Assembly: GCA_050734155.1 (NCBI GenBank)
Contig: JBOHUD010000100.1
Span: forward strand, 16,835 to 80,834
DNA from: Candidatus Dormibacteria bacterium
GTDB taxonomy: Bacteria; Chloroflexota; Dormibacteria; Aeolococcales; Aeolococcaceae
DNA: 64,000 nucleotides
Direction: 5' to 3'
Positions within the stretch are counted from its first letter, which is position 1. Each line of letters begins with the position of its first letter. Position numbers and translations under genes: made by a program. The notes beneath the pieces were generated by a model. The model had not been told where the DNA came from. It did no database searches and worked only from the letters and a program-made list of their open reading frames with translations. Below are positions 1 to 64,000 of the stretch, one piece after another.

Positions 1-608
1 TCGGAGAGCAGGGGGTCGTCACGGGAACCATCGTCCTCGGCCGGCATCCCGAACTGGGCGGGATCCGGCGTCGGCTGCGCGAAGTATTTCTCTGTGAACT
101 CTCCCTGCCACGACGTCATGGCGATGAAGGCCGCCATGCCGGCACCCCGCCCCCTGGCCGCGTACGTGTCCCGAAAGCCGGCCACTGCGCGACCGGTTGC
201 CTCCGCGTCGGGGAGCACCCGCACCAGAGGCGGCTCGTGCGCCACCAGGACGGTGACGTCGCCGGGGTGGGCCGCCACCAGGGCGAGTGCGGTGACCGCG
301 CCGCCGCTGCTCGCGAACATCTCGACCGAGCCGACGCCCAGAGCCCCGATGACGGCGTGCACATCGCCCGCCTGAACCGCGGGAACGCTGTCCACCAGAC
401 CGTCCTTGCGGACGCTGCGGCCGAGACCGCGTGGGTCATAGGTGATCACGGTGCGGTCGGGGAAGTACGACGCCAAGGCACGAAAGCCGCTGGCGTCCAT
501 CGGTTGCCCGATCATGAATAGTGGTGGACGACCGTCCGCGGTGGGCAGCGAGCCCTCGACGTCGTAGACGATGTCGGCATCAGCAGTTTCACGCGTGTAT
601 GTCTTCAT
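1..608 (-). CDS. alpha/beta-fold hydrolase (3' end runs off the left window edge)
   Basis: Absent from the ORF track because it is open at the edge. Hand translation of the minus strand from ATG at 608 (GGAGGAGGGAC purine run just upstream) gives MKTYTRETADADIVYDVEG...PPLFMIGQPMDASGFRALASYFPDRTVITYDPRGLGRS...VEMFASSGGAVTALALVAAHP. This shows the nucleophile elbow (A-S-S-G-G) and layout of alpha/beta hydrolases. Confidence 0.7.
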   Translation of the reverse strand, partial: MKTYTRETADADIVYDVEGSLPTADGRPPLFMIGQPMDASGFRALASYFPDRTVITYDPRGLGRSVRKDGLVDSVPAVQAGDVHAVIGALGVGSVEMFASSGGAVTALALVAAHPGDVTVLVAHEPPLVRVLPDAEATGRAVAGFRDTYAARGRGAGMAAFIAMTSWQGEFTEKYFAQPTPDPAQFGMPAEDDGSRDDPLLS

Positions 609-624
609 CCCAGTCCCTCCTCCT

Positions 625-1128
625 TCAGGCTGCGAGAAGCTGCTCGAGCTTGTCGAGCTGCTCGGACCAGCCCTGCTCGGCACCGCTCATCGCCTCAGCG
701 GGGGGCATCGGCTCGAAATAGGACTGGCGCATGGTGAGCGCGGTGCCGCCATCGCGGGCCTCAAAGGTCACCTCAATCAGGGTGGCGAAGAGTTCGCCCT
801 GCTCGTCGTTGACAGCGCGGCCGCTCATCACCAGGCGATGCGGACGATCGATCTCATAGTACTCACCACCCATGTGGTGGGAGAACCGGGCCTCGGCCGG
901 GATGGAGCCCGGCCACTCCATGGCGAGCCGGTATGTCCCGCCGACCCGAAGGTCCACCTCCGCGGCCGGGCAGGTGAAGCCGTTTGGCCACCACCACTTC
1001 TCGAGCTGGTCCGGGTCGGTGAATGCGTCGAAGACCCGCTCCGGTGAGGCATGTATGGTGCGCTCGATGACCAGCTGCTTGATCGGGGTTGCCGACCGAA
1101 CGTTCACGACGGTACGGATCTCAGGCAT
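625..1128 (-). CDS. SRPBCC / AHSA1 (Aha1-like) domain protein
   Basis: 167-aa ORF. ...ERTIHASPERVFDAFTDPDQLEKWWWPNGF...GGTYRLAM... is the typical N-terminal signature of the Aha1/BPI (SRPBCC) family. It overlaps the upstream ArsR gene by 8 nt, a common ArsR-SRPBCC pairing. Confidence 0.8.
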   Translation of the reverse strand: MPEIRTVVNVRSATPIKQLVIERTIHASPERVFDAFTDPDQLEKWWWPNGFTCPAAEVDLRVGGTYRLAMEWPGSIPAEARFSHHMGGEYYEIDRPHRLVMSGRAVNDEQGELFATLIEVTFEARDGGTALTMRQSYFEPMPPAEAMSGAEQGWSEQLDKLEQLLAA

Positions 1129-1483
1129 CGGGGTTCTCCTCTTTCGTGATGGCGTCTGATTGCGGTGCGAGATGTATCTCCAGACGGTCGATGCGGTCGG
1201 ACCACTCGGCGTGAGCGCGGCGGAGCCAGTTGTCCACTGGAAGCAGGCCCTCGAGTTGAAGCCGCGCCGGGCGACGCTGGCCGTCGCGGGCTCGACCGAC
1301 GAGACCAGCCCGCTCCAGCACCTTGAGGTGCTTGGTGATCGCCGGCTGGGTCAGGGTTGACGCCTGTGCGAGCTCCCCGACGCCGGCTTCGCCAGTGGCG
1401 AGGCGCGCGAGGATCGCCCGGCGGGTGGGGTCGGCAAGGGCCGCGAAGGCTCGGCTCACGGGATCGTCAGTAAGCATTACCAT
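1121..1483 (-). CDS. ArsR/SmtB-family HTH transcriptional regulator
   Basis: MVMLTDDPVSRAFAALADPTRRAILARLATGEAGVGELAQ...TQPAITKHLKVLERAGLV is the ArsR wHTH signature. I trimmed the track ORF (1121..1534) to the ATG at 1483 because family members start a few residues before the ALADPTRR motif. Confidence 0.8.
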   Translation of the reverse strand: MVMLTDDPVSRAFAALADPTRRAILARLATGEAGVGELAQASTLTQPAITKHLKVLERAGLVGRARDGQRRPARLQLEGLLPVDNWLRRAHAEWSDRIDRLEIHLAPQSDAITKEENPDA

Positions 1484-1485
1484 TA

Positions 1486-1497
1486 GGTTATATAACC
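1486..1497. promoter_or_regulatory. perfect 12-bp palindrome GGTTATATAACC, candidate ArsR operator
   Basis: Read directly. It is the only AT-rich stretch in the 1484-1552 divergent intergenic region between the ArsR gene and the PHP gene, and lies 3 nt upstream of the ArsR start. Confidence 0.45.
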
Positions 1498-1552
1498 CAT
1501 CGGTAAAAGTCAACCGCCAGGCCGGGCCTGACATTGCCGGGAGAGACCCGCG

Positions 1553-2602
1553 ATGAGCAGATTCGAAGAAGCGAACCGGGCGCCAGGGGCGTCAGTCGAG
1601 ACGGCTCGCGCGCTCGACCGCATTGCCTTCCTGCTCGAGCGCGAGTCCGAGCCCACCCACCGCGTTCGGGCTTTTCGCAACGCCGCCGCCGTGGTGCGCA
1701 GCCTCAGTCCCGACGACCTGGCAAGGCTCGTGCGCGCGGACACGCTGCGCAGCCTCCCGGGCATCGGTGTGGTCACCGCCGGTGTGATCGCGGAGGCGCA
1801 CGCCGGCCGGGTGCCCGAGTACCTGCGGCGGCTCGAAGCCCTCGAGGGAGAGACCGTCCCCGAGGCGGCCCGCGCCCTGCGGGCGGCGCTTCGCGGCGAC
1901 TGCCACACGCACTCGGACTGGTCCGACGGGGGCAGTCCCATCGAGGAGATGGCGATCGCCGCCGGCGCCATCGGGCACGAGTACATGGTGCTCACCGACC
2001 ACTCGCCTCGGCTCACCATCGCCCGTGGGCTCTCTGAGGAACGGCTGCGTCGCCAACTCGAGGTGGTCGCCGCGCTCAACGTCAGCCTGGCGCCGTTTCG
2101 CATCCTCACCGGCATCGAGGTCGACATCCTCGAGGACGGTGCCCTCGATCAGACCCCGGAGCTGCTCGGCGAGCTCGACCTCGTGGTGGCGAGCGTTCAT
2201 TCGAAGCTGCGCATGGCGGCGCCGGAGATGACGCGACGCATGCTCGCCGCAGTCGCCAATCCGCACACCGACGTGCTGGGTCACTGCACCGGGAGGATCG
2301 TCGTCGGCAGGGGTCGCCCGGAGTCGACGTTCGACTGCAACGCCGTGTTCAGCGCGTGTCGCGAGCACGGTGTCGCGGTCGAGGTCAACTCGCGCCCCGA
2401 GCGGCTCGATCCGCCGAGGCGGCTCCTGCGCACGGCGGTCGAGCTCGGCTGCCGGGTGGCGATCGACACCGACGCGCACGCACCCGGTCAGCTGGAATGG
2501 CAGATGAATGGGTGCGTGCGTGCTGCGGAGTGCGGGGTCACGCCGTCCTCGGTGGTCAACATCATGAGCGCGCAAGAGCTGATCGAGTGGACACGAGGAT
2601 GA
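1553..2602 (+). CDS. PHP-domain phosphoesterase with N-terminal helix-hairpin-helix region (PolX C-terminal-like, no polymerase domain)
   Basis: 349 aa. The N-terminus ...LRSLPGIGVVTAGVIAE... is HhH-like. It is followed by GDCHTHSDWSDG...MVLTDHSPRL...VASVHSKL...LGHCTGR...AIDTDAH, the His/Asp metal-ligand pattern of PHP domains. Confidence 0.75.
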   Translation: MSRFEEANRAPGASVETARALDRIAFLLERESEPTHRVRAFRNAAAVVRSLSPDDLARLVRADTLRSLPGIGVVTAGVIAEAHAGRVPEYLRRLEALEGETVPEAARALRAALRGDCHTHSDWSDGGSPIEEMAIAAGAIGHEYMVLTDHSPRLTIARGLSEERLRRQLEVVAALNVSLAPFRILTGIEVDILEDGALDQTPELLGELDLVVASVHSKLRMAAPEMTRRMLAAVANPHTDVLGHCTGRIVVGRGRPESTFDCNAVFSACREHGVAVEVNSRPERLDPPRRLLRTAVELGCRVAIDTDAHAPGQLEWQMNGCVRAAECGVTPSSVVNIMSAQELIEWTRG

Positions 2603-2661
2603 GCGGGCCACGACCTGGACGACCGCGGGAGTGAGACATCGCCGTCGCCTTCGGTAGGTCA

Positions 2662-3855
2662 TCACACCGTTGAGCCGGCGGCGCGGGCCGCGGACAGCAC
2701 CTCCTCACAGACCGCGGGGATCCCGTTTTGGTCGGCGGCGCGCTGGGTCAGCACCACCACGGTGAGATCCTGCGATGGCACGTTCGTCCACGCCGTGCCG
2801 AACCCGCCTGCCCATGTGTAGCTCCCGTCGTCGAGCACGGCCAGCCCGTATCCCCAGCCGTGGTCGTCCAGGAAGCTGAAACCGGGCCAGACGTTGGTTC
2901 GCTGGGCTGCGGTCAGCTGGTCGCGGGTCATCTCTGTGACGGTTGTCGACCTCAGCACGGGGCTGCCCCCGCGCATCAGCATCCGCCCGAAGGCGACCAC
3001 ATCGTCGACGGTCGACAGCAATCCGCCGCTGCCGTCGTGGAACAGCGGTGGCCGCGACCACTGACCATCCGGCGGGTCGCTGACCACGAGCTGCCCATCA
3101 CGATTCTCGTAGGCGGTGGCGAGCCGGTGGGTCTGTGGCGTATGGAACCACGTGTCATCCATGCCCAGCGGGCCGAGCACCCGGTCGCGCAGGACATCCT
3201 CAAACGGGGCTCCGGCAGCGCGAGCGACCAGCACACCGAGCACCTGCGATGCTGACGAGTAGAGCCACCGCTCGCCCGGCTGGGCCAGCAGGGGCAGCTC
3301 ACCGAGCCGCGCCATCCAGGTGTCCGGGTCGGGCATGGTGGCGGGCTGGGGAGGCCCGAAGGTCGACAGCTCCCGTTCCATCGCCGCGCTGAGGATCGGC
3401 CACGGCTCAGCCGCCATGAACATGGCCCCCTGCATCCCGAAGCCCCAGGTGAACGTGAGCAGGTCGCGCACCGTGATCGAGCGCCGCGCCGGGACGGTGT
3501 CGTCGAGGGCCCCGTGCGGGCTGCGCAGCACCCGCCGGCGGGCCAGCTCGGGAAGCAGCTCATCGACCGCCGCGTCGAGGTGCAGCACCCCCTCATCGAC
3601 AAGCGAGAGCACGGCAGCCGCTGTCATCGGCTTGGTGTTCGACGACAACCGGAACAGCGTGTCGCGCCGCATCGGTGAACCGTCGACCGCCATCCCGCCC
3701 GCCACCGTGACGTGCACGCTCTCACCGCGGGCCACCGCGGCCACGACCCCCGGCGCCTGACCTTCGTCCACGGCACGCTGCACGATCTCATCGACCCGCG
3801 CGAGCATGGCGCCGTCGAGCTCTTTTTGGGCGCCGCCGTCCATGAGGGCCCACAC
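2662..3855 (-). CDS. serine hydrolase, beta-lactamase / PBP4*-like family
   Basis: 397 aa. S-x-x-K motif in FRLSSNTKPMTAAAVLSLV, later YSSAS (Y-x-N-like region), and the overall length typical of class-C beta-lactamase-related esterases. Confidence 0.8.
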   Translation of the reverse strand: MWALMDGGAQKELDGAMLARVDEIVQRAVDEGQAPGVVAAVARGESVHVTVAGGMAVDGSPMRRDTLFRLSSNTKPMTAAAVLSLVDEGVLHLDAAVDELLPELARRRVLRSPHGALDDTVPARRSITVRDLLTFTWGFGMQGAMFMAAEPWPILSAAMERELSTFGPPQPATMPDPDTWMARLGELPLLAQPGERWLYSSASQVLGVLVARAAGAPFEDVLRDRVLGPLGMDDTWFHTPQTHRLATAYENRDGQLVVSDPPDGQWSRPPLFHDGSGGLLSTVDDVVAFGRMLMRGGSPVLRSTTVTEMTRDQLTAAQRTNVWPGFSFLDDHGWGYGLAVLDDGSYTWAGGFGTAWTNVPSQDLTVVVLTQRAADQNGIPAVCEEVLSAARAAGSTV

Positions 3856-3889
3856 TAGCCGATGCCGGAGCGCCGATACACTGGGCGGC

Positions 3890-5293
3890 TTGACCGACAG
3901 CTACGACCTGGTCGTGATCGGCGCCGGGCCGGCCGGTGAGAAGGCGGCCACGCACGCCGCGTATTTCGGGGCACGCACCGCCATCGTCGAGCGCTCCCGG
4001 CGCGTCGGTGGCACTGCGGTCAGCCGCGGCGGCATTCCCAGCAAGACGCTGCGCGAGACGGCGCTGTACATCACCGGCTTTCGCCGCCGCGAGCTGTACG
4101 GGGTCAGCGCCTCGCTGGACCCGACGATCGCCCTCGACGTTCTCCGCCACCGCGCCACCGGCGTGGTCGAGGGCATGACGCGGCTGGTGGAGCTCAACCT
4201 GGGACGCCATGGCATCGACGTTGTTCATGGCCTCGCGCAGATCGTCGCCGGTCCCGCGGTGCGCATCGCCGGCGCCGATGGCTCGGCCCGCACCCTGCAC
4301 GCTGGGGCCATCCTGGTCGCCACCGGCAGCCGCCCGTTCCATCCCCCAGGCATCCCCTTCGACGATCCCGACGTGCACGACTCCGATGATCTGCTCGCCA
4401 TCCGCCAGCCGTTCGGCAGCATCTTGGTCATCGGCGGGAGTGCCGTCGGCGCGGAGTACGCGTCCATCTTCACCGCGCTGGGGCTGCGCGTGACCCTGGT
4501 GGACGTCTGCCCGAGGCTGGTCCCGATGCTCGATTCCGAGATCTCCAGCCTGCTCGCTGCAGCCTTCACCGACATGGGGATGGATCTCCGCCTGGGCAGG
4601 ACCGCCACGACCGTCGGCCGCTTCGGCGATCACCCGCAGGTGACCCTCGACGACGGCGACATCCTCGCCGCCGACAAGGTCCTGGTGGCAGCTGGACGCG
4701 CGGGCAACACCGAGGGCCTGGGCCTCGCGGAGGCGGGCGTGCAACTCGACGAGCGGGGCCGGATCGTCGTCGACGCCAACTACCACACCACCGCCGAGGG
4801 CGTCTGGGCGGCTGGGGACGTCATTGGGCCGCCCGCCCTGGCCTCCGTCGCGGTCGAGCAGGGGCGCCGCGCCGCATCACACGCTCTGCGCACGGCGTAC
4901 CACACCGTGGAGCCGTCGCCGGCGCCGGCCGGCATCTACTCGATCCCCGAGGCAGCGATGATCGGGCTAACCGAGGATGAGGCGAAGGAGTCGGGGATCG
5001 ACCACGTGGTCGGGCGCGGCTGGTTCCACAGCAATGCCCGTGCCACCATCGCGGGCAGCACCGATGGGCTCGTCAAGCTCCTGGTCGCGCCGCAGAGCGG
5101 ACGGCTCCTCGGCGTCCACATCATCGGCGAGATTGCTTCCGAGCTCATCCACCAGGGGCAGGCGGTGCTCCACTTCGGGGGCACGGTGGAATACCTGGCG
5201 CACACCTCCTTCAACGTGCCCACGTGGGGGGAGGCGTACCGCTACGCGGCCTTCGACGCCCTCGACCGCATCGAGCGGCCGCCGCCGCGCTGA
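3890..5293 (+). CDS. FAD/NAD(P)-dependent oxidoreductase, soluble pyridine-nucleotide transhydrogenase (SthA)-like
   Basis: YDLVVIGAGPAGEKAA (FAD GxGxxG), ILVIGGSAVGAEYASIF (NAD GxGxxG), GRAGNTEGLGL, VWAAGDVIG and a C-terminal dimerisation domain. The usual CxxxxC redox disulfide reads GGTAVSRGGIPSK (no Cys), as in STH-type enzymes. I chose the TTG at 3890; an in-frame ATG at 3842 is the alternative. Confidence 0.75.
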   Translation: MTDSYDLVVIGAGPAGEKAATHAAYFGARTAIVERSRRVGGTAVSRGGIPSKTLRETALYITGFRRRELYGVSASLDPTIALDVLRHRATGVVEGMTRLVELNLGRHGIDVVHGLAQIVAGPAVRIAGADGSARTLHAGAILVATGSRPFHPPGIPFDDPDVHDSDDLLAIRQPFGSILVIGGSAVGAEYASIFTALGLRVTLVDVCPRLVPMLDSEISSLLAAAFTDMGMDLRLGRTATTVGRFGDHPQVTLDDGDILAADKVLVAAGRAGNTEGLGLAEAGVQLDERGRIVVDANYHTTAEGVWAAGDVIGPPALASVAVEQGRRAASHALRTAYHTVEPSPAPAGIYSIPEAAMIGLTEDEAKESGIDHVVGRGWFHSNARATIAGSTDGLVKLLVAPQSGRLLGVHIIGEIASELIHQGQAVLHFGGTVEYLAHTSFNVPTWGEAYRYAAFDALDRIERPPPR

Positions 5294-5368
5294 CCTCGAG
5301 TTCGCCGGTGTGTGAGGATGCAAATTTCATAAGACAGGACTCTAGTCAATTTCCGGCCGCGCGAGCAC

Positions 5369-6019
5369 GTGGCACCCATGCCTAGCCGGGCCTATCACTC
5401 GGCGCTGCGCGACAAGCAGGCGGCGAGGACACGGCAGCGCATCCTCGACTCGGCGCGGCGGCTGCTCCGCGAGAGGGGATACGCGGGGACGACCATCGAG
5501 GCCATCTCCGCGGGCGCACGTGTGGCTCCCCAGACCGTCTACTCAGTGTTCGGATCGAAGCGCGCGGTGCTTGCGGGCCTGCTCACCCAGGCGGCGTTCA
5601 ATCCGCGGTATCGGAAGCTTCTGCAACGGCTCCTGGCGACCTCCAATTCCCAGGAGCAGCTGCGAATCGCAGCACAGATGATTCGCCGGGTGCACGAGTC
5701 GGAACGCGACGAGGTCGAGCTCCTGCGGGGAGCGGGGACAGTGGCCCCGGAGCTGGCCGCGCTGGAGCGGCGACGCGAGCAGGAGCGGCGCCAGAGGGAG
5801 ACGCCCCTGATCGACGCCCTGGTCGGGCGGGGCCACCTGCGCGCCGGGCTGACACCGGCGCACGCCGGCGACGTGTTCTGGGCGCTGACCGGGCCGGAGC
5901 TGTACCGTCTGCTCGTCCTTCAGCAGGGGTGGCCGGCTGACGCCTACGAGGCTTGGCTGGCCGACCTGCTCGTGGTCTCTCTGCTCTCACCGGAGGCTGC
6001 GCAGCTGCCGCCCAGCTGA
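5369..6019 (+). CDS. TetR-family transcriptional regulator
   Basis: 216 aa. RTRQRILDSARRLLRERGYAGTTIEAISAGARVAPQTVYSVFGSKRAVL is the TetR N-terminal HTH. It is preceded by the only AT-rich stretch of the 5294-5368 spacer. Confidence 0.85.
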   Translation: MAPMPSRAYHSALRDKQAARTRQRILDSARRLLRERGYAGTTIEAISAGARVAPQTVYSVFGSKRAVLAGLLTQAAFNPRYRKLLQRLLATSNSQEQLRIAAQMIRRVHESERDEVELLRGAGTVAPELAALERRREQERRQRETPLIDALVGRGHLRAGLTPAHAGDVFWALTGPELYRLLVLQQGWPADAYEAWLADLLVVSLLSPEAAQLPPS

Positions 6020-6076
6020 TCGGCCATCACGCCTTGCCGATGCGGCGTCGAAAGCGCTCGACGGCGATGGCGACGG

Positions 6077-6463
6077 TCATGGCCTTCCGGGCCGCGAGGG
6101 GTTGGCGAACCCGACCACCCGGTTGGCGCACACCGCCACGTGCTCGCGGGCGAGGTGCCGGGCCTGGGCCCGCTCATGCCCCGGCGTCAGCCGGCCGCTG
6201 GCGTTGACGACGCGCCACCACGGCAGACCCTCGGAGTGCGCCAGGACCCAGCCAACCGCTCGCGCCGCACCGGGATGACCGGCGCGCAACGCCACCTCGG
6301 CGTAGGTGGCCACCTCGCCAACGTCCAGGGCGGCGACCACGTCGTGGACACGGGCGCTGAACCCGCCGGCTGCCGGCGATCCCGGCGGGGCGACCACGCA
6401 GATCTCTTCCACACCATCTCCACCATGAGGCTGGCGATGAGTATCAGCCCGAGCGCAACCCAT
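6077..6463 (-). CDS. MGMT-fold, alkyltransferase-like (ATL) protein lacking the acceptor cysteine
   Basis: GEVATYAEVALRAGHPGAARAVGWVLAHSEGLPWWRVVNASGRL matches the O6-alkylguanine-DNA alkyltransferase DNA-binding domain, but the PCHRV active site reads PWWRV. The ATG at 6461-6463 overlaps the TGA of the upstream gene (ATGA). The rest of track ORF 6077..6829 is discarded as an overlap artefact. Confidence 0.65.
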   Translation of the reverse strand: MGCARADTHRQPHGGDGVEEICVVAPPGSPAAGGFSARVHDVVAALDVGEVATYAEVALRAGHPGAARAVGWVLAHSEGLPWWRVVNASGRLTPGHERAQARHLAREHVAVCANRVVGFANPSRPGRP

Positions 6464-8091
6464 CAGGGGCACCCGCCGCGATCGTCGTGCCAGGCCGTGG
6501 CCAGACCGCTCCTGGTGTAGATCACCTGTCCCAGGGCGCCGTAGACGCACGTCCACCCCGGCGTGTGCTGCAGCAGGGTGGGAAGAGCGCCGCCGCGAGC
6601 CTGCCAGACCGTCTGCACGTGTTCGGCGTCTAGGATCGACAGTGCGTCGGGGCGTGCGGCCACGGCGTCGAGATACTCCTGGAAGATCCGCGGGCCGATG
6701 GTGTACACGTCGCCCCAGATGAAGACCGGGTGGTACGTGCACGGTCGCGGCGCTCCGCGCACCATCTCGAACAGCAGCCACCCGGCGCTGCCGTAGGGCT
6801 CGAGCACGTTGGAGGCGGGGGTCGCGCACACGGCGTCCGCGACCGCGACAGGGTAGGCCGCGCCCCTGTCGTCGTTGAGCGGATCAGCGATGCGCTGGGC
6901 GATCAGCACGCCGCTGACCGCCGTGACCGCGGCCAGCACCAGCGCGCAGAAGGGCATCGCCAGCGCCGAGGCGCGGCGCCGCAGCAGACCGATCTCCGTG
7001 GCCCACGCGTCCAGCCCGTCGACCAGCAGCGGTGCGGTCAGCACCACCAGGAGCGACAGGTTGCGCACCGCGTACAGGGTCAGGACCAGCCCCGCCGCGG
7101 CCAGGAGGACGTCGGCCAGTGGCACCCGCCGAGCCCGCGAGCCTGCCAGCACCAAAAGGGCGACCAGGATGGCCAGCGGGAGGAAGGTGGGGTCGTGGAA
7201 GCTCGGCGAGCGCCATTCGTCGAGGTTGGCCTGGGCGACCGGGTTGGCGAGCAGCCCGCCCGCGTACAGCAGCACCGAGTAGCCGTTGGGGTTCAGGCCG
7301 ATCGACGCCACCGATGCCGCCAGGACCAGCGCCAGGGACCGTGTGCGCGGCGGCCGCGGTGACCGCGCCGAACCCGCGCGGCGTTCGATGACCTCCGCCA
7401 CGGTGACCACCAGGAAGAGGCCGAGCCCGACGCTGAACCCACCGTGCAGGTTGCTCCACACGCAGAACAGCGGCACGCACCACCAGATCACCCGGCCGCC
7501 GGCGCGGCGATGGCGATCGAGGATGAGGAGCAGCAGTGCGCTGAAGGTGAAGGTGAACATCTGCGAGCGCGGCCCGAAGGTGGAGACGGCCACCGCGAGC
7601 GCCAGCGCGCCCACCGCCGCCAGCACCGCCGGCGACCGCGTGTAGGCGCGCGCCCGGTGCAGGGCGATCCCCAGCCCCAGCACCGTGACCACGGCCATGA
7701 GGCAGATCACAGCCCCCATGCCGAGGTGCAGGAGCAGCGCGTAGATGACCTCGCTGCCCCACTCCTGGGTGATGAACGGATGCCCGGTCGCGGTGAAGGT
7801 GAAGGGATCCACGCGGGGGAAGCTGCCGTCCAGGATGCGGTCGCCGACCAGGACGTGCCACCAGAAGTCGGGATCGAACTGCGCCTGCACGGTGAAGCTC
7901 ACCCCCAGCACCGCGACGCAGAGAAGTGCGAGCACGCCCGGCCGGCGCAAGAACGGGAGCCACTCGCAGGCCCTCCGGAACGCGGAGCCGGGGGGTGCCG
8001 GCGCCGAGCCGAGCGCGCCGGACGGCGTCGCTCCGTCCCCGCGGTTGGGGGCGGTGGGCGGTGCGACTGCACTCGTACGGGTCAGGGCCAT
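6463..8091 (-). CDS. large polytopic membrane protein, possible GT-C-type glycosyltransferase
   Basis: At least 10 hydrophobic segments follow MALTRTSAVAPP..., with a loop FWWHVLVGDRILDGSFPRVDPFTFTATGHPFITQEWGSEVIY and a soluble C-terminal domain of about 130 aa. Start set at the ATG at 8091. The function is only a guess from architecture. Confidence 0.55.
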   Translation of the reverse strand: MALTRTSAVAPPTAPNRGDGATPSGALGSAPAPPGSAFRRACEWLPFLRRPGVLALLCVAVLGVSFTVQAQFDPDFWWHVLVGDRILDGSFPRVDPFTFTATGHPFITQEWGSEVIYALLLHLGMGAVICLMAVVTVLGLGIALHRARAYTRSPAVLAAVGALALAVAVSTFGPRSQMFTFTFSALLLLILDRHRRAGGRVIWWCVPLFCVWSNLHGGFSVGLGLFLVVTVAEVIERRAGSARSPRPPRTRSLALVLAASVASIGLNPNGYSVLLYAGGLLANPVAQANLDEWRSPSFHDPTFLPLAILVALLVLAGSRARRVPLADVLLAAAGLVLTLYAVRNLSLLVVLTAPLLVDGLDAWATEIGLLRRRASALAMPFCALVLAAVTAVSGVLIAQRIADPLNDDRGAAYPVAVADAVCATPASNVLEPYGSAGWLLFEMVRGAPRPCTYHPVFIWGDVYTIGPRIFQEYLDAVAARPDALSILDAEHVQTVWQARGGALPTLLQHTPGWTCVYGALGQVIYTRSGLATAWHDDRGGCP

Positions 8092-8228
8092 CGAACGCAC
8101 CCTATACGGGGTCGGAGCCCGCTGCCACCGGCTGGTACCGGTTCGTGTTCGATCTGCCACCGGCGTGCTCTTTCGGCGCGCCTGATCCGTTGATGGTTCG
8201 TTGACGCCCTCTGTCCCAGAGTTGGGCT

Positions 8229-8507
8229 GTGCCTCCGGATCACCCAGTCGGCGTCGACCCTGCCGCGCTCTTCGGACTCCGCGTGCTCTCATCGTCGGGC
8301 GCGGTGCTCGGCCGCATCACCGCGGTGATCCACCACGGGCGGGGATGCGACGCGCTCGTGGAACGCCGTCGGTGGTTGCGTGTGCGTGTTCTGCGGTTGG
8401 ACCTCGACGAGCTGGCTGCGGAGGAGGGCGGGACGCTGCGCCACCGCCCGCGGCTGCGCCGCGTGGCGCCGCCGGCCGGCGGCCCCGGTGATGACGCCGT
8501 TGCCTGA
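8229..8507 (+). CDS. small PRC-barrel-like protein (tentative)
   Basis: 92 aa with a GTG start. ...ALFGLRVLSSSGAVLGRITAVIHHGRGCDALVERRRWLRVRVLRLDLDEL resembles the G-x-x-V-x-x-x-x-G-x-x-L-G-x-V pattern of PRC barrels. Its end overlaps the proposed kimA-like start by 17 nt. Confidence 0.3.
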   Translation: MPPDHPVGVDPAALFGLRVLSSSGAVLGRITAVIHHGRGCDALVERRRWLRVRVLRLDLDELAAEEGGTLRHRPRLRRVAPPAGGPGDDAVA

Positions 8508-10728
8508 GGACGCCGGCGCCGACCCGCCTCCCGAGACGGGGCGGACGGCATCCGATGGCCGGGGGCCGATGGCGTCGCTTCCGCCCGCCGAGGCGGAGGC
8601 GCTGCGCCAGGCCGGCAGGGCATGGGAGGCGCTGCCGGCGGCGACCGGCCCCCCCTCCATCTGGCCGATCTCCCCGGACCTGGGCGCCATCGAGCGCCGC
8701 AGCGGACCTCCGGATGCGCGCTACGTGCGCATCATCCGCTCCGAGAGGCTCGGCTTCGACCGCCTGGCACCGGGTCTGCTCCAGGCAACCCCGCAGTCCG
8801 CCGCCCAGACTCATGGGCTGGCGCATGTCCGGGCGCGGCTGCGCAACACACTCATCGGGGCTCCGCTGAGCACCAGCCAGTACACCCAGGAGCGGCTCAC
8901 CAAGATCAAGGCGCTCGCCGTGCTGTCATCGGACGCGCTGTCGTCGGTGGCCTACGCGACCGAGCAGATCCTGGTCGTCCTCGCCCTCGCCGGCGCCGCC
9001 AGCCTGGGCGTGTCGCTGGAGGCGATGGCGGCAATCGTGATCCTGCTCGCGTTCGTCGTCCTCAGCTATCGCCAGACGATCCGCGCCTACCCCAAGGGCG
9101 GTGGTTCCTACATCGTCGCCAAGGACAACCTCGGTCCGATGTTCGGCCTCATCGCCGCCGCCGCGCTCATGACCGACTATGTGCTCACCGTTGCGGTGTC
9201 CGTGGCCAGCGGCGTCGACCAGATCCAGAGCGCGATCCCGGCAGCGGCCTCGCAGCGCGTGGGCATCTGCATCGGCCTGATCGCTGTGATCATGGTGGGC
9301 AACCTGCGCGGCATCCGCGAGTCCGGCTCGATCTTCGCCGCTCCCACCTACCTGTTCATCGGGGCGATGTTCCTCATGCTGATCACCCTGGTGGTGCGTG
9401 GCCTCACCGGATCGATGCTCCCGGCCAGCGCCACCGCGGCGATCCACGGCACCGAGAGCCTGACCATCTTCCTGGTGCTGCGGGCGTTCGCCTCCGGCTG
9501 CACGGCGCTCACCGGCGTGGAGGCGATCAGCGACGGGGTGCCGGCGTTCAAGCCACCGGAGTGGCGCAACGCGCGCATCACGCTCAGCGTCATGGGGGTG
9601 ATCCTGGCGACCATGTTCATCGGCGTCACCATCGCCGCTCAGCAGCTCGGCCTGCGCCCCTTCGACGCCACGCATCCCCAGTGCGCCGCGGTGGCCTCGG
9701 GAGCGAGCTGCACGTACCAGAGCATCCTCGCCCAGCTGGCCACCCACGCCTTCGGCAGCGGATCCATCCTGTTCGTGGTCGTCGCCGTGGCCACCACCCT
9801 GATCCTCATCCTCGCCGCCAACACCTCGTTCTCGGACTTTCCCCGCCTGCTGTTCTTCCTGGCGCGGGACGACTACGCGCCACATCAGTTCCGGCGGATG
9901 GGTGACCGGCTCGCCTACAGCAACGGCATCGTGGTCCTGGGGCTGCTGGCGATGCTCCTCGAGGTGCTCTTCAGCGCCAATGTCGCCGCTCTCATCCCGC
10001 TCTACGCGGTGGGGGTGTTCCTCGCCTTCACCATGTCGCAGGCAGGCATGGTGGTGCGCTGGCTGAGACGGCGCGAACCCGGTTGGCGCCGCGGGCTGCC
10101 GCTCAACTTCATCGGCATGTGCCTGACCGGGCTCGTCTTCATGGTCTTCGGGGCCACCAAGCTCCTCGAGGGTGCCTGGGTGGTGATCCTCATCATCCCC
10201 ACGCTGGTGGCGATCTTCCGCGCCATCCACCGTCACTATGTGGACGTGGCGGCGCACGTGGCCTCGGAGATCCCGGCCCGCCCCATCGCCGTGCAGGCCA
10301 CCTTCATCGTGCCCATCACCAATCTCAACGCCATCGCCCTGGAGACGCTGACCATGGCGCGGACGTTCTCACCGACTGTCCTCGCCGTCCATGTCTGTGA
10401 CAGCGAGGAGCACACAGCGGAGCTGCGGGCGCGCTGGGAGGCGTGGGGCAACCATGTTCCTCTGACGATCATCGACACGCCGTTCCGCTCCTACATCCGG
10501 CCGCTCCTGGCGTACCTCGACGCCATCGACCGGCAGCGCCCCGACGACACCCTGGTGGTCGTGGTGCCGGAGCTGGTGTCCAACCGCTGGTGGCACAACC
10601 TCCTGCACAACCAGACGGCGCTGCGCCTCAAGGCGGCGCTGCTGTTCCGTCACCGCACGGTGGTGATGAACGTGCCCTACCACATCTCCCACGCGCATCC
10701 CTCCGGCGAGGACGCCGATGCCCTCTGA
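8491..10728 (+). CDS. kimA: KimA-type (APC superfamily) K+/H+ symporter with C-terminal cytoplasmic domain
   Basis: Collinear with my recollection of B. subtilis KimA: LIGAPLSTSQYTQERLTKIKALAVLSSDALSSVAYATEQIL, SYRQTIRAYPKGGGSYIVAKDNLG, LRAFASGCTALTGVEAISDGVPAFK, NTSFSDFPRLLFFLARDDY, IPLYAVGVFLAFTMSQ. The C-terminal domain shows VAVHVCDSEE...RWWHNLLHNQTALRLKAALLF...NVPYH. The start is uncertain (ATG at 8491 or 8569); the track ORF begins at 8380. Confidence 0.85.
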   Translation: MTPLPEDAGADPPPETGRTASDGRGPMASLPPAEAEALRQAGRAWEALPAATGPPSIWPISPDLGAIERRSGPPDARYVRIIRSERLGFDRLAPGLLQATPQSAAQTHGLAHVRARLRNTLIGAPLSTSQYTQERLTKIKALAVLSSDALSSVAYATEQILVVLALAGAASLGVSLEAMAAIVILLAFVVLSYRQTIRAYPKGGGSYIVAKDNLGPMFGLIAAAALMTDYVLTVAVSVASGVDQIQSAIPAAASQRVGICIGLIAVIMVGNLRGIRESGSIFAAPTYLFIGAMFLMLITLVVRGLTGSMLPASATAAIHGTESLTIFLVLRAFASGCTALTGVEAISDGVPAFKPPEWRNARITLSVMGVILATMFIGVTIAAQQLGLRPFDATHPQCAAVASGASCTYQSILAQLATHAFGSGSILFVVVAVATTLILILAANTSFSDFPRLLFFLARDDYAPHQFRRMGDRLAYSNGIVVLGLLAMLLEVLFSANVAALIPLYAVGVFLAFTMSQAGMVVRWLRRREPGWRRGLPLNFIGMCLTGLVFMVFGATKLLEGAWVVILIIPTLVAIFRAIHRHYVDVAAHVASEIPARPIAVQATFIVPITNLNAIALETLTMARTFSPTVLAVHVCDSEEHTAELRARWEAWGNHVPLTIIDTPFRSYIRPLLAYLDAIDRQRPDDTLVVVVPELVSNRWWHNLLHNQTALRLKAALLFRHRTVVMNVPYHISHAHPSGEDADAL

Positions 10729-10763
10729 CCGAGGCGGGCGCCGCCAGGGCTTGGCGCGGCGGC

Positions 10764-11135
10764 TCAGTGGCGCAGGCGGGTCTGTTCGATGTCGGCGTGG
10801 CTCATGCCGAAGTAGTGGGCCACCTCGTGGAGCACGGTGTCGTGGACCTGGTCGACCAGCTCCTCGTGCGTCCTGGACCAGTGCTCGATGTGGCCCTGGA
10901 GCAACACGATCCTCTTCGGGTATGAGTAGCCGCTGAACACCGAGTCCTCGGCACCCTCGTAGAAGCCGAGGACGTGGATGTCGATGTCGTTCTCACGGTC
11001 GTCGTCGGTTGCGGCCGGCTGGACGGTGATGATCAGGTTGTCCGCGTCCATCCGCGCGCGCAGCGGGGCCGGGATGCTGTCGAGCGCATCCGCGGCGATG
11101 CGCTCGAACTCATCTGGGGGGACGCGGTACGGCAC
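10764..11135 (-). CDS. small zinc metallopeptidase-like protein (zincin, DUF1025/SprT-like)
   Basis: 123 aa ending ...VHDTVLHEVAHYFGMSHADIE, with the HExxH motif in the position typical of this family. Confidence 0.8.
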   Translation of the reverse strand: MPYRVPPDEFERIAADALDSIPAPLRARMDADNLIITVQPAATDDDRENDIDIHVLGFYEGAEDSVFSGYSYPKRIVLLQGHIEHWSRTHEELVDQVHDTVLHEVAHYFGMSHADIEQTRLRH

Positions 11136-11164
11136 TGCCGATCACGCTCCCGCCGCGGCGCGGA

Positions 11165-13192
11165 TCATGTGGCGACGCTGCCGGGTGAGGCCACCGGCTC
11201 CGGGGCCAGCCGGGGCTGGCGGCGGCCGACCAGCTCGGCCGGCTCTGGAACGGACGCGGGCCGCCGCAGCGCGGCGAGACCCGCCGGCCGGGTTGGCAGC
11301 GTCAGCAGGGCCTGGACGATGAAGAATCGACGGAGGTTCGCAAAGACGGACCAGAGCGGCAGGTAGACGACCTTGGCGGCCCTCCCGTAGACGGCGGCGA
11401 GCAGCGCCAGGACGTAGATCCCGGGCACCATCGTCAGCAGGACCACGATGAGAAGCGTCCCCAGGTTGGTCCGGTAGGCCGGAACCAGGACGGCGAGCTG
11501 GATGGCGTGGATCATGATGAGCAGCCGCAGCACCCCGGTGATGCGCGCCACGAACAGGCGCAGCATCGCGAACCAGGCGCGGGGGCCGGTGGCGCCGGCG
11601 CGAAAGGGGACGTGCCGCGCGAACATGTGCATCCCCGCACGATTCCAGCGGATCCGCTGCCGGCTCAGCGTTCGGACCGTCGAGGGGACGTCCTCGTAGA
11701 TGCGCACCTTCACATCCAGGACGGTGCGGTAGCCGAGGCGGCCGAGGACCATGGTGAGGTCGGAGTCCTCCCCGTTGATCCCATCGGTGAAGCCCCCGAA
11801 CCCGAGCACGGGCTCGCGCCGGAAGGCGGCGAACGTGCCGGGCACGCACTGGATGGCATCGACCACCTGGAGCGCACGCCGAGAGAGCCCGAAGCCCATC
11901 AGGCACTCGAACAGCCGCATCTGGTGGATCCAGGAGCGCCCCTCCGACGGCTGCACCAGAGCAGACACCTCGCCGACCGACGGATCGGTGAACCAGCGCT
12001 GCGCGTAGGTCAGCGCCTCATGGTCGATGGAGACGTCGGCGTCGATGCGCACCACGATCTCCGCGCGGGTCTGGGCCAGCGCGGCGTTGAGAGCGCGCAC
12101 CTTGCCACCGTGCTCGACGTCGACGACCGTCCCGGTGGCGGCGCGGAATCGCTTGATCGTTCGCCTGGCGATGGCGGCGGTGCGATCGGTGGAGCCGTCG
12201 TTGCCGACGATCACGCGGACGGGGCCGCCGTAGGTCACGGCAGCCCCGTCGATGGAGGTCAGGCAGGCGGCGATCAGCTGGCCCTCGTTGTGCGCGGGCA
12301 CGATCACATCGATGGCCGGGCGCTCCTCGGTGAGCGGCGGCGGGGGCGGACCCACCGCCTGGAGCACGAGCAGGACGCAGTAGATGACCGTGAGCACCAG
12401 CGACGGCAGCGCGTAGGACAGAACGATGGGGAGCAGGCCCTGCGCGTCCCACAGCGCCCGGCCGAAGGGCAGCGCCCACAGCAGTGCGACCGCGGCCACC
12501 AGAACCATGCTGATGATCACGGTGTTGCCGAGCCATCCCTGGTTGCGGCGGGGCAGGTCGACAGGCTTGGGGAGCATGAAGGTGAGGAACGTCAGCCGCA
12601 TGAAGACGATGATCCCCACGACGTTCGCCAGCAGGTTTCCCTGCAGTCCGAAGGGCTGGATCGGCCACCCGGTGAGCGCTCCCAGCATGATCTGGGTGGC
12701 GTCGAGGCAGATCATGGCGGCGAGGTACCAGAGTGCCTGGGCGGCCACCATCGCACGGCGCAGTGGCGCGGCGCGCAGCGACACGGCCAGCCCGAGGATG
12801 TAGGCGACGAGCACGAACCGCGTACCCAGGTGCGCGTGCACGACATAGCCGGCGACGGTCGCGGAGTTGTGCACCGCGAGACGCGCGAGGCCGCCGACGA
12901 GCCCGCCGTAGAGGCGGTCGATGGAGTCGACGCCGGCGCCGATGTAGAGCAGGGAGAGCACGAAGAAGAACACGAAGAACCACGTGGTCCGCCACGGGGA
13001 CGGGGCCGGCGGCGGCACGGGCAGAACCACGTGTGCCTTTCCGTCGCCGCGGTCGTCCCGGTAGGATCTGCGCAGAGGAGCCGCGATCAGGATGGCGAGC
13101 AGGGCCAGATCGGCGATCAGCAGGAGCGCGCCCGGCCCGTCGACGAGGGCGCTGCTCACCTCATCGGCCCGTGACTCGGGTGGTGACGCCAT
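11165..13192 (-). CDS. processive family-2 glycosyltransferase (beta-glycan synthase) with about 8 N-terminal and about 4 C-terminal TM helices
   Basis: IDVIVPAHNEGQLI...VIVGNDGSTDRT...RIDADVSID...INGEDSDLTMVLGRLGY...QRIRWNRAG show the D, DxD, ED and Q-x-x-R-W motifs of cellulose/chitin/PNAG/hyaluronan-type synthases. Start trimmed to the ATG at 13192 (MASPPESRADEV...). Confidence 0.8.
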   Translation of the reverse strand: MASPPESRADEVSSALVDGPGALLLIADLALLAILIAAPLRRSYRDDRGDGKAHVVLPVPPPAPSPWRTTWFFVFFFVLSLLYIGAGVDSIDRLYGGLVGGLARLAVHNSATVAGYVVHAHLGTRFVLVAYILGLAVSLRAAPLRRAMVAAQALWYLAAMICLDATQIMLGALTGWPIQPFGLQGNLLANVVGIIVFMRLTFLTFMLPKPVDLPRRNQGWLGNTVIISMVLVAAVALLWALPFGRALWDAQGLLPIVLSYALPSLVLTVIYCVLLVLQAVGPPPPPLTEERPAIDVIVPAHNEGQLIAACLTSIDGAAVTYGGPVRVIVGNDGSTDRTAAIARRTIKRFRAATGTVVDVEHGGKVRALNAALAQTRAEIVVRIDADVSIDHEALTYAQRWFTDPSVGEVSALVQPSEGRSWIHQMRLFECLMGFGLSRRALQVVDAIQCVPGTFAAFRREPVLGFGGFTDGINGEDSDLTMVLGRLGYRTVLDVKVRIYEDVPSTVRTLSRQRIRWNRAGMHMFARHVPFRAGATGPRAWFAMLRLFVARITGVLRLLIMIHAIQLAVLVPAYRTNLGTLLIVVLLTMVPGIYVLALLAAVYGRAAKVVYLPLWSVFANLRRFFIVQALLTLPTRPAGLAALRRPASVPEPAELVGRRQPRLAPEPVASPGSVAT

Positions 13193-13220
13193 CGGTGTGG
13201 CCGCAGGACGAGAGGGGAGA

Positions 13221-14138
13221 GTGAAGCGGCATCCGGGGAGGGGGGCAGCGCAGTGCGCGATCGGAGCTCTGGCGCTCCTGGTCGGCGCCTCGGTTGTGGC
13301 GTGCAACGCGCCCAGTGGAGGTGCTTCCGCAACCCGGTCGAGCGCCACTCAGCCGACGCAGCCGGTGCCGGCGCCCGGCTCCAGCCGGCTCACCTGGCTC
13401 ATCGCCGCGTCGGCGCTGACCCGCCTGCGCAGCCTCGACGCCCAGTCGCCGCTGGCGGCGCGGTTCTTCGACAACGCCGGCACCGATGTCCTGGTCGGCC
13501 CGCGGGCCGCGGGCATCCCGAGCGGCTGGCGAAGCGTTCCCACCGCGGGATTTCGCAGCTACGCGGACCTGGCCAGCGCCATCGCCGCGGGAACGCTCGA
13601 TGCGTCGATCACCACTGTCCTCTACGACCCGGAAGCGTGGCAGTTCACACCCATCGCCGAGCAGCGCGATCCCGGACGGTACGCGCAGCTGGCCGCCGAC
13701 CTGTGCCGCAGCCACCACCTGCGCCTCATCGTCACGCCTGCGGTCGATCTCACCCAGGTCCTCTCCCCGGGGGCGGCCGACGCGCGCTCCGCCTTTCTGT
13801 CGCTGGGGATCGCAGGACAGGCGGCTCGGGCCGGGGACACCGTGGTGATCCAGGCGCAGCGCTACGAGGCCGACACCGCCCAGTACCGCGCCTTCGTCGT
13901 CCAGGCCGCTGCGCAGGCGCGAGCCGCGAACCCCGGTGTCACCGTTCTTGCCGGTCTGAGCACGGGCCCGGGGGGGAAGCCCGTCAACGCCGGCGACCTC
14001 TACAGCGCGTACCAGGCGACGCGGGACTCTGTGCAGGGCTACTGGCTCAACATCCCCGCGCAGGGAGCCGACTGCCCGACCTGCACCCAGCCCAGGCCGG
14101 ACGTCGCCGCCGGCTTCCTGCAGATGGTGTCGCGGTGA
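13221..14138 (+). CDS. lipoprotein, possible TIM-barrel glycan hydrolase-like protein
   Basis: GTG at 13221 follows GAGAGGGGAGA. The signal ends in the lipobox LVGASVVAC. The mature part (…TVLYDPEAWQFTPIAEQ…HHLRLIVTPAVDL…VVIQAQRYE…YWLNIP) alternates beta-strand and helix like a glycoside-hydrolase-like barrel. Only the lipoprotein call is solid. Confidence 0.55.
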   Translation: MKRHPGRGAAQCAIGALALLVGASVVACNAPSGGASATRSSATQPTQPVPAPGSSRLTWLIAASALTRLRSLDAQSPLAARFFDNAGTDVLVGPRAAGIPSGWRSVPTAGFRSYADLASAIAAGTLDASITTVLYDPEAWQFTPIAEQRDPGRYAQLAADLCRSHHLRLIVTPAVDLTQVLSPGAADARSAFLSLGIAGQAARAGDTVVIQAQRYEADTAQYRAFVVQAAAQARAANPGVTVLAGLSTGPGGKPVNAGDLYSAYQATRDSVQGYWLNIPAQGADCPTCTQPRPDVAAGFLQMVSR

Positions 14139-14150
14139 ACGCACGGTCGG

Positions 14151-15392
14151 TCAGCTGTTGATGCTCACACTTGCCGTCATCCCGGGCAGCGCCTGTTTGG
14201 GTTTGGCGGCGAGGTGGAAGACGACGTCGTACTCCACCTGGCTCGAGCCCTGCACGGCCTGGGGGATGATCTGAGCCAGGGTGACGGTGGCGCCGGTGTC
14301 GGGCAGCGCGTTGAAGGTGGCCGTCGCCGCCTGCCCGACATGCAGCCGCGAGACGTCGGACTCGGCCACCTGGGCGAGCACCACCCAATTCCCATCGGCT
14401 GCCAGCCGGATGACCGGGGACAGCTGGTTGCCCTGCGTCGGCGGCACCGGCGCCGTCGGCGCGAACAGCTGCAATGGTGAGGAGTTGGTCACCAGCGACT
14501 GCGGTCCGGCGTACTTCTGCACTCCGGAGTCGCCGACGATCTCGCCGACGGAGCCGGCCACCTCGCTGATCACTCCCGACACCGGTGCCCTCAGGACCAT
14601 GCTGTCGAGTGCCTGCTGGTCGATGGCGACCTGGGCCTGGGCTGTGGCCACGTTGGCCTGCGCCGCGGCGAGCTGGGCGCCCTGGTTCGCAGGCTGCGCC
14701 GCGGTGACAGGACTGCCCTGGGCCATGGCCAGGTCGAGCTGATAGAGGCTGACCTGGCGCTGGGATTGGTCGGCTGAGGCTCGAGCTGCGGCAAGTGCGT
14801 GCTGGTAGTCGGCGGTGCGCTGCGCGATCGCCTGGCGATCCTGGGCCACCTGGCGCGAGTTGGAGATGCATTCGGTCTGCTGAGGGCCTCCCGAGCAGAG
14901 CGATGCGGACGCCTGCTGGTCGCCGCCCAGGGTTGTCTGGGCGTCGCGGATCGATTGCTGTGCCTGGACGATGCTGAGGTTGTTGACGGACGCCATGTCC
15001 GCCGCCGCCTGCTGCGCGCCGGCCAGCTGCGCCTGGATGGCCTGCACGGTGAAGCCGAGCGCATTGGTCTGGGTGCCGCCCGCCTCCACGTACTGAAGGT
15101 TGGCCTGGGCTGCGGCCAGCTCGGCGCGGGCCCCGTCCAGCTGCAGCTGGGCTGCCGCTGCGTCCTGGGCGGCCAGGACCTGGCCGGCCACGACATGCTG
15201 ACCGACGCTGACACTGATCTGCTCGAGCGCGCCGCGATCCTGGAAGCTCAGGGCCAGCTGTTCTGCCGGCTGGAGCACGGCGGCGAAGGTTCGACTGCCG
15301 GTGAAGTAGGCGGCATGGAGGGTGAAGGCGAGGGCGCCCAATGGGAGAAGGAGCAAGCCTGTGGCTGTGCCGAACTGCCGTCCATTGAGCAT
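14151..15392 (-). CDS. HlyD/membrane-fusion-protein (periplasmic adaptor) family protein
   Basis: Start at MLNGRQFGTATGLLLLPLGALAF (TM anchor). Then LSFQDRGALEQISVSVGQHVVAGQVLAAQD (lipoyl half), a long Ala/Gln coiled coil, LRAPVSGVISEV (second lipoyl half) and a beta-barrel tail ...ALPGMTASVSI. No transporter partner gene is adjacent. Confidence 0.75.
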   Translation of the reverse strand: MLNGRQFGTATGLLLLPLGALAFTLHAAYFTGSRTFAAVLQPAEQLALSFQDRGALEQISVSVGQHVVAGQVLAAQDAAAAQLQLDGARAELAAAQANLQYVEAGGTQTNALGFTVQAIQAQLAGAQQAAADMASVNNLSIVQAQQSIRDAQTTLGGDQQASASLCSGGPQQTECISNSRQVAQDRQAIAQRTADYQHALAAARASADQSQRQVSLYQLDLAMAQGSPVTAAQPANQGAQLAAAQANVATAQAQVAIDQQALDSMVLRAPVSGVISEVAGSVGEIVGDSGVQKYAGPQSLVTNSSPLQLFAPTAPVPPTQGNQLSPVIRLAADGNWVVLAQVAESDVSRLHVGQAATATFNALPDTGATVTLAQIIPQAVQGSSQVEYDVVFHLAAKPKQALPGMTASVSINS

Positions 15393-15419
15393 CGCGTCAC
15401 CCCTCCGCAGCGGATCGTG

Positions 15420-15449
15420 AGTGTAGGAATGCTCAATCCCGACAGTCAA
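15420..15449 (-). promoter_or_regulatory. sigma70-like promoter for the adaptor gene (TTGACT-18 nt-TACACT on the minus strand)
   Basis: The minus strand reads TTGACTgtcgggattgagcattccTACACT about 25 nt upstream of a GGAGGGG Shine-Dalgarno and the ATG at 15392. The -35 hexamer overlaps the stop codon of the upstream response-regulator gene. Confidence 0.4.
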
Positions 15450-16150
15450 GAATTGTCCCGGTCCGCCTCCCTGATCGCATCCAGCGACCACGCCGCCTTC
15501 TGAGCGGCGGCCACGGCGGCGATCTGGGAGCTCACCCCCAGCTTGGACAGCACCCCGCGAACCTGGCTGCGCACCGTGGCCTCGGACACGAACCACCTGG
15601 CGGCGATGGTCTGCACCGAAAGGCCGTCGCACAGGGCGGCGAGAACCTTGGACTCGCGCGGCGTCAGGGCGCGGAAGGGTGCAAGCCGCTCGCGCACGCG
15701 CCGGCGATGGTCGCGCAGCTCACCGAGCAACCGCGACCGCTGCTGCTGGCTGATGATGGCGCGCAGGTTGGCGGCGTCGAGCACCACCCGGAGCAGCTCC
15801 TCGAACGGTCGCGTCTTGTCGACGATGCCGTGGGCGCCGAGCTCGATGCACCTGGCGTTCTGCATCTGGTTGGAGGAGCCGGTGACGATGATGACCCGGG
15901 CTCCGGTCGCGACCAGGGGCGCCACCAGGTCCTCGCCGCGGCCAAAGCCTCCCAGGTGGAGGTCGAGCAGGACGACATCGGCAGGGTCGGCGCGCAGCTG
16001 GCCGAGCACGCTCCGAGGGTTGGTGAGAACCGGCACGTCCACCTCGAGGCCCTCCGCGGTGAGCGCCGCACGGAGGGTTTGCGCCAGCAACTCGTGGTCG
16101 TCCACGATCGCGACCCGGGGCCGCACGGGCGGTACCTGAGGGTCGGTCAC
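15446..16150 (-). CDS. response regulator, NarL/LuxR family (REC + LuxR HTH)
   Basis: RVAIVDDHELLAQTL...VVLLDLHLG...IIVTGS...K (REC Asp/Thr/Lys pattern) and C-terminal LTPRESKVLAALCDGLSVQTIAARWFVSEATVRSQVRGVLSKLGV. Its start overlaps the kinase gene by 4 nt. Confidence 0.88.
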   Translation of the reverse strand: MTDPQVPPVRPRVAIVDDHELLAQTLRAALTAEGLEVDVPVLTNPRSVLGQLRADPADVVLLDLHLGGFGRGEDLVAPLVATGARVIIVTGSSNQMQNARCIELGAHGIVDKTRPFEELLRVVLDAANLRAIISQQQRSRLLGELRDHRRRVRERLAPFRALTPRESKVLAALCDGLSVQTIAARWFVSEATVRSQVRGVLSKLGVSSQIAAVAAAQKAAWSLDAIREADRDNS

Positions 16151-17778
16151 ACGGAGGTGTCAACCCCAGCCGTGGCCGTCGGCGCCGCAGCGCGTTCGGG
16201 TTCCCGCCCCCAGTCCCGGGGAGCTGCGCCCGCCACGACGCCGATCTCGATTCCCCTGTTGCCGTCGCCTCGGGCCATTCCGGCGACGCTCTCCGCCGCC
16301 GGCAGCTCGACCACGAAGCAGGCGCCCCCTCCGCGGCTGTCGCGCACCTCGATCCTCCCGCCCATCTCGGCCAGCAGGCGAGCGCAGACGAACAGGCCGA
16401 GGCCACTGCCCCTGGTGGCCGCGCTGGTGCGACCGCGCTGGCCGCGGAGAAAGATCTGCGCCCGAGCCTCATGCGGGACCCCGGGGCCTTGATCCTCGAC
16501 GGTGAGCACGACCCTGCCGGCCTCGAGGTGGCCGGTGACGATGATCGGGCTGCCCGGCGCGTGGCGGCGAGCGTTGACCAGAAGGTTGTGCACCACCGTG
16601 GCCACCTCGGAGGGCCGGCCCCGGGCCACCAGGTCGCCGACCAGGAAGGAGATGTCGGCGCCGTGGCTGCGCTCGGCGGCGATGAGCGGCGCCAGGACCT
16701 CCACCGGCCGGAAGTCGGTGGTTTCGCCAGTTTCCGCGGCCGCGGCGGGCGCCCGGATCAGGTCCTCGAGCCGCGACAGCTCACTGGTCAGCGCCGTCCC
16801 CAGCGTCTCGCGGGTGATCTCATCCAGGTCATCCTGGTGGCGGCGCAGGGTGAGGTCGGCGGCGCGGATGGTGGCCAGTGAGGAGCGCACATCGTGGAGG
16901 CGCTCCTCCAACCTGGCGGCCTCGGCCTCGCGGGCGCCGAGGCTGGCCCTGAGGTCGGTGGCGACACGGCGGTTGGCCTGGGTGTGGGCCCGCAGCACCC
17001 AGCGCGCCTCCGCCTCGCTGCCCAGCAGGGCGCCGGCAGCGGCCAGGACCAGCACGCAGGCCTCGACGAAGACGACGAGGTTGATCTGCTGTGCCGACGC
17101 CAGCGCGAGGGCGGCGACCACCACCTTGAGGAGGGCGTAGACGGCCAGCCACTGCGGAGTGGCCTGACGCGACCTCGCATACCAGGCAGCGGTGAGAGCG
17201 AGCAGCCCGCCCCAGACGACCAGGGACACCGAGAGGGCGGCGGTCGGATCGCTGTCCCAGGCGAGCACTCCGATCGCCACGGCCAGGAGCACCGAGCCGG
17301 CGGCGACGAGGCCGCTCTGGAGCAGGCTGCCCGCCGGCGCTGCCGGCGCCTCGCTCTGAGCGCGCCAGACCAGCACCGCGACAACCGCGACGACTGCAGA
17401 CGTCACCATCGCGCCCCAGGCGGGGCTCAGGGAGATGTCGAAGAGCGGCTGGGGCTGGCGCAGCGGCACAGTGATGCCGAGCAGCAGCGCGGCAGACCCG
17501 GCATAGGCGGCCGAGCGGTCATGGACCAGCCGCCAGCGGAAGAGCGCGAACAGCCCGGCGCCGGCGAGCAGGAGCAGCTGAAGGATCTGCAGGACGCCGA
17601 GATCCTGCTCCCGCCCCAGTCCGAGCAGTGGGATCAACAGCACCCAGGCCAGGGAAGCAAAGATGCCGAGAAGAGCCAGGTGGATGAGCCGGCGAGCCGC
17701 CAGGGGAGGTGCCGACCACATCGCCGGGCGTCCACGTTCGATGTCCGCTGCTCCCTGGCCGCGGAGTGACGCCAACAT
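16147..17778 (-). CDS. multi-TM sensor histidine kinase (no evident extracytoplasmic domain)
   Basis: About 8 hydrophobic helices, then an H-box LEERLHDVRSSLATIRAA and N, G1 and G2 boxes (LLVNARRHAP, VEDQGPGV, GSGLGLFVCARL). The start is uncertain: ATG at 17778 or 17721. The track ORF begins at 17901. Confidence 0.8.
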   Translation of the reverse strand: MLASLRGQGAADIERGRPAMWSAPPLAARRLIHLALLGIFASLAWVLLIPLLGLGREQDLGVLQILQLLLLAGAGLFALFRWRLVHDRSAAYAGSAALLLGITVPLRQPQPLFDISLSPAWGAMVTSAVVAVVAVLVWRAQSEAPAAPAGSLLQSGLVAAGSVLLAVAIGVLAWDSDPTAALSVSLVVWGGLLALTAAWYARSRQATPQWLAVYALLKVVVAALALASAQQINLVVFVEACVLVLAAAGALLGSEAEARWVLRAHTQANRRVATDLRASLGAREAEAARLEERLHDVRSSLATIRAADLTLRRHQDDLDEITRETLGTALTSELSRLEDLIRAPAAAAETGETTDFRPVEVLAPLIAAERSHGADISFLVGDLVARGRPSEVATVVHNLLVNARRHAPGSPIIVTGHLEAGRVVLTVEDQGPGVPHEARAQIFLRGQRGRTSAATRGSGLGLFVCARLLAEMGGRIEVRDSRGGGACFVVELPAAESVAGMARGDGNRGIEIGVVAGAAPRDWGREPERAAAPTATAGVDTSV

Positions 17779-17891
17779 CGCCTTCCTTCCCCTTCCCGAG
17801 TCAAACGCCCCGCGTCTGAGCGGAGTATAGCCTGCTCCGGGATCGACCGTCCGGCGGGGTCGGTTGCCCCTCCGCCCCTCGACCAACTCAG

Positions 17892-17977
17892 ATTTCATCA
17901 ATTCTGATGATGTGCCGGCCCCCAGTCGCTGCGCATGATCGCTTCAATCGGAACGGTGCCGCGGTGCACCGCTCACC
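17892..17977 (+). promoter_or_regulatory. conserved non-coding element, copy A (in the divergent spacer between the two two-component operons)
   Basis: My hand alignment of 17892-17977 with 23700-23785 gives 67/86 identical positions with no gaps. Two near-perfect blocks are present (ATTTCAnCnATTnTGATGATGTG and TGCGCATGATCGCTnCAATCnGAACGG), plus a 6-bp hairpin. Confidence 0.55.
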
Positions 17978-18071
17978 GCGAGGGCGAGCAGGGGATGGGG
18001 GTTCTGCACAGCTGCGAGACGGCCTGTCGCAGGCTGGCCCGCGCACCCGCAAAGACGCGGAAGCGAAGGCG

Positions 18072-18842
18072 GTGAGCGCGTTGTGGAGCTTGCGAGGCGC
18101 GCAGGGGACCATCCGGGAGTCCAGTGGGGGCACCGGCGGGATCCCGGCAGAGGCGGCGGCGGCGGTCTCGGTGCTGGTTGTCGAGGACCACGAGATGCTG
18201 GCGGAGACGCTGGTGCTCGGTCTCTTTGCCAGGGGGTTCGACTGCACCGTGGCCCAGCTCACCGGCCCCGAGACGGTGCTGACCCAGGCGGCGCGGTTGC
18301 GTCCCGCCGTGGTGCTGCTGGACCTGCAGCTGGGCGACACCGACGGCCTGGATCTGATCCCGGGGCTGCGGGCGCTCGGCGCCAGGATCCTGGTGGTCAC
18401 GGGATGCACCCATGAGCCCCGGGTGGCGGCGGCGCTGGCGCTGGGCGCCAGCGGGTGGGTGAGCAAGTCCGAGCCCTTTGAGCGCCTCCTCGAGGCCGCC
18501 GAATCCGTGGCACGCAACCGGCCGGTGCAGGACCGCGCGCGACACGAGGAGATGATCGAGCTGGGGGCGGATTGGCTGGAGACCACCCGCGAGGCGAGGC
18601 GGCGCATCGCGCAGCTCACCGCCCGCGAACGTGAGGTGCTCTGGGCGCTGTCCGAGGGGGAGAGCGCCGCGGACATCGCCAGGGCGCTGGTGGTGTCGCT
18701 GGGCACGGTGCGGTGCCACATCCAGGCGATCCTCGGCAAGCTCGACGTGTCCAGCCAGCTGGCGGCGGTTGCCTACGCCAGCTCGCTGCTCACCTCGGAT
18801 GGGCCTCCACGTCGCGATGGGCGGCTCGGAGGGCAGCGATGA
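18072..18842 (+). CDS. response regulator, NarL/LuxR family
   Basis: VLVVEDHEMLAETLVLGL...VVLLDLQLGDTDG...ILVVTG (REC) and LTAREREVLWALSEGESAADIARALVVSLGTVRCHIQAILGKLDV (LuxR HTH). The start is uncertain (GTG at 18072 or 18171). The track start at 17907 is rejected because it lies inside the conserved non-coding element. Confidence 0.82.
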   Translation: MSALWSLRGAQGTIRESSGGTGGIPAEAAAAVSVLVVEDHEMLAETLVLGLFARGFDCTVAQLTGPETVLTQAARLRPAVVLLDLQLGDTDGLDLIPGLRALGARILVVTGCTHEPRVAAALALGASGWVSKSEPFERLLEAAESVARNRPVQDRARHEEMIELGADWLETTREARRRIAQLTAREREVLWALSEGESAADIARALVVSLGTVRCHIQAILGKLDVSSQLAAVAYASSLLTSDGPPRRDGRLGGQR

Positions 18843-20440
18843 CGGTGCTGAGCGCCGTCAGGCTGCTCACGCGCTCCACCCCGGACTCGTATGCCGGCCC
18901 CGACCGGCGCACGATCATCGCCAAGCTCGCCAGCGAGAACACCCCCAGGGTGGTGGGGGGGATGCTGGCGGGGGTGGTCGTGCTGCCGCTGGTCGGGGTG
19001 GGCCTGTTCAGCATCGCACCCGGCCTGTCCGTGGCCGCCGCCTCCGTCGGCGCTGCGGATGCGGCCCTGGTGGCATTCCTGGCCACGGCTGTGATCCTTC
19101 TGCTTCGCTGGCGCCTGGTTGGTGCCGCGGCCAGCGCCCTGCTGTCGGTGGCGATGCTGTTGACGGGGCTGCTGTTGGTGCCGGCGACCCACTTCGGCGC
19201 AGCCGCGCCCAGCTACGCTGTCGCGCTGCACCTGACCTCGGTGGCGTTCATCCTCGCTGCCTGCATCGGCGCCGTCGCCCTCCCCGTGGTGGTCGCGGGT
19301 CTCCGCCCGACCCTGCTCATCGTGGCCGCGCTCGGTGGTGCGATCGTCGCGGCGGTGCCGCTGGCGCTCCTTCCATTTGCCGGGGTGCGGGTCGGGGGCG
19401 ACGGCATCACCGCGGCCTCGGCGATTGAGGGCCTCGGCTGTGCTGCGGTCGCGATCGCGCTGCTCAACGGTGGCGTTCGCAGCGGACGGGTGCTCCTCGC
19501 CGGGGCAGGTGTGGTGCTGCTGGCCATCGCGGGCGCCCACGCCACACCTCTGTCGTCGACCGGCGCGTGGAGCGCCCTGCCCTCACTGCTCCTGCTGGTC
19601 GGGGCTGTGGAGTTCCTGCTGCTCGCCGGCACCGACCTGAAGTCCACCCTCGATGTCGTGGTGCACCACGATGTGCGTGGCCGCCGCCGCTGGGTGGCCG
19701 CCGAGACCGAGCTGGATCGGGTTCGCCGGATCCACCGCGGCCGCAGTCACGACCTCACCAGCATGCTCGCCGCCATGGACGGGACGCTGCTCGTCCTCTC
19801 CCTCGAGCGCGGCACGCTCGACGCCGAGGAGCGCAGCCGGCTCATCGCTGCGGTTCGCGACCAGATCCAGCAGCTGCGCACCCTGCTGGCCGGGGACGGC
19901 GGCGCGGCGCGGCTCTATGACCTCGCCGACCTGCTCGGCGGCATCGTCGCCCTGCATGCGAACGGAGCTCAACGCGTGCACGCCGAGGTCGACCCGTCGC
20001 TGCCGATGCACGGCCACCCCGATCGGGTGATGCTGATCGTCAACAACCTTCTGGACAACACCACCGCCCATGCCCCGGGCGCCAGGGTCACCCTGCGCGC
20101 CGCCCGGGCGGCCAGCGCCGACGGCGACATGGTGGAGATCGCGGTCTCCGACGACGGCCCCGGGCTCGCAGACGCCGAGCTGGAGAGTGCCTTCGAGCCC
20201 GGCTGGCGGGGCAGCGCGGCCACCGCGGTGGCGGGGAGCGGGCTGGGGCTGGCGCAGTGCCGCGAGCTGGCCGAAGCCGAGGGAGGCCAGATAACCCTGG
20301 GCACCGCTGATCCCGCCGCCAGCCCAGGTCATCGGGGCTTGACGGCTCGGATCCTCATCCCGGTGGGGCCGGCCCGCCCGGCTCACGCGAAGATCGGCAA
20401 TTTTGCCGATGCCCTGCTCTCCCGGGGCAACTACAACTGA
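18839..20440 (+). CDS. multi-TM sensor histidine kinase, paralogue of 16147..17778
   Basis: The ATG at 18839 overlaps the regulator's TGA (ATGA). About 9 hydrophobic helices, then an H-box RIHRGRSHDLTSMLAAM, N box LLDNTTAHAP, G1 SDDGPGL and G2 GSGLGLAQCREL. Confidence 0.82.
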   Translation: MTVLSAVRLLTRSTPDSYAGPDRRTIIAKLASENTPRVVGGMLAGVVVLPLVGVGLFSIAPGLSVAAASVGAADAALVAFLATAVILLLRWRLVGAAASALLSVAMLLTGLLLVPATHFGAAAPSYAVALHLTSVAFILAACIGAVALPVVVAGLRPTLLIVAALGGAIVAAVPLALLPFAGVRVGGDGITAASAIEGLGCAAVAIALLNGGVRSGRVLLAGAGVVLLAIAGAHATPLSSTGAWSALPSLLLLVGAVEFLLLAGTDLKSTLDVVVHHDVRGRRRWVAAETELDRVRRIHRGRSHDLTSMLAAMDGTLLVLSLERGTLDAEERSRLIAAVRDQIQQLRTLLAGDGGAARLYDLADLLGGIVALHANGAQRVHAEVDPSLPMHGHPDRVMLIVNNLLDNTTAHAPGARVTLRAARAASADGDMVEIAVSDDGPGLADAELESAFEPGWRGSAATAVAGSGLGLAQCRELAEAEGGQITLGTADPAASPGHRGLTARILIPVGPARPAHAKIGNFADALLSRGNYN

Positions 20441-20539
20441 TCCATGTGCCGGTGCGGATGATTCCGTCCGGCTGAGGATATTTCCGCCCACCGGTCGGCA
20501 GGAAACCGAGACGGGGGCGGGCAAGAGAGGAGGTTCTCT

Positions 20540-21004
20540 ATGAGAATCGGGATTCGCAAGCTGCTGCTGCTCGGAGGCAGTGCGGCAGTACTATCGACGG
20601 CCGGGTTTGCCTACATGGCAACCAACACCGTCACTCCGAGCAATGCTGGTGTGGGTTCCGGCGTCGTGTCAGGGTACAGCGTTGATGTCCTCTCATACGG
20701 CAACGATCCCGCCGGCTGCTACGATGGGTCCAATGCATACTGCACGGGCAGCCAAGATCTGGCGACCGCCACATCGGTGACCGTCAAGTTGACCACGCAA
20801 AGCCCCGGCCAGAATGTGGCCCCGACTACGGTGTATGCGTACGCCATCGGCCCCGGTACCCAGATGCATGTGGGACACAGCAACCAGTGCACACCGGCCA
20901 ACACCTGGAACACCAGCACTGGCACGGGCGAGTTCACGTGCGTGTTCAACCCCGGGCTGGCGAAGGACCTGCTGGACCACGTCGCCATCGACGCTTCCCA
21001 GTAG
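20540..21004 (+). CDS. small secreted Cys-containing protein with SipW-like signal region (fibre-locus protein 1)
   Basis: Strong RBS AGAGAGGAGG 7 nt upstream. MRIGIRKLLLLGGSAAVLSTAGFAYMATNTVTPSN resembles the GGT-x-A-x-F-x-D SipW-dependent signal class. The mature part is beta-rich and Thr/Gly/Asn-rich, with 4 Cys. Confidence 0.7.
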   Translation: MRIGIRKLLLLGGSAAVLSTAGFAYMATNTVTPSNAGVGSGVVSGYSVDVLSYGNDPAGCYDGSNAYCTGSQDLATATSVTVKLTTQSPGQNVAPTTVYAYAIGPGTQMHVGHSNQCTPANTWNTSTGTGEFTCVFNPGLAKDLLDHVAIDASQ

Positions 21005-21050
21005 GCGGATCAGTCGGATAGGATTTGTACGCGAGTTGCCGGGCACGAGC

Positions 21051-21626
21051 ATGAGCACCTACCACGCTGATCTCGTGTCCCGGCGCTCGCGCGTCTCCCC
21101 CCGTCCGACGCGCCTCTTCTCGCTCGCCGCTCTGCGGCCGCGCCACTCCCGTATCCTCGCCGCGGTTGCAAGTGGCATCCTAGCCCTGGGCGCGTGGTCG
21201 CTCCTGGCGCCGCCCCAGCTTGGCGGTTCGACCTCGTTCGTCATAACGACGGGGATCAGCATGCTGCCGAACTTTCACGCCGGGGACGCCGTCCTGCTAC
21301 GCGCAGAGCAGCGCTACAGCGTCGGTGAGGTCGCCGGGTATCACAACGGTAATCTGAACGTCATCGTCATGCACCGCATCGTCGCCGTGCGCGGCGATCG
21401 CTATGTCTTCAAAGGCGACAACAACAACTGGGTGGACGGCTACGACCCGACGGCGGACCAGATCGTCGGCGTTGAGTGGGCGCACATGCCGAACCTCGGC
21501 AGTGTCCTCCTCTCGCTACGCACCCCCGCGATCGCCGCCTTCATCCTTGGAGCGCTCTGGCTTTTCATGTTCTGGCCGCGGTCGAGGTCGCGACGCCAGC
21601 GTAGGAGGCGACGGCATGCCCGCTGA
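21051..21626 (+). CDS. sipW: signal peptidase I, archaeal/ER (S26B, SipW) type, copy 1
   Basis: An N-terminal TM, then ITTGISMLPNFHAGDAVLL (catalytic Ser in the SM-x-P box), VIVMHRIVAV (catalytic His box), FKGDNNNWVD and a C-terminal TM. This is the SipW-like architecture, not the LepB type. Confidence 0.82.
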   Translation: MSTYHADLVSRRSRVSPRPTRLFSLAALRPRHSRILAAVASGILALGAWSLLAPPQLGGSTSFVITTGISMLPNFHAGDAVLLRAEQRYSVGEVAGYHNGNLNVIVMHRIVAVRGDRYVFKGDNNNWVDGYDPTADQIVGVEWAHMPNLGSVLLSLRTPAIAAFILGALWLFMFWPRSRSRRQRRRRRHAR

Positions 21627-22797
21627 TCAACAATTGGATCGACGGAGCTCTGGCAGAGCGCCCGGTGGCAGGCTCGACGTCGTCGTCGTCTGCGCGGTGT
21701 TGGCGATCTGCGCGGCCATCCTGGCGGGGGTCGCCTGGAGCCGCCCGACCACCGCGACCTCGAAGCTGACGTACACGCAGTCAGGGCAACTGGCATACAG
21801 TGCACCAGCGAGTCCGAAGTCTGTGTACGGGAGCGCCGGGGTGAGCACCGGCGAGCCGGTCTACGGCTCGGTGGTGCAGGCTCTCGCCCTCACCTATTCC
21901 TACCAACTCAGGGCCGATCTTCCAGCTGCTGTGAGCGGCACCGAGCAGCTGGTCGCCACCGTCAGCAACGGACAGGGACTGTCGCGCAGCATCCCGCTCC
22001 AGGCGACCGTGACGCCTTTCACCGGCCCGGTTTTCGCGGCCACGGCCAGACTGGACATGGCCGTGCTACGAGGCGTGGCGGCAGCCTTCGATCAGGTCGG
22101 GGGCAATGCCGGCACGGGCATGTACTCGGTCGCGATCGCCCCGTCCGTGAACATCAGCGGTCGGATCGGGTCCGCACGAGTGAATGCGTCGTTCGACGCG
22201 CCCATCGACTTCACCTACACCGCGGGCGACCTCCTCCCCGGAAGGGCGGGCGCCGCGCCGGGCTCTCAGGCGCAACCGAGTCTGGCCGCCAGCTCGAACG
22301 GCTCGGTGACTGTGCCCGCGGGCCAGGTCGCCACGCTCCTCTTCGGGCTCTCGGTGAGTGAAGTCCGAATCGCCTCCCTGGTGCTACTGCTCGTCGCGGT
22401 CCTGCTCGGGGGGATCGCCGGCTGGCCGGTGCTGCGTCAGGCCACCTCCGATGATGAGCCCGCGCGCATCGCTGCCCGGTACGGTTCTCTGATCGTCGAA
22501 GCCGAGGCGGTGGCTGCGCATTCGGGGGTGGTTGTGGTGGAGCTGGACTCGTTCGACGATCTGCTCCGGGTCGCGCGCCGCCTCGAGTGTCCGATCCTGC
22601 ACTGGGCGGAGGCGGGCGACATCTATGCCGTCGTCGACAGCGGCACGCTGTACCGCTCGCGGGATCGGCTACTCCCTGAGCCTGCGGTGCGCAGCCATCC
22701 CGCCAACCATTCCGGCGGGAACGGGAGTCAGGCCGGTCGGGACCACCTCTCGCGAATGTATCGTGAGGTACCGCGCCGCACGGCCAGGCGTCGGTGA
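21616..22797 (+). CDS. bitopic membrane protein (TM - about 300-aa extracytoplasmic beta-rich domain - TM - about 110-aa cytoplasmic domain), DUF5305-like
   Basis: ATG at 21616 follows GTAGGAGG and overlaps the peptidase gene by 11 nt. TM1 is VVVVCAVLAICAAILAGVAW and TM2 is IASLVLLLVAVLLGGIAGWPVL. The cytoplasmic tail is ...IAARYGSLIVEAEAV...VVELDSFDDLLRVARRLECPILH. The DUF5305 assignment is from memory of SipW-neighbourhood families and is unverified. Confidence 0.65.
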   Translation: MPADQQLDRRSSGRAPGGRLDVVVVCAVLAICAAILAGVAWSRPTTATSKLTYTQSGQLAYSAPASPKSVYGSAGVSTGEPVYGSVVQALALTYSYQLRADLPAAVSGTEQLVATVSNGQGLSRSIPLQATVTPFTGPVFAATARLDMAVLRGVAAAFDQVGGNAGTGMYSVAIAPSVNISGRIGSARVNASFDAPIDFTYTAGDLLPGRAGAAPGSQAQPSLAASSNGSVTVPAGQVATLLFGLSVSEVRIASLVLLLVAVLLGGIAGWPVLRQATSDDEPARIAARYGSLIVEAEAVAAHSGVVVVELDSFDDLLRVARRLECPILHWAEAGDIYAVVDSGTLYRSRDRLLPEPAVRSHPANHSGGNGSQAGRDHLSRMYREVPRRTARRR

Positions 22798-23534
22798 TGG
22801 CTGAAGGGGGTCGAGCGAGCATGGAGCACACTGCTGAGCCTCAGCAGAGCCGTCGACGACCTGGCGTGCTCGCCTGGGTCGCACTGGCCACCGGCGCGGC
22901 ACTGGTCGCGGGGATGGCGCTCACCTCGATCCTGGGGGCCACGCCCGGGTATGCCGCGTCCTCGTGCGACTCCTCAGGATCACCGGTCACGGTACATTAC
23001 GAGGCGGCTCCCGGAAGCTATCCCGGAGTCACCTTGGGCGTCGCGGTCTCCAGCGTCGACCTGTCGAACTTCCCAGCCGCGTGCAATGGCACGGCCGTCA
23101 AGCTCGAGGTGCGCGGCAACAGTGCCGGCGATCCGTCGATTGCACCGGCGGCCGATCGGTTGCTGAGCACCGCCGATTCGACTGTCAACCCCTGCACCCA
23201 GAAGCCGCTCCCCGCCCCGGGAGTGGTGACCAACGCCAGCATCTCTCTCTCGCTCTGTGCGTCAGGCGGGCCGGCCGGCTATTTCAGCGTGCACGACATC
23301 ACGTTGCTGAGCCTGTTCCTTGCGCAGGCGAGTGGCGGCGTCGCCGTGACCACCACCCCGAGCCCGAGCCCCAGCGCCAGTCCCACCGGCGGGGTGGCTG
23401 GAGTAAGCGTTGTGACGCCATCCACCGGGGGCGCCCTGCCGGTCACCACCGACCTGCTCGGGGTTGGCGTCGCGCTGATGCTCGTCGGGGGATTTGCGGT
23501 CGCGGCCGCTTGGTACCGGCGCCGCGCGGAGTAG
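22794..23534 (+). CDS. secreted surface protein with Thr/Pro/Ser linker and C-terminal sorting-signal-like anchor (LPVTT-TM-RRRAE)
   Basis: GTGATG overlap with the upstream stop. Signal peptide ...LVAGMALTSILGATPGYAAS, then TTTPSPSPSASPTGG. It ends GGALPVTTDLLGVGVALMLVGGFAVAAAWYRRRAE. Confidence 0.7.
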   Translation: MMAEGGRASMEHTAEPQQSRRRPGVLAWVALATGAALVAGMALTSILGATPGYAASSCDSSGSPVTVHYEAAPGSYPGVTLGVAVSSVDLSNFPAACNGTAVKLEVRGNSAGDPSIAPAADRLLSTADSTVNPCTQKPLPAPGVVTNASISLSLCASGGPAGYFSVHDITLLSLFLAQASGGVAVTTTPSPSPSASPTGGVAGVSVVTPSTGGALPVTTDLLGVGVALMLVGGFAVAAAWYRRRAE

Positions 23535-23699
23535 CGCCCAGGCTGCAGGGTCTGCTGTGGCGCATGGTGCCCGGCAGCAAGTGTCCTCGTCGCGACGGAT
23601 GCATCCGCCCGACTGACACGGGCAGGCGTAGTCTGCTGATGTGCGATCCACCACCCGCGGTGTTGCGGTGTTGAGGACTTTGGGAGCAAAGCTCTTCGT

Positions 23700-23785
23700 A
23701 TTTCACCGATTTTGATGATGTGACTGTCACGAGAAGGTGCGCATGATCGCTGCAATCAGAACGGCGCCGTGACGCGCCGCTCATC
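23700..23785 (+). promoter_or_regulatory. conserved non-coding element, copy B (leader/promoter region of the tasA-like gene)
   Basis: 78% identical, ungapped, to 17892-17977. It ends 52 nt upstream of the ATG at 23838. The ATG ATG that opens the track ORF in copy A is followed here by TGA, so the element is not protein-coding in that frame. Confidence 0.55.
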
Positions 23786-23837
23786 AGGAAGTGCAGCCGC
23801 AAGCGCGGCCATTGTCATGTAGGGGAGGAGACACTCG

Positions 23838-24566
23838 ATGAATCACAAGATCCTGAAGGCCAGCCTGGCCGGGGGCGCCTTCATCGCCCTGGTCGCCGGC
23901 GGCACCACCTTCGCGGCCTTTTCCGACTTCGGCAGCATCAACAACAACACCGTCGGTGCGGGCTTCCTCAAGCTCGACCTGAACGCCGGTACCGGCTCGG
24001 TGCCGCTCGACTTCGGCAACCTGGCGCCCAACAACATCCACTCGCAGCGCACGATCTGGGTGGCGAGTAACGACGGCAACTCCGTTCCGCCGGCGAATCT
24101 CACCCTCACCTTCCAGCACCTGAAGGAGATCCCTGGCCCGTGCAACACCAGCATGGGCAAGGCAGTCGCCGAACAGAGCATCAACAACGGCTGCGCCGAT
24201 CCAACCACCGGTAACCCGACGGTTGGCGTGCTCTCCAAGGTGCTGAACTTTCAGGTCGCGTACTACCCATCGATCACCGATCCACAGACCTGCCAGTCGT
24301 ATCTCTCGGGCCACTACCCTGCGTACAACTCGATCTTCGCGGATGCGCCTGGCGACATGACCACCAGTGCCGCCGGCGCCGGTACCCCGCACGTGCTGTA
24401 CCAGCAGGGCAGCACCACGGCACCGCTGGTTCTCCTGCCGGGCCAGGGCGTCTGCATCGGCATCGACACGTACTGGGGCAGCAATCAGGGCTTGGTCCCC
24501 GACAACGCGGCCCAGGGTGACTCGCTCACCTTCGATGCCCGTTTCGACCTGACCCAGGCTCCCTGA
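23838..24566 (+). CDS. tasA: TasA/camelysin-family fibre subunit (SipW-dependent signal peptide)
   Basis: RBS GGGGAGGAG. IALVAGGTTFAAFSDFGSINNNTVGAGFLKLDL...FGNLAPNN... and C-terminal AQGDSLTFDARFDLTQ parallel B. subtilis TasA (LALVGGGTWAAFNDIKS..ATFASGTLDLS..NLSNLKPGD..., ...QGNSIKLQFSFEATQ, recalled from memory). Confidence 0.85.
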   Translation: MNHKILKASLAGGAFIALVAGGTTFAAFSDFGSINNNTVGAGFLKLDLNAGTGSVPLDFGNLAPNNIHSQRTIWVASNDGNSVPPANLTLTFQHLKEIPGPCNTSMGKAVAEQSINNGCADPTTGNPTVGVLSKVLNFQVAYYPSITDPQTCQSYLSGHYPAYNSIFADAPGDMTTSAAGAGTPHVLYQQGSTTAPLVLLPGQGVCIGIDTYWGSNQGLVPDNAAQGDSLTFDARFDLTQAP

Positions 24567-24589
24567 GTCCTGTACTGATCCGCAACAAC

Positions 24590-24614
24590 GGGGCCGGCCA
24601 GATCGGCCGGCCCC
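24590..24614 (+). terminator. perfect 10-bp GC hairpin after the tasA-like gene (intrinsic terminator/attenuator candidate)
   Basis: GGGGCCGGCC-agatc-GGCCGGCCCC starts 24 nt after the stop codon. The downstream tract GCCTTGCGATTCC is only weakly T-rich, as is often the case in high-GC genomes. Confidence 0.5.
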
Positions 24615-24656
24615 GCCTTGCGATTCCACCGCATAGAGAAGAGGACGAGTGAGCAG

Positions 24657-25223
24657 ATGACCCGGCGTCTCGTCAAGGCGGCGACAACTGTCGTGATGAG
24701 CCTCCTGCTCGCGGCCATCATCGCCTCGCTGGTGCTGCTCACCGTCGTCCCCAGGGTGATGAACGGCGCCGCGCTCAACGTCCTCACCGGCAGCATGCGG
24801 CCGGGCATCCCCCCGGGATCGATCGTCATCGACAGGGCGGTGGACACCCGCACCCTGCAGGTCGGCGACATCGTCACCTACCAGGTGGCACCCGGCCGGG
24901 CGGAGTACATCACCCACCGGATCGTCGCCATCAACACCAACACCACCCCGGTGACCTTCACCACCAAGGGTGATGCCAACCGCGGCGCCGACGTGAATCC
25001 GGTCCCGGCCACCGCCATCCGCGGCGAGGTGGCGTTCCACCTGCCCTTCCTGGGCGCCATTCGCGACAGCATCCAGTCGGCCGGCGCGCGATCCACCGCC
25101 TTCGTCGCGGTCCTGGTCGGGCTCGGCCTGTATGCCATCTTCCAGCTGCTCAGCGCCCTGCGTGACCGGCGCCGGGCCACTCGCACCGGCAGCGGCATCG
25201 CGCCCGCGGGGGACGGCGCCTGA
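24657..25223 (+). CDS. sipW: signal peptidase I, archaeal/ER (S26B, SipW) type, copy 2
   Basis: MTRRLVKAATTVVMSLLLAAIIASLVLL (TM), NVLTGSMRPGIPPGSIVI (Ser box), EYITHRIVAI (His box), TKGDANRGAD and a C-terminal TM FVAVLVGLGLYAIFQLL. I prefer the ATG at 24657 to the track TTG at 24618, which abuts the hairpin. Confidence 0.82.
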   Translation: MTRRLVKAATTVVMSLLLAAIIASLVLLTVVPRVMNGAALNVLTGSMRPGIPPGSIVIDRAVDTRTLQVGDIVTYQVAPGRAEYITHRIVAINTNTTPVTFTTKGDANRGADVNPVPATAIRGEVAFHLPFLGAIRDSIQSAGARSTAFVAVLVGLGLYAIFQLLSALRDRRRATRTGSGIAPAGDGA

Positions 25224-25927
25224 TGGCCTCCCAGCCCCGCAGAGCCGTGCTCACCCTGGCAACGGTCGTCTTCGCCGCCGCCGTGGTGGCGGTGCCGATC
25301 GCCCGGACCCATGCGGCGCTCTCGGACTTCGCCGTACTGCACTCGTCCGCGAGCGCTGCGGTGTGGGGACCGAAGGACAACGACTCGCAGGACAACGACT
25401 CGCAGGACAACGATGCGCAAGACAACGACGAGAACAGCGAGAGCGATCACCAGGGCATCCAGAACCAGCAGAGCACGATCCACAGCCCCCAGGCCGAGAC
25501 CGCAGCGCCGTTGGTGCCGGTCGGCACCACCGCCGGAGGCCCTGGCGGGTCCGGCGACTGCCTCACGGTGCCCACCGGGCTCGCCTCCAGCGCCGCCGCG
25601 CCGCTGCAGAGCTGGCCGCTGACGCTGCTGGTGATGTATGCCGGCACCAACCCGCTGGCCACCAGCGGCTTCACCGGCTCCAACGGTGTGAAGGCCACCC
25701 CGCCGGCGCTCAGCGTCGATGGCACGGTGACCCCCGGCGCCCACCCCACCAGCCTCACCAGCAGCGCTGACCCGGCCCACAGCAACGGGCTGACGCTCTC
25801 GTACACGGTTCCCACCGCGCTCCACGACGGCAGGCTGCACGTGCTGACCATCACGGCCTTCGAGGACGACCACAGCACCCCGCAGGCCTGCACCGCCACC
25901 TTCTACGTGTCCTCGGTGGGGCCGTGA
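25223..25927 (+). CDS. secreted protein with SipW-type signal (..THAALSDFA..) and acidic DND(S/A)Q repeat (fibre-locus accessory protein)
   Basis: TGATG overlap with sipW copy 2. VVFAAAVVAVPIARTHAALSDFAVL mirrors the AAFSD motif of the tasA-like gene. It is followed by DNDSQDNDSQDNDAQDNDENSESD and a Thr/Ser/Pro/Gly-rich beta-type domain. Confidence 0.7.
   Translation: MASQPRRAVLTLATVVFAAAVVAVPIARTHAALSDFAVLHSSASAAVWGPKDNDSQDNDSQDNDAQDNDENSESDHQGIQNQQSTIHSPQAETAAPLVPVGTTAGGPGGSGDCLTVPTGLASSAAAPLQSWPLTLLVMYAGTNPLATSGFTGSNGVKATPPALSVDGTVTPGAHPTSLTSSADPAHSNGLTLSYTVPTALHDGRLHVLTITAFEDDHSTPQACTATFYVSSVGP
25376..25435 (+). repeat. four tandem 15-nt units (GACAACGACTCGCAG x2 perfect, then two diverged units) inside the CDS
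   Basis: Read directly: gacaacgactcgcag gacaacgactcgcag gacaacgatgcgcaa gacaacgacgagaac, encoding DNDSQ DNDSQ DNDAQ DNDEN. Confidence 0.9.
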
Positions 25928-26661
25928 CCCGCTCGTCCCGCAGGCTGCTCGCCGCCGTCGCCGGGCTGTTCCTGGTGGTCGGCCTCTCCGCCGGCCTGGC
26001 GACGCGGGTGAACGCCGTCGCCAGCAGCAGCGCTCTGCTCCTCCATGTGCCCGGCGATCCGGCGGGCTGGACGGCAGCCCCGACCCACCCCGTCCTCAAC
26101 TTCTCCCGCCTGGCCCCGGGCGGCAGCGTATCGGGTGAGGTGGATGTGCAGAACACCAGCACCCAGGCGGCTTCGCTGCAACTGGGGGCGCTGGGCGTGC
26201 ACAGCGACAAGAACTGCGTCGCCGGAGGGCCGGCCGGTGTCGGTCCATGCGGCGCCGGCAATGGGTCACTCGACCGGCTCCTGGTCTTCACCGTACGGCT
26301 CGCCTCGGCATCGACACCGCTGTGGACGGGCTCCATCCTCGACCTCGAGAAGGGAGTGCCGATCACCTCCTCCATGGCCGGGCCATCGGCGCTGGCGCTG
26401 GTCCTCGGAGCGTCGCTCCCGACCAATGTCGGCAACGTTGCCGAGGAGGACTCGCTCTCCTTCGGATTGCGCATGACCCTGACCGAGGCCGGCGGCGCCA
26501 CCGCGACGGGTGTGCTGGGCATCACCACGCCGCCGGTGCCCTTCACCGGCGCGCTGCTGCTCCCGTCGATCCTCCTCGCCGTGGGGGTGATGTCCGCGGG
26601 GGCGCTGCTGATCCTGTTCGCAACCGAGCGCCGCGGCCGGCGCCAGACGGCGAGCCTCTGA
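25924..26661 (+). CDS. TasA-like secreted protein with C-terminal sorting-signal-like anchor (VPFTG-TM-RRGRR)
   Basis: GTGA overlap with the upstream gene. Signal ...LSAGLATRVNAVAS. NFSRLAPGGSVSGEVDVQNTS and EEDSLSFGLRMTLTEA echo the TasA N- and C-terminal motifs. It ends TTPPVPFTGALLLPSILLAVGVMSAGALLILFATERRGRRQTASL. Confidence 0.72.
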   Translation: MTRSSRRLLAAVAGLFLVVGLSAGLATRVNAVASSSALLLHVPGDPAGWTAAPTHPVLNFSRLAPGGSVSGEVDVQNTSTQAASLQLGALGVHSDKNCVAGGPAGVGPCGAGNGSLDRLLVFTVRLASASTPLWTGSILDLEKGVPITSSMAGPSALALVLGASLPTNVGNVAEEDSLSFGLRMTLTEAGGATATGVLGITTPPVPFTGALLLPSILLAVGVMSAGALLILFATERRGRRQTASL

Positions 26662-27017
26662 GCTCAGCCGCCTATGATGGATCGCGTTGGCGCTCACGCG
26701 GACATGGAAGGGCACGGTGACCAAGCCGGATCAGCCAGACGATCCCATCGCTGAGGAGAGCAGGCGCGCCCGCCAGGACGCCGACCGGAGCCTGCTGCCC
26801 TCCAACGACGGGCTCGGACCGGGCGCAGGCGAGACCCCGGTGGCTGTGGTGACCGCGGGGCGATCCCGTCGCCAGCGCAAGGCCCCCGACGTCACCGCCA
26901 CTCCGAGCCTGGGTGCACCCCCTCGCCGACCGGCTCGACCGGACTTCCGCTCCAGTCAGCTCGACGGTGCGCCGGACGAGACGGAGCCCGACCAGCCCGA
27001 CCAGACGGACTGACCGG

Positions 27018-27458
27018 TCAGGCCTCGCCCTCGCGGCTGTCCTCGGGGCCCGTCGCGGCGGCGGCCGCTTTGGCGAAGCGCAGCGCCGCGGAGTTGATGC
27101 AGTAGCGCTGCCCGGTGGGGGCGGGGCCGTCGTCGAACACGTGGCCGAGGTGTCCACCGCAGCGGGCGCAGCGCACCTCGGTGCGCGGGATGATCATCTT
27201 GAAGTCGCGGTGCTCCTCGATGAGCTGGGGGTCGGCGGGAGCGGTGAAGCTGGGCCAGCCGCTGCCGGACTCGTACTTGGTCTCCGAGTCGAAGAGTTGA
27301 GCCCCGCAGCCGGCGCAGAGGTACTGGCCGGCAGCCTTGACGTGCGCGTACTGGCCGCTGTTGGCTCGCTCGGTCGCGCCGCGTCGGAGCACGGCGTACT
27401 GCTCGGGGGTGAGCAGCTCACGCCATTCCCGGTCTGACCTGGTGATTCGCTCGGGCAT
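27018..27458 (-). CDS. msrB: peptide-methionine (R)-S-oxide reductase
   Basis: GQYLCAGCGAQLFDSETKYESGSGWPSF...RTEVRCARCGGHLGHVFDDGP shows the MsrB CxxC zinc pairs and catalytic motif. Confidence 0.92.
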   Translation of the reverse strand: MPERITRSDREWRELLTPEQYAVLRRGATERANSGQYAHVKAAGQYLCAGCGAQLFDSETKYESGSGWPSFTAPADPQLIEEHRDFKMIIPRTEVRCARCGGHLGHVFDDGPAPTGQRYCINSAALRFAKAAAAATGPEDSREGEA

Positions 27459-27506
27459 GATGACACCGTAGCCGATCGCGGCTCGCCACCGCCTCGTGGC
27501 GCGGCC

Positions 27507-28727
27507 TCAGGCGCCCGAGCCTCGCCACTGGGGGCGGCGCCAGGATTCGACGGCGAACGATGTCCGGACCGCCTCGCGGATCTCCGCCTCGACGATGACG
27601 TCGGCGCCGGTGAGGGCCAGCGCGGCCGCCCCGCGCAGCATCACTTCGTGCGCCGCCTCGGTGGCCGCCGCCTCGCGGAATTCATGAGTGTGGCAGGGCA
27701 CCCCCTCCTCGGTGATCGCCACCTCGGGGTGGATCGTGGGGCAGGCGTATGAGAGATCCCCCACGTCGGTCGAGCCGACCCGCTCCCACGGCCCGGCCAC
27801 CATCGGCGCCAGCCCCAGCGCCTCGAGGTGCCGGTGGCCGCGCTCGGCGAGGACGGCGTTGGAGCGCAGGTCCTTGTACGTCTCCTCCTTGACCAGCTCG
27901 ACCGTGCAGCCGGTGGCGCTGGCGGCCGCCTCGAAGATGGCCCGGAAGCGAACGTTCATCAGGTCGAGGTAGGCGGCGTCGCGTGCCCGGGTGAGGAACT
28001 CGCCGCTGCTGCGCTCGGGGATGACGTTGGGCGCCGTCCCGCCCTCGGCGATGAAGCCGTGCACCCGGGCGCCGTCCTTCAACTGCTGGCGCCACAACGA
28101 GATGCCGGCGTAGGCGTGCACGAAGGCGTCGAGCGCGTTGAGCCCCTTGTCGGGATCGCCGGCAGCGTGGGAGGCGCGTCCTGTGAACGCCCACTTCCAG
28201 TGCGTGCAGGCCAGCGCCCACATCACCGCCATGGTCCTGTCGGTGGGATGGAGGATGAGCGCCGCGTCGCAGTCGTCGAAGACACCGTCGTTCACCAGCG
28301 GGATCTTGCCCCCGCCCCCCTCCTCCGCGGGGCTGCCCACCACGCGGACCTGTCCCGCGATGCTGGCATCGCGCAGTGCGTGCAACAGAGAGATCCCGGC
28401 GGCAGCGGACGCGGTGCCGATGAGGTTGTGGCCGCAGGCGTGGCCGAGACCGCGGAGCGCGTCGTACTCGCACACGAAGGCCACCCGCGGGCCATCCGCA
28501 CCGCTGCCGGCGTCGGCGATGAACGCGGTGGGCATGCCGCAGACCTCGCGGCGCACCTCGAACCCCTGCGACTTGAGCAGGCCGCACAGGGTGGCGCAGG
28601 CGCGCGTCTCCTCGAACGCCGTCTCCGGATGCGAGTGGATGTCGAGGGAGACGTGGCGCAGCTCGGTGCGCTGCTCGCGGAGGATCTCCTGGATGCGGGT
28701 GGCGACCGAATCGGTGGCGACAGACAT
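27507..28727 (-). CDS. M20-family amidohydrolase (AbgB / aminoacylase-like)
   Basis: ATG at 28727 follows AGGAGGTAG. DIHSHPETAFEE...EYDALRGLGHACGHNLIG...GSPAEEGGGGK...HAAGDPDKGLNALDA...TDVGDLS... is the typical M20D metal-ligand pattern. The upstream part of track ORF 27507..29339 is discarded. Confidence 0.85.
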   Translation of the reverse strand: MSVATDSVATRIQEILREQRTELRHVSLDIHSHPETAFEETRACATLCGLLKSQGFEVRREVCGMPTAFIADAGSGADGPRVAFVCEYDALRGLGHACGHNLIGTASAAAGISLLHALRDASIAGQVRVVGSPAEEGGGGKIPLVNDGVFDDCDAALILHPTDRTMAVMWALACTHWKWAFTGRASHAAGDPDKGLNALDAFVHAYAGISLWRQQLKDGARVHGFIAEGGTAPNVIPERSSGEFLTRARDAAYLDLMNVRFRAIFEAAASATGCTVELVKEETYKDLRSNAVLAERGHRHLEALGLAPMVAGPWERVGSTDVGDLSYACPTIHPEVAITEEGVPCHTHEFREAAATEAAHEVMLRGAAALALTGADVIVEAEIREAVRTSFAVESWRRPQWRGSGA

Positions 28728-28731
28728 CTGA

Positions 28732-29757
28732 CTACCTCCTGGGACGGCCGTATTGTGGCGCCGCGGCCGATCTCTTGGCTGCCCGCTGTGGGTAGCGCTG
28801 CGCACCGCGGCGCAGGGTGGCGGCGACGTGCTCGCGCAGCGACGGCGGAGCGATGACCTCGACGGATCCACCCCAGCCGAGCACCCATGGGCGCATCTCC
28901 ACCTCGCTGGCGACGGCGATGCGCGCCTCGATGGTGCCGTCGTCGCGCTCGGTGATGGCGGCGCCGCGATGCCAGAGCGCCTCGCGCGCGCGCTCGGCGA
29001 TGGCCGCGTCGAAGCGCAGCACCACGTCGTCCTGGCCGGGCGCCTGCCAGATCCCCCACGAGCCGCTGACCACGGCGTCGATGTCGAAGTCGTCGGGGAC
29101 CGTGAACGACTGGGTGAGCAGCCGCGCCTCGCGCACCCGGTCGAGCCGGAAGGGGCGCACCTCCGAGGACAGCTCGTCGTGGGCGAAGATGTACAGGGTG
29201 CGGCTCTCGGCGCGCGGCTCCAGGAAATAGGGGCGGAGAACGCGGTTCGTCTGCCTGCCCTCGGCATCGCGGTAGGTGACCTGCACGCACTGCCGGCGCA
29301 CGAAGCCGTCGACGATGGCGCGCTCCACATCGTGGCCACCGGCGCGCGCGGGGCGGCGCTCTGCGGCGGCGATCAGGCCCTGCAGATAGCGAGTCACCAC
29401 CGGCACGCTGAGAGCGCGCGCCAGCTGCGCCAGCGCTCCGATCAACGCCGGTTCCTGCTCGGAGCGCATCTGTTGCATGGTCCGCACCGCGAGCAGCAGC
29501 TGGGTCGCCTGGTGGTGGTCCAGCTGCATGGCCGGCAGGCGGCTGCCCGAGCCGATGCGGAAGCGCCCCTCCACCTCCTCGATGTCGATGCCGGCGCTGT
29601 CGCGCAGCGTGCTGATGTAGCGCTGCACCGTGCGCGTGGTGACCTCGAGCTGGTCGGCGAGCTGGCGCGTGGTCACGCCCGCCTGGGTGTCGGAGAGACG
29701 CTGGAAGAGCTGGATGACGCGGAGGAACTTCTCACCGCTCTCGTAGCGCTGGCTCAT
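28732..29757 (-). CDS. HTH-WYL-WCX transcriptional regulator (YafY/PafBC-like)
   Basis: MSQRYESGEKFLRVIQLFQRLSDTQAGVTTRQLADQLEVTTRTVQRYISTLRD (HTH_11/DeoR-like). The central part ...VQVTYRDAEGRQTNRVLRPYFLEPRAESRTLYIFAHDELSSEVRPFRLDRV is a WYL domain, followed by a C-terminal WCX-like domain. Start is the ATG at 29757. Confidence 0.82.
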   Translation of the reverse strand: MSQRYESGEKFLRVIQLFQRLSDTQAGVTTRQLADQLEVTTRTVQRYISTLRDSAGIDIEEVEGRFRIGSGSRLPAMQLDHHQATQLLLAVRTMQQMRSEQEPALIGALAQLARALSVPVVTRYLQGLIAAAERRPARAGGHDVERAIVDGFVRRQCVQVTYRDAEGRQTNRVLRPYFLEPRAESRTLYIFAHDELSSEVRPFRLDRVREARLLTQSFTVPDDFDIDAVVSGSWGIWQAPGQDDVVLRFDAAIAERAREALWHRGAAITERDDGTIEARIAVASEVEMRPWVLGWGGSVEVIAPPSLREHVAATLRRGAQRYPQRAAKRSAAAPQYGRPRR

Positions 29758-29783
29758 GTGTGCCCGACCATACGTGACCCTGC

Positions 29784-29803
29784 GGCGACAGGCTGCTGTC
29801 GCC
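29784..29803. promoter_or_regulatory. perfect inverted repeat GGCGACAG-gctg-CTGTCGCC in the WYL-regulator/lhr divergent spacer
   Basis: Read directly. It lies 27 nt upstream of the WYL regulator start and about 295 nt upstream of the lhr start. Confidence 0.35.
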
Positions 29804-30097
29804 GCCGCCCCGCATGTTCCAGCGCATGGCCACGCCAGCATCGCCGCCGATCGACCGGCCTCCGCCCGGGCACTACCAGGGAAGGCTCTGCGCCGTGCTC
29901 CGCCGGATTCCCGCGGGGGACCTGCAGCCATCGTCGCCGTGGCGGACGCTGGTCGCGCCCCGCCGGCTGACGGCGCGGGTGCCGCGGCGCCGCACCGGTC
30001 AGCTCGCGCTCCCGCTCGGGCCCCAGGGCGCACGACGTTGACCGGGCTGCCCCATGGGTCGAGCCGGTCACACAGGCGGGTGCGGGATCATGTCGCC

Positions 30098-33000
30098 GTG
30101 GAGTCGCTGAGCCTCTTCTCACCAGCCGCGCGGCGGTGGTTCGGCGACGCCCTCGGCGAGCCCACCGAGGTGCAGACCCGGGGGTGGCCGGAGATCGCCG
30201 CCCGGCGCCACGCGCTGCTCTGCGCGCCCACCGGCAGCGGCAAGACCCTGGCGGCGTTCCTGTGGTTCGTGGACAGCCTGGGACACTCGGAGCCGCCGGA
30301 GGAGCGTGGGCGCTGCCGGGTGCTCTACATCTCGCCGCTCAAGGCGCTCACCGTGGACGTCGAGCGCAACCTGCGTGCCCCGCTGCGCGGCATCGCGCTG
30401 GAGGCGGAGCGCCGTGGCGAGCGGTTCCGCGAGGCGCGCACCGCGGTGCGCAGCGGGGACACGGCCTCGGCCGAGCGGCGGGACATGGTCCGCCACCCTC
30501 CCGACATCCTCATAACCACTCCGGAGTCGCTGTTCCTCCTGCTCACCAGCGCGGCCCGCGAGATCCTCCGGGGGGTGACCACCGTCATCGTCGACGAGAT
30601 CCATGCGCTGGCCGGCACCAAGCGCGGCGCCCATCTCGCGCTCAGCCTGGAACGGCTCTGTGCCCTGACCGGCTCCGACCCGCAGCGGATTGGCCTCTCG
30701 GCGACGCAGCGCCCGCTCAGCGAGGTGGCCCGCTTCCTGGGCGGCGGTGGCCGCGAGGTGGCCATCGTCGACGCCGGCGTCCGCAAGCCCATGGAGCTGA
30801 CAATCGAGGTGCCGGTCGACGACATGGCCGACCTCGACGCCGGCGCCGGGCGCGGTGGCGACGGGTCCACCCCGCACCTGCCCCGCCACAGCATCTGGCC
30901 GGCGATCGCCCCCCGGCTGCTGGAGCTGATCCGAGCCCACCGCTCCACCATCGTCTTCGTCAACTCGCGGCGCCTGGCGGAGCGACTCTGCGGGCAGATC
31001 AACGACCTCGCCGGCCTGGAGCTGGTGCGCGCCCACCACGGCTCCATCGCCCGCGAGCAGCGAACCGCCGCCGAGGAGATGCTCAAGGAGGGCCGCCTGC
31101 CCGCCATCGTGGCCACCTCGTCGCTGGAGCTGGGCATCGACATGGGCGCGGTCGACCTCGTCGTCCAGGTGGGCTCGCCGGGGACCGTGGCCTCCGGCCT
31201 GCAGCGCATCGGCCGCGCCGGGCACAGCGTCGGGGTGGCATCGCGCGGCACCATCTTCCCGACCCACCGCGGCGACCTCGTCGAGGCCGCGGCCATCGCC
31301 GAGCGGATGGCGGACGGGGCGATCGAGGAGACACGGGTGCCCCGCAACCCTCTCGACGTGCTCGCCCAGCAGATCGTCGCCATGGCCGCGCTCGACACCT
31401 GGGACGTGGCCGAGCTGCGCCGCACCGTGCAGCGCGCCCACCCCTTCGCAGACCTCGGCGAGCGCGCCTTCGAGGCCACTCTCGACATGCTCGACGGCCG
31501 CTACCCGTCCGAGCAGTTCGCCGAGCTCCGTGCCCGGATCGTCTGGGACAGGGTGGCGGGGAATGTGCGCGGCCGGGCCGGCGCCCAGCGGCTGGCGGTG
31601 ACCAGCGGGGGCACCATCCCCGACCGTGGCCTGTACAGCGTCAACATCTTCGACGATGGCCGCCGCGTCGGCGAGCTCGACGAGGAGATGGTCTACGAGC
31701 TCCGTCCCGGGGAGGTGTTCATCCTCGGCGCCACCAGCTGGCGCTGCGTGGAGATCACCCCGCAGCAGGTGCTGGTGCTGCCGGCGCCGGGGGAACCCGG
31801 CAGGATCGCCTTCTGGCACGGGGACTCGGTGGGGCGCCCCTACGAGGTCGGGGTGGCGGTGGGGGCGATGGTCCGCGAGCTGGTGGGCAGCGCGCCGGCC
31901 GCCGCCATGGCCCGGCTGCGAACCCGTGCCGGCCTCGACGAACGGGCGGTGCGCAACCTCCTCGACCACCTCGCCGACCAGGCCCAGGCCACCGGGGCTG
32001 TGCCCGACGACCGCACCATCGTGGTGGAGCGATTCCGCGACCAGCTCGGCGACTGGCGCCTCTGCGTGCTCACCCCCTTCGGGGCCCGCGTGCACGCGCC
32101 CTGGTCGCTGGTGGCGGCGCAGCGGCTGCGTGACGAGGTGGGCTCGGACGTGCAGGCGATCCACAGCGATGACGGCTTCGCGCTGCGCATCGCCGACGTC
32201 GACTCACCGCCCGACAGCGCCGGCCTGTTCCTCGACCCCGACGCCGTCGTCGACGCGGTCACCGAGCAGCTCCTGGGCAGCTCGCTGTTCGCCTCGCGCT
32301 TCCGCGAGAACGCCGCCCGCGCGCTTCTGCTGCCCCGCCGCCGTCCCGGTCAGCGCACCCCCCTGTGGCAGCAGCGCCAGCGCAGCGCAGGCCTTCTCCA
32401 GGTGGTGTCACGCCATCCCTCGTTCCCGATCCTGGTGGAGACCTACCGCGAATGCCTGCGCGACGTCTTCGACCTCGACGCTGTGGCCGCGGTGATGCGT
32501 GCGGTGCGCGCCCGCCAGATCCGGGTCGTCGAGGTGGAGACCGCGCAACCGTCGCCGGTGGCCTCCTCGCTGCTCTTCGAGTACATCGCCCAGTACATGT
32601 ACGACGGCGACACACCGCTCGCCGAGCGTCGCGCCCATGCGCTGAGCCTCGACCGCGAGCTGCTCGCCGAGCTGCTCGGCAGCGACGACCTGCGCGAGCT
32701 GCTCGACGCCGACGCCATCGACGCCACCGAGCTCGAGCTGCAGCGGCTCGACCCCGCCTTCCCTCCCCGTGACCCCGACTCGGCGCTCGACATCCTCCGC
32801 GGAGTCGGCGACCTGACGGCGGTGGAGGCGTCGGCTCGGGGGATCGCGCCCGAGTGGCTCGAGGAGCTGGCGATGGCGCGCCGGGTGCTGCGGGTTCGCC
32901 TCGCCGGCGAGGAGCGCTTCATCGCCGCCGACGACGCCGGCCGCTACCGCGATGCGTTCGGCGTGGCCCTGCCCGCCGGGCTGGCCGCGGCCCACGTGGC

Positions 33001-34489
33001 CGCCACCGGCGACGCCATGGCGGCGCTGCTGCGCCGCCATGCGCGCACCCACGTCCCCTTCGTCGCCGGGGACGTGGCGGCGCGCTGGGCCATCCCGGTG
33101 GCGCGCGTGGTCGAGGTGCTCACCTCGCTGGTGCGCGACGGGGACATCATCGCCGGCCACTTCCGTCCCGGCGGCGGCGACCGGGAGTACTGCCATCCCG
33201 AGGTGCTGCAACGGCTGCGCCGCCGCTCCCTGGCCGCGCTGCGTCGCGAGGTCGAGGCCGTCCCGGCGACCACCATGGCGCGCTTCCTGCCGATGTGGCA
33301 CGGCGTCGGCCTGCCGGGGGGCGGCCACGGGCGCCTCGCCGGGGTGATCACCCAGCTGCAGGGGATGCCGGTCGCCCTCTCGGCCCTGGAGCGCGACCTC
33401 CTCCCGGCGAGGATGGCGTACGACCCGCGCCAGCTCGACGAGCTGATCGCCGCGGGTGAGGTGGTGTGGCAGGGCCGGGGCGCCATCGGCCGCGACGACG
33501 GCCGCATCGCGCTCTTCCTGCGCAGCGACGCCCCAAGGTTGCTGGCGGCGCCCGGCGACGCACCCCACTCCGACCTGCACCAGGCCATCCGCGAGCACCT
33601 GCGCACCCGGGGGGCGGCGTTCGTGCGCGACCTCCTCGACACCTGCGCCGGCGTCCCCCTCGACGAGGTCGTCGACTCCCTCTACGACCTGGTGTGGGCC
33701 GGTGAGGTGACCAACGACAGCCTGCAACCGCTTCGGTTTCTCGGCCCGGTGCGCCGCCATCCGCGCCGTCCGCTGATGCGCCTGGTGCCGCCGCGCGCCC
33801 AGGGGCGGTGGTCGCTGCTGGGCGGCGGGAGCGGTGCCGGCGCCACCGAGCGGGGGATCGCCCTCGCCCAGGTGCTGCTGCAGCGCCATGGGGTGCTCAC
33901 CCGCGAGGCGGTGGCGGCCGAGTCACTCCCGGGCGGGTTCGCCGCGCTCTACCCGGTGCTGCGGGCCATGGAGGAGTCCGGCAGGATCCGCCGCGGCTAC
34001 TTCGTCGAGGGGTGCGGCGCGGCCCAGTTCGCGCTGCCCGGTGCCGTCGACGCCCTGCGCTCGCAGCGCGTCGCGGTCGCGACCACGGTCCTGCTCGCCG
34101 CCGTCGACCCCGCCAACCCCTTCGGAGCGGTGCTGCCCTGGCCGGCGCTCGCCGGGCGCGTGGCGCGGGTCGCTGGCGCGTACACCGTGCTGCGCGGTGG
34201 CGAGCTGCGCTTCTTCGTAGAGCGCGGGGGGCGCTCCCTGGTGAGCAACGGAGACCCCGACGACGATGACGTCGCCGCGCTGGCCCGCGTGGCCCTGCGC
34301 AGCGGCCGCCTCGATCTGCACACGATCGACTCGGAGCCCGCGGCCGGGCATCCCCTGGCGGAGCGGCTGCGCGCGGCTGGGTTCATCCGCAGCCCGCGCG
34401 GCCTGGTGCTGTACCCGCCCCGCGCCGGGCAGGGGCCGGCGCACGTGGTCGCCCCGGCGACGGCGGCGCTCAGGGGATCGACCAGGTGA
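30098..34489 (+). CDS. lhr: ATP-dependent DNA/RNA helicase Lhr (large helicase-related, full-length with C-terminal extension)
   Basis: LSLFSPAARRWFGDALGEPTEVQTRGWPEIAARRHALLCAPTGSGKTLAAF (motifs Q and I), IVDEIHAL (DExH), SAT, VATSSLELGIDMG, QRIGRAGH, then about 900 further residues typical of long Lhr. Start is the GTG at 30098; the track ORF opens at 29756. Confidence 0.92.
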   Translation: MESLSLFSPAARRWFGDALGEPTEVQTRGWPEIAARRHALLCAPTGSGKTLAAFLWFVDSLGHSEPPEERGRCRVLYISPLKALTVDVERNLRAPLRGIALEAERRGERFREARTAVRSGDTASAERRDMVRHPPDILITTPESLFLLLTSAAREILRGVTTVIVDEIHALAGTKRGAHLALSLERLCALTGSDPQRIGLSATQRPLSEVARFLGGGGREVAIVDAGVRKPMELTIEVPVDDMADLDAGAGRGGDGSTPHLPRHSIWPAIAPRLLELIRAHRSTIVFVNSRRLAERLCGQINDLAGLELVRAHHGSIAREQRTAAEEMLKEGRLPAIVATSSLELGIDMGAVDLVVQVGSPGTVASGLQRIGRAGHSVGVASRGTIFPTHRGDLVEAAAIAERMADGAIEETRVPRNPLDVLAQQIVAMAALDTWDVAELRRTVQRAHPFADLGERAFEATLDMLDGRYPSEQFAELRARIVWDRVAGNVRGRAGAQRLAVTSGGTIPDRGLYSVNIFDDGRRVGELDEEMVYELRPGEVFILGATSWRCVEITPQQVLVLPAPGEPGRIAFWHGDSVGRPYEVGVAVGAMVRELVGSAPAAAMARLRTRAGLDERAVRNLLDHLADQAQATGAVPDDRTIVVERFRDQLGDWRLCVLTPFGARVHAPWSLVAAQRLRDEVGSDVQAIHSDDGFALRIADVDSPPDSAGLFLDPDAVVDAVTEQLLGSSLFASRFRENAARALLLPRRRPGQRTPLWQQRQRSAGLLQVVSRHPSFPILVETYRECLRDVFDLDAVAAVMRAVRARQIRVVEVETAQPSPVASSLLFEYIAQYMYDGDTPLAERRAHALSLDRELLAELLGSDDLRELLDADAIDATELELQRLDPAFPPRDPDSALDILRGVGDLTAVEASARGIAPEWLEELAMARRVLRVRLAGEERFIAADDAGRYRDAFGVALPAGLAAAHVAATGDAMAALLRRHARTHVPFVAGDVAARWAIPVARVVEVLTSLVRDGDIIAGHFRPGGGDREYCHPEVLQRLRRRSLAALRREVEAVPATTMARFLPMWHGVGLPGGGHGRLAGVITQLQGMPVALSALERDLLPARMAYDPRQLDELIAAGEVVWQGRGAIGRDDGRIALFLRSDAPRLLAAPGDAPHSDLHQAIREHLRTRGAAFVRDLLDTCAGVPLDEVVDSLYDLVWAGEVTNDSLQPLRFLGPVRRHPRRPLMRLVPPRAQGRWSLLGGGSGAGATERGIALAQVLLQRHGVLTREAVAAESLPGGFAALYPVLRAMEESGRIRRGYFVEGCGAAQFALPGAVDALRSQRVAVATTVLLAAVDPANPFGAVLPWPALAGRVARVAGAYTVLRGGELRFFVERGGRSLVSNGDPDDDDVAALARVALRSGRLDLHTIDSEPAAGHPLAERLRAAGFIRSPRGLVLYPPRAGQGPAHVVAPATAALRGSTR

Positions 34490-35153
34490 AGGCTCCATGC
34501 GTCGAGTTGATGGTCACTGTCAGGCTGCCGGAGCGACCGTGGGCGTCGCTGAAGGTGCAGCCGAACTTCTGACCGGGGGTCGACTCGATCGTGGCCGCCT
34601 GCGGGCAGGTGACGGTGACGGTGGCGTTGTTCTGCGCCTGGTACTGCTCCTCGATGATCGACACCAGGTGGGCGATGCTCACCTCCCCGGGACCCGGGGT
34701 GGTGCCCCCCTGCGCGACCACGTCGCTGACCATCCAGCTGGGCGCCTGGTAGAGCACGGTGATCGTATCGGTGGCCGTCTGAGTGGGGTTGGTGACGGTC
34801 ACCGTCACGAAGGCGGACGAGGCGGTGAGGGCGGTGGTCGCCCCCACCGAGTACGTGCCGGACATGGGCACCGCGGCGCAGAGGCCGCCGCTGCTGCCTG
34901 AACGAGTGCGCAGGGGGTCGACTGTCAGCGCGTAGGCCGCAGGGCAGTTGCCGGCGTGGAGGTCGTTGAGGAACGCCTGGACCGCCTGGGCGGCGTCGCC
35001 ACCGGCGGTCGGCGTGCTCCCCGCGGCGGTGGCGCCGGCGGTGCGAACCACACCCGGGATGTCGGTGGGCACGGTGGTGTCCGGGCCGCAGGCGGCGAGC
35101 ACGCCGCCGCTGAGCAGCACCAGCCACGCCGCCAGGCCCCGCGCCAATGTCAT
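34470..35153 (-). CDS. lipoprotein with DUF4333-like C-terminal domain
   Basis: MTLARGLAAWLVLLSGGVLAACGPD (lipobox LAAC). C-terminal ...NATVTVTCPQAATIESTPGQKFGCTFSDAHGRSGSLTVTI has the CP...G..F.C pattern of actinobacterial DUF4333 domains. ATGA overlap with hemolysin III. Confidence 0.65.
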   Translation of the reverse strand: MTLARGLAAWLVLLSGGVLAACGPDTTVPTDIPGVVRTAGATAAGSTPTAGGDAAQAVQAFLNDLHAGNCPAAYALTVDPLRTRSGSSGGLCAAVPMSGTYSVGATTALTASSAFVTVTVTNPTQTATDTITVLYQAPSWMVSDVVAQGGTTPGPGEVSIAHLVSIIEEQYQAQNNATVTVTCPQAATIESTPGQKFGCTFSDAHGRSGSLTVTINSTHGAFTWSIP

Positions 35154-35863
35154 CCCCCCGGCAACACCCAGTGCGTGATCGCGATCCACTGCAGCGCCGC
35201 GGCGGCGAGCACCATGGAGTGGAAGATCTCGTGGAAGCCGAAGGTCCGCGGCCAGGGGTTGGGACGCCGCCACGCATAGATGATCGCCCCAGAGATGTAC
35301 ACCGCCCCGCCCAGGGCCAGCAGGCCGGCGCCGACCGGTCCGAGGTTGGCCAGCAGACGGGGGATGAGCACGACGCCGAAGGCGCCCACCGCGACGTAGG
35401 GACCGACCTCGACCGCCACAGGTGCGTCGTTCCAGACCGTGTTGAGGATGCCGCCCAGCAGAGCCCCACCCCAGACCACGGCGAGGGTGGCCACGCTCAA
35501 CCAGCCCGACAGCGCGATCACCGCGATGGGGGTGAAGGTGCCGGCGATGAGCAGGAAGATGGTGGCGTGGTCGAGCCGTCGCAGCCATCTGCGCACCGTC
35601 GTCGACCAGCTGCCCCGGTGGTACAGCGCGCTCACCCCCAGGCATGCGCTCAGGGTGGCCGCGTAGATTGCGGTCGCGGTGCGCGCGTTGCCCACGGGAG
35701 CGTGGACGATCGCCCAGGCGCCGGCGAGCAGCGACACCGGGAAGCCGATCTCGTGGAGCACGCCGCGCATGCGCGGTTTGACGAAGGCGACCGCGGCGCG
35801 GGCGGCGTCGGAGACCTCGTCGACTGCGATCGCCAGCGGCGGCGTGGGTTTCACGCTCACCAC
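35150..35863 (-). CDS. hemolysin III / PAQR-family membrane protein
   Basis: KPRMRGVLHEIGF...SALYH...LDHATIFLLIAGTFTP...FGFHEIFHSMVLAAAALQW shows seven TM segments with the conserved His/Asp PAQR motifs. Confidence 0.87.
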   Translation of the reverse strand: MVSVKPTPPLAIAVDEVSDAARAAVAFVKPRMRGVLHEIGFPVSLLAGAWAIVHAPVGNARTATAIYAATLSACLGVSALYHRGSWSTTVRRWLRRLDHATIFLLIAGTFTPIAVIALSGWLSVATLAVVWGGALLGGILNTVWNDAPVAVEVGPYVAVGAFGVVLIPRLLANLGPVGAGLLALGGAVYISGAIIYAWRRPNPWPRTFGFHEIFHSMVLAAAALQWIAITHWVLPGG

Positions 35864-36417
35864 GATACCGTGCCCGTCCCTCGAGTTCCGTCCCCTGCCG
35901 GAAACATGCCGTCGACACCAACCCGATGAGCGCGGGATGCCGCGCGGTCACGTGGTGAGCGTTCCCACGCCAGACGACCCGGCGGAACCGATCCCAGGCC
36001 GGGGCGACACTCGGCGAGCGGCCACCAACGGCGGCTCGGCGGGGCTCCTGTGGAGATCCCTCGGGACAGCCTGATCGGATGTATTCTGTCCGGATACGGC
36101 GCGAGTTCGCTTGGGTGATGACCGACGATGGGCAGGCTAGGGTGCAAGTCGGGGAGGTCGGATTCGTCTTCCCGCCGACTCTGCGGACTGCCCGGGCTGC
36201 GGACACCACCTGGGAAGCGGCCATGTTGTCCGGCGATGGCACTGTGGAATTGGTGATGGCGCCAATGCCCGACGGAGCCCGACGGCCCCCTCGCGCAGTC
36301 GTCCTCGCCGTGGCCAAGCTCGGTGGGATCAGCGCCCGCTTGGTTGCAGCACTCGTCGTCACACGCGGCCCTCGCTCCGGGACAGCCGGCATCCCCGGTA
36401 GCCAGCATCGGCGAAGC

Positions 36418-36735
36418 ATGTCCAATACCCTCGCTTCGGGCCGTGCTCGGTGGATGGCCGTGGTGGCTGCATCGCTCACCGTATCGGCTGGCCTTCTAAG
36501 TGTCACAGGGCCAATCACAGCCCATGCAGCCACTTGTGGGGGCGCTTCAAGCGGCTACTACTACACGGGTTTCATAACCTGCACGGGCGCGAGCACCGAC
36601 TACGGCTTTGTTGGCCTGGAGACCCTAGTCAGCGATGGGGCTGTGGACCTCGCCAATGGCGGCGTTCACATCCTTGAGTATGTCGACTCGCTGATGAACC
36701 ATGAACAACGGGGAATTCGTGAGTTACTTCAATAA
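36418..36735 (+). CDS. secreted hypothetical protein (possibly the 5' half of a frameshifted gene)
   Basis: MSNTLASGRARWMAVVAASLTVSAGLLSVTGPITAHAATCGG... is a clear Sec signal with an AHA cleavage site. The reading frame ends at 36735, while a second frame continues from 36701. GC content is visibly lower than in the flanks. Confidence 0.45.
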   Translation: MSNTLASGRARWMAVVAASLTVSAGLLSVTGPITAHAATCGGASSGYYYTGFITCTGASTDYGFVGLETLVSDGAVDLANGGVHILEYVDSLMNHEQRGIRELLQ

Positions 36736-37000
36736 CAACAGAGGCAGTGGCAATGTTCTTCTCGGAATGTCATACCTCCCCGGCTTCGCCCGCGAGGATC
36801 TGACTGGCGAAGAATCGACCAACAATCAACTTCCATCGGTTGGACCGGTAACCTTTGCAAGCGCCCAGCTCGATGTCTCTCGGCCGGGAACGTGGACCCC
36901 TTGGACGACATCGGAGCCCGGCGAGGAAAACGTCAGCAGCACTCACTATGGGTTTTGGACCATCTCCGATTTCCTAGCCTTCAAGTACTCGGGACCGTGA
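36701..37000 (+). CDS. hypothetical protein (possibly the 3' half of the same gene)
   Basis: 99-aa ORF MNNGEFVSYFNNNRGSGNVLLGMSYLPGF... overlapping the previous ORF by 35 nt in the +1 frame. No signal peptide or RBS of its own was recognised. Confidence 0.4.
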   Translation: MNNGEFVSYFNNNRGSGNVLLGMSYLPGFAREDLTGEESTNNQLPSVGPVTFASAQLDVSRPGTWTPWTTSEPGEENVSSTHYGFWTISDFLAFKYSGP

Positions 37001-37005
37001 CGCCA

Positions 37006-38142
37006 GTGAGCGCCAGAGCGCTGCCCTCGCTTCGCGTCATGGCTGTGGGCATGGTTCTCACCGGGTGCGGCGGTTTGCAATTGGGTGCGAGCGGCGCGAC
37101 GCAGCGGCCCTCAGTCGCGTCACCGCAATTCGTATACACGCTACCGAGTGACGATACCGTGCCTTCCTCTGTGGCTGGAGACCTCACGGGACATGGCGTT
37201 TGGTTCCTGTCGGGTACGGACATGACGACCTCGATCTTCTACGTGAGTCCCAATCGGAACGAGGATCGAAGCTATCCGCTCAATTCCCACTTCGTCCTGG
37301 GCGCTGCCAGTGGAATCGCGGCTGCCCGAGATGGGACCGTATGGGCGGGCGTTGACATGAGCCTGATCCACCTTGTACCAGGGACCGGAAGGGCGACGAC
37401 GTACCGCGTCCCAAGTCCGACCGATAGCCTGGCTGCGGAGTCATACCGACCGCCATCCGTGCGTGGAACGCACGACATTGTGTCTGTGGCGGTGAGTGGC
37501 TCGGGCGAGGTGGCGCTGGCGATATCAGCAGCGGCAGAGGTGGTCGTGCTCAAAGATGGCGGATTCACAGCTCGGCCCCTGCCGGCCAATACAGACCCGG
37601 TGGACGTCGCATATCTGACTGACGGCACCCTGGGAGTCAACCTCCGCGACTACGACACCCACCATGTGGATGAGATCGCGACCTTCACATCCAACGGCGT
37701 GAGGACCGATAGCGCCGTGGTCTCAGCTCCTCATATGGTGGCCATCGCTAACAAGTTCGTGACAGTGAGCAACCAACTCACGACTCTGGATGGCCAGGCC
37801 CAGGTCAGCGCGTCAATCCCTCTGGGAGTGACCAGCAATTCGTTCCAACCGGTGACCGTGCGGCCGATTGCCGTCCTCTCCTCGGGGAATGTGGCACTAG
37901 CCAGCAGCGACGGCGTTCTGTTCGCAAATGTCTCCAGTGGGCAGACCATGGATCTCCGGCTTGCTTCGGTGTCGTGTTATCCATCGATGATTGCGTTACC
38001 TCCCGGGGTCACCCTGCTGCCGTCCCCAGCAACCTGTTTCGAAAGCCCCTTGCTGGTTGCCGCTGATGCTGCCGGCAATGTCTGGATCGTTGTGCCGGAC
38101 CATACGAACGAGATCGGGTTGCTCCGGGGAATCACCTTCTAG
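37006..38142 (+). CDS. lipoprotein with repeated beta-propeller-like blades (Vgb/SMP-30-like guess)
   Basis: VSARALPSLRVMAVGMVLTGCGG (lipobox LTGC; alternative ATG at 37039). Recurrent blade-like segments: GHGVWFLSG, DGTVWAGVD, GEVALAIS, DGTLGVNL, GNVALASSDGVLF, GNVWIVVPD. The function is unknown. Confidence 0.6.
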   Translation: MSARALPSLRVMAVGMVLTGCGGLQLGASGATQRPSVASPQFVYTLPSDDTVPSSVAGDLTGHGVWFLSGTDMTTSIFYVSPNRNEDRSYPLNSHFVLGAASGIAAARDGTVWAGVDMSLIHLVPGTGRATTYRVPSPTDSLAAESYRPPSVRGTHDIVSVAVSGSGEVALAISAAAEVVVLKDGGFTARPLPANTDPVDVAYLTDGTLGVNLRDYDTHHVDEIATFTSNGVRTDSAVVSAPHMVAIANKFVTVSNQLTTLDGQAQVSASIPLGVTSNSFQPVTVRPIAVLSSGNVALASSDGVLFANVSSGQTMDLRLASVSCYPSMIALPPGVTLLPSPATCFESPLLVAADAAGNVWIVVPDHTNEIGLLRGITF

Positions 38143-38226
38143 TGCGCCGGAATCGCAGTTCCCTGAGCTGATGTCCGGCGGACGTGTCCACCCTGTCTGC
38201 GGTGACCTCGCCTACGATCGGCTGTC

Positions 38227-39285
38227 GTGAGTGCCGTCGAGGTGACCGGGGCGGCGCAGCGCCAGGCGTGGCGGGACGGCGTGCTTCCTGGAGTGGAGCA
38301 GGTCCGGCCGCAGCTGTGGTCGGTGCCGGTGCCCATCCCCGACAACCCGCTGCGCTACGTCATCGTGCACCTGCTCGAGCTGGACGACGGCGTGGCCGTG
38401 GTCGACACCGGGTGGAACACCGAGACCGCCTGGACGGCGCTGATCGACGGCCTCGCCGTCGCCGGCTACTCCGTCGCCGACGTGCGCGCGGCGCTGATCA
38501 CCCACATCCATCCCGACCACTACGGCCTGGCCGGTCGCCTCCGCGAGGCGAGCGGCGCCTGGGTCGCCCTCCATCCCGCGGACGCGGCGCTGCTTCCCGG
38601 CCGCTACGGTGCGGGGATCAGCGCGGTGGTGGCACAGATGCGCGGGCTGCTCGGCGACTGCGGTGTCCCCGCCGGCGTGATCGCGGAGCTGAGTGAGGCG
38701 TCGATGGGGCTGCGCGAGTTCGTCAGCCAGGCGGAGCCGGACGTCCTCCTGGAGCACGGGCGCGCGGTGGAGTTGCGCGGCTGGGACCTGGTGCCGCTGC
38801 ACACCCCCGGGCACTCGCCCGGCCATGTCTGCTTCCTCGACCGCGACCGGCGCCTGCTGCTCAGCGGCGACCACGTCCTGCCCCGGATCAGCCCCAACAT
38901 CTCCGTGCATGCACAGCAACCGGGCAACCCGCTCGCCGATTTTCTGGACTCGCTGCGCGCCGTTCGCGACCTCGACGTCGACGAGGTCCTGCCTGCCCAC
39001 GAGTGGCGCTTCGCCCCCCTGGCCGCCCGCGTCGACGAGCTGCTCGACCACCACGCGCATCGCCTCGGGGTGATCGCACATGACATCGACGAGCATCCCG
39101 GCGCCACCTGCTGGGAGGTGACCCGCCGGCTCCCCTGGTCGCGCTCCTGGGAGCAGATCCGCGGCCACATGCGCCGCGCCGCGGTCGGTGAGACGCTGGC
39201 GCACCTGGTGCTGCTGGAGAGCCGCGGACGGGTGCGCCGCGCGCCGGGCCGGCCCTGGCGCTGGACGGCCGCAGGGCTGGCTTGA
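38227..39285 (+). CDS. MBL-fold metallo-hydrolase with C-terminal winged-helix-like extension
   Basis: VAVVDTGW...ALITHIHPDHYGLAG (HxHxDH)...LHTPGHSPGH...SGDH. Confidence 0.8.
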   Translation: MSAVEVTGAAQRQAWRDGVLPGVEQVRPQLWSVPVPIPDNPLRYVIVHLLELDDGVAVVDTGWNTETAWTALIDGLAVAGYSVADVRAALITHIHPDHYGLAGRLREASGAWVALHPADAALLPGRYGAGISAVVAQMRGLLGDCGVPAGVIAELSEASMGLREFVSQAEPDVLLEHGRAVELRGWDLVPLHTPGHSPGHVCFLDRDRRLLLSGDHVLPRISPNISVHAQQPGNPLADFLDSLRAVRDLDVDEVLPAHEWRFAPLAARVDELLDHHAHRLGVIAHDIDEHPGATCWEVTRRLPWSRSWEQIRGHMRRAAVGETLAHLVLLESRGRVRRAPGRPWRWTAAGLA

Positions 39286-40019
39286 CGGGTGCGCCCGGCC
39301 GCCTCACCATGACCGGAGATTGGGGCATCGAGGAGGAGTCCGTGTTCCGACGACGCCCGCGGCCTGCCCCCGGAGACCCCTCGCTGACCCCGTCCGGCAG
39401 ACAGAGATGTGCGGCCCGGGGATGCCGGCGTCGTGATGGCACGCAGTGCAGCTACATCGACAAGCGCTCGCGGCACTGCCCGACGGCGTGGTGCCCGGAC
39501 CACCTCGTGGCGGTCGCCGGCATCGGCCTCTGCCGGCGCCACGCGTCGACCATGCGGGCGATCGAGGGGTCCGAGATGATCACCGGGATGCCCGACTTCG
39601 ACGACCGCGCCCCCTCCCTGGTGGGATGGATCGGCGGCCAGCTCGACGCCCCCATCCGCGAGCTCCTCGCCCGCCTGGCGCCGAACCGGGGCGCGGCGCT
39701 GGCCGTCGATCCGGTGACCCTGGTGCTCACCGCAGAGGGCGGCCCGCGCCACTGGTCCAAGACCTGGAAGCTGCGCGACCCGAGCGGCGCGCTGCAGCGC
39801 GTCTCCATCGAGGTCGAGGAGGGGGGCGACGGCCACGTCGGGGCGCGCGTCGGCGGCGAGCTCATCGGCCAGGGGATGCCCCCGTGGATCGAGCGCCGCC
39901 GGACGGGACAGCGCGCCGATGCCGCCACCGACCTGGCGGAGCGGCGCGAGTTCTCCATGGCGATGGCGCGCTCCATCGAGCTGGTGATGACCGGCCGGGA
40001 GGTCGTGGCCGGCGATTGA
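39282..40019 (+). CDS. hypothetical Cys/His-rich (zinc-ribbon-like) protein
   Basis: TTG at 39282 overlaps the MBL stop (TTGA); alternative ATG at 39309. N-terminal RQRCAARGCRRRDGTQCSYIDKRSRHCPTAWCPDHLVAVAGIGLCRRHAS has 7 Cys and 3 His. No family was recognised for the rest. Confidence 0.5.
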   Translation: MTGAPGRLTMTGDWGIEEESVFRRRPRPAPGDPSLTPSGRQRCAARGCRRRDGTQCSYIDKRSRHCPTAWCPDHLVAVAGIGLCRRHASTMRAIEGSEMITGMPDFDDRAPSLVGWIGGQLDAPIRELLARLAPNRGAALAVDPVTLVLTAEGGPRHWSKTWKLRDPSGALQRVSIEVEEGGDGHVGARVGGELIGQGMPPWIERRRTGQRADAATDLAERREFSMAMARSIELVMTGREVVAGD

Positions 40020-40051
40020 GCGAGGTCGACATCGGCTGGAGCGAGGGGGCC

Positions 40052-40558
40052 ATGGAGCGCGAGGACCGCGTGGACGTGGTCTGGGCCGCCTGGCGCGCCG
40101 CCTACCCACACATCTTCTCCCGGTCGGAGATCGACGGCATCTTCGAAGGCAGCCTCGAGGGCGAGGGCAGCTGGGTGGGGGCGAGGCTGGCCCCCGCGGG
40201 AACCCTGGCGGCACGGCGCGCCGGGCGCCTGGTGGGGCTGGCCGGCCTGGGACTGCTCCGCAACGGCGATGGCGAGCTTGCCGCCCTCTACGTGGTCCCC
40301 CAGCTGCAGGGACAGGGCATCGGCTCAGCCCTCTGGGATCGCTCGCTGGCCGAGCTCCAGGGGCGCGCCTGCCGTCGCCTGGAGGTGTGGACGCTGGCTC
40401 GGTCGCACGCCCGGCGCTTCTACGAGGCCCGCGGCTGCATCGCCTTCGCCGAGGGGAGCTTCACGGTGGCGGGCCACCGCGAGGTCGCCGTCGGCTACAC
40501 CCGGGACATCTCCGAGAACGCGGCCGCCACCCTCTCGGAGTCGACGCCGACGCGATAG
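40052..40558 (+). CDS. GNAT-family N-acetyltransferase
   Basis: ...GELAALYVVPQLQGQGIGSALWDRSLAEL...RLEVWTLARSHARRFYEARGC shows the Q/R-x-x-G-x-G/A acetyl-CoA motif. The track ORF (from 39446) is trimmed to the ATG at 40052; TTG at 40016 is possible. Confidence 0.75.
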   Translation: MEREDRVDVVWAAWRAAYPHIFSRSEIDGIFEGSLEGEGSWVGARLAPAGTLAARRAGRLVGLAGLGLLRNGDGELAALYVVPQLQGQGIGSALWDRSLAELQGRACRRLEVWTLARSHARRFYEARGCIAFAEGSFTVAGHREVAVGYTRDISENAAATLSESTPTR

Positions 40559-41121
40559 CCGATGCGCTGGATCTCCTTGGGTGCGAGAGGGTCGCCGGGG
40601 GCGTACCCCTCGAACAGGACGGCGGGGATGGTCAGCTGGAGAACCCGGCGCTCTGCCTGGGCGCGCTCGAAGCAGCGGCGCACATGGTCGAGGCGGAGCA
40701 GGACGGTGGCGGTGATGGCGCTGACCAGAGCCACCAACGCGACCCGGAGCCCGGCTGCGATGTAGAGGCCGCTGGCCGCGATCATCATTGACTCGACGAG
40801 CAGGATCACCCGGCGGCTGCCGATCCGGAGCCGTCCCAGGCGCAGCACCAGCGCCCCCTCGAAGATGGCCGCGGCGACGACCCACACCGCCAGCGCGCTC
40901 CAGGTGGCCGCTCCCGGCAGGGTGAGCTGCCCGACGCCGGGGATCACCAGGTTGGTCGGGATGGACAGGGTGGGGGCGGCGAGCACCAGCACGACCACGA
41001 ACGCGATCCGGAAGAGCAGGCAGAGCTGGGCCACCCGGACCGCGGTGGGGGCGAGGAAGCGCCGGCGCGGCAGCCGGGGCACGCCGATGGGGCGCGAGGT
41101 CGGTGGGTGCGAACGCTTCAC
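40495..41121 (-). CDS. hypothetical 4-5 TM membrane protein
   Basis: Hydrophobic segments LCLLFRIAFVVVLVLAAP, WSALAVWVVAAAIFEGALVL, ILLVESMMIAASGLYIAAGL and ALVALVSAITATVLL. The start is uncertain (GTG at 41121 chosen). Its 3' end overlaps the GNAT gene convergently by 64 nt. Confidence 0.45.
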   Translation of the reverse strand: MKRSHPPTSRPIGVPRLPRRRFLAPTAVRVAQLCLLFRIAFVVVLVLAAPTLSIPTNLVIPGVGQLTLPGAATWSALAVWVVAAAIFEGALVLRLGRLRIGSRRVILLVESMMIAASGLYIAAGLRVALVALVSAITATVLLRLDHVRRCFERAQAERRVLQLTIPAVLFEGYAPGDPLAPKEIQRIGYRVGVDSERVAAAFSEMSRV

Positions 41122-41317
41122 GGCGCTTGCAGCGTAGGCCGGCTGGAGGGCTCCGACGTGGCGGGAATGTGACGGCCGTTGCACGACTCGTCGCTGAACG
41201 GTCCGGATGTGATCGTTTTGTAACACGCGGCTGGCCTCGCCGGACCGCAGCCGGGCAGCCGTCACACCCCCTGAGTGTCTCCCGTGACGGCTCCCGGGCT
41301 GCTAGGTTGGCTTCACC

Positions 41318-42034
41318 ATGGAGAGGCAGATGCACGCCGTCAACAGCGCGGGGTTTGCCTCGCCGGCCGGGCTGACCGCGCTGCCCGTGGTGCTGGCCCC
41401 GGTCGCCGGCCGGCTGCACGTCCTGCTGGTGCGGCGCGAGGAGCAGCCGCAGGGCGGCATGTGGTCGCTGCCCGGCGGCTTCATGAGCGGCGCCGAGCAT
41501 CCCGAGGAGACGGCGCAGCGCAAGCTCACCGAGAAGACCGGCGTCGGCGCCGTGTACATGGAGCAGCTGCAGACCTACGGCGACCCCACCCGCGACCCGC
41601 GCGGATGGATCCCGTCGGTCGCGTACCTCGGTCTCATCGACGCCGCCGTGCTGCGCGAGGAGGAGTCGGCGGCGCGCTGGGTGCCGGTCGACGCCCTGCC
41701 CGCCCTGGCGTTCGACCACGCCGCCGTGATCGCCGACGCCGTCGATCGGCTGCGCGGCAAGGTGTGGTGGTCGAACATCGCTGTCGGCCTGCTTCCCGAG
41801 CGCTTCACCATGCCCCAGGCGCGCCGGGTGTTCGAGGCCATCAGCGGGGTCACCTACGAGCCCTCCAACTTCCGGCGCGGGCTCGAGCAGTCCGGGCTGG
41901 TCCGCGCCACCGGGCGGGTCGTCAAGAACGGGCCGGGACGCCCCGCTGCGCTCTACGAGTTCGTTGACCGGCAACCGGCGTGGAGCACGCGGCGGTCGAG
42001 GGTCCCGGCCACGGTGCGCACCGCTGCGCGCTGA
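41318..42034 (+). CDS. Nudix hydrolase fused to a C-terminal winged-helix domain (NrtR-like)
   Basis: Nudix box GGMWSLPGGFMSGAEHPEETAQRKLTEKTGV, followed by about 90 aa (...FDHAAVIADAVDRLRGKVWWSNIAVGLLPERFTMPQARRVFEAISG...FRR) resembling the NrtR DNA-binding domain. Confidence 0.78.
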   Translation: MERQMHAVNSAGFASPAGLTALPVVLAPVAGRLHVLLVRREEQPQGGMWSLPGGFMSGAEHPEETAQRKLTEKTGVGAVYMEQLQTYGDPTRDPRGWIPSVAYLGLIDAAVLREEESAARWVPVDALPALAFDHAAVIADAVDRLRGKVWWSNIAVGLLPERFTMPQARRVFEAISGVTYEPSNFRRGLEQSGLVRATGRVVKNGPGRPAALYEFVDRQPAWSTRRSRVPATVRTAAR

Positions 42035-43066
42035 TCATGTGTTGGGGCGTTCGACCAGGGTGGCGTTGAGGGTGATCGTCCTGCCCGCGCGCCGCACCGT
42101 GCAGACGATGGTGTCGCCCACCTTGTGGGGCTGGATGAGCCCTCCCAGGGTGACCCCGTTGTCGATGGCCACGCCGTCGATGGCGACCAGGATGTCGCCG
42201 GCCGCGAGCCCGGCCTGGGCCGCCGGGGTCCCGGCGCGCACCGACTTGACGTAGACGCCGGGGCCGTCGAAGGCGGTGCCGTTCTCGATCGCGCTGATGC
42301 TGGTCAGGTAGTCGACGCCGAGGAAGGGGTGCTCCACCTTCCTGTGGCCGATCAGGCTCTCGGCGACGTAGCGGGCCAGGTCGGCGGGGATGCTGTAGCC
42401 GATGTTGGTGGCGTTGCCGGCGGTGGCCACGTTGACGCCGACCACAGTCCCGGCGGTGTCGGCCAGCGGGCCGCCGCTGTTGCCGGGGTTGATCGAGGCG
42501 TCGGTCTGGAGCACATCCTCCAGCGTCTCCGACGACGACCCGGCCTCGCCGCTCGCCTGGATGGTGCGGTGCAGCGCGCTGATCACCCCGACTGTGACCG
42601 AGCCCTGGTCGCCGAGCGGCGAGCCGATGGCGATGACCGCTTCCCCGACCGTGAGCTTCGACGATGTCCCGAACGTGGCCTGGGGCAGCGAGGTGGAGGG
42701 CACGCTGACCACGGCGATGTCGTCGAGCGGGTCGGTCCCCACCAACTTGGCCGCGAACTGATGTCCGTCGGGCATGACCACGTGCAGCGCGCTCGAGCCG
42801 GCGACGACGTGGTTGTTGGTGACCAGGTAGCTGAGCGACGCGTCCCTGGCGATCACGAAGCCGCTGCCCAGCGACGAGGAGCTCTTCAGCGTGGCGATGA
42901 TGGTCCCCACCGCCGGCCCCAGCCGGTTGGCCACGTCGACGGCGGCGGTGGTGGGAGCCTTGGCGGGGCTGGCGTTGACATGCACCTCGGCGACGCCCGG
43001 CCCGGTCTGCGGGCGGGCCGCGGCGAAGACCACCAGCCCGCCGACCACCAGTCCCACCACCAGCAT
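42035..43066 (-). CDS. htrA: HtrA/DegP-family trypsin-like serine protease with one PDZ domain, N-terminal TM anchor
   Basis: TNNHVV (His), D..AVV (Asp), INPGNSGGPL (Ser) and a C-terminal PDZ (...GVYVKSVRAGTPAAQAGLAAGDILVAIDGVAI). Confidence 0.87.
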   Translation of the reverse strand: MLVVGLVVGGLVVFAAARPQTGPGVAEVHVNASPAKAPTTAAVDVANRLGPAVGTIIATLKSSSSLGSGFVIARDASLSYLVTNNHVVAGSSALHVVMPDGHQFAAKLVGTDPLDDIAVVSVPSTSLPQATFGTSSKLTVGEAVIAIGSPLGDQGSVTVGVISALHRTIQASGEAGSSSETLEDVLQTDASINPGNSGGPLADTAGTVVGVNVATAGNATNIGYSIPADLARYVAESLIGHRKVEHPFLGVDYLTSISAIENGTAFDGPGVYVKSVRAGTPAAQAGLAAGDILVAIDGVAIDNGVTLGGLIQPHKVGDTIVCTVRRAGRTITLNATLVERPNT

Positions 43067-43275
43067 CGCCAGGCCGCCCCGCCAGCCCGGCCCGGGGCGA
43101 CGCCGGCCTGTCTGCGGTGGCGCAGCGGGCGCCGCCGGCCGGTCGTGGAGCGCAGGTTGGTGGGGGCGCCAGCCCGGCGGAGTTGGCGGCGGGGGCGGGA
43201 AGGTTCCCTCAAGCTGGTCGATGGCACCTATTGTGGCCCGCGAATGCTGCGGAGCGACCTCTCGGCCGGCGCGTG

Positions 43276-44331
43276 GTGAGCCGGCTCACCTGCGCGCTGG
43301 GGCCGGATGCCGCGGGCACTCTGCTGCATCGCTTCATGGAATCGGCCGAGACCCGGCTCGACGTCGCCGTCTACGAGGCCGGACCCAGCTACGGCTGGCT
43401 CTTCCCACGCGCCGTCGAGCGCGGCGTGCGCGTCCGGCTGCTCCTCGACGGCCACGGCGGCGCCAACCAGGGCTGCTTCGAGGAGCTCCGCTCCGCCCGC
43501 CGCCGGGGCGTGGTGGTGCCCTGCCGGGTGCGCCGCCGCCACGGCCTCCGCGAGGCCCACTGGAAGCTGATCGTCGCCGACGGCGACCGTCTGGCCGTGG
43601 GCACCGGCAACCTCATCGCCCGTGACGCTCCCGCCGACAGGCACGGCCGGTTGCCCCCGGACGCGCCGCCGCTGGCGGGCACGCGGGAATGGTGGGCGTT
43701 CGTGGACGGCGCCCCCACGCTGGCGGCGGCGGCGCGGGCGCGGATCACCGCGGTGTGGCGGGAGGCGGCGCCCCCGCCGCCGGTGTGGGCGGTCGAGCGC
43801 GTCCTGGAAGCCCCCCCGGTGGGCTCTCCCAAGCCCGCTGTCCCGCCCCTCCAGGTGGAGGTGTCGCCGCGCCGCCTCCAGCTGGCCGGCGACGCGCGCG
43901 AGGTCCTCACCGTCATCGAGGCGATGCTCGAGGGCCCCACCCGGCGCTGCCTGGTCACCGTCCCCTACATCCACACCTGGGCGCACGAGGTCCGCCCCCT
44001 CCTGGAGCGGCTCGCCGAGCTCCGCCACGGCGGCGCCGACGTGCGCGTGCTGCTGGGCGCGATCCCGGCCGGCGGCGACGTGGCCACCCTCCGCGACCGC
44101 GGGGTGCCGGCCCGGGTCATGGACCCGTTGCGCTGCACCACCGGCCACGCCAAGGGCCTGGTGGTCGACCGCAGCGTCCTGGTGATGTCGTCGAACTGGA
44201 GCGCCGGAGGGCTGGGGGCGTCGCTGGAGGCCGGCCTGCGCATCGACCATGCCGCCGCCACCGCCTACTTCGCCGACGCGTTCGAGCGAGATTGGACGGT
44301 CGCCGAGCCCGCCTGGAACGGCCGCGGTTGA
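43276..44331 (+). CDS. two-domain phospholipase-D-superfamily (HKD) protein, no TM segments
   Basis: HKD motif 1 is AHWKLIVADGDRLAVGTGNL and HKD motif 2 is GHAKGLVVDRSVLVMSSNWS. Start is the GTG at 43276 (VSRLTCALGPD...). Confidence 0.75.
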   Translation: MSRLTCALGPDAAGTLLHRFMESAETRLDVAVYEAGPSYGWLFPRAVERGVRVRLLLDGHGGANQGCFEELRSARRRGVVVPCRVRRRHGLREAHWKLIVADGDRLAVGTGNLIARDAPADRHGRLPPDAPPLAGTREWWAFVDGAPTLAAAARARITAVWREAAPPPPVWAVERVLEAPPVGSPKPAVPPLQVEVSPRRLQLAGDAREVLTVIEAMLEGPTRRCLVTVPYIHTWAHEVRPLLERLAELRHGGADVRVLLGAIPAGGDVATLRDRGVPARVMDPLRCTTGHAKGLVVDRSVLVMSSNWSAGGLGASLEAGLRIDHAAATAYFADAFERDWTVAEPAWNGRG

Positions 44332-44359
44332 AGCAGGGGAGCCGGGGTATCCTCGCCCC

Positions 44360-46921
44360 ATGACCGAGCTCCCCGCCGCCCCGCCGGACCAGTCCAACTC
44401 GGGCTCGGCCCGTCTCCCGGTGGTGCCGCTGCGCGACAACGTCGTCTTCCCCCACCAGCTGGCGCCGCTCGCCGCCGGGCGTCCCCGTTCGGTGGCCGGA
44501 CTGCAGGCGGCGGCCAACGCCGACGGACGCGTCATCCTCGCCGTCCAGCGCGACGCCGAGCCGGACGACGTGGGCTTCCAAGATCTCCATGAGATCGCCG
44601 TGGTGGCCACCGTCGGCGCCCTGCGGCTGCTCCCCGGGGCCGGGGCGCACGCGCTGGTGGAGGGCCAGCAGCGAGTCCGCCTGCTCTCGTTCGAGAGCGA
44701 CGGCGAGCACTGGTCGGCAGGGTTCGCCCCCATCGACGAGGGCGACGTCAGCGGCACCGAGGCCGATGCCCTGGCGGGCAGTGTCCGCCAGCTCTTCACC
44801 GAGTACGTCACCGCCGGCGGCCAGGTGCCCCCCGAGGTGGCGGCCGCCATGGCCCGGGCGAGTGGCCCCGGCCGGGTCGCCGACATCGCCTCGGCGGCGC
44901 CCGACCTCACCGTTGCAGAGCGCGTCGAGCTGCTCCAGGCGCTCGACGTCGTGGCCCGGCTGCGCCGGCTGGCGCCCCTGCTCGGCCGCCAGGTCGAGGT
45001 GGCCTCGATGCGCACCCGCATCCACGAGGACGTGCAGCGCACCATCAACAAGTCGCAGCGGGAGCACATCCTCCGCGAGCAGCTGAGGGCGGTGCGCAAG
45101 GAGCTCGCCGAGCTGGAGGGCGACGGCGAGGAGGGTGAGGACCTGGTCTCGCGCATCGAGGCGCTGGGGATGCCTCCCCCGGTCCGGGCGCGGGCGCTCA
45201 AGGAGGTGTCTCGTCTCGAGCAGATCCCGGGCGCCTCGCCCGAGATGGGCATGGTGCGCACCTGGATCGACTGGCTCATCGAGCTTCCCTGGGGTGAGCG
45301 TCCCGTGGAGCAGATCGACATCGACCGCGCCGCCGCCATCCTCGACGAGGACCACTACGGCCTCGACAAGGTGAAGGACCGCATCCTGGAGTGGATGGCG
45401 GTGCGCGATCGTGCCCAGCGCCGCGCTGCTGCGCTCGCCGCGACGGCAGCGCCGGCCCAGGAGGCCGAGACGCCCGATGAGCCGGCGGGGCCGCCGGTGG
45501 TGGGGGACGTGACCGACCCCATGGTCGACGCCACCACCCGCCCGCGGCGCGGCCTGCAGACACCCATCCTCTGCCTGGTGGGTCCGCCCGGGGTGGGCAA
45601 GACGTCGCTGGGGCGGAGCATCGCGCGGGCCATGGGACGCCGCTTCGTGCGCCTCTCGCTCGGCGGCATCCGCGACGAGGCGGAGATTCGCGGTCACCGC
45701 CGCACCTACATCGGCGCGCTTCCCGGCCGCATCATCCAGTCGATGAAGCAGGCGGGCACCGTCAATCCCGTCATCATGCTCGATGAAATTGACAAGGTTG
45801 GCACGGACTTCCGGGGTGACCCGTCGGCCGCTCTCCTCGAGGTGCTCGATCCCGAGCAGAACCGCGAGTTCAGCGACCACTACCTGGAGGTCGCCTACGA
45901 CCTCAGCAATGTGCTCTTCATCACCACCGCCAACATGGTCGACACCATCAGCCCGGCACTTCGTGATCGCATGGAGCTGATCCGCATCAGCGGCTACACC
46001 GAGGCCGAGAAGCTGGGAATCGCCGAGAACCACCTGCTCCCCCGCCAGCTCGAGCAGCACGGCCTGGAGCACGGCGAGCTGCTCATCTCCCACGACACCC
46101 TGGTGGCCATCCTGCACGGCTACACCCGCGAGGCCGGGGTGCGCCAGCTGGATCGCACCATCGCCGAGATCGCCCGCAAGGTGCCGCGGCGGCTGGCCGG
46201 GGGCGCCGAGTCGGTGGTGGTTGAGCCCGCCCAGCTCAGCGAGTTCCTGGGGCCGCAGCGCTTCGATTACGGCGAGGCCCAGGATGACGACGAGGTCGGA
46301 GCGGTCACCGGCGTGGTGGTCAGCGAGGTGGGTGGCGACATCGTCACCGTCGAGGCCCTGGCCGTGGAGGCCAAGCCGGACCTCTCCCTGACGGGCCAGC
46401 TCGGCAGCGTCATGGAGGAGTCCGCACGGGCCGCGCTGACCTGGGCGCGCGTGCACGCCGTCGAGTACGGCGCGCCCGGCAACTTCTTCGAGACCCACGC
46501 GCTCCACGTGCACGTCCCGGCCGGTGCCATCCCCAAGGACGGTCCCTCCGCCGGGGTGACCATGGTCACCGCCATGGTCAGCCTGGCGTCGGGGCGCAGG
46601 GTGCGCCGCGACGTCGCCATGACCGGAGAGGTGACCCTGCGCGGCCGTGTGCTTCCCATCGGCGGGGTCAAGGACAAGCTGCTCGCGGCGCACCGCTCCG
46701 GGCTGACCACCTTCATCCTGCCCCGCAAGAACCTGCGCGACCTCGACGAGATCCCCAGCGAGGTCCTCGACGCGGTGGAGATCGTCCCCGTCGACAGCGT
46801 CGGAGAGGTGCTGCAGCGCGCCCTGGTCGACGCGCCTGCGCAGCCGCGCGAACGGCGCAGCGCGGGCTTCCTGCTGCCCCTGCGCACCGACGAGGGACCC
46901 CATCCCACCATCACCGCCTGA
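44360..46921 (+). CDS. lon: ATP-dependent Lon protease (LonA type)
   Basis: LON N-domain ([15 protein letters not shown]), Walker [16 protein letters not shown], Walker B IMLDEIDK and the protease domain [13 protein letters not shown]...[18 protein letters not shown] (Ser-Lys dyad). Confidence 0.93.
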
Positions 46922-46923
46922 GC

Positions 46924-47574
46924 GTGGACACGCTCCGCGACCTGGTCGAGCTGACCGTCGTCGTCGACGCGGTGTACGACCAGAACTGCTACCTGCTGCA
47001 CCGTCGCGACAGCGACTCCGCCATCGTCATCGACCCCGGGCTGCAGAGCGCCCAGGCTCTGCAGCTGCTCGAGCAGCGGGGCTGGCGCTGCGAGCGCATC
47101 CTGCTCACCCACGGACACGGCGACCACGTCAACGGGGTGCCCGCGCTGGTGGCCGCGCACGGGTGCCGGGTGGCCCTCCATCCCGGCGACCGCGAACAGC
47201 TGGTCACCATGCGCTTCCTCCCCGGCATCCCCGAGGACATCGCCGACGTGGTGGTCGACGACGACCTCAGCGATGGCCAGGTCATCGGCTGGCACGGCGT
47301 CGACATCGGGGTGATCCACACGCCCGGTCACACCCGGGGCTCGGTGTGCTTCCTGGCGGGGACCGACCTGCTCAGCGGCGACACGCTCTTCCGCCGGGGT
47401 GTGGGACGGGCCGACCTCCCCGGTGGCGACTGGCAGCAACTGCTGGTCAGCATCGAGCAGCGTGTCTATGCGCTGGCGCCCGACACCGTGGTGCATCCCG
47501 GTCACGGCCTGCGCACCACCATCGCCGAGGAGATGGTGTCCAACCCCTTCGTCGCGCACCCCCGCTACCGCTGA
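46924..47574 (+). CDS. MBL-fold hydrolase, glyoxalase II (GloB)-like
   Basis: ILLTHGHGDHVNG (HxHxDH), IHTPGHTRGS, SGDTLF and HPGHG, at the length typical of hydroxyacylglutathione hydrolase-like enzymes. Confidence 0.8.
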   Translation: MDTLRDLVELTVVVDAVYDQNCYLLHRRDSDSAIVIDPGLQSAQALQLLEQRGWRCERILLTHGHGDHVNGVPALVAAHGCRVALHPGDREQLVTMRFLPGIPEDIADVVVDDDLSDGQVIGWHGVDIGVIHTPGHTRGSVCFLAGTDLLSGDTLFRRGVGRADLPGGDWQQLLVSIEQRVYALAPDTVVHPGHGLRTTIAEEMVSNPFVAHPRYR

Positions 47575-47576
47575 CG

Positions 47577-48158
47577 TCAGCGTCGGGCCTCGTTCCGCGC
47601 GATCCGGGTGATCAGCTCGTGGAGGATCGCCGCGGTCACGCCCCAGATGACGTTCCCCTCCGCCTCGTAGTAGTGCACCTCCCGGGCGTCCCCCTCGCCG
47701 CCGAAGGTGCGGGTGGTGTGGGGCGCCTCCATCAGGGTGTGCAGGTCGACACGGAACAGCCGGGCCACCTCGAAGGGCTCCGGCCGCAGCTCGAAGTCGG
47801 AGGTCTGAAGAGCCAGCACCGGGGTGAGCCAGTTGTCGGATGTTGCCGTCAGGAATGGCGGCAACAGGCCGAGCACCTCCACCGCGGTGGCGGGCACGCC
47901 GGCCTCCTCACCGGCCTCGCGCAGAGCGGTGGCGACGATGGTGGCGTCGCCGGCCTCGCTGCCCCCACCCGGGAAACCGATCTGCCCGGCATGATGGCGG
48001 AGATGAGCGGTGCGCTCCAGGAAGAGCAGCGGCAAGCGCGCCTGGCTGCCGTCGAAGAGGAGCAGGACCGCGGCGCTGCGGCTCTGCGGGGGAGCCGCCA
48101 GGTGCGTGGTGTCGAGCGGGTCGACGACGCTGCGCAGGCGCTGCGCGAGGCTGCCCAT
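47577..48158 (-). CDS. Nudix hydrolase, CoA pyrophosphatase (NudL)-like
   Basis: HAGQIGFPGGGSEAGDATIVATALREAGEEAGV (Nudix box preceded by the CoA-pyrophosphatase-type motif LLFLERT..LR.H.GQ..FPGG). Start trimmed to the ATG at 48158 to avoid overlap with the upstream esterase gene. Confidence 0.75.
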   Translation of the reverse strand: MGSLAQRLRSVVDPLDTTHLAAPPQSRSAAVLLLFDGSQARLPLLFLERTAHLRHHAGQIGFPGGGSEAGDATIVATALREAGEEAGVPATAVEVLGLLPPFLTATSDNWLTPVLALQTSDFELRPEPFEVARLFRVDLHTLMEAPHTTRTFGGEGDAREVHYYEAEGNVIWGVTAAILHELITRIARNEARR

Positions 48159-48193
48159 CGCGACACTGTAGCGGCGCGGCGGCGCCCAGCCGT

Positions 48194-49003
48194 TCAGGCC
48201 GAGGCGGTGCTCCTCGCCGCTCCCGCGGTGCGCGAGTGACTGTCGAACCACTCCAGGACGCAGGCGTTGACCTGCTCGCGGTCGACGTCGACGCTCATCC
48301 CGTGGCCGCTGCGCGGGAACGACCGGTGGCGCACCGCCCGGCTGCAGACCAGCCGCCGGGCGATCTCCGCGGCGTTGGCGGGGTCGATGGTGCGGTCACG
48401 CCCACCATGGAGGACGAGCACGGGTGCGCGGATCGCCGGCAGCTGGTCGCGCACCTCGGCGAGGAGGCGGACGAACTCCTGGATGGAGCGCATCGGGCGC
48501 AGGCCGTGGGAGTGGAGCTCATCGATGGCGTCGAGGTCGTAGAGGTCGATGTCGTCACCGGGCCGCTGCCAGCGCATCACCCGGCGCGCCAGCGGCACCG
48601 CCCAGGTCGCCAGCCGGGACAGCCAGATGGGGGTGGCCAGCGTGGCCACCGCGGCGATGCGCAGGTCGGTGGCGGCGAGGTGGAGCGCGATGGTGCCGCC
48701 CATCGACTGCCCGGCGAGCATCACCTCGTCGCACTCGCCGGCCAGGGAATCGAGCTCGGCCTGCGCGGAGGCGGTCCAGTCGCGTCGCGTGGTCGCCTCC
48801 AGCGCCTCAGGGGTGCTGGCGTGGCCGGCCAGAGCCGGCCCGCGGCAGCGATACCCGTGGGCGGCGAGGTGCTCGCCGAGGCGGCGCAGCTCGGGCGGCG
48901 TCCCTGCGAAGCCGTGGAGCAGGAGGACGCCGCGCCGCCCCTCACCAAGCGTCCAGTCCCGCACCGCCGCGGGATCGAACGGCGTCAGCGTGCGCGCGGT
49001 CAT
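48194..49003 (-). CDS. alpha/beta hydrolase (carboxylesterase/monoacylglycerol-lipase-like)
   Basis: MTARTLTPF...GVLLLHGFAGTP...VMLAGQSMGG (GxSxG)...VLVLHGGRDRTI...SGHGM (His). Start is the ATG at 49003; the rest of track ORF 48194..50275 is discarded. Confidence 0.82.
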   Translation of the reverse strand: MTARTLTPFDPAAVRDWTLGEGRRGVLLLHGFAGTPPELRRLGEHLAAHGYRCRGPALAGHASTPEALEATTRRDWTASAQAELDSLAGECDEVMLAGQSMGGTIALHLAATDLRIAAVATLATPIWLSRLATWAVPLARRVMRWQRPGDDIDLYDLDAIDELHSHGLRPMRSIQEFVRLLAEVRDQLPAIRAPVLVLHGGRDRTIDPANAAEIARRLVCSRAVRHRSFPRSGHGMSVDVDREQVNACVLEWFDSHSRTAGAARSTASA

Positions 49004-49051
49004 GGGCGGCCGAGTATATGCGCGGCCCCTGGATGCTACCGTCGCCGCCAC

Positions 49052-50077
49052 GTGACCGATGAGCTGATGCGCCATGCGCTGGAGAGGATCGTCGGCGGCG
49101 ACTCGCTGGATGTCGCAGCCGCGCGCGCCGTCATGGACCTGATCATGGATGGCAGCGCCACCGACGCCCAGATCGGCGGCCTCCTCGCCGCTCTGCGCCT
49201 GCGTGGCGAGACCGTCGACGAGCTGACCGGCATGGTGATGTCGATGCGTGACCACGCCACCCCGGTGCTGCTCGAACCCGGGGCTGTGGACACCTGCGGC
49301 ACCGGGGGCGACGCCAGCAACACCTTCAACATCTCCACCGCCGCGGCCCTGGTGGCGGCCGCCGCCGGCTGCCGCGTCGCCAAGCACGGCAACCGCGCGG
49401 CCTCGTCGCGCTGCGGCAGCGCCGACGTGCTCGAGCAGCTGGGGGTGCGGGTGGCGCTCGACGCGGCCGGGGTGCGCCGCTGCGTCGACGAGGTGGGCAT
49501 GGGGTTCATCTTCGCTCCCTCCTTCCACCCCGCCATGCGCCACGCCGCCGCCGCCCGCGGACAGCTGGGCTTCCGCACCGTGTTCAACGTGCTCGGCCCG
49601 CTGGCCAGCCCGGCGCGGGTGCGCCACCAGGCACTGGGCGTGGCCGGCACCGTCTCCGTGGCGGTCATGGCCGCGGTCCTGCAGCAGCTCGGCCACCGCC
49701 ATGCGCTGGTGTTCACCGGTCCCGGTGGGATGGACGAGCTCGGACTCGACTCGGTCACCTGCGGCTACGAGGTCACCGAGAGCGGCGTTGGCGAGATCGA
49801 GATCGACCCCCAGGCGCTGGGCCTCCGCGCCGCGCCCCGCCAGGCGCTGGCCGGTGGCGACCCGGTCCTCAACGCCGCCGCCCTCCTCGCTGTTCTCGAC
49901 GGCACCGCCGGTCCGCCCCGCGACGTGGTGCTCCTCAACGCCGCCGCCGCGATGGTCGCCGCCGATGTCGCCGCGGGCATGGCCGAGGGCATCGAGCGCG
50001 CCAGGGCGGCGATCGACTCCGGGGCTGCCCGGCGGACCCTGAGCGGGCTGGTCGCGGTCTCGCAGGCGGCCGCGTGA
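49052..50077 (+). CDS. trpD: anthranilate phosphoribosyltransferase
   Basis: AQIGGLLAALRLRGETVDEL...VDTCGTGGDASNTFNISTAAALVAAAAGCRVAKHGNRAASSRCGSADVLE... is the TrpD glycine-rich PRPP loop and KHGNR motif. GTG start at 49052. Confidence 0.9.
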   Translation: MTDELMRHALERIVGGDSLDVAAARAVMDLIMDGSATDAQIGGLLAALRLRGETVDELTGMVMSMRDHATPVLLEPGAVDTCGTGGDASNTFNISTAAALVAAAAGCRVAKHGNRAASSRCGSADVLEQLGVRVALDAAGVRRCVDEVGMGFIFAPSFHPAMRHAAAARGQLGFRTVFNVLGPLASPARVRHQALGVAGTVSVAVMAAVLQQLGHRHALVFTGPGGMDELGLDSVTCGYEVTESGVGEIEIDPQALGLRAAPRQALAGGDPVLNAAALLAVLDGTAGPPRDVVLLNAAAAMVAADVAAGMAEGIERARAAIDSGAARRTLSGLVAVSQAAA

Positions 50078-50117
50078 TCGCCCGGCGCACCAGCCCGGAT
50101 GGCGGGGAGGCGCCGCG

Positions 50118-50813
50118 GTGAGCCGCGGCGGTGATCTGCTCCGCCTCCAGGAGATCGACAGCCGCCTGGCCGGGGACTCCGCCCGCCTCGCCGCGGTGGA
50201 GGCGCAGATCGCCAGAGACCCGGAGCTGGAGCGACGCAGGCGCGAGGCTCGCCGGCTGGGCCGCGAGCAGGCCACCGCCGGCGCCCGCCTGGCCGCCGCG
50301 GAAGAGGCGGTGGAGGGGCTGCGCCGGCGCGCCCTGGAGCTGAACCGCCACCTCTACGACGGTTCGGTGCACAACCCCCAGGAGCTGCTCGGCATGCAGC
50401 ACGACCTGGAATCCCTGCGTGAGCGCATCGATGCCCAGGACGAGCCCCTGCTGGCTCTGATGGAACGCGCCGACCAGGCGGCGGTCGCGGATCGCGACGC
50501 CAACGCGGCCGTCGTCGACCGCGAGCGTGAACGCGCGGAGCGAGGCGGCGGGCTCCTCGAGCAGGCGGTGGCGTTTCGAGACGCGATCGAGCGTCATGCC
50601 CGCGACCGCAGCGAGCTGACCGCCGCGCTGGCCACCGCCGACGTGGCCCTCTACGACCGCCTGGCGCGACGGGTCGCTCCGGCGGTGGTGCGCATCCAGG
50701 GCGACAGCTGCGGGGGATGCCACCTCCCCTTCGCCAACTCCGAGGTTCGGCGCATTCGCGTTGCCGATGAGCCCGTGCAGTGCTCCGGCTGCGATCGCCT
50801 GGTGGTGCCATGA
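50118..50813 (+). CDS. coiled-coil C4 zinc-ribbon protein (COG1579/DUF164 family)
   Basis: LLRLQEIDSRLA..., a long Ala/Glu/Arg coiled coil, then CGGCHLPF...VQCSGCDRLVV at the C-terminus. Confidence 0.75.
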   Translation: MSRGGDLLRLQEIDSRLAGDSARLAAVEAQIARDPELERRRREARRLGREQATAGARLAAAEEAVEGLRRRALELNRHLYDGSVHNPQELLGMQHDLESLRERIDAQDEPLLALMERADQAAVADRDANAAVVDRERERAERGGGLLEQAVAFRDAIERHARDRSELTAALATADVALYDRLARRVAPAVVRIQGDSCGGCHLPFANSEVRRIRVADEPVQCSGCDRLVVP

Positions 50814-51250
50814 CCGAGACGGTGGTGGCCTACACGGATGGTGCCTGCTCGGGCAACCCCGGTCCCGGGGCGTGGGCCTACCGGCTCGAATGGCCGGACG
50901 GGTCGCTCGAGGAGGCGGCCGGCGCGGAGGCGATGACCACCAACAATCGCGAGGAGCTCAAGGCGGTGCGCGAGGCACTGCGCGCGGTGCGGGCGCGCAT
51001 CGGGGACGATCGCGGGTGGCGAATCGTGGTGCGCACCGACAGCCTAGGGGTAATCAACTGGCTGACCCGGACCTGGAAGCGCAGGGCCAACCTCGATCTC
51101 TACCCGGACATCGACCGCCAGGTCGATGACCGCGTCCAGTTCGAGCACGTGCGCGGCCACAGCGGTGTGCCCGGCAACGAGCGCGTCGACACCCTGGCGG
51201 TGGCGGCGGTGGCGCGACAGCTGGCGACCGGTCCCTCGCAGGCGGGCTAG
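50810..51250 (+). CDS. rnhA: ribonuclease HI
   Basis: AYTDGACSGNPGPGAW...TNNREELKAV...VRTDS...HVRGHSGVPGNERVDTLA is the DEDD catalytic pattern of RNase HI. ATGA overlap with the zinc-ribbon gene. Confidence 0.87.
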   Translation: MTETVVAYTDGACSGNPGPGAWAYRLEWPDGSLEEAAGAEAMTTNNREELKAVREALRAVRARIGDDRGWRIVVRTDSLGVINWLTRTWKRRANLDLYPDIDRQVDDRVQFEHVRGHSGVPGNERVDTLAVAAVARQLATGPSQAG

Positions 51251-52302
51251 CGGAAGGCCGCCTGGAGACTGTCGAGCTCGGCGGCGCCGGGGCACAGCTC
51301 GGCGTGGGGCAGCTGCACGAGGGGACGCTGCGAGGTGGCGTTGAGCGTGTGCAGGTCCTGCACGTCCTCGTTCACGTAGAGGAGGCCGGTGGCCACCTCA
51401 CCGTCGCCATGTCTCTGCTGCAAATAGGCGCCGACCGAGACGCGGTCGGTGGGGTCGTAATCCTCGGGGACCGACCGGAAGCGGACCACGCTGCCGTCGT
51501 GCATGCGCACCATGCGAACGCCGTCCTTGGGGATGGCGGCGACGATCTCCTCCTCGGGGGGGACGAAATCGGCGACGCCGACCTTGACGGCATGCTCGCG
51601 GGTGAACAGGTAGCTCTTGCTCGAGCCCTCGTGGTCGTTGAAGGTGACGCATGGCGAGATCACGTCCACCAGCGCGAAGCCCTGGTGCACCACGGCGGCC
51701 TTGAGGATCGGCACCAGCTGCTGCTTGTCACCGGAGAAGCTGCGCGCCAGGAAGGTGGCTCCCAGGGACAGGCCGAGCATGATCGGGTCGATCGGAGACA
51801 TCAGATTGGCAGCGCCCTTCTTGGGCCTGCTGCCGACGTCGGCGGAGGCCGAGAACTGCCCCTTGGTGAGCCCGTACACGCCGTTGTTCTCGATGACGTA
51901 CACCAGGGCGACGTTGCGACGGATGGCGTGGGCAAGGTGCCCCAGGCCGATGGACAGTGAATCACCATCCCCGGAGATGCCGACGCAGAGCAGGTCGCGG
52001 TTGGCGGCCTTGGCGCCGGTGGCGATGGTGGCCATCCGTCCGTGGGCGCCGTTGAGACCATGGGCGCCGCCGACGAAGTACGCGGGGGTCTTGCCCGAGC
52101 AGCCGATGCCGCTCAGCTTGGCCAGCATGTGAGGTGGGGTGGACAGCTCCCAGAACGCGCGCACCAGCGCCGCTGTGACCGAGTCGTGGCCACAGCCCGC
52201 GCAGAGAGTCGACATCCCCCCCTCGTAGTCGCGGATGGTCAGCCCCAGCGAGTTGCGCTCCATCGAGGGGTGGCGGGCGACGGGTTTGGTGATCGAGGCC
52301 AC
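51247..52302 (-). CDS. korB: 2-oxoacid:ferredoxin oxidoreductase, beta (TPP-binding) subunit
   Basis: STLCAGCGHDSVTAAL...GISGDGDSLSIGLGHL...VIENNGVYGLTKGQ is the KorB Cys motif and TPP GDG-x-N motif. Confidence 0.88.
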   Translation of the reverse strand: MASITKPVARHPSMERNSLGLTIRDYEGGMSTLCAGCGHDSVTAALVRAFWELSTPPHMLAKLSGIGCSGKTPAYFVGGAHGLNGAHGRMATIATGAKAANRDLLCVGISGDGDSLSIGLGHLAHAIRRNVALVYVIENNGVYGLTKGQFSASADVGSRPKKGAANLMSPIDPIMLGLSLGATFLARSFSGDKQQLVPILKAAVVHQGFALVDVISPCVTFNDHEGSSKSYLFTREHAVKVGVADFVPPEEEIVAAIPKDGVRMVRMHDGSVVRFRSVPEDYDPTDRVSVGAYLQQRHGDGEVATGLLYVNEDVQDLHTLNATSQRPLVQLPHAELCPGAAELDSLQAAFR

Positions 52303-52304
52303 GG

Positions 52305-54113
52305 CTAGCGGCCCACCTGCGCCGCCAGGGCGTCGATGACGGTGCTGGCGCTGAGCGGGAATCCACCGTAGGACAGAACCGAACGCAGCCTGTCCTTGGG
52401 GACTGTGGTCTCCAGGGTCAGCAGGGAGCGCAGCTGGGCGTCACGGTTCTGCTCCACCACGAAGACCACCTCGTGCTCGTCGAGGAAGTCGCCCACCTCC
52501 TCCGCGAAGGGGAACCCCCGGATGCGCATGAAGTCGGCAGCCGTGCCGCGCTCCTCGAGCACTTCCAGGGCCTCGCGGACGGCGAGGTCGCAACCCCCCA
52601 CGGTGACCACGCCGATGCGCGCGCCGGGGCGCCGTTCCACGACCGGCTCGGGCAGGTGCCTGGCCGCGGCCGCGTGCTTGCGGGCCAGCCGATCGAGCAC
52701 CTCCTGGTACTCGTCGGGGGTCTCGGTGTACCTGCCCTGGCGGTTGTGTCCCGAGCCGCGAGTGGTGAACGCTCCCGCGGCGCTGACCCCGGGAAGGGTT
52801 CGGGCGGACACGAAGTCGGCGTCCGGGTCGGCGTAGCGGGCGAACCGTCCGCTGCCCTCCAGCTGCTCGGCGCTGAGCACGCGTCCGCGGTCGGGCGCGT
52901 AGCCGTCGTCCCAGGTGAGCCGCGGCACCACCCAGTCGTTCATGCCGATGTCGAGATCGCTGAGCATGATCACGGGGCACTGGAAGCGCTCCGCCAGGTC
53001 GAAGCACCTGACCGCGAAGTCGAAGCACTCCACCGGGTCGGCGGGGAACAGGAGGATGTGCTTGGTGTCGCCGTGCGAGGCGAATGCGCAGCTCAGGATG
53101 TCCGCCTGCTGGGTGCGTGTGGGCATGCCGGTCGACGGGCCCACGCGCTGGACATCGATCACCACGGCGGGGATCTCGGCGTAGTACGCCAGACCGAGCA
53201 GCTCGGTCATCAGCGAGATCCCCGGGCCCGACGTCGAGGTGAAGGCGCGCGCCCCGGCCCACGAGGATCCCAGCACCATGCCGATCGCCGCCAGCTCGTC
53301 CTCCGCCTGGAGGATCAGGAAATTGTTCCTGCCGGTGGCGGGGTCGTGCCTGTACCTGGCGCAGAAGCCGGTGAACGCGTCCATGACTCCCGTGGACGGC
53401 GTGATCGGATACCAGGCGGCCACCGTGGCGCCCGCGTACAGGCAGCCCAGCGCCGTCGCCGTGTTGCCGTCGATGAGGATCCTGCCGGCGTTGGCGTCCA
53501 TCGCCTCCACCCCGAACGGCAGCGGCGCGAAGGTCGCCAGCGCGTAGTCGTAGCCGAGGCGCAGTGCCCGCTGGTTGGACTCACGCAGCCTGTCCTTGCC
53601 CGCAAACCTCTCCGCCAGGAGCTGCGACACGATGTCGAGGTCGATGCCAAGAACGGCGACCAGGGCCCCTGCGTAGGCGACGTTCTTCATCAGGACGCGC
53701 TCACGGGGCTGGCGAAAGTTCTGGTTGCACATCTGCGCCAGCGGGACTCCGAGGAAGGTCACGTCGGCGCGCACCAGCTCGGGATCCAACGGCCACGACG
53801 AGTCGAGGAGCACGTAACCGCCGGAACGCACCTCCGCGATGTCGGCGGCGTAGGTGGAGTGGTTCATGGCCACCATCAGGTCGTAGTCCAGGGCGCGGGA
53901 GGTGTGGCCGGCGCCGTTGACGCGAATCTCATACCAGGTGGGCAGGCCCTGGATGTTGGAGGGGAAGAGATTCTTCCCCGAGACCGGGATACCCATCCGG
54001 AAGATGGCGTGGGTCAGCAGCCCATTCACGCTGGAGGAGCCGGTCCCGTTGACCGCCGCCAGCTTGAGCGCGAAATCGTTGACACGAACGGGGGCGGTGG
54101 CCACGGAGGTCAT
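52305..54113 (-). CDS. korA: 2-oxoacid:ferredoxin oxidoreductase, alpha (fused gamma-alpha) subunit
   Basis: MTSVATAPVRVNDFALKLAAVNGTGSSSVNGLL...FPSNIQGLPTWYEIR (gamma-like), then ...GNTATALGCLYAGATVAAWYPITPST...VIDVQRVGPSTGMPT... Start is the ATG at 54113. Confidence 0.88.
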   Translation of the reverse strand: MTSVATAPVRVNDFALKLAAVNGTGSSSVNGLLTHAIFRMGIPVSGKNLFPSNIQGLPTWYEIRVNGAGHTSRALDYDLMVAMNHSTYAADIAEVRSGGYVLLDSSWPLDPELVRADVTFLGVPLAQMCNQNFRQPRERVLMKNVAYAGALVAVLGIDLDIVSQLLAERFAGKDRLRESNQRALRLGYDYALATFAPLPFGVEAMDANAGRILIDGNTATALGCLYAGATVAAWYPITPSTGVMDAFTGFCARYRHDPATGRNNFLILQAEDELAAIGMVLGSSWAGARAFTSTSGPGISLMTELLGLAYYAEIPAVVIDVQRVGPSTGMPTRTQQADILSCAFASHGDTKHILLFPADPVECFDFAVRCFDLAERFQCPVIMLSDLDIGMNDWVVPRLTWDDGYAPDRGRVLSAEQLEGSGRFARYADPDADFVSARTLPGVSAAGAFTTRGSGHNRQGRYTETPDEYQEVLDRLARKHAAAARHLPEPVVERRPGARIGVVTVGGCDLAVREALEVLEERGTAADFMRIRGFPFAEEVGDFLDEHEVVFVVEQNRDAQLRSLLTLETTVPKDRLRSVLSYGGFPLSASTVIDALAAQVGR

Positions 54114-54118
54114 CGCGG

Positions 54119-55909
54119 TCACCGCGCCGCCCCCACCTGGAGCAGCGGGATCGGGGTGATGGCGTAGGGGATGACGATCTCCGACTTCTGCATGTCCCAC
54201 GCCGCCGTCGGACAGCGCTCGGCGCAGAGCCCGCAGTGAACGCAGACATCCTCGTCCTTGAGCATCAGCCGGCCGGTCTGAGGAAGCGGGTCGGAGACGA
54301 ACAGCGCCTGGCTGGGGTTGGTGGCCGGCGCCGACAGCGCTGACCGCACCTGGTCCTCGTCGCCGTCGGGCGCGATCGTCAGGCACTGGACGGGGCACAC
54401 GTCGATGCAGGCGTCGCATTCGATGCACAGCGGTGCGTCGAAGACGGTCTGCATGTCGCAGTTCAGACAGCGCTGCACCTCGCGCGCCGTCTGCTCCGCG
54501 CTGAAGCCGAGCTCGACCTCGAGGTCGAGCTTGGCGAATCGCTCGGTCAACTCGACGTGGGTCATCTTCTGCCGGGAGGCGGGGTTGTAGTCGTTGTGGT
54601 AGCTCCACTCCGACAGACCCATCTTCTGGCTGACCAGGTTCAGGCCCAGTGGCAGACGCTGCGTGACCGCCATGTCCTGGCAGCGGTTGTGGATCGAGAT
54701 GGCGGCCTCGTGGGCGTGGGCCACCGCCCAGATGATGTTCTTCGGCCCCCAGGCGGCGTCACCGCCGAAGAACACCCCGGGCAGCGTCGACTGCATGGTG
54801 GTCGCGTCCACCACGGGCATGCCTCCGTCGTCGAATTCCACGCCCAGGTCGCGCTCGATCCAGGGGAACGCGTTCTCCTGTCCGATGGCGAGGATGACAT
54901 CGTCCGCGGGCAGGACCACGCTGTCGATGACATCCGAATGGCGTGCCTCGGAGTCCCAGGACAGGCGCAGGAACTCCATGCCGAGCAGACGGCCGTTCTC
55001 GACGATGAACCGCTCGGGCGCGTGGTTGACGAGGATGTCGATGCGCTCCTCCTCGGCATCGTCCAGCTCCCACGGAGACGCCTTGAAGAAGCCGCGCGGC
55101 CGCCTGGCCACGACCTTGATGTCGCGGCCACCGAGGCGCCGCGAGGAGCGGCAGCAGTCCATGGCGGTGTTGCCGACGCCGATGATCAGCACCCGCTCGC
55201 CGATCGAGTCGACGTGGCCGAAGGCGATCGACTCCAACCAGTCGATGCCGATGTGGATGCGGTCGGTCTGGTGGCGTCCCTCGATGTCGAGGTCCTTGCC
55301 GCGGGGGGCGCCACTGCCCACGAACACGGCGTCGAAGCCCTCCGCAAGCAGCGCTCGCAGCGACCCGACAGGAGTCCGGTAGCGGATGTCCACACCCATG
55401 TCGAGGATCGCCGAGACCTCCTCGTCGAGGACCTGCGCGGGCAGGCGGAAGGCCGGGATGTTGGTGCGCATCAGCCCGCCCGGCGCGGCGTGCTGCTCGA
55501 AGATCACGACCTCGTAGCCCAGCGGCAGGAGGTCGTTGGCCACCGTCAGCGAGGCGGGTCCGGCACCGACACAGGCGATGCGCCTTCCGTTCTTCTGCAC
55601 CGGGATGACCGGCATGCGCTCGGCGATGTCGCCGCGGTGGTCGGCGGCCACCCGCTTCAGCCGGCAGATGGCCACGGGCCTCCCGTCCACCCGCTCGCGC
55701 CGGCAGGCCGGCTCGCAGGGGCGGTCGCAGGTGCGCCCCAGGATGGCCGGGAAGACGTTGGATTCGCGGTTCACCATGTAGGCGTCGGTGAAGCGCCCCT
55801 GGGCGATCAGGCGGATGTACTCGGGAACATCGGTGTGGGCAGGGCATGCCCACTGACAGTCGACCACCTTGTGGAAATAGGCGGGGTCCTGCACGTCGGT
55901 GGGCTTCAC
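54119..55909 (-). CDS. GltD/SudA-like NAD(P)H-dependent FAD oxidoreductase fused to a C-terminal 2x[4Fe-4S] ferredoxin domain
   Basis: The N-terminal Fe-S region is CQWACPAHTDVPEYIRL...GRTCDRPCEPACRR. The dinucleotide folds are IACVGAGPASLTVANDL and VLIIGVGNTAMDCC, with GVFFGGDAA. The tail CLNCDMQT...CIECDACIDVCPVQC...CVHCGLCAERCP carries two CxxCxxCxxxCP motifs. GTG start at 55909 is tentative. Confidence 0.8.
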   Translation of the reverse strand: MKPTDVQDPAYFHKVVDCQWACPAHTDVPEYIRLIAQGRFTDAYMVNRESNVFPAILGRTCDRPCEPACRRERVDGRPVAICRLKRVAADHRGDIAERMPVIPVQKNGRRIACVGAGPASLTVANDLLPLGYEVVIFEQHAAPGGLMRTNIPAFRLPAQVLDEEVSAILDMGVDIRYRTPVGSLRALLAEGFDAVFVGSGAPRGKDLDIEGRHQTDRIHIGIDWLESIAFGHVDSIGERVLIIGVGNTAMDCCRSSRRLGGRDIKVVARRPRGFFKASPWELDDAEEERIDILVNHAPERFIVENGRLLGMEFLRLSWDSEARHSDVIDSVVLPADDVILAIGQENAFPWIERDLGVEFDDGGMPVVDATTMQSTLPGVFFGGDAAWGPKNIIWAVAHAHEAAISIHNRCQDMAVTQRLPLGLNLVSQKMGLSEWSYHNDYNPASRQKMTHVELTERFAKLDLEVELGFSAEQTAREVQRCLNCDMQTVFDAPLCIECDACIDVCPVQCLTIAPDGDEDQVRSALSAPATNPSQALFVSDPLPQTGRLMLKDEDVCVHCGLCAERCPTAAWDMQKSEIVIPYAITPIPLLQVGAAR

Positions 55910-55976
55910 GGCAACTGTGAAGTATGAGATGGCCCCGGCACCGGGCGACTCGGCACAGCCCGGCAGCGGCTGGTGG

Positions 55977-57389
<1,413 letters not shown>

Positions 57390-57393
57390 GCCC

Positions 57394-57717
57394 TCAACCC
57401 CGGTCCTCGGTGTGATCGCGGGGCCCGGGCGGGGCCGGGCGCTTGCGGAACATCTCGAGCATGCGGTCGGTGACCGTGTAGCCGCCGACCACGTTGGTGG
57501 CCGCGAACCCGGCGGCCACGAAGGCAAGCACGTAGCCGGGGGCGCTGTTGGCCTGGGCCGCGGTGACCATCACGCCGGCGAACACGATGCCGTGGATGGC
57601 GTTGGACGCGGACATCAGGGGCGTGTGCAGCATCGAGGGCACCTTGCTGATCACCTCGAAGCCCACCAGGAGCGCCAGCACGAAGATGCTGACCTCGGAG
57701 AGGAGCGAGGTGCTCAT
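57394..57717 (-). CDS. pntAB: NAD(P) transhydrogenase subunit alpha part 2 (membrane)
   Basis: 107 aa. FVLALLVGFEVISKVPSMLHTPLMSASNAIHGIV is the hallmark PntA dII segment. Confidence 0.87.
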   Translation of the reverse strand: MSTSLLSEVSIFVLALLVGFEVISKVPSMLHTPLMSASNAIHGIVFAGVMVTAAQANSAPGYVLAFVAAGFAATNVVGGYTVTDRMLEMFRKRPAPPGPRDHTEDRG

Positions 57718-58916
57718 GAGCCGCGCGCCGCGGTGGGGTCTGCCTCGAGGAGCTTCAGCACGGCGGGATTGGTCACCTCCCCGTCGTGGGTCACCACCAC
57801 CCCGGCCTGGATCTCGTCGTCGCGGTCGATCGCCAGGGCGCCGTCATGGACCAGGTGGAGCAGCAGGGCGGTGACGTTGTGCGAGAAGGCCACCGAGGCG
57901 GCGGTGGGCAGCTGGGCCGGCAGGTTGCCCGCCCCGATGATCGTCACCGCGTTGGCGGTGAGGATCGTCTGATCCGGGGCCGACCCCTCGACGTTGCCAC
58001 CCAGGGCACTGGCGCCGAGGTCGACGATCACCGAGCCCGAGCGCATCCTCTCGATCGCGCCGGCGGTGACCAGCAGCGGTGGCCGCCGCCCCGGCACCTG
58101 AGCGGTGGTGATGACCACGTCGAAGCGGGCGACGTGGTGGTTGAGCTCCTCCTGCTGGGCGGTCTGTTCGCTCTCGGTGAGCGCCCTGGCGTAACCGCCC
58201 TCCCCGGAGGCCGGCCCGACCGACTCGAGGTCGAGGGGGCGGGCGCCCACCGACACGATCTGCTCGCGCGTCTCGGGGCGCACGTCGTAGCCGGTCACCA
58301 CCGCGCCGAGCCGGCGGGCGGTGCCCATGGCCTGCAGCCCGGCGACCCCGGCCCCGAGGACGAGGACGTCGGCGGGCTTGGCGGTGCCCGAGGCTGTGAT
58401 CATCAGCGGGAAGAACCGCCCGAACGCCGCGGCGGCGACCAGGACCGCCTTGTAGCCGGCCACGTTGGCCTGCGAGGTGAGCGCGTCCATGGACTGGGCC
58501 CGGGCCAGGGTGCGGGGCAGGCCGTCGAGGCTGATCGCGGTCACCCCCTGCTCGGCCAGCCGTCGCGCCAGGCCGGGATCCACCAGCGGGCTCAGCATCC
58601 CGACGACAGCCTGGCCGGGCCGCAGCCGGGCCGCCTTCTCGTCGGAGAGGGTGCCCACGGTCACGATCACGTCGGCGCCGGCGCTCAGCCGGTCGCCGTC
58701 GACGATGGACGCCCCCGCCTCGACATAGGCCTCGTCGGCAAAACGGGCCTCCGCCCCTGCCCCGACCTCCACCAGGACGTCGAGTCCCCCTGCGGCCAGG
58801 CGGCCGATGCTGTCGGGGGTGAGCGCCACCCGCCGCTCCCCGGGCTGGGTCTCCCTGACGGCGGCCACGGCCAGGCGGCTGGCGGGCTCCGTCGCGCCCT
58901 CGCGGGTCTGGCTCAC
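57714..58916 (-). CDS. pntAA: NAD(P) transhydrogenase subunit alpha part 1 (NAD(H)-binding dI)
   Basis: VAAVRETQPGERRVALTP...ISLDGLPRTLARAQSMDALTSQANVAGYKAV...VLVLGAGVAGLQA is an alanine-dehydrogenase/PNT fold. GTG start at 58916 is tentative; the track ORF runs on to 59210, into the RNase P RNA gene. Confidence 0.85.
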   Translation of the reverse strand: MSQTREGATEPASRLAVAAVRETQPGERRVALTPDSIGRLAAGGLDVLVEVGAGAEARFADEAYVEAGASIVDGDRLSAGADVIVTVGTLSDEKAARLRPGQAVVGMLSPLVDPGLARRLAEQGVTAISLDGLPRTLARAQSMDALTSQANVAGYKAVLVAAAAFGRFFPLMITASGTAKPADVLVLGAGVAGLQAMGTARRLGAVVTGYDVRPETREQIVSVGARPLDLESVGPASGEGGYARALTESEQTAQQEELNHHVARFDVVITTAQVPGRRPPLLVTAGAIERMRSGSVIVDLGASALGGNVEGSAPDQTILTANAVTIIGAGNLPAQLPTAASVAFSHNVTALLLHLVHDGALAIDRDDEIQAGVVVTHDGEVTNPAVLKLLEADPTAARGS

Positions 58917-59069
58917 GAGCAATCTCCTGTTCGTCTCACGGGTGTCGGGCCAGCCCGGCGTGTCACGACGGTCGTGGACACTGCCAGAAGCACCAGGCCG
59001 GCCGCATCGTGAGGGTGGTGGCGGCGGGCAGGAGCGGCGCTCCGCCGCCGCCGCGTGGATGGTGGGGAG

Positions 59070-59472
59070 CGTGCAAGCCGGCCTGTAAGCCGGGTTCTGT
59101 CCCCGCCGCTCCGTTGACGGCCCTCGGGCCGCCGCTCCCCGGCGGCGGGGGACGGCCATCCATCTACGACGCCGGTTGCCCGGCGCCTGCAGCGGCCCTA
59201 CCCGGGACATGGGGCGAGCAACCCCTGGACGGCGAACCGTCCGTCCCTGTTCGGCCTTGCTCCGGGCGGGGTTTACCTGGCCGGCCGGTCACCCGACCGC
59301 CGGTGGGCTCTTGCCCCACCATTTCACCGTTGCCCCGGAATCGCCGCGGCTGTGTCCTTTCTGTGGCACTCTCCTTCGGGTTGCCCCGACTGGGCGTTAC
59401 CCAGCGCCCTGCTCTGTGGAGCCCGGACTTTCCTCGGACGACTGGCGCCCGCGGCCGTCCGGCCGGCTTGCC
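59070..59472 (-). ncRNA. rnpB: RNase P RNA, bacterial type A
   Basis: The minus strand reads GCAAGCCGGCCGGACGGCCGCGGGCGCCAGUCGUCCGAGGAAAGUCCGGGCUCCACAGAGCAGGGCGCUGGGUAACGCCCAGUCGGGGCAACCCGAAGGAGAGUGCCACAGAAA...GGUGAAAUGGUGGGGCAAGAGCCCACC...ACAGAACCCGGCUUACAGGCCGGCUUGC. Both universally conserved P4 strands are present (GAGGAAAGUCCGGGC and ACAGAACCCGGCUUA). The 5' GCAAGCCGGCC pairs with the 3' GGCCGGCUUGC as P1. The ends are good to about +/-10 nt. Confidence 0.9.
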
Positions 59473-59587
59473 GGGCAATTCTACGCGCGCTCCGCCAGGC
59501 CTCACCCATCCCGCCCCTGATCGACTGCGGCGTTCGCGGCGAGAGGCCCGGCTGGGGCTCGAGTGGGGAACGGCACATATGTTCGCA

Positions 59588-59616
59588 TTGACGCGTTGAG
59601 TTGGGACTGCTACCTT
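59588..59616 (+). promoter_or_regulatory. sigma70-like promoter of the dcw operon (TTGACG-17 nt-TACCTT)
   Basis: Read directly: TTGACGcgttgagttgggactgcTACCTT, about 90 nt upstream of the mraZ start. Confidence 0.45.
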
Positions 59617-59627
59617 TCCGCCCAGTC

Positions 59628-59670
59628 AGTGGGGCAGAGTGGTGAAAAGTGGGGCAGGACATGTGGGCAG
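59628..59670 (+). promoter_or_regulatory. array of GTGG(G/T) direct repeats at about 10-nt spacing, candidate MraZ operator
   Basis: AGTGGGGCAG AGTGGTGAAA AGTGGGGCAG gaca TGTGGGCAG lies immediately downstream of the putative -10. MraZ proteins are known to bind tandem GTG-containing repeats in their own promoter region. Confidence 0.5.
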
Positions 59671-59704
59671 GCGGCGCCAGCGACCCAGCGGTCGGAGCTG
59701 ATCC

Positions 59705-60157
59705 GTGTTCTACGGGACGTTCCGTCATGCCGTCGACTCCAAGGGGAGGGTCGCCCTGCCCGCCCAGTTCCGCCGCGACCTCGGCGGCGCCGTCATCGCT
59801 CCCGGCTCGGAGAACCGCCTCGTGATCCGGCCCGCCGCCGAGTGGCAGGAGTACGAGCAGCACTTCCGGCTCACCGCCCAGAGCACCGCCGACGAACGCC
59901 TCTTCATCCGTCACCTCTACGCGGACGCCCGCGAGGTCGAGGTCGACGCCCAGGGCCGGATCCTGCTCAGCCCCGACCACCGGAGCTTCGCCCGCATCGC
60001 CGACCGGGCTGTCTTCGTCGGCGTCTCCAACGTGGTGGAGGTGGTCGGCGAGGAGGTGTGGGACAGCGAGAGCCGCGGCCTCGATCCCGAGACCTTCACC
60101 CAGCTCGGGGATCGCGTCGGCCGCCCCCGCTCAGCGAGCGCGGGCGAGCAGGCGTGA
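59705..60157 (+). CDS. mraZ: transcriptional regulator MraZ
   Basis: FYGTFRHAVDSKGRVALPAQFRRDL... and a second ...VDAQGRILLSPDHRSFA show the two SpoVT/AbrB-like DxxGR repeats of MraZ. GTG start. Confidence 0.9.
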   Translation: MFYGTFRHAVDSKGRVALPAQFRRDLGGAVIAPGSENRLVIRPAAEWQEYEQHFRLTAQSTADERLFIRHLYADAREVEVDAQGRILLSPDHRSFARIADRAVFVGVSNVVEVVGEEVWDSESRGLDPETFTQLGDRVGRPRSASAGEQA

Positions 60158-60196
60158 CCACGGCTCCGCCCCCGCCAGCACGTCAAAAGGGCTTCC

Positions 60197-61207
60197 ATGT
60201 CGATCGTGGCCGGCATGGACGACAGCAGCACCGCCACGCCCGGTGGTCCATCGCCTGACGCGACGGGACACCGGCCGGTCCTTCTACACCCGCTAATACA
60301 GAGCCTGCAGCCCCGTCCGGGGCAGACGTTCATCGACGGCACCCTCGGTGCCGGCGGCTACGTCACCGCGTTGCTCGAAGGCGTTGGTCCCGGCGGGCGC
60401 ATCCTTGCCATCGATCGCGATCCCGCCGCGGTGGCGACAGCCCGGCGGCGCTTCGCGGACCACGGCGGCGTCATCGTCGAGCACGGCGACTTCGCCGACA
60501 TGGAGTCGATCGCGACCGCCCACGGGATCAGCCCCGGCACCGTCGACGGCGTCACCCTCGACCTCGGCCTCTCCTCGGTCCAGCTCGACGATCCGACCCG
60601 GGGTTTCAGCTTCCGTCTCGACTCACCGCTGGACATGCGCATGGACCCCGGCGGGGGCATCTCGGCCGCGGACATCGTCAACCGCTGGCCCGAGGCCGAC
60701 CTGACGGCCCTGATCCGCAGCTACGGCGATGAGCGCTTCGCACGCAGCATCGCCGCCGCCGTGGTGCGGCTGCGCAGCAACCAGGCGATCACCAGCACCG
60801 CGCAGCTGCGCGAGGTCGTCGAGCGCACCATCCCGCGGCGTTTCTGGCCGAAGCGCATCCACCCTGCGACACGCACCTTCCAGGCGCTGCGCATCGAGGT
60901 GAACCACGAGCTGGAGAGCCTCAAGGTGGGGCTGCAGGCGGCAATTCGCATTCTCCGGCCCGGTGGGCGTCTTGGGGTTGTCTCCTTCCACTCTCTCGAG
61001 GACACCATTGTCAAGAACACACTCCACGTCTCAGCACAGAACTGTCTATGTCCGCCCCAACAGACCCACTGCACCTGCGCTCACCGGGCCTCTCTCCTCC
61101 TTCTCAGCCGCAAGGCGATCAAGCCCGACGCCGCTGAGCTTGCCGGCAACCCGCGAGCCCGCTCCGCGCGGCTCCGAGTCGCCGAGAAGCTCGACGACGG
61201 GCGCTAG
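60197..61207 (+). CDS. rsmH: 16S rRNA (cytosine1402-N4)-methyltransferase
   Basis: HRPVLL...FIDGTLGAGGY...DLGLSSVQLDDPTRGFSF...PLDMRM...FHSLEDTIVK... are RsmH/MraW signature motifs. Confidence 0.9.
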   Translation: MSIVAGMDDSSTATPGGPSPDATGHRPVLLHPLIQSLQPRPGQTFIDGTLGAGGYVTALLEGVGPGGRILAIDRDPAAVATARRRFADHGGVIVEHGDFADMESIATAHGISPGTVDGVTLDLGLSSVQLDDPTRGFSFRLDSPLDMRMDPGGGISAADIVNRWPEADLTALIRSYGDERFARSIAAAVVRLRSNQAITSTAQLREVVERTIPRRFWPKRIHPATRTFQALRIEVNHELESLKVGLQAAIRILRPGGRLGVVSFHSLEDTIVKNTLHVSAQNCLCPPQQTHCTCAHRASLLLLSRKAIKPDAAELAGNPRARSARLRVAEKLDDGR

Positions 61208-61237
61208 ACACGCCGCTGCGCACCGCGACCCCTTTGC

Positions 61238-61771
61238 TTGCCTCTCCCTCCTCACGTCCCTGCTCACACGGAGATCCGGGCTGTGCCCAGAACGACCTCT
61301 CAACGACTCCCCGCCGATGACCTCACCCGTGTTCCGCTCGACGACGCACCCGCGCGTCGCACCCGGCTTCGTCGCGGCGGACCGCGCACGCCCCTGCCCC
61401 TGCTGCCGCTGATCGCGGCGCTGGCGGGGGTCGGCGTCGCCTACGTCAGCCAGAGCGCCCACTCCACCCAGGCCACCTACCAGGCCGCGGCGCTGTCCGA
61501 CCAGAACGGCCAGCTCCGCGCCCAGGACTCGCAGCTGGGCGACGACCTGGCGCGGCTGGAGAGCGCGGAGCGCATCGTCGCCGCCGCCCAGCAGCTGGGG
61601 ATGCGTCCCGCGGGGCACTGGTCGTACGTGGACGTGCGGCTGAAGCCGGTGGTCAGTGTCCCGGCACCGTTGCTGGCCGCGCGTCCCGGTTCGAGTGATC
61701 CGCTGCAGCAGTTCGTGGCCGCGATCGGAGGCGCCGTCGGCGTACACGGCAGCTCGGGCGCGGGGCCATGA
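61238..61771 (+). CDS. ftsL: cell-division protein FtsL-like (single TM plus coiled coil)
   Basis: Position between rsmH and ftsI. TM is PLLPLIAALAGVGVAYV, followed by the coiled coil YQAAALSDQNGQLRAQDSQLGDDLARLES..ERIVAAAQQLGM. The start is uncertain (61238 TTG or 61283 GTG). Confidence 0.6.
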   Translation: MPLPPHVPAHTEIRAVPRTTSQRLPADDLTRVPLDDAPARRTRLRRGGPRTPLPLLPLIAALAGVGVAYVSQSAHSTQATYQAAALSDQNGQLRAQDSQLGDDLARLESAERIVAAAQQLGMRPAGHWSYVDVRLKPVVSVPAPLLAARPGSSDPLQQFVAAIGGAVGVHGSSGAGP

Positions 61772-63531
61772 GCCGGCATCGCGACGACGTCCGGTCGTCG
61801 CGTGTGCGCGGCTGGTTCGTCGCCGACGCTCCCGACTTTCGTCATCGCGGCACCTGGCTGGCGCTGGCCTTCGCCGCCATGGCGGCCACGCTCTCGGTGC
61901 GGCTGGTCGACGTGCAGCTGCTCCAGCACGCCACCCTCGCCGCCAGGGCCGCTGCCCTGCACCAGAAGTCGGTGACCGTCACGGCCACGCGCGGGCGCAT
62001 CCTCGACAGCAGCGGCAGGGTGCTGGTCAGCAACCGCACCGTGTACGACGTCTACGCCGATCCCGGCCTGATCCCGGTGTCCACCCGCCTCGACGTGGCC
62101 CGCCGGCTGGCCCCGGTGCTGTCCATGGACACGACCGCGGTGGAGTCGCTGATCTCCAAGCCGACGCGCTTCGTCTACCTGGCCAAGTCAGTCTCGCAGC
62201 AGGTCAGTGACCAGCTCGCCGCACTCGGCCTCTCCGGCATCGTCGTCGAGCCCGCCCAGCAGCGCGTCTATGAACCGTCGCCGGTCACCGGCAACTCCTT
62301 TGCCGCCAACCTGCTCGGCTATGTCGACGGGGACGGCACCGGTCAGTACGGCCTCGAGGCGTACTACAACACGGTGCTGCGCGGCACCGACGGACACCAG
62401 TCGACGGTGCGCGATGTGACCGGAAACTCGATCACCCTGAGCAACGACCCTCAATCGCAGGCCCGCGATGGCCAGGACCTGCAGCTCGGCCTCGACTCGG
62501 AGGTGCAGTACTGGGCCGAGCAGGCGATCGCGCAGGGCGTGGCCAGGGCCCAGGCCGACTCGGGGACCCTGATCATGATGGACACCAAGACGGGGGCCAT
62601 CCGCGCCTGGGCCCAGGCACCCGCGTACAACGCCAACTCGTACTGGACCGCCCCGATCGCCGATTTCCGCGACCTGGCGGTGGCCAATGTCTACGAGCCC
62701 GGCTCGGTGCAGAAGGTGGTCACCTTCGCGGGCGGCCTCAACGCCCACGCCATCACCCCCGCGTACAGCTTCAAAGAGGGGCCGACGACGATCGATGGAG
62801 CCACCATTCAAGACTGGGATGGTCGCGCCCATGGCCTCATCACCATGCAGAAGGTGCTCGACGACTCGCTCAACAACGGCGCCATCAAGGTGGGGCAGCT
62901 GATGGGGGCGAACGCCTTCTACAGCAACATGCTGGCCTTCGGCATGGGCGCGCCCACCGGCGTCGATCTCGCCGGTGAGCAGAGCATCCCGCTGCAGCCG
63001 CAGAGCCAGTGGAGCGCTCTCGACCTGGCCGAGGCCGCCTTCGGGCAGCGCCTCCAGGTGACCCCGATCGAGGAGCTTGCCGCCATCAACGCGGTCGCCA
63101 ACGGGGGGGTGTGGGTGCAGCCCCACGCGGTGCAGGCCGTCATCGATCCCACCACGGGCAGGTCGGCGGTGGTGGCCCCGACGACGCGGCGGGTCATCTC
63201 CGCCGACGCCGCGGCCACCCTGGCGCAGATGATGACGGGCGTGGTCGAGGATCGTGGGGCTGAGGGTTCGATGGCCAAGATCCCCGCATTCAAGGGCGAG
63301 GTGGCCGGCAAGACGGGCACCGCCAGCGTGGCCACCAACGGCCACTACGGCAGCGATGTGGTCGTCTCCTTCGCCGGCTTCCTGCCCGCCAAGAACCCCA
63401 GGTTCACCATGCTGGTGGTGCTCAACTATCCGCACGAGAAGGGCATCGTCCGCTTCGGGGCGACGCTGGCGGCCCCGGTCTGGAAGCAGGTGGCGCAGGT
63501 GGCGATCGATCAGTGGCGGATCACCCCATGA
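61768..63531 (+). CDS. ftsI: class B penicillin-binding protein / peptidoglycan D,D-transpeptidase FtsI
   Basis: N-terminal TM, PBP dimerisation domain, SxxK (EPGSVQKVV), SxN (DSLNNG) and KTG (GKTGTA). Confidence 0.88.
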   Translation: MSRHRDDVRSSRVRGWFVADAPDFRHRGTWLALAFAAMAATLSVRLVDVQLLQHATLAARAAALHQKSVTVTATRGRILDSSGRVLVSNRTVYDVYADPGLIPVSTRLDVARRLAPVLSMDTTAVESLISKPTRFVYLAKSVSQQVSDQLAALGLSGIVVEPAQQRVYEPSPVTGNSFAANLLGYVDGDGTGQYGLEAYYNTVLRGTDGHQSTVRDVTGNSITLSNDPQSQARDGQDLQLGLDSEVQYWAEQAIAQGVARAQADSGTLIMMDTKTGAIRAWAQAPAYNANSYWTAPIADFRDLAVANVYEPGSVQKVVTFAGGLNAHAITPAYSFKEGPTTIDGATIQDWDGRAHGLITMQKVLDDSLNNGAIKVGQLMGANAFYSNMLAFGMGAPTGVDLAGEQSIPLQPQSQWSALDLAEAAFGQRLQVTPIEELAAINAVANGGVWVQPHAVQAVIDPTTGRSAVVAPTTRRVISADAAATLAQMMTGVVEDRGAEGSMAKIPAFKGEVAGKTGTASVATNGHYGSDVVVSFAGFLPAKNPRFTMLVVLNYPHEKGIVRFGATLAAPVWKQVAQVAIDQWRITP

Positions 63532-64000
63532 GACACGCGGCGGTGGTCGTCGTGCTCGCCTTCGGGGCCGGGCTGGCACTCTACCCGTGGCTCACCAGCC
63601 GGCTGGCGCGAAGCGGGGCGGGGCAGCGCGTGCAGTCCTTCAACCCGTCGTCGCACCTCGTCAAGATGGGCACGCCGACCATGGGCGGCGCTCTCTTCTG
63701 CGCCATCACCGTGGCCGCCTGGCTGATCTTCGACCGCACCCGCCTCGGCTTCGTGGTGGTGTTCGCGCTCTTTGCGGGAGCCCTGCTCGGGGTGCTCGAC
63801 GACCGCGAGAACATCCGCGGCCGGGGCGCGTTCGGCCTTGGTGTCCACAGGAAGATCGCCTTCCAGGCGTTGATCGGCCTGCTGGTCGGCATCGGCCTGG
63901 CTGTCGCGGGAGCGACCCGACAGTACTTTCCCGGCCTGGGGCTGCCCGACCTCCGCGGCCCCGGCATCATCGTGGCCAGCGTCCTTGCGGTGATCGCGGT
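63528..64000 (+). CDS. mraY: phospho-N-acetylmuramoyl-pentapeptide transferase (5' part; runs off the right edge)
   Basis: Not in the ORF track (open at the edge). Hand translation from the ATG at 63528 (ATGA overlap with ftsI) gives MRHAAVVVVLAFGAGLALYPWLTSRLARSGAGQRVQSFNPSSHLVKMGTPTMGGALF...GVLDDRENIRG. This shows the MraY K-x-GTPTMGG and DD motifs. Confidence 0.85.
   Translation, partial: MRHAAVVVVLAFGAGLALYPWLTSRLARSGAGQRVQSFNPSSHLVKMGTPTMGGALFCAITVAAWLIFDRTRLGFVVVFALFAGALLGVLDDRENIRGRGAFGLGVHRKIAFQALIGLLVGIGLAVAGATRQYFPGLGLPDLRGPGIIVASVLAVIA

Follow-up and report, generated by a model that had tools for sequence, protein, structure and literature searches.

The 64,000-nucleotide stretch of DNA analysed here (the window) carries a cluster of genes for an extracellular TasA-like fibre together with two regulator-kinase pairs, RR1/HK1 and RR2/HK2, which flank the first copy (copy A) of an 86-nt module; a second copy (copy B) stands in front of the gene for the TasA-like subunit (Table 1). 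TasA-superfamily fibres are matrix and pilus components in Bacillus and archaea. The four genes listed behind HK2 follow the RR2/HK2 orthologues in the same order in the related loci L109, L110, L113, and L115, and without the last gene in L111, and the block of genes that begins with the TasA-like subunit is syntenic in the related locus L001.

Table 1. Features of the fibre locus, with positions counted from the first letter of the window
Feature	Position	Strand	Remarks
RR1, NarL/FixJ-family response regulator	15446..16150	-	Pfam Response_reg + GerE; judged orthologous to the TasA-cluster regulator in Actinomycetota
HK1, membrane histidine kinase	16147..17778	-	HATPase_c; ATG 17778 with GGAAGG ribosome-binding site; co-oriented with RR1
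Copy A of the 86-nt module	17892..17977	+	upstream of the RR2-HK2 operon; divergent spacer between HK1 start 17778 (minus) and RR2 start 18072
Copy A 7-2-7 repeat TCATCAA-TT-CTGATGA	17895..17910	+	22-mer 17893-17914; PWM score 36.0; proposed response-regulator dimer site
Copy A -10-like hexamer CATGAT	17934..17939	+	offset +41 from motif start, within block 2; predicted transcript start near 17946
Copy A inverted repeat GAACGGTGC-N6-GCACCGCTC	17951..17974	+	core stem 17954-17959 / 17966-17971; predicted first ~30 nt of transcript
RR2, paralogous NarL-family response regulator	18072..18842	+	first gene downstream of copy A
HK2, histidine kinase	18839..20440	+	ATG overlaps RR2 stop codon
Third, weaker motif site GATCGGCAATTTTGCCGATGCC	20392..20413	+	PWM score 18.4; in 3' end of HK2
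A/T-rich hexamer ACAACT at the third site's -10 offset	20433..20438	+	overlaps HK2 stop codon; weak match
154-aa secreted protein	20540-21004	+	
SipW-like signal peptidase	21051-21626	+	
DUF5305 protein	21616-22797	+	
246-aa exported protein	22794-23534	+	
Copy B of the 86-nt module	23700..23785	+	upstream of the TasA-like gene; spacer 23534-23838
Copy B 7-2-7 repeat TCACCGA-TT-TTGATGA	23703..23718	+	22-mer 23701-23722; PWM score 36.1
Copy B -10-like hexamer CATGAT	23742..23747	+	predicted transcript start near 23754
Copy B inverted repeat GAACGGCGC-N6-GCGCCGCTC	23759..23782	+	core stem 23762-23767 / 23774-23779
TasA-like fibre subunit, 242 aa	23838-24566	+	SipW-type signal peptide (NCBIfam)
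Second SipW signal peptidase	24618-25223	+	TIGR02228, 95.5 bits
Two further exported proteins	25223-25927, 25924-26661	+	

The label TasA-like is a fair one for the 242-aa protein because its AlphaFold model (pLDDT 73) finds its best PDB match in the TasA fibre of Bacillus subtilis (8aur_A, E 7.8e-6, TM 0.42), with the archaeal bundling pili and cannulae ranking below it; the fold matches 7ueg. At the level of sequence, the signal-peptide models TIGR04088 and TIGR04089 match the protein weakly, and a sequence profile of the family gave no match among the PDB sequences. Its named relatives are mostly Actinomycetota, and the closest one, like the RR2 orthologues, is labelled as a Dormibacterota metagenome-assembled genome.

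Both regulators are full-length proteins of the NarL/DevR/VraR type, and the PDB relatives of RR1 are DevR, NarL, and VraR. When compared by phmmer with the regulators linked to TasA clusters elsewhere, RR1 reaches 1e-36 to 1e-54 (1.5e-23 for the frame-disrupted copy in L084) and RR2 1e-35; by these values RR1 is the orthologue of the linked regulator and RR2 a more distant paralogue. Homologues of HK1 likewise adjoin the regulator in relatives. Within copy A, an open reading frame that opens with an ATG at 17907 shares the frame of RR2; the RR2 homologues do not cover this extension and match 78-97% (mostly 80-90%) of the query from 18081, and the clustered sequence of the window's RR2 is 256 aa long, which fits a start at 18072.

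The earlier note on this DNA had reported 67 identities between the two copies, a count that is reproduced exactly in an ungapped comparison of 86 positions, and an independent repeat search of the window recovers the pair as 79% identity over 84 nt (17892-17975 against 23700-23783), the only long two-copy family of such kind that the repeat finder returns. The accompanying claim that this is far more than unrelated promoters would share also holds, as 200,000 random pairs of 86-mers drawn from the window have 25.2 ± 4.8 identities with a maximum of 48. The identity is distributed in blocks: 20 of 23 positions agree in block 1, 7 of 15 in the 15-nt spacer that follows, 25 of 27 in block 2, and 15 of 21 in block 3, and the flanking 20-mers fall to background (5-8 of 20). 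Blocks 1 and 2 are thus the two nearly invariant blocks that had been described, and searches that tolerate up to three mismatches find each of them exactly twice in the window, the expectation from shuffled sequences being 0.00. We could likewise confirm that both copies lie in long spacers (each of about 300 nt) and face the downstream plus-strand genes, which do encode a NarL/LuxR-type regulator and its kinase behind copy A and the TasA-like protein behind copy B. The possibility of a dispersed repeat, also raised at the time, was examined across the 64 kb, which hold two full copies and one partial site, all within one gene cluster. Two leader peptides were considered and rejected: reading from ATGATG... 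gives MMCRPP... in copy A and MM-stop in copy B, and reading from ATGATCGC... gives a 9-aa peptide in copy B and a long unrelated open reading frame in copy A, so that neither is conserved.

Judged from its occurrence in relatives, the 86-nt element is a composite of parts, since in distant loci nhmmer searches that used all of the 100-nt element as query recovered block 1 alone. In a comparison covering about 40 related loci in Actinomycetota and Dormibacterota, block 1 stands out as a widely conserved, directional motif, tTCNNCAA-TT-TTGNNGATG. Its arms, TCNNCAA-TT-TTGNNGA, make up an inverted repeat of the 7-2-7 type that is imperfect, and the TG behind them hardly varies. From 17 sites we derived a matrix of 22 columns, which yielded 38 non-redundant sites with the consensus tTCaTCAAtTTTGAcGATGyG, a result that is partly circular in that the matrix used to pick out sites had itself been derived from them. 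The half-site varies among these 38 sites as TC(A/C/G)(T/C/G)CAA, the middle positions of the arms being CC/GG in Nocardioides-like loci and GG/CC in a third site of the window that is described below. In 407 kb of unrelated control DNA the matrix gives no match scoring at least 24 and one scoring at least 18; within the window, the only matches above 14 are the three sites of the cluster, and in the relatives the sites are confined to TasA/SipW clusters.

The motif is found upstream of TasA-like genes in more than 30 loci. In almost all related loci (L001, L006, L082-L097, L103-L105, and L107) it precedes a TasA-like or SipW-signal gene and points at it each time, and the gene behind a site nearly always encodes a SipW-type signal peptide (...GGTTFAAFSDFG... 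or ...GAYFTDS...). The distance from the end of the 22-mer to the start codon is usually 100-115 nt at the main TasA-like gene and comes to 115 nt in copy B, as it does in L001 and L006. Several loci (L084-L087, L091, L093, and L096) have a divergent pair of sites, one for each of two secreted-protein/SipW operons.

A second conserved part follows the motif at a fixed distance. An A at +42 is present in 25 of the 38 sites and a T at +46 in 30 of them, against a background of 0.18 each, and both occur together in 22 (binomial 2e-23); since these columns lie outside the matrix, the enrichment is unaffected by the circularity of the site selection. The offset of 41 from the motif start is the only peak for NANNNT, with the next best offset reaching 6 of 38. 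This cANNNT at a fixed distance is the A2/T6 signature of a -10 hexamer, which begins 21 nt after GATG, 24 nt after the TTGNNG of the motif, and with a C in place of T (CATGAT in the two copies). None of the sites has a TTGACA-like -35 hexamer 16-18 bp ahead of the -10, a region in which columns 20-25 of the alignment carry little information and columns 18-19 a conserved TG, and a scan of 17600-24000 with a promoter consensus gave no match. In all sites, 31.5 nt separate the first base of the hexamer from the midpoint of the inverted repeat upstream; if transcription starts about 7 nt past the hexamer, the usual gap and the one assumed for the predicted start, the repeat would be centred near -43.5. 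The earlier note had proposed a shared operator/promoter and an 86-nt regulon signature. The first proposal gains support as a prediction, given that block 1 and the -10 are kept at fixed spacing upstream of TasA-like genes in many genomes; the second stands for some 22 nt plus the hexamer at its fixed spacing and fails for the remainder, which is lineage-specific.

In addition to the two copies recognized earlier, both of which are real, a weaker third site within the 3' end of HK2 had been overlooked. Its arms read TCGGCAA-TT-TTGCCGA, and 126 nt separate its end from the start codon of the downstream gene for the 154-aa secreted protein; in the hexamer at its -10 offset, T6 is present and A2 only with a 1-nt shift. 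The site is kept in the orthologous operons L109, L111, L113, and L115, and the kinase tails that run across it (KIGNFADA, RIPNFADA, RSSILPMRL, and RSSILQIPVG) correspond to different frames in the relatives. Because the site is conserved though translated in different frames, the constraint acts on the DNA and not on the protein.

The remainder of the module has a much narrower distribution. In the nearest orthologous spacer (L001-L005, 72% protein identity) all three blocks are kept, within a spacer that is itself conserved as a whole, and in farther loci, comprising metagenome contigs at 55-60% protein identity and 21 genome-representative loci (Jatrophihabitantaceae, Planosporangium, and Nocardioides among them), block 1 survives alone. 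The search among relatives that had earlier been suggested therefore recovers part of the element, with block 1 recurring before TasA-like genes and blocks 2 and 3 absent beyond the closest relatives, including from those at 55-60% protein identity. A genome scan with the single TasA-like protein as query found nothing; with an alignment as query, it found relatives. Downstream of the hexamer, block 2 (CGCTNCAATCNGAACGG) is conserved in this lineage only, like block 3, and since the spacer and flanks of the two copies have diverged and blocks 2 and 3 have not, these blocks are under selection in the lineage. Block 3 has the core CGGYGC-N6-GCRCCG, and one position of its stem is U-A in copy A, C-G in copy B, and U-G in the L001 type (three sequence types only), which hints at a 5'-proximal RNA hairpin. 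We are inclined to read blocks 2 and 3 as core-promoter and leader sequence whose extra function is uncertain.

A metagenome scan with the pattern TGATGATGTG-N13-17-GCGCATGATCG gave 72 matches, none of them a true homologue. About 60 belong to one coding family, which we take to be the short-chain dehydrogenases, and represent the reverse strand of the coding motif ...PIMR-x5-HIIN..., with a 15-nt gap against the 16 nt of the window; none of the metagenome matches carries the CAATCNGAACGG half of block 2, and the remaining ones are unrelated. An origin of the element as a minus-strand fragment of a dehydrogenase gene was rejected, as the 16-nt gap breaks the reading frame. The scan also missed L002, L003, and L005, so the collection is not exhaustive.

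Upstream of the orthologous regulator, the motif is absent in six distinct relatives (L109/110, L111/112, L113, L114, L115-117, and L118). An ordinary-looking sigma-70-like promoter is found there in five of them (L109/110, L111, L115, L118, and, less clearly, L113), examples being TTGACG-17-CACAAT, TTGACG-17-CATACT, and TTGACA-18-TATCAT, and L114 has a TACACT-type -10 alone. The idea of a regulon signature before the regulator operon consequently applies to this genome, where copy A is present, and not to these six relatives. In view of their lack of the motif, copy A is most simply seen as a fibre-gene promoter that was copied in front of RR2-HK2 in this lineage, an apparent regulatory rewiring in which it replaced the ordinary promoter of the relatives.

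As direct repeats, copies A and B enclose the RR2 block exactly. In L105 the layout is that of a regulator-kinase pair on the minus strand followed by a motif directed at the TasA-like gene, which is how the window would be expected to look minus the RR2 block. The bracketing repeats and the L105 layout make an insertion of the RR2 block with duplication of the promoter an attractive, if conjectural, history. A tentative extension, which we regard as possible though rather doubtful, combines two proposals: that the direct repeats are the scar of a second two-component/secretion operon inserted between an ancestral fibre promoter and its gene, and that the lineage-specific 3' half of the module (TGCGCATGATCGCTNCAATCNGAACGG and the hairpin) provides a second layer of control, either as a site for RR2 or as a stabilizing or regulatory 5' hairpin. 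If true, such an insertion would have captured the promoter by duplicating it and so have set up a new positive-feedback circuit in a single step.

As to the protein that might act on the motif, 14 of the 15 loci with enough flanking sequence have a kinase and a NarL-type regulator no more than a few kb from the cluster. In an all-against-all comparison of open reading frames from 15 loci, the conserved families are the TasA-like proteins, the SipW peptidases, another exported protein, and the kinase/regulator pair, the last being the only conserved non-structural gene set beside the clusters; no sigma factor or other DNA-binding protein is conserved in this comparison. The suggested tie between the fibre gene and LuxR/NarL-type systems is accordingly seen beyond this genome, as genomes bearing the motif also carry a neighbouring kinase/NarL-type pair. 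Linkage and architecture thus make the neighbouring NarL-type regulators the candidates for the motif. Recognition helix and half-site do not co-vary, the helix SEATVRSQVR being nearly the same in loci of the TCCCCAA and TCATCAA types, and to our knowledge the half-site is unlike any known site of the NarL family.

With a probability of roughly 0.6, we interpret the 86-nt element, present twice, as a promoter that contains a putative site for a NarL/FixJ-family response regulator, an assignment based on gene linkage and motif architecture. The 7-2-7 repeat would be bound by a dimer of the regulator encoded next door, be it RR1, RR2, or both, and the phosphorylated regulator, seated just upstream of the -35 position, would act as an activator, as the predicted centre at -43.5 implies and as NarL does at yeaR; the transcript start, the binding protein, and the sign of regulation are what we infer here from the arrangement of the parts. 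Block 3 and what remains of block 2 would then supply the discriminator and the start site, together with the initial ~30 nt of the transcript and the small hairpin in it. Three promoters would drive the locus: copy A the RR2-HK2 operon and possibly the genes behind it, the internal site at 20392 the genes for the 154-aa protein, SipW, and the DUF5305 protein, and copy B those for the TasA-like subunit, SipW, and accessory proteins. By virtue of copy A, one of the two-component systems would come under the motif of the fibre genes, resulting in positive autoregulation.

The same sequence evidence would also serve for an operator at which a repressor, either the same response regulator or another protein, blocks RNA polymerase near -35. 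Repressors, too, act at the -35 position, which the palindrome adjoins or overlaps, and the tapA-sipW-tasA operon of Bacillus subtilis is controlled by the repressors SinR and AbrB. A constitutive promoter in need of repression should, however, have a good core, whereas none of the sites has a recognizable -35 at 17 ± 1 bp from the -10, as is typical of activator-dependent promoters, and the strictly fixed spacing to the -10 fits a contact between the bound protein and polymerase; we therefore consider repression unlikely. A dedicated alternative sigma factor, of which the motif would be the upstream recognition element and the module the promoter, would explain why the motif is directional, with GATG always on its proximal side, and why a fixed distance separates it from the -10-like hexamer. 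GerE-type domains and sigma region 4 are related folds, and Pfam Sigma70_r4_2 matches on RR2. Yet the 24 nt between TTGNNG and the hexamer are too many for a -35/-10 pair, an inverted repeat suits a dimer and not a sigma domain, and a sigma factor gene is not conserved among the 15 loci compared, all of which makes this explanation a decidedly weak contender.

The earlier note had also offered a shared 5' leader RNA, that is, a cis-acting element common to both transcripts such as a riboswitch, an attenuator, or a protein-binding leader. Block 3 can indeed form a hairpin of 6-9 bp with one pair that is U-A, C-G, or U-G, block 2 is better kept between the copies than the spacer (25/27 against 7/15), as is block 3, and the leader sequences that follow the -10 fold with slightly more stability than shuffled ones (mean z -0.5, p 0.02). 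However, when the 62 nt downstream of the -10 were folded for the 38 sites, this mean z of -0.5 came without strand bias, and a general structured leader was rejected. The two copies themselves fold no better than shuffles on the plus strand (z-scores of +0.39 and -0.29), RNAalifold shows no pair changed on both sides, and no Rfam family matches at the gathering score or at E <= 1. Moreover, outside the closest relative conservation is limited to a part that precedes the -10 and whose arms are mismatched in many loci, and blocks 2 and 3 are missing at 55-60% protein identity, so that we hold a leader RNA to be very improbable. Still harder to credit is the view that the copies are without present function, as a neutral scar of a 5.8-kb insertion of the RR2 operon or as fragments of a mobile or dispersed repeat. 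The direct repeats do bracket exactly the RR2-HK2-SipW-DUF5305 block, which relatives carry elsewhere and with a different promoter, and the arrangement in L105 is what remains without it. Nevertheless, the copies are conserved in blocks (20/23, 7/15, 25/27, and 15/21) and not uniformly, which speaks for selection since the duplication; block 1 and the -10 are kept in the same position across two phyla; and the three sites in 64 kb all fall within the cluster. An origin by insertion is, in any case, compatible with the promoter interpretation and does not replace it.

The kind of element proposed here, a NarL-family 7-2-7 promoter with a predicted class II-like geometry, would be one already known. 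At yeaR-yoaG of Escherichia coli, a single 7-2-7 site, TAACCAA-TA-AATGGTA, is centred at -43.5, just upstream of the -35, and a NarL dimer bound there activates transcription, with the alpha C-terminal domain of polymerase seated in the minor groove between the two NarL monomers (PMC10853779). The present motif resembles that site in its inverted 7-bp half-sites, its 2-bp A/T-rich gap, and its position at about -43.5 on the predicted start, as well as in having a NarL/FixJ-family regulator with its kinase, here only as a candidate activator; one may speculate that the A/T-rich centre CAATTTTG suits a contact with the alpha C-terminal domain. The half-site TCNNCAA differs from the NarL heptamer consensus TACYYMT, so that this is not the NarL regulon itself and only the architecture is the same. 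In contrast to yeaR-yoaG, moreover, the targets are genes for an extracellular fibre and its signal peptidases and are not nitrate-responsive, no -35 is recognizable, and the hosts are Dormibacterota and Actinomycetota instead of E. coli.

With regard to the genes controlled, the locus is like tapA-sipW-tasA in that a TasA-superfamily fibre subunit adjoins a SipW-type signal peptidase, and unlike it in that Bacillus uses repressors without an adjacent two-component system; neither the motif nor an orthologue of the regulator is found in the Bacillales loci L100 and L102. The set of TasA-like subunit, SipW-like peptidase, and DUF5305 protein is apparently shared with archaeal loci for TasA-like filaments (bundling pili and Tat-fimbriae), the papers on which mention DUF5305 alongside signal peptidase; the present loci differ from these in having bacterial hosts. 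Among the results that literature searches returned, nothing surfaced on the control of homologous loci in Actinomycetota or Dormibacterota, and no description of the motif or its regulon came to light. For the specialist, the architecture is textbook and the result is useful rather than surprising: it offers a concrete cis motif, TCNNCAA-TT-TTGNNGATG followed by cANNNT 21 nt on, names the neighbouring NarL-type two-component system as candidate regulator, and makes prediction of the regulon possible in any genome of these groups.

Positively autoregulated two-component operons are familiar from PhoPQ-type feedback, and the proposed regulator site before the regulator-kinase operon (copy A) conforms to that pattern. 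The difference is that copy A looks like a recent copy of a target-gene promoter, the operons of six relatives being without it. In L084-L087 and L091, a kinase and a regulator are located at the far end of a motif-driven operon, so feedback may be common among these loci.

The palindrome of copy A, the imperfect 7-2-7 inverted repeat in block 1 of the 86-nt element, lies near −83 relative to a predicted divergent promoter with the hexamer TATACT, behind which the histidine kinase gene HK1 starts at 17778 with a ribosome-binding site, GGAAGG. The palindrome could also influence the minus-strand promoter before HK1, and the membrane-fusion protein gene on that side may be co-transcribed with HK1 and its partner regulator gene, RR1.

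In the metagenome, the pattern TGATGATGTG-N15-GCGCATGATCG is a very common coding motif read on the reverse strand, with the translation ...PIMR-x5-HIIN..., which we take to be a short-chain dehydrogenase motif and which accounts for about 60 of the 72 matches (L010–L081). Kinship of the window's element copies with this motif was ruled out, because their gap is 16 nt, as against 15 nt in the coding motif, and breaks its frame. Upstream of the orthologues of RR2, the plus-strand regulator, Dormibacterota relatives carry a repeated motif, TGTAAC(A/G)AG ... GTTAC, around a sigma-70-like promoter; it is absent from the window and is a regulatory signature distinct from the window's element.

Two further sequences are conserved. 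The stretch CTGATGTGCGATCCACCA...GTGTTGCGGT is common to the window and its closest relative (L001) and has no counterpart at copy A; its conservation is uninformative, since the entire spacer is conserved at this evolutionary distance. The gene for the 154-aa secreted protein, directly 3′ of HK2, has a leader that is kept among relatives as GTGCTGGGTCGAGCC ... GCTGAGRAC..GAACGCTCACCGG; this leader is faintly similar to the element's block 3 (AGAACGG...CGCTCACCG), a likeness that may be due to chance.

The motif site in L103 sits directly past the regulator gene and is aimed into a cation-efflux gene, antisense to its coding direction. The sole gathering-level Rfam match within the window is the class A RNase P RNA.

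Coordinates of the features discussed (window positions unless a locus is named)
Feature	Position	Strand	Remarks
-10-like hexamer TATACT	17826-17831	-	good; ~40 nt upstream of HK1 start codon
RND/HlyD-type membrane-fusion (periplasmic adaptor) protein gene	14151-15632	-	directly downstream of RR1
Conserved leader, 154-aa secreted-protein gene	20440-20540; L109 ~3100-3230; L113, L115 equivalents		
Conserved stretch	23637-23670; L001 equivalent		5′ of copy B
TGTAAC(A/G)AG ... GTTAC signature	L110 326-400; L111 ~7890-7950; L113 ~400-470; L114 7850-7920; L118 ~1520-1580		
Strong motif site	L103 5834-5855	+	score 32.3; CACCAT at -10 offset
RNase P RNA, bacterial class A	59070-59470	-	Rfam, 240.8 bits, full length

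Follow-up and report, generated by a model that had tools for sequence, protein, structure and literature searches.

Do the eight genes at positions 20540–26661 of this 64-kb window (the whole stretch of DNA analyzed, from an uncultured high-GC soil bacterium) represent a single surface-fiber system that was duplicated, or two systems that came to lie side by side? A sequence-only reading had described them as two parallel modules of one duplicated, TasA-type system. All eight open reading frames (P1–P8) are present on the forward strand; the genes are real, and each of the proteins has orthologs conserved elsewhere. Their GC3 ranges from 0.77 to 0.93 overall, with 0.77–0.83 in P1–P4 versus 0.87–0.93 in P5–P8. 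The duplication, on the other hand, did not hold. As judged from the sequences, the modules are two distinct, unrelated cassette types placed next to each other, and only the second is of the TasA type. The best explanation, which we regard as probable, is that this is a composite locus of two distinct, separately regulated surface-fiber cassettes, A (P1–P4) and B (P5–P8).

Cassette B begins with the TasA-like putative major subunit P5 (23838–24566; 242 aa), which has a SipW-type signal with the predicted cleavage site GGTTFA|AFSD, a donor-strand-like N-terminal segment (residues ~27–42) and four conserved cysteines in the core. The motifs from which it had been called clearly TasA/camelysin-like (GGTTFAAFSD, GFLKLDL, NLAPNN and QGDSLTFDARFDLTQ) are all found, as are STAGFAYMATN in P1 and THAALSDFA in P7, and all three proteins carry SipW-class signals. 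The TasA likeness stands for the fold but less so for the sequence. In the AF2 model (pLDDT 73), residues 1–43 are disordered and precede a jelly-roll core, for which the top Foldseek matches were the B. subtilis TasA structures 5of1 and 5of2 (probability 0.99–1.0, E = 8.5e-5), albeit with low TM-scores of 0.33–0.41. The TasA/camelysin HMMs matched only the signal and N-terminal region of P5, all under the curated cutoffs; across the family, TIGR04088 matched 24 of 31 members and the TasA model 23 of 31, again sub-threshold, and profile searches against PDB sequences found nothing. We recovered 49 homologs of P5. Conservation in the family peaks at residues 21–50 and 221–240, and the aromatic residue after the predicted cleavage site is invariant. 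In the TasA protomer interface, D31–S41 pairs with residues 220–230 (PMC10151520), and an aromatic at this position serves as an "aromatic clamp" in DSC fibers (bioRxiv 10.64898/2026.01.04.697558).

Could P5 instead be a secreted camelysin-type metalloprotease or a ribosomally made peptide precursor, with no structural role? Peptidase_M73 does match it weakly, some database labels read "Peptidase_M73" or [quoted passage not shown], and JGI names of homologs point the same way. However, the Peptidase_M73 match is below cutoff and confined to the signal region, and the family has neither an HExxH motif nor any invariant histidine. Moreover, the model predicts a confidently folded jelly-roll core in a protein of this length, with the TasA fiber subunit as its best structural match. 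We consider an enzyme or peptide precursor very improbable.

The TasA-like subunit adjoins P6 (24657–25223), a SipW-type S26B signal peptidase that reaches 95.7 bits with TIGR02228 (cutoff 51.85) and 81.6 bits with the Bacillus SipW model, the latter under its cutoff of 190. It is followed by P7 (25223–25927), a secreted protein whose N-terminus resembles the P5 signal and donor-strand region (THA|ALSDFAVLHSSASAAVW) and is followed by an acidic linker of DNDSQ repeats and then by a C-terminal domain. Hhalign aligned P5 and P7 over the N-terminal 31 columns only (probability 67%, E = 5e-5). Proteins at the same position in loci L013, L014, L015 and L047 join a P7-type N-terminus to other domains, including RTX-like repeats, and the Planosporangium protein at this position is without that N-terminus. 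P7 is a candidate TapA-like or tip protein. The last gene, P8 (25924–26661), encodes a TasA paralog whose signal is of the ordinary AxA kind and whose C-terminus, VPFTG followed by a TM segment and RRGRR, resembles a sorting signal. Its earlier description as a second TasA-like protein was confirmed by the alignment of P8 residues 32–192 on P5 residues 38–242 (hhalign probability 97.8%, E = 1.3e-12). The N-terminal donor-strand segment, P5 residues ~27–37, is missing from P8. In orthologs, the tail reads LPFTG, LPRTG, LPVTG, LAFTG or LASTG, again followed by a TM segment and arginines, and P8 is a candidate for a wall-anchored base subunit.

Cassette A differs in its subunit. P1 (20540–21004), with a SipW-class signal region (..ATAGFAYMATNTV..), is a small secreted Ig-like protein and a candidate fiber subunit. 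The protein models (AF2, pLDDT 77.7) not as a TasA jelly roll but as a small seven-strand Ig-like sandwich at residues 46–153, with residues 21–45 unstructured; in the PDB, the model found generic Ig V-set matches only (E ≥ 0.016), and P1 matched no Pfam or NCBIfam family. Its homologs form 74 representative clusters at E ≤ 1e-3, and their conservation profile shows a conserved N-terminal segment and C-terminus with a hypervariable middle between. In both the P5 and P1 families, the N-terminal and C-terminal strands are the most conserved parts.

The second peptidase, P2 (21051–21626), is a TafD-like S26B enzyme with two TM segments, an Arg-rich tail and conserved G[IV]SMxP, HR and GDNN motifs; its score falls just under the TIGR02228 cutoff (51.5 versus 51.85 bits). 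P2 and P6 both prove to be of the archaeal (S26B) type that had been claimed, with Ser/His/Asp intact and the G-SM-P, HR and GD-N catalytic motifs retained and, in P6 as in P2, conserved. P2 is paired with P3 (21616–22797), which matches DUF5305 (PF17231) at 29.2 bits against a cutoff of 29; most of its 41 homologs also carry PF17231. P3 had been taken for a bitopic membrane protein, but it has two TM segments (15–44 and 238–275). Locus L027 encodes an S26B–DUF5305 fusion, and P3 is a putative accessory subunit of the P2 peptidase. P4 (22794–23534; probable start 22821 from the ortholog alignment) is the cell-anchored protein of cassette A; it begins with an ordinary AxA signal and a globular domain containing four Cys, followed by a Pro/Thr/Ser linker, [TV]PxTG, a TM segment and RRR. 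The [TV]PxTG motif is present in all five distinct orthologs (TPSTG in the window), and profile searches gave no family match. P4 cannot be essential, since some cassette A loci (L024, L026 and L029) do without it.

How alike, then, are the two modules? The peptidases P2 and P6 are only 29% identical, and the folds of P1 and P5 differ, with no similarity beyond the signal region in a comparison of their family profiles. The anchored proteins do both end in a motif, a TM segment and an Arg tail, as the sequence-only reading had noted, yet hhalign found that tail to be all they have in common. Furthermore, each module is found without the other in further genomes, accompanied by a two-component system of its own. 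Many metagenomic contigs carry cassette A alone (L021–L029, with orthologous response regulator and histidine kinase), made up of regulator, kinase, small Ig-like secreted protein, S26B peptidase, DUF5305 protein and sometimes the anchored protein. Cassette B, comprising the TasA-like subunit, SipW, a variable protein with a TasA-like N-terminus and the anchored TasA paralog, occurs alone in L005–L018 and L030–L047, usually with its two-component system nearby, and in many Actinomycetota, including the cultured Planosporangium thailandense. Taken together, the separate occurrence, the low peptidase identity and the unlikeness of P1 to P5 and of P4 to P8 point to a juxtaposition of two cassette types and led us to reject duplication.

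A single heteropolymeric structure built by all eight genes, with both peptidases and both anchored proteins, appears unlikely on the same grounds. The P3–P8 gene order is kept in the closest relative, and the retention of this arrangement at 70–90% amino-acid identity in a second lineage would fit such a machine, as would the duplicated control region described below, which could place both units under the cassette B regulator. However, each cassette is complete and common alone; among cassette B loci from other lineages whose upstream sequence extends over several kb, none has P1–P4 directly upstream of P5, and the cassette A loci lack P5–P8. Signal motif and cognate peptidase type also vary together. 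The start–stop overlaps said to link the genes into two runs were found at three or four of the six within-run junctions (P2/P3, 11 nt; P6/P7, 1 nt; P7/P8, 4 nt), whereas the others are gaps (P1–P2, 46 nt; P5–P6, 90 nt). The P3/P4 overlap depends on a GTG start at 22794; from the ATG at 22821, favored by the public gene call and the orthologs, it becomes a 23-nt gap.

In the composite locus, cassette A lies between cassette B and the cassette B two-component system. On the reverse strand are a response regulator with receiver and LuxR/GerE HTH domains (15446–16150; Response_reg 58.6 bits, GerE 46.3 bits), assigned to cassette B by its pairing with the adjacent kinase, with no distinction drawn between its orthologs and those of regulator A, and the multi-TM histidine kinase B (16147–17901, the longest frame, or from 17778 in the public gene call; HATPase_c 82.5 bits). 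Orthologs of kinase B flank P5-like genes in L005–L008, L010, L012 and L015, and it is the best match for the kinases that adjoin P5-like genes in stand-alone cassette B loci. On the forward strand follow the LuxR/GerE response regulator A (18072–18842 in the gene call; longest frame from 17907; domains from Pfam matches), whose orthologs adjoin P1–P3 in L021–L029 (E = 1e-64 to 1e-95), and the multi-TM histidine kinase A (18839–20440; longest frame from 18713; HATPase_c 65.3 bits), whose orthologs in cassette A loci that stand alone reach E = 1e-100 to 1e-160.

A repeat search showed that cassette A is bracketed by an 84-nt direct repeat on the forward strand, with 79% identity between copies spaced 5808 nt apart. 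Copy 1 (17892–17975) falls between the divergently oriented kinase B and regulator A and contains the palindromic element TCATCAATTCTGATGATG (17895–17912); copy 2 (23700–23783) contains TCACCGATTTTGATGATG (23703–23720), 118 nt upstream of the P5 ATG. The motif search gave two matches to this element in the window versus 0.01 expected, and L010 has the same intergenic region with one repeat copy. Most cassette B loci have the repeat-type element ~100–230 nt upstream of their P5-like gene. Cassette A has the palindrome ATCGGCAA-TT-TTGCCGAT (20393–20412, forward strand), which falls within the 3' end of kinase A and precedes the P1 ATG by 130 nt; it is also found upstream of the P1 orthologs in L021, L022, L024, L025, L026, L028 and L029, and none was found in L023. 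Overall, the palindrome ATCnnCAATTTTGnnGAT precedes both cassettes in most loci whose upstream sequence was included. A promoter scan found no sigma-70-like sites. It is plausible that each cassette is turned on by its own LuxR-type response regulator at the palindrome ATCnnCAA-TT-TTGnnGAT upstream of the first structural gene, although the palindrome could alternatively be a promoter element. Cassette A, with its own two-component system, probably inserted between the cassette B two-component system and P5, and the insertion would have duplicated 84 nt of the control region; recombination between similar promoters could also have produced the repeat.

What might the cassettes build? Most likely, cassette B (23838–26661 with the divergent two-component system at 15446–17901) would, by analogy, form a TasA-type fiber by donor-strand exchange. 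P6 would cut both P5 and P7 at their conserved A|A(F/L)SD site and expose an aromatic-led N-terminal strand, and P5 would polymerize head to tail as the strand of one subunit inserts into the next. P7, which has the strand but another body, would begin or cap the fiber at one end, in the manner of TapA or a tip adhesin. P8, with a TasA body, an ordinary signal, an LPXTG-like sorting signal and no strand, would take up the strand of the last P5 and attach the fiber to the cell wall by means of a housekeeping sortase, or at a minimum to the membrane, giving a polarity of P7 tip, P5 shaft and wall-anchored P8 base. Cassette A (18072–23534 with its two-component system) would be a Taf-like unit in which P2, with its DUF5305 partner P3, processes P1, P1 polymerizes through its conserved N-terminal segment, and P4 is an optional anchored partner.

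Are the fibers anchored at all? In sortase-assembled Gram-positive pili of the SpaA type, the basal subunit bears an LPXTG-type signal for attachment to the cell wall. The base candidate P8 is similar in this respect, whereas the shaft candidates P5 and P1 lack a sorting signal and there is no pilus-specific sortase in or near the locus, so polymerization would be non-covalent strand exchange and not transpeptidation. The P4 and P8 tails read as sortase-type signals, with LPXTG or LAXTG in relatives of P8. On the other hand, P5 and perhaps P1 could be released as extracellular matrix fibers or gels, like Bacillus TasA, BsaA and AbpX, while P4 and P8 serve separately as ordinary membrane-tethered surface proteins, for example in nucleation at the membrane without covalent wall attachment. 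Consistent with release, we found no sortase gene in the window or in any other locus examined, the window motifs VPFTG and TPSTG differ from canonical LPXTG, NCBIfam sortase-substrate models matched only faintly, some loci dispense with P4, and the TapA and BsaA systems function without sortase. However, P8 is a TasA paralog that specifically lacks the donor strand, it is kept as the final cassette gene, and its orthologs carry canonical LPXTG or LAXTG ahead of the TM segment and Arg tail, a combination that is hard to explain without anchoring. Release seems the less probable course, though a more serious contender than a single eight-gene machine, and we favor cell-anchored fibers.

This arrangement has several known counterparts. 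As in the Bacillus subtilis tapA-sipW-tasA operon, a dedicated S26B peptidase adjoins a TasA-fold subunit with the signal G-G-T-x-A|A-F-x-D, the minor protein (P7 here, TapA there) resembles the major subunit in the N-terminal strand region only, and the N- and C-terminal strands are the conserved parts. Unlike in Bacillus, the mature-domain similarity is below HMM detection, the structural genes have a dedicated two-component system at their side, four cysteines are conserved in P5, an extra, strandless TasA paralog with an LPXTG-like tail is present, and the host belongs to a high-GC lineage. Cassette A resembles the haloarchaeal Tat-fimbriae (Tafi), with TafA/C/E pilins, TafF C-terminal anchor, TafD S26B peptidase, TafG DUF5305 protein and TafB regulator (PMC11821415, PMC12337348): its peptidase and DUF5305 genes overlap as a TafD–TafG pair, it encodes a small secreted subunit of the Ig-like type and a partner anchored at its C-terminus, a regulator lies next to it, and the fusion in L027 recalls those noted in some bacteria (PMC11821415). 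It differs in its bacterial host, its two-component regulation, two rather than four TM segments in P2, no detectable sequence or specific structural match of P1 to Taf pilins, no evident twin-arginine signal (RK in the window protein, RR in 23 of 48 relatives) and, by profile comparison, a P4 anchor without a pilin-like N-terminal domain.

The same logic as proposed here is found in AbpX-like bacterial loci of the TasA superfamily, which encode a fiber subunit, minor subunits, tip proteins, a dedicated SPase I, a DUF5305 accessory, histidine kinases and LPXTG cell-wall anchors predicted to join the fiber by donor-strand complementation; AbpX polymerization depends on calcium sites (bioRxiv 10.64898/2026.01.04.697558). 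This likeness is one of locus contents, and those peptidases are described with ten TM segments versus two in the window. Clostridium perfringens sipW-bsaABCRSD likewise unites SipW, a secreted polymerizing subunit, accessory secreted proteins and a two-component system (PMC7395162, PMC11580942), but BsaA, which is reported to form covalent polymers through intermolecular isopeptide bonds, is mostly released from cells, has no LPXTG motif and does not need sortase.

The claim that no such system had been characterized experimentally in a high-GC lineage stands insofar as we came across no experimental study of one in Actinomycetota. The novelty is smaller than had been assumed: bioinformatic work has already reported TasA-superfamily loci that combine a dedicated SPase I with DUF5305, tip proteins, LPXTG anchors and histidine kinases, and the TasA cluster takes in Actinomycetota (bioRxiv 10.64898/2026.01.04.697558; PMC11821415). 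The architecture matches those previously reported for Bacillus TasA, haloarchaeal Tafi and AbpX-like loci. The locus is, from its sequence, a putative member of a recently recognized class of biofilm fibers and not a new kind of machine, and it combines two independently mobile cassettes, each apparently building a cell-attached protein fiber with its own peptidase and regulator.

Eight plus-strand open reading frames between positions 20540 and 26661, here called P1–P8 in order, are borne out by the sequence and by public gene calls at the coordinates proposed in the sequence-only reading, except for the start of P4, which the public gene call places at an ATG at 22821 rather than at a GTG at 22794. 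They encode a small Ig-like secreted protein without a family (P1, 20540–21004), an S26B-like signal peptidase (P2, 21051–21626), a DUF5305 protein (P3, 21616–22797), a putative C-terminally anchored protein (P4, 22794 or 22821–23534), a TasA-like subunit (P5, 23838–24566), an S26B peptidase of the SipW type (P6, 24657–25223), a protein that resembles P5 at its N-terminus only (P7, 25223–25927), and a P5 paralogue with a VPFTG tail (P8, 25924–26661). These genes had been described as two runs linked by start-stop overlaps. The two runs are real, but the overlaps are not continuous because several junctions are gaps: P1–P2 (46 nt), P4–P5 (303 nt), P5–P6 (90 nt, with the peptidase downstream of its neighbor P5), and, depending on the start chosen, P3–P4 (a 4-nt overlap or a 23-nt gap). 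The remaining junctions overlap by 11 nt (P2/P3), 1 nt (P6/P7), and 4 nt (P7/P8). Shine-Dalgarno-like sequences precede P1, P3, and P5, and GC3 across the eight genes is 0.77–0.93. A promoter and terminator scan of 20300–27100 found nothing exceeding the shuffled expectation, nor did any short inverted repeats between the genes stand out.

Is P5 a TasA/camelysin-like protein, as had been proposed? Whole-protein HMM scores fell below the cutoffs: 15.9 bits for PF12389 Peptidase_M73 (cutoff 22.5; residues 14–65 only), 18.2 bits for NF046066 BioflmMtrxTasA (cutoff 450), and 18.6 bits for TIGR04088, the SipW-dependent signal (cutoff 19). All of these sub-cutoff matches, together with that to TIGR04089, were confined to the N-terminal 50–65 residues. 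Across the P5 family, TIGR04088 was matched at E ≤ 0.01 by 24 of the 31 members and NF046066 by 23, each of the latter below threshold. The AlphaFold2 model of P5, built with 31 homologues, has a β-rich core with pLDDT above 70 (73 overall), and its sole Foldseek matches in the PDB at E ≤ 1e-3 were B. subtilis TasA structures 5of1 and 5of2, with a probability of 0.99–1.0 and modest TM-scores of 0.33–0.41. The model gives P5 a predicted TasA-like jelly-roll fold.

Conservation in the P5 family peaks at the N-terminal segment and the C-terminal strand. Residues 1–43 are disordered in the model, and the N-terminal segment, highly conserved as it is, includes about 16 residues ahead of the first core strand, AFSDFGSINNNTVGAG. 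In TasA, the donor strand is formed by A28–S41 (PMC10151520), and we regard the P5 segment as its counterpart. The nearest P5 relative (72% identity) is labelled Candidatus Dormibacteria, and most others are Actinomycetota. A metalloprotease role for P5 was rejected, as it has no HExxH motif and its family has no invariant His. Searches of PDB sequences with the P1, P5, and P8 family profiles returned nothing meaningful.

The second TasA-like protein that had been proposed, P8, was confirmed by hhalign against the P5 family (probability 97.8%, E 1.3e-12, 156 aligned columns), with P8 residues 32–192 aligned to P5 residues 38–242 at the profile level; by this comparison, P8 is a true paralogue of P5. 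A homology search with P8 gave just three near-identical proteins, low-complexity words swamping the candidates, and the orthologues compared here were taken from the loci fetched from other genomes that hold P1-, P3-, or P5-like genes (L001–L047). P8 and these orthologues have ordinary AxA signal-peptidase sites and a mature N-terminus only 5–6 residues ahead of the first core strand; the disordered, conserved N-terminal segment of P5 has no equivalent in P8. The likeness of P7 to P5, in turn, is confined to the signal-plus-strand region (67%, E 5e-5). In place of P7, four fetched loci (L013, L014, L015, and L047) have a gene whose product keeps T(Y/F)AA(F/W)SDFA... as its N-terminus but is otherwise unrelated and often has RTX-type calcium-binding repeats; in Planosporangium, the protein at this position has a different N-terminus. 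P7 itself, like P1 and P4, was without a family in the profile searches. An acidic pentapeptide repeat, DNDSQ DNDSQ DNDAQ DNDEN (about residues 50–75; 25370–25440), separates the conserved N-terminus of P7 from the C-terminal domain; it is preserved in the closest relative, though in variable form, and may be a flexible or cation-binding linker.

The tail of P8 consists of VPFTG, a TM segment, and RRGRR. The corresponding motif in its orthologues is LPFTG in L006 and L013, LPRTG in L014 and L017, LPVTG in Planosporangium thailandense, LAFTG in L005, and LASTG in L047, in every case ahead of a TM segment and an Arg-rich tail. By sequence, this tail resembles a tripartite sortase sorting signal, the LAXTG variant included; LAXTG is the form that typifies the class E sortases of actinobacteria. 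In each of the five distinct P4 orthologues, a Pro/Thr/Ser linker leads to [TV]P[SAL]TG, a stretch of about 10 residues, a TM segment, and RRR. P8 and P4 are candidates for covalent wall anchoring, but no sortase gene was found in the 64-kb window (TLxTC motif scan and Pfam) or in the fetched loci, and the NCBIfam sortase-substrate (LPXTG) models gave single faint matches only on the P8 and P4 families.

P6 is clearly an archaeal/ER-type S26B signal peptidase, scoring 95.7 bits with TIGR02228 (cutoff 51.85) and 81.6 bits with the Bacillus SipW model, whose own cutoff is 190. Of the two S26B peptidases proposed for the locus, P2 falls just below the TIGR02228 cutoff at 51.5 bits; the Ser/His/Asp motifs of S26B enzymes (G-SM-P, HR, and GD-N) are kept in both families, and both proteins have TM segments at their N- and C-terminal ends. 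P3 had been read as bitopic, which does not hold, since it has two TM segments (15–44 and 238–275). The DUF5305 profile check that had been suggested for it reached the gathering score (29.2 bits against 29 for PF17231), and PF17231 is present in most of the 41 P3 homologues. DUF5305 proteins have been described as two TM segments flanking an extracellular domain, followed by a cytoplasmic C-terminal domain, and paired with an S26B peptidase (bioRxiv 10.64898/2026.01.04.697558); P3 fits this architecture. Furthermore, a single open reading frame in the fetched locus L027 (7806–9566; 586 aa as the longest frame, 521 aa as called) joins an S26B peptidase domain to DUF5305, which supports the view that the two would act together.

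P1 shows a different fold. Its AlphaFold2 model (48 homologues, pLDDT 77.7) is a seven-strand Ig-like sandwich at residues 46–153, preceded by a segment that is unstructured yet highly conserved. Conservation in the family peaks at this N-terminal segment and at the C-terminal strand, the middle being hypervariable. P1 has no Pfam family, and its Foldseek matches in the PDB were generic Ig V-set domains with E-values of at least 0.016, and nothing tied P1 to Taf, ABP, or thread pilins. The evidence does not place the P1 unit (cassette A, below) among the haloarchaeal Tat-fimbriae (Tafi), with pilins of the TafA/TafE kind exported by the Tat pathway: P1 gave no specific match in structure or sequence. 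Its N-terminal signal has RK rather than RR, and RR is found in 23 of its 48 relatives. A type IV pilin reading of the G|F site of P1 was rejected, as the protein lacks both a hydrophobic helix after the site and a Glu at +5.

Could the locus be a single system that was duplicated, as the sequence-only reading held? Our comparisons do not bear this out. P2 and P6 are 29% identical, the predicted folds of P1 and P5 differ, and profile comparison finds P4 and P8 alike only in the tail; a recent gene duplication was rejected on the peptidase identity and on the profiles, which relate neither P1 to P5 nor the P4 body to that of P8. The gene neighborhoods instead resolve two cassettes. Cassette A comprises a regulator (18072–18842), a kinase (18839–20440), and P1–P4, to 23534. 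Through P3 homologues, we found regulator–kinase–P1–P2–P3(–P4) alone among unrelated genes in eight loci (L021–L026, L028, and L029), P4 being missing from L024, L026, and L029; the regulator and kinase of the L021–L029 set are orthologous to the plus-strand pair at 18072–20440 (E down to 1e-160). In L029 (4780–7093; MAG GCA_021847925.1), the cassette, which is regulator–kinase–P1–P2–P3, lies within a cell-division and cell-wall cluster, with a PBP transpeptidase on one side and Mur ligase, MraY, FtsW, and MurG on the other.

Cassette B comprises P5–P8 and a divergent two-component system on the minus strand (15446–17901). P5–P6–(variable gene)–P8 stands alone in the loci reached through P5 homologues, usually with a two-component system nearby, whose kinase, where checked, best matches the minus-strand kinase at 16147–17901. 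Where the sequence of a cassette B locus reaches several kb beyond the P5 start, P1–P4 do not lie directly upstream of P5, the closest relative excepted. The gene order in relatives is thus shared from P3 to P8 with that closest relative, the Candidatus Dormibacteria genome with 72% P5 identity, but the cassettes are apart in the other loci. A complete cassette B is carried by the cultured Planosporangium thailandense (GCA_011947195.1). GC3 of the structural genes is 0.77–0.83 in cassette A versus 0.87–0.93 in cassette B, which is consistent with a more recent arrival of cassette A. The cassette A values are also below those of most neighboring genes.

Some cassette B loci of Actinomycetota hold extra SipW-like peptidases, up to three per locus (L005 6735–7817, L006 8163–9685, L007 6930–9693, and L008 14290–15983), all beside cassette B; in L006–L008, a secreted protein with another SipW-class motif (GASASFTDS or GTGAYFTDS) adjoins the extra peptidase. 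The stacking of peptidase–substrate modules seems common. In the window, two minus-strand genes directly adjoin the cassette B two-component system: a 727-aa family-2 glycosyltransferase (11165–13348; Glyco_tranf_2_3, Glycos_transf_2, and a weak chitin-synthase-like match) and a weak HlyD-like protein (14151–15632). They may be exopolysaccharide genes that share a neighborhood with those of the fibre.

The window holds an 84-nt direct repeat, 79% identical, at 17892–17975 and 23700–23783. The copies lie 5808 nt apart, one just upstream of the cassette A regulator and the other just upstream of P5, and bracket the 5.8-kb cassette A with its two-component system. In the corresponding kinase–P5 intergenic region of L010, the shared element is present just once. 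From this arrangement we infer that the repeat may be a duplication made as cassette A entered the divergent control region of cassette B.

The repeat opens with an 18-bp element, TCAYCRATTTTGAYGATG, of which the window has two occurrences where 0.01 would be expected, and which lies about 100–230 nt upstream of the P5-like gene in most cassette B loci with upstream sequence. A variant with the palindromic arms ATCGGCAA-TT-TTGCCGAT is present at 20393–20412, 130 nt upstream of P1. Of the eight other cassette A loci, seven have it upstream of the P1 orthologue, L023 being the one in which none was found. The motif search places the window sites at 17895–17912, 20393–20412, and 23703–23720, each on the same strand as its gene. 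The stand-alone cassette A loci have no element upstream of the regulator. Whichever the cassette type, most of the loci with upstream sequence among L001–L047 have the generic palindrome, ATCnnCAA-TT-TTGnnGAT (ATCnnCAATTTTGnnGAT), about 100–230 nt ahead of the first structural gene. It is a likely operator for the paralogous LuxR/GerE response regulators.

How might these parts assemble? In the scheme we propose, A|A(F/L)SD would be the site at which P6 cleaves P5 and P7, and P5 would polymerise as each subunit inserts its aromatic-led N-terminal strand into its successor. P7, which offers a strand only, would start or cap the fibre in the manner of TapA or a tip adhesin, while P8, which offers a groove only, would end it at the cell, where a housekeeping sortase would link P8 to the wall. 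In cassette A, P1 would be processed by P2 together with P3 and polymerise as P5 does, and P4 would be an optional anchored partner. This scheme resembles the model published for Tafi, with its tip, adapter, shaft, C-terminally anchored TafF, TafD peptidase, and TafG DUF5305 protein (PMC11821415, PMC12337348). It also parallels the AbpX-like bacterial loci, for which strand complementation is the predicted link between LPXTG anchors and the fibre and which, like the window, have DUF5305 as a signal peptidase accessory and histidine kinases (bioRxiv 10.64898/2026.01.04.697558).

It is conceivable, though we hold it only tentatively and think it rather unlikely as a whole, that these loci represent a hybrid pilus class in Actinomycetota. 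Such a pilus would combine a non-covalent donor-strand shaft (TasA-fold in cassette B, small Ig-like in cassette A) with a strand-less paralogue as its base, held covalently on peptidoglycan by a housekeeping sortase; each fibre would have its own S26B peptidase and its own LuxR-type two-component system acting on a shared palindromic operator, and both fibre types would, in this lineage, be tied into one regulatory cascade by the duplicated control region. The gain is incremental: an architecture of this general kind was put forward earlier for Bacillus, for haloarchaeal Tafi, and for AbpX-like loci, and TasA homologues of Actinomycetota have been noted (bioRxiv 10.64898/2026.01.04.697558). 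A literature search found no experimental study of a TasA/SipW system in Actinobacteria/Actinomycetota. What is new are the specific families, that of P1 being unannotated, the strand-less paralogue with a predicted sortase signal as the conserved last gene, the candidate shared operator, and the composite two-cassette arrangement with its duplicated control region.

TasA-superfamily fibres are emerging as a biofilm scaffold common to bacteria and archaea, and the locus and its relatives give a full predicted inventory of what one would need: a shaft, a tip protein that brings only a strand, and a base that lacks the strand and bears a sortase-type tail. The Ig-like P1 family, tied to the S26B–DUF5305 pair, could help explain the role of DUF5305. 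Furthermore, the locus offers a candidate operator and a two-component switch for matrix production, and Planosporangium thailandense provides a cultured host in which a TasA-type cassette could be tested.
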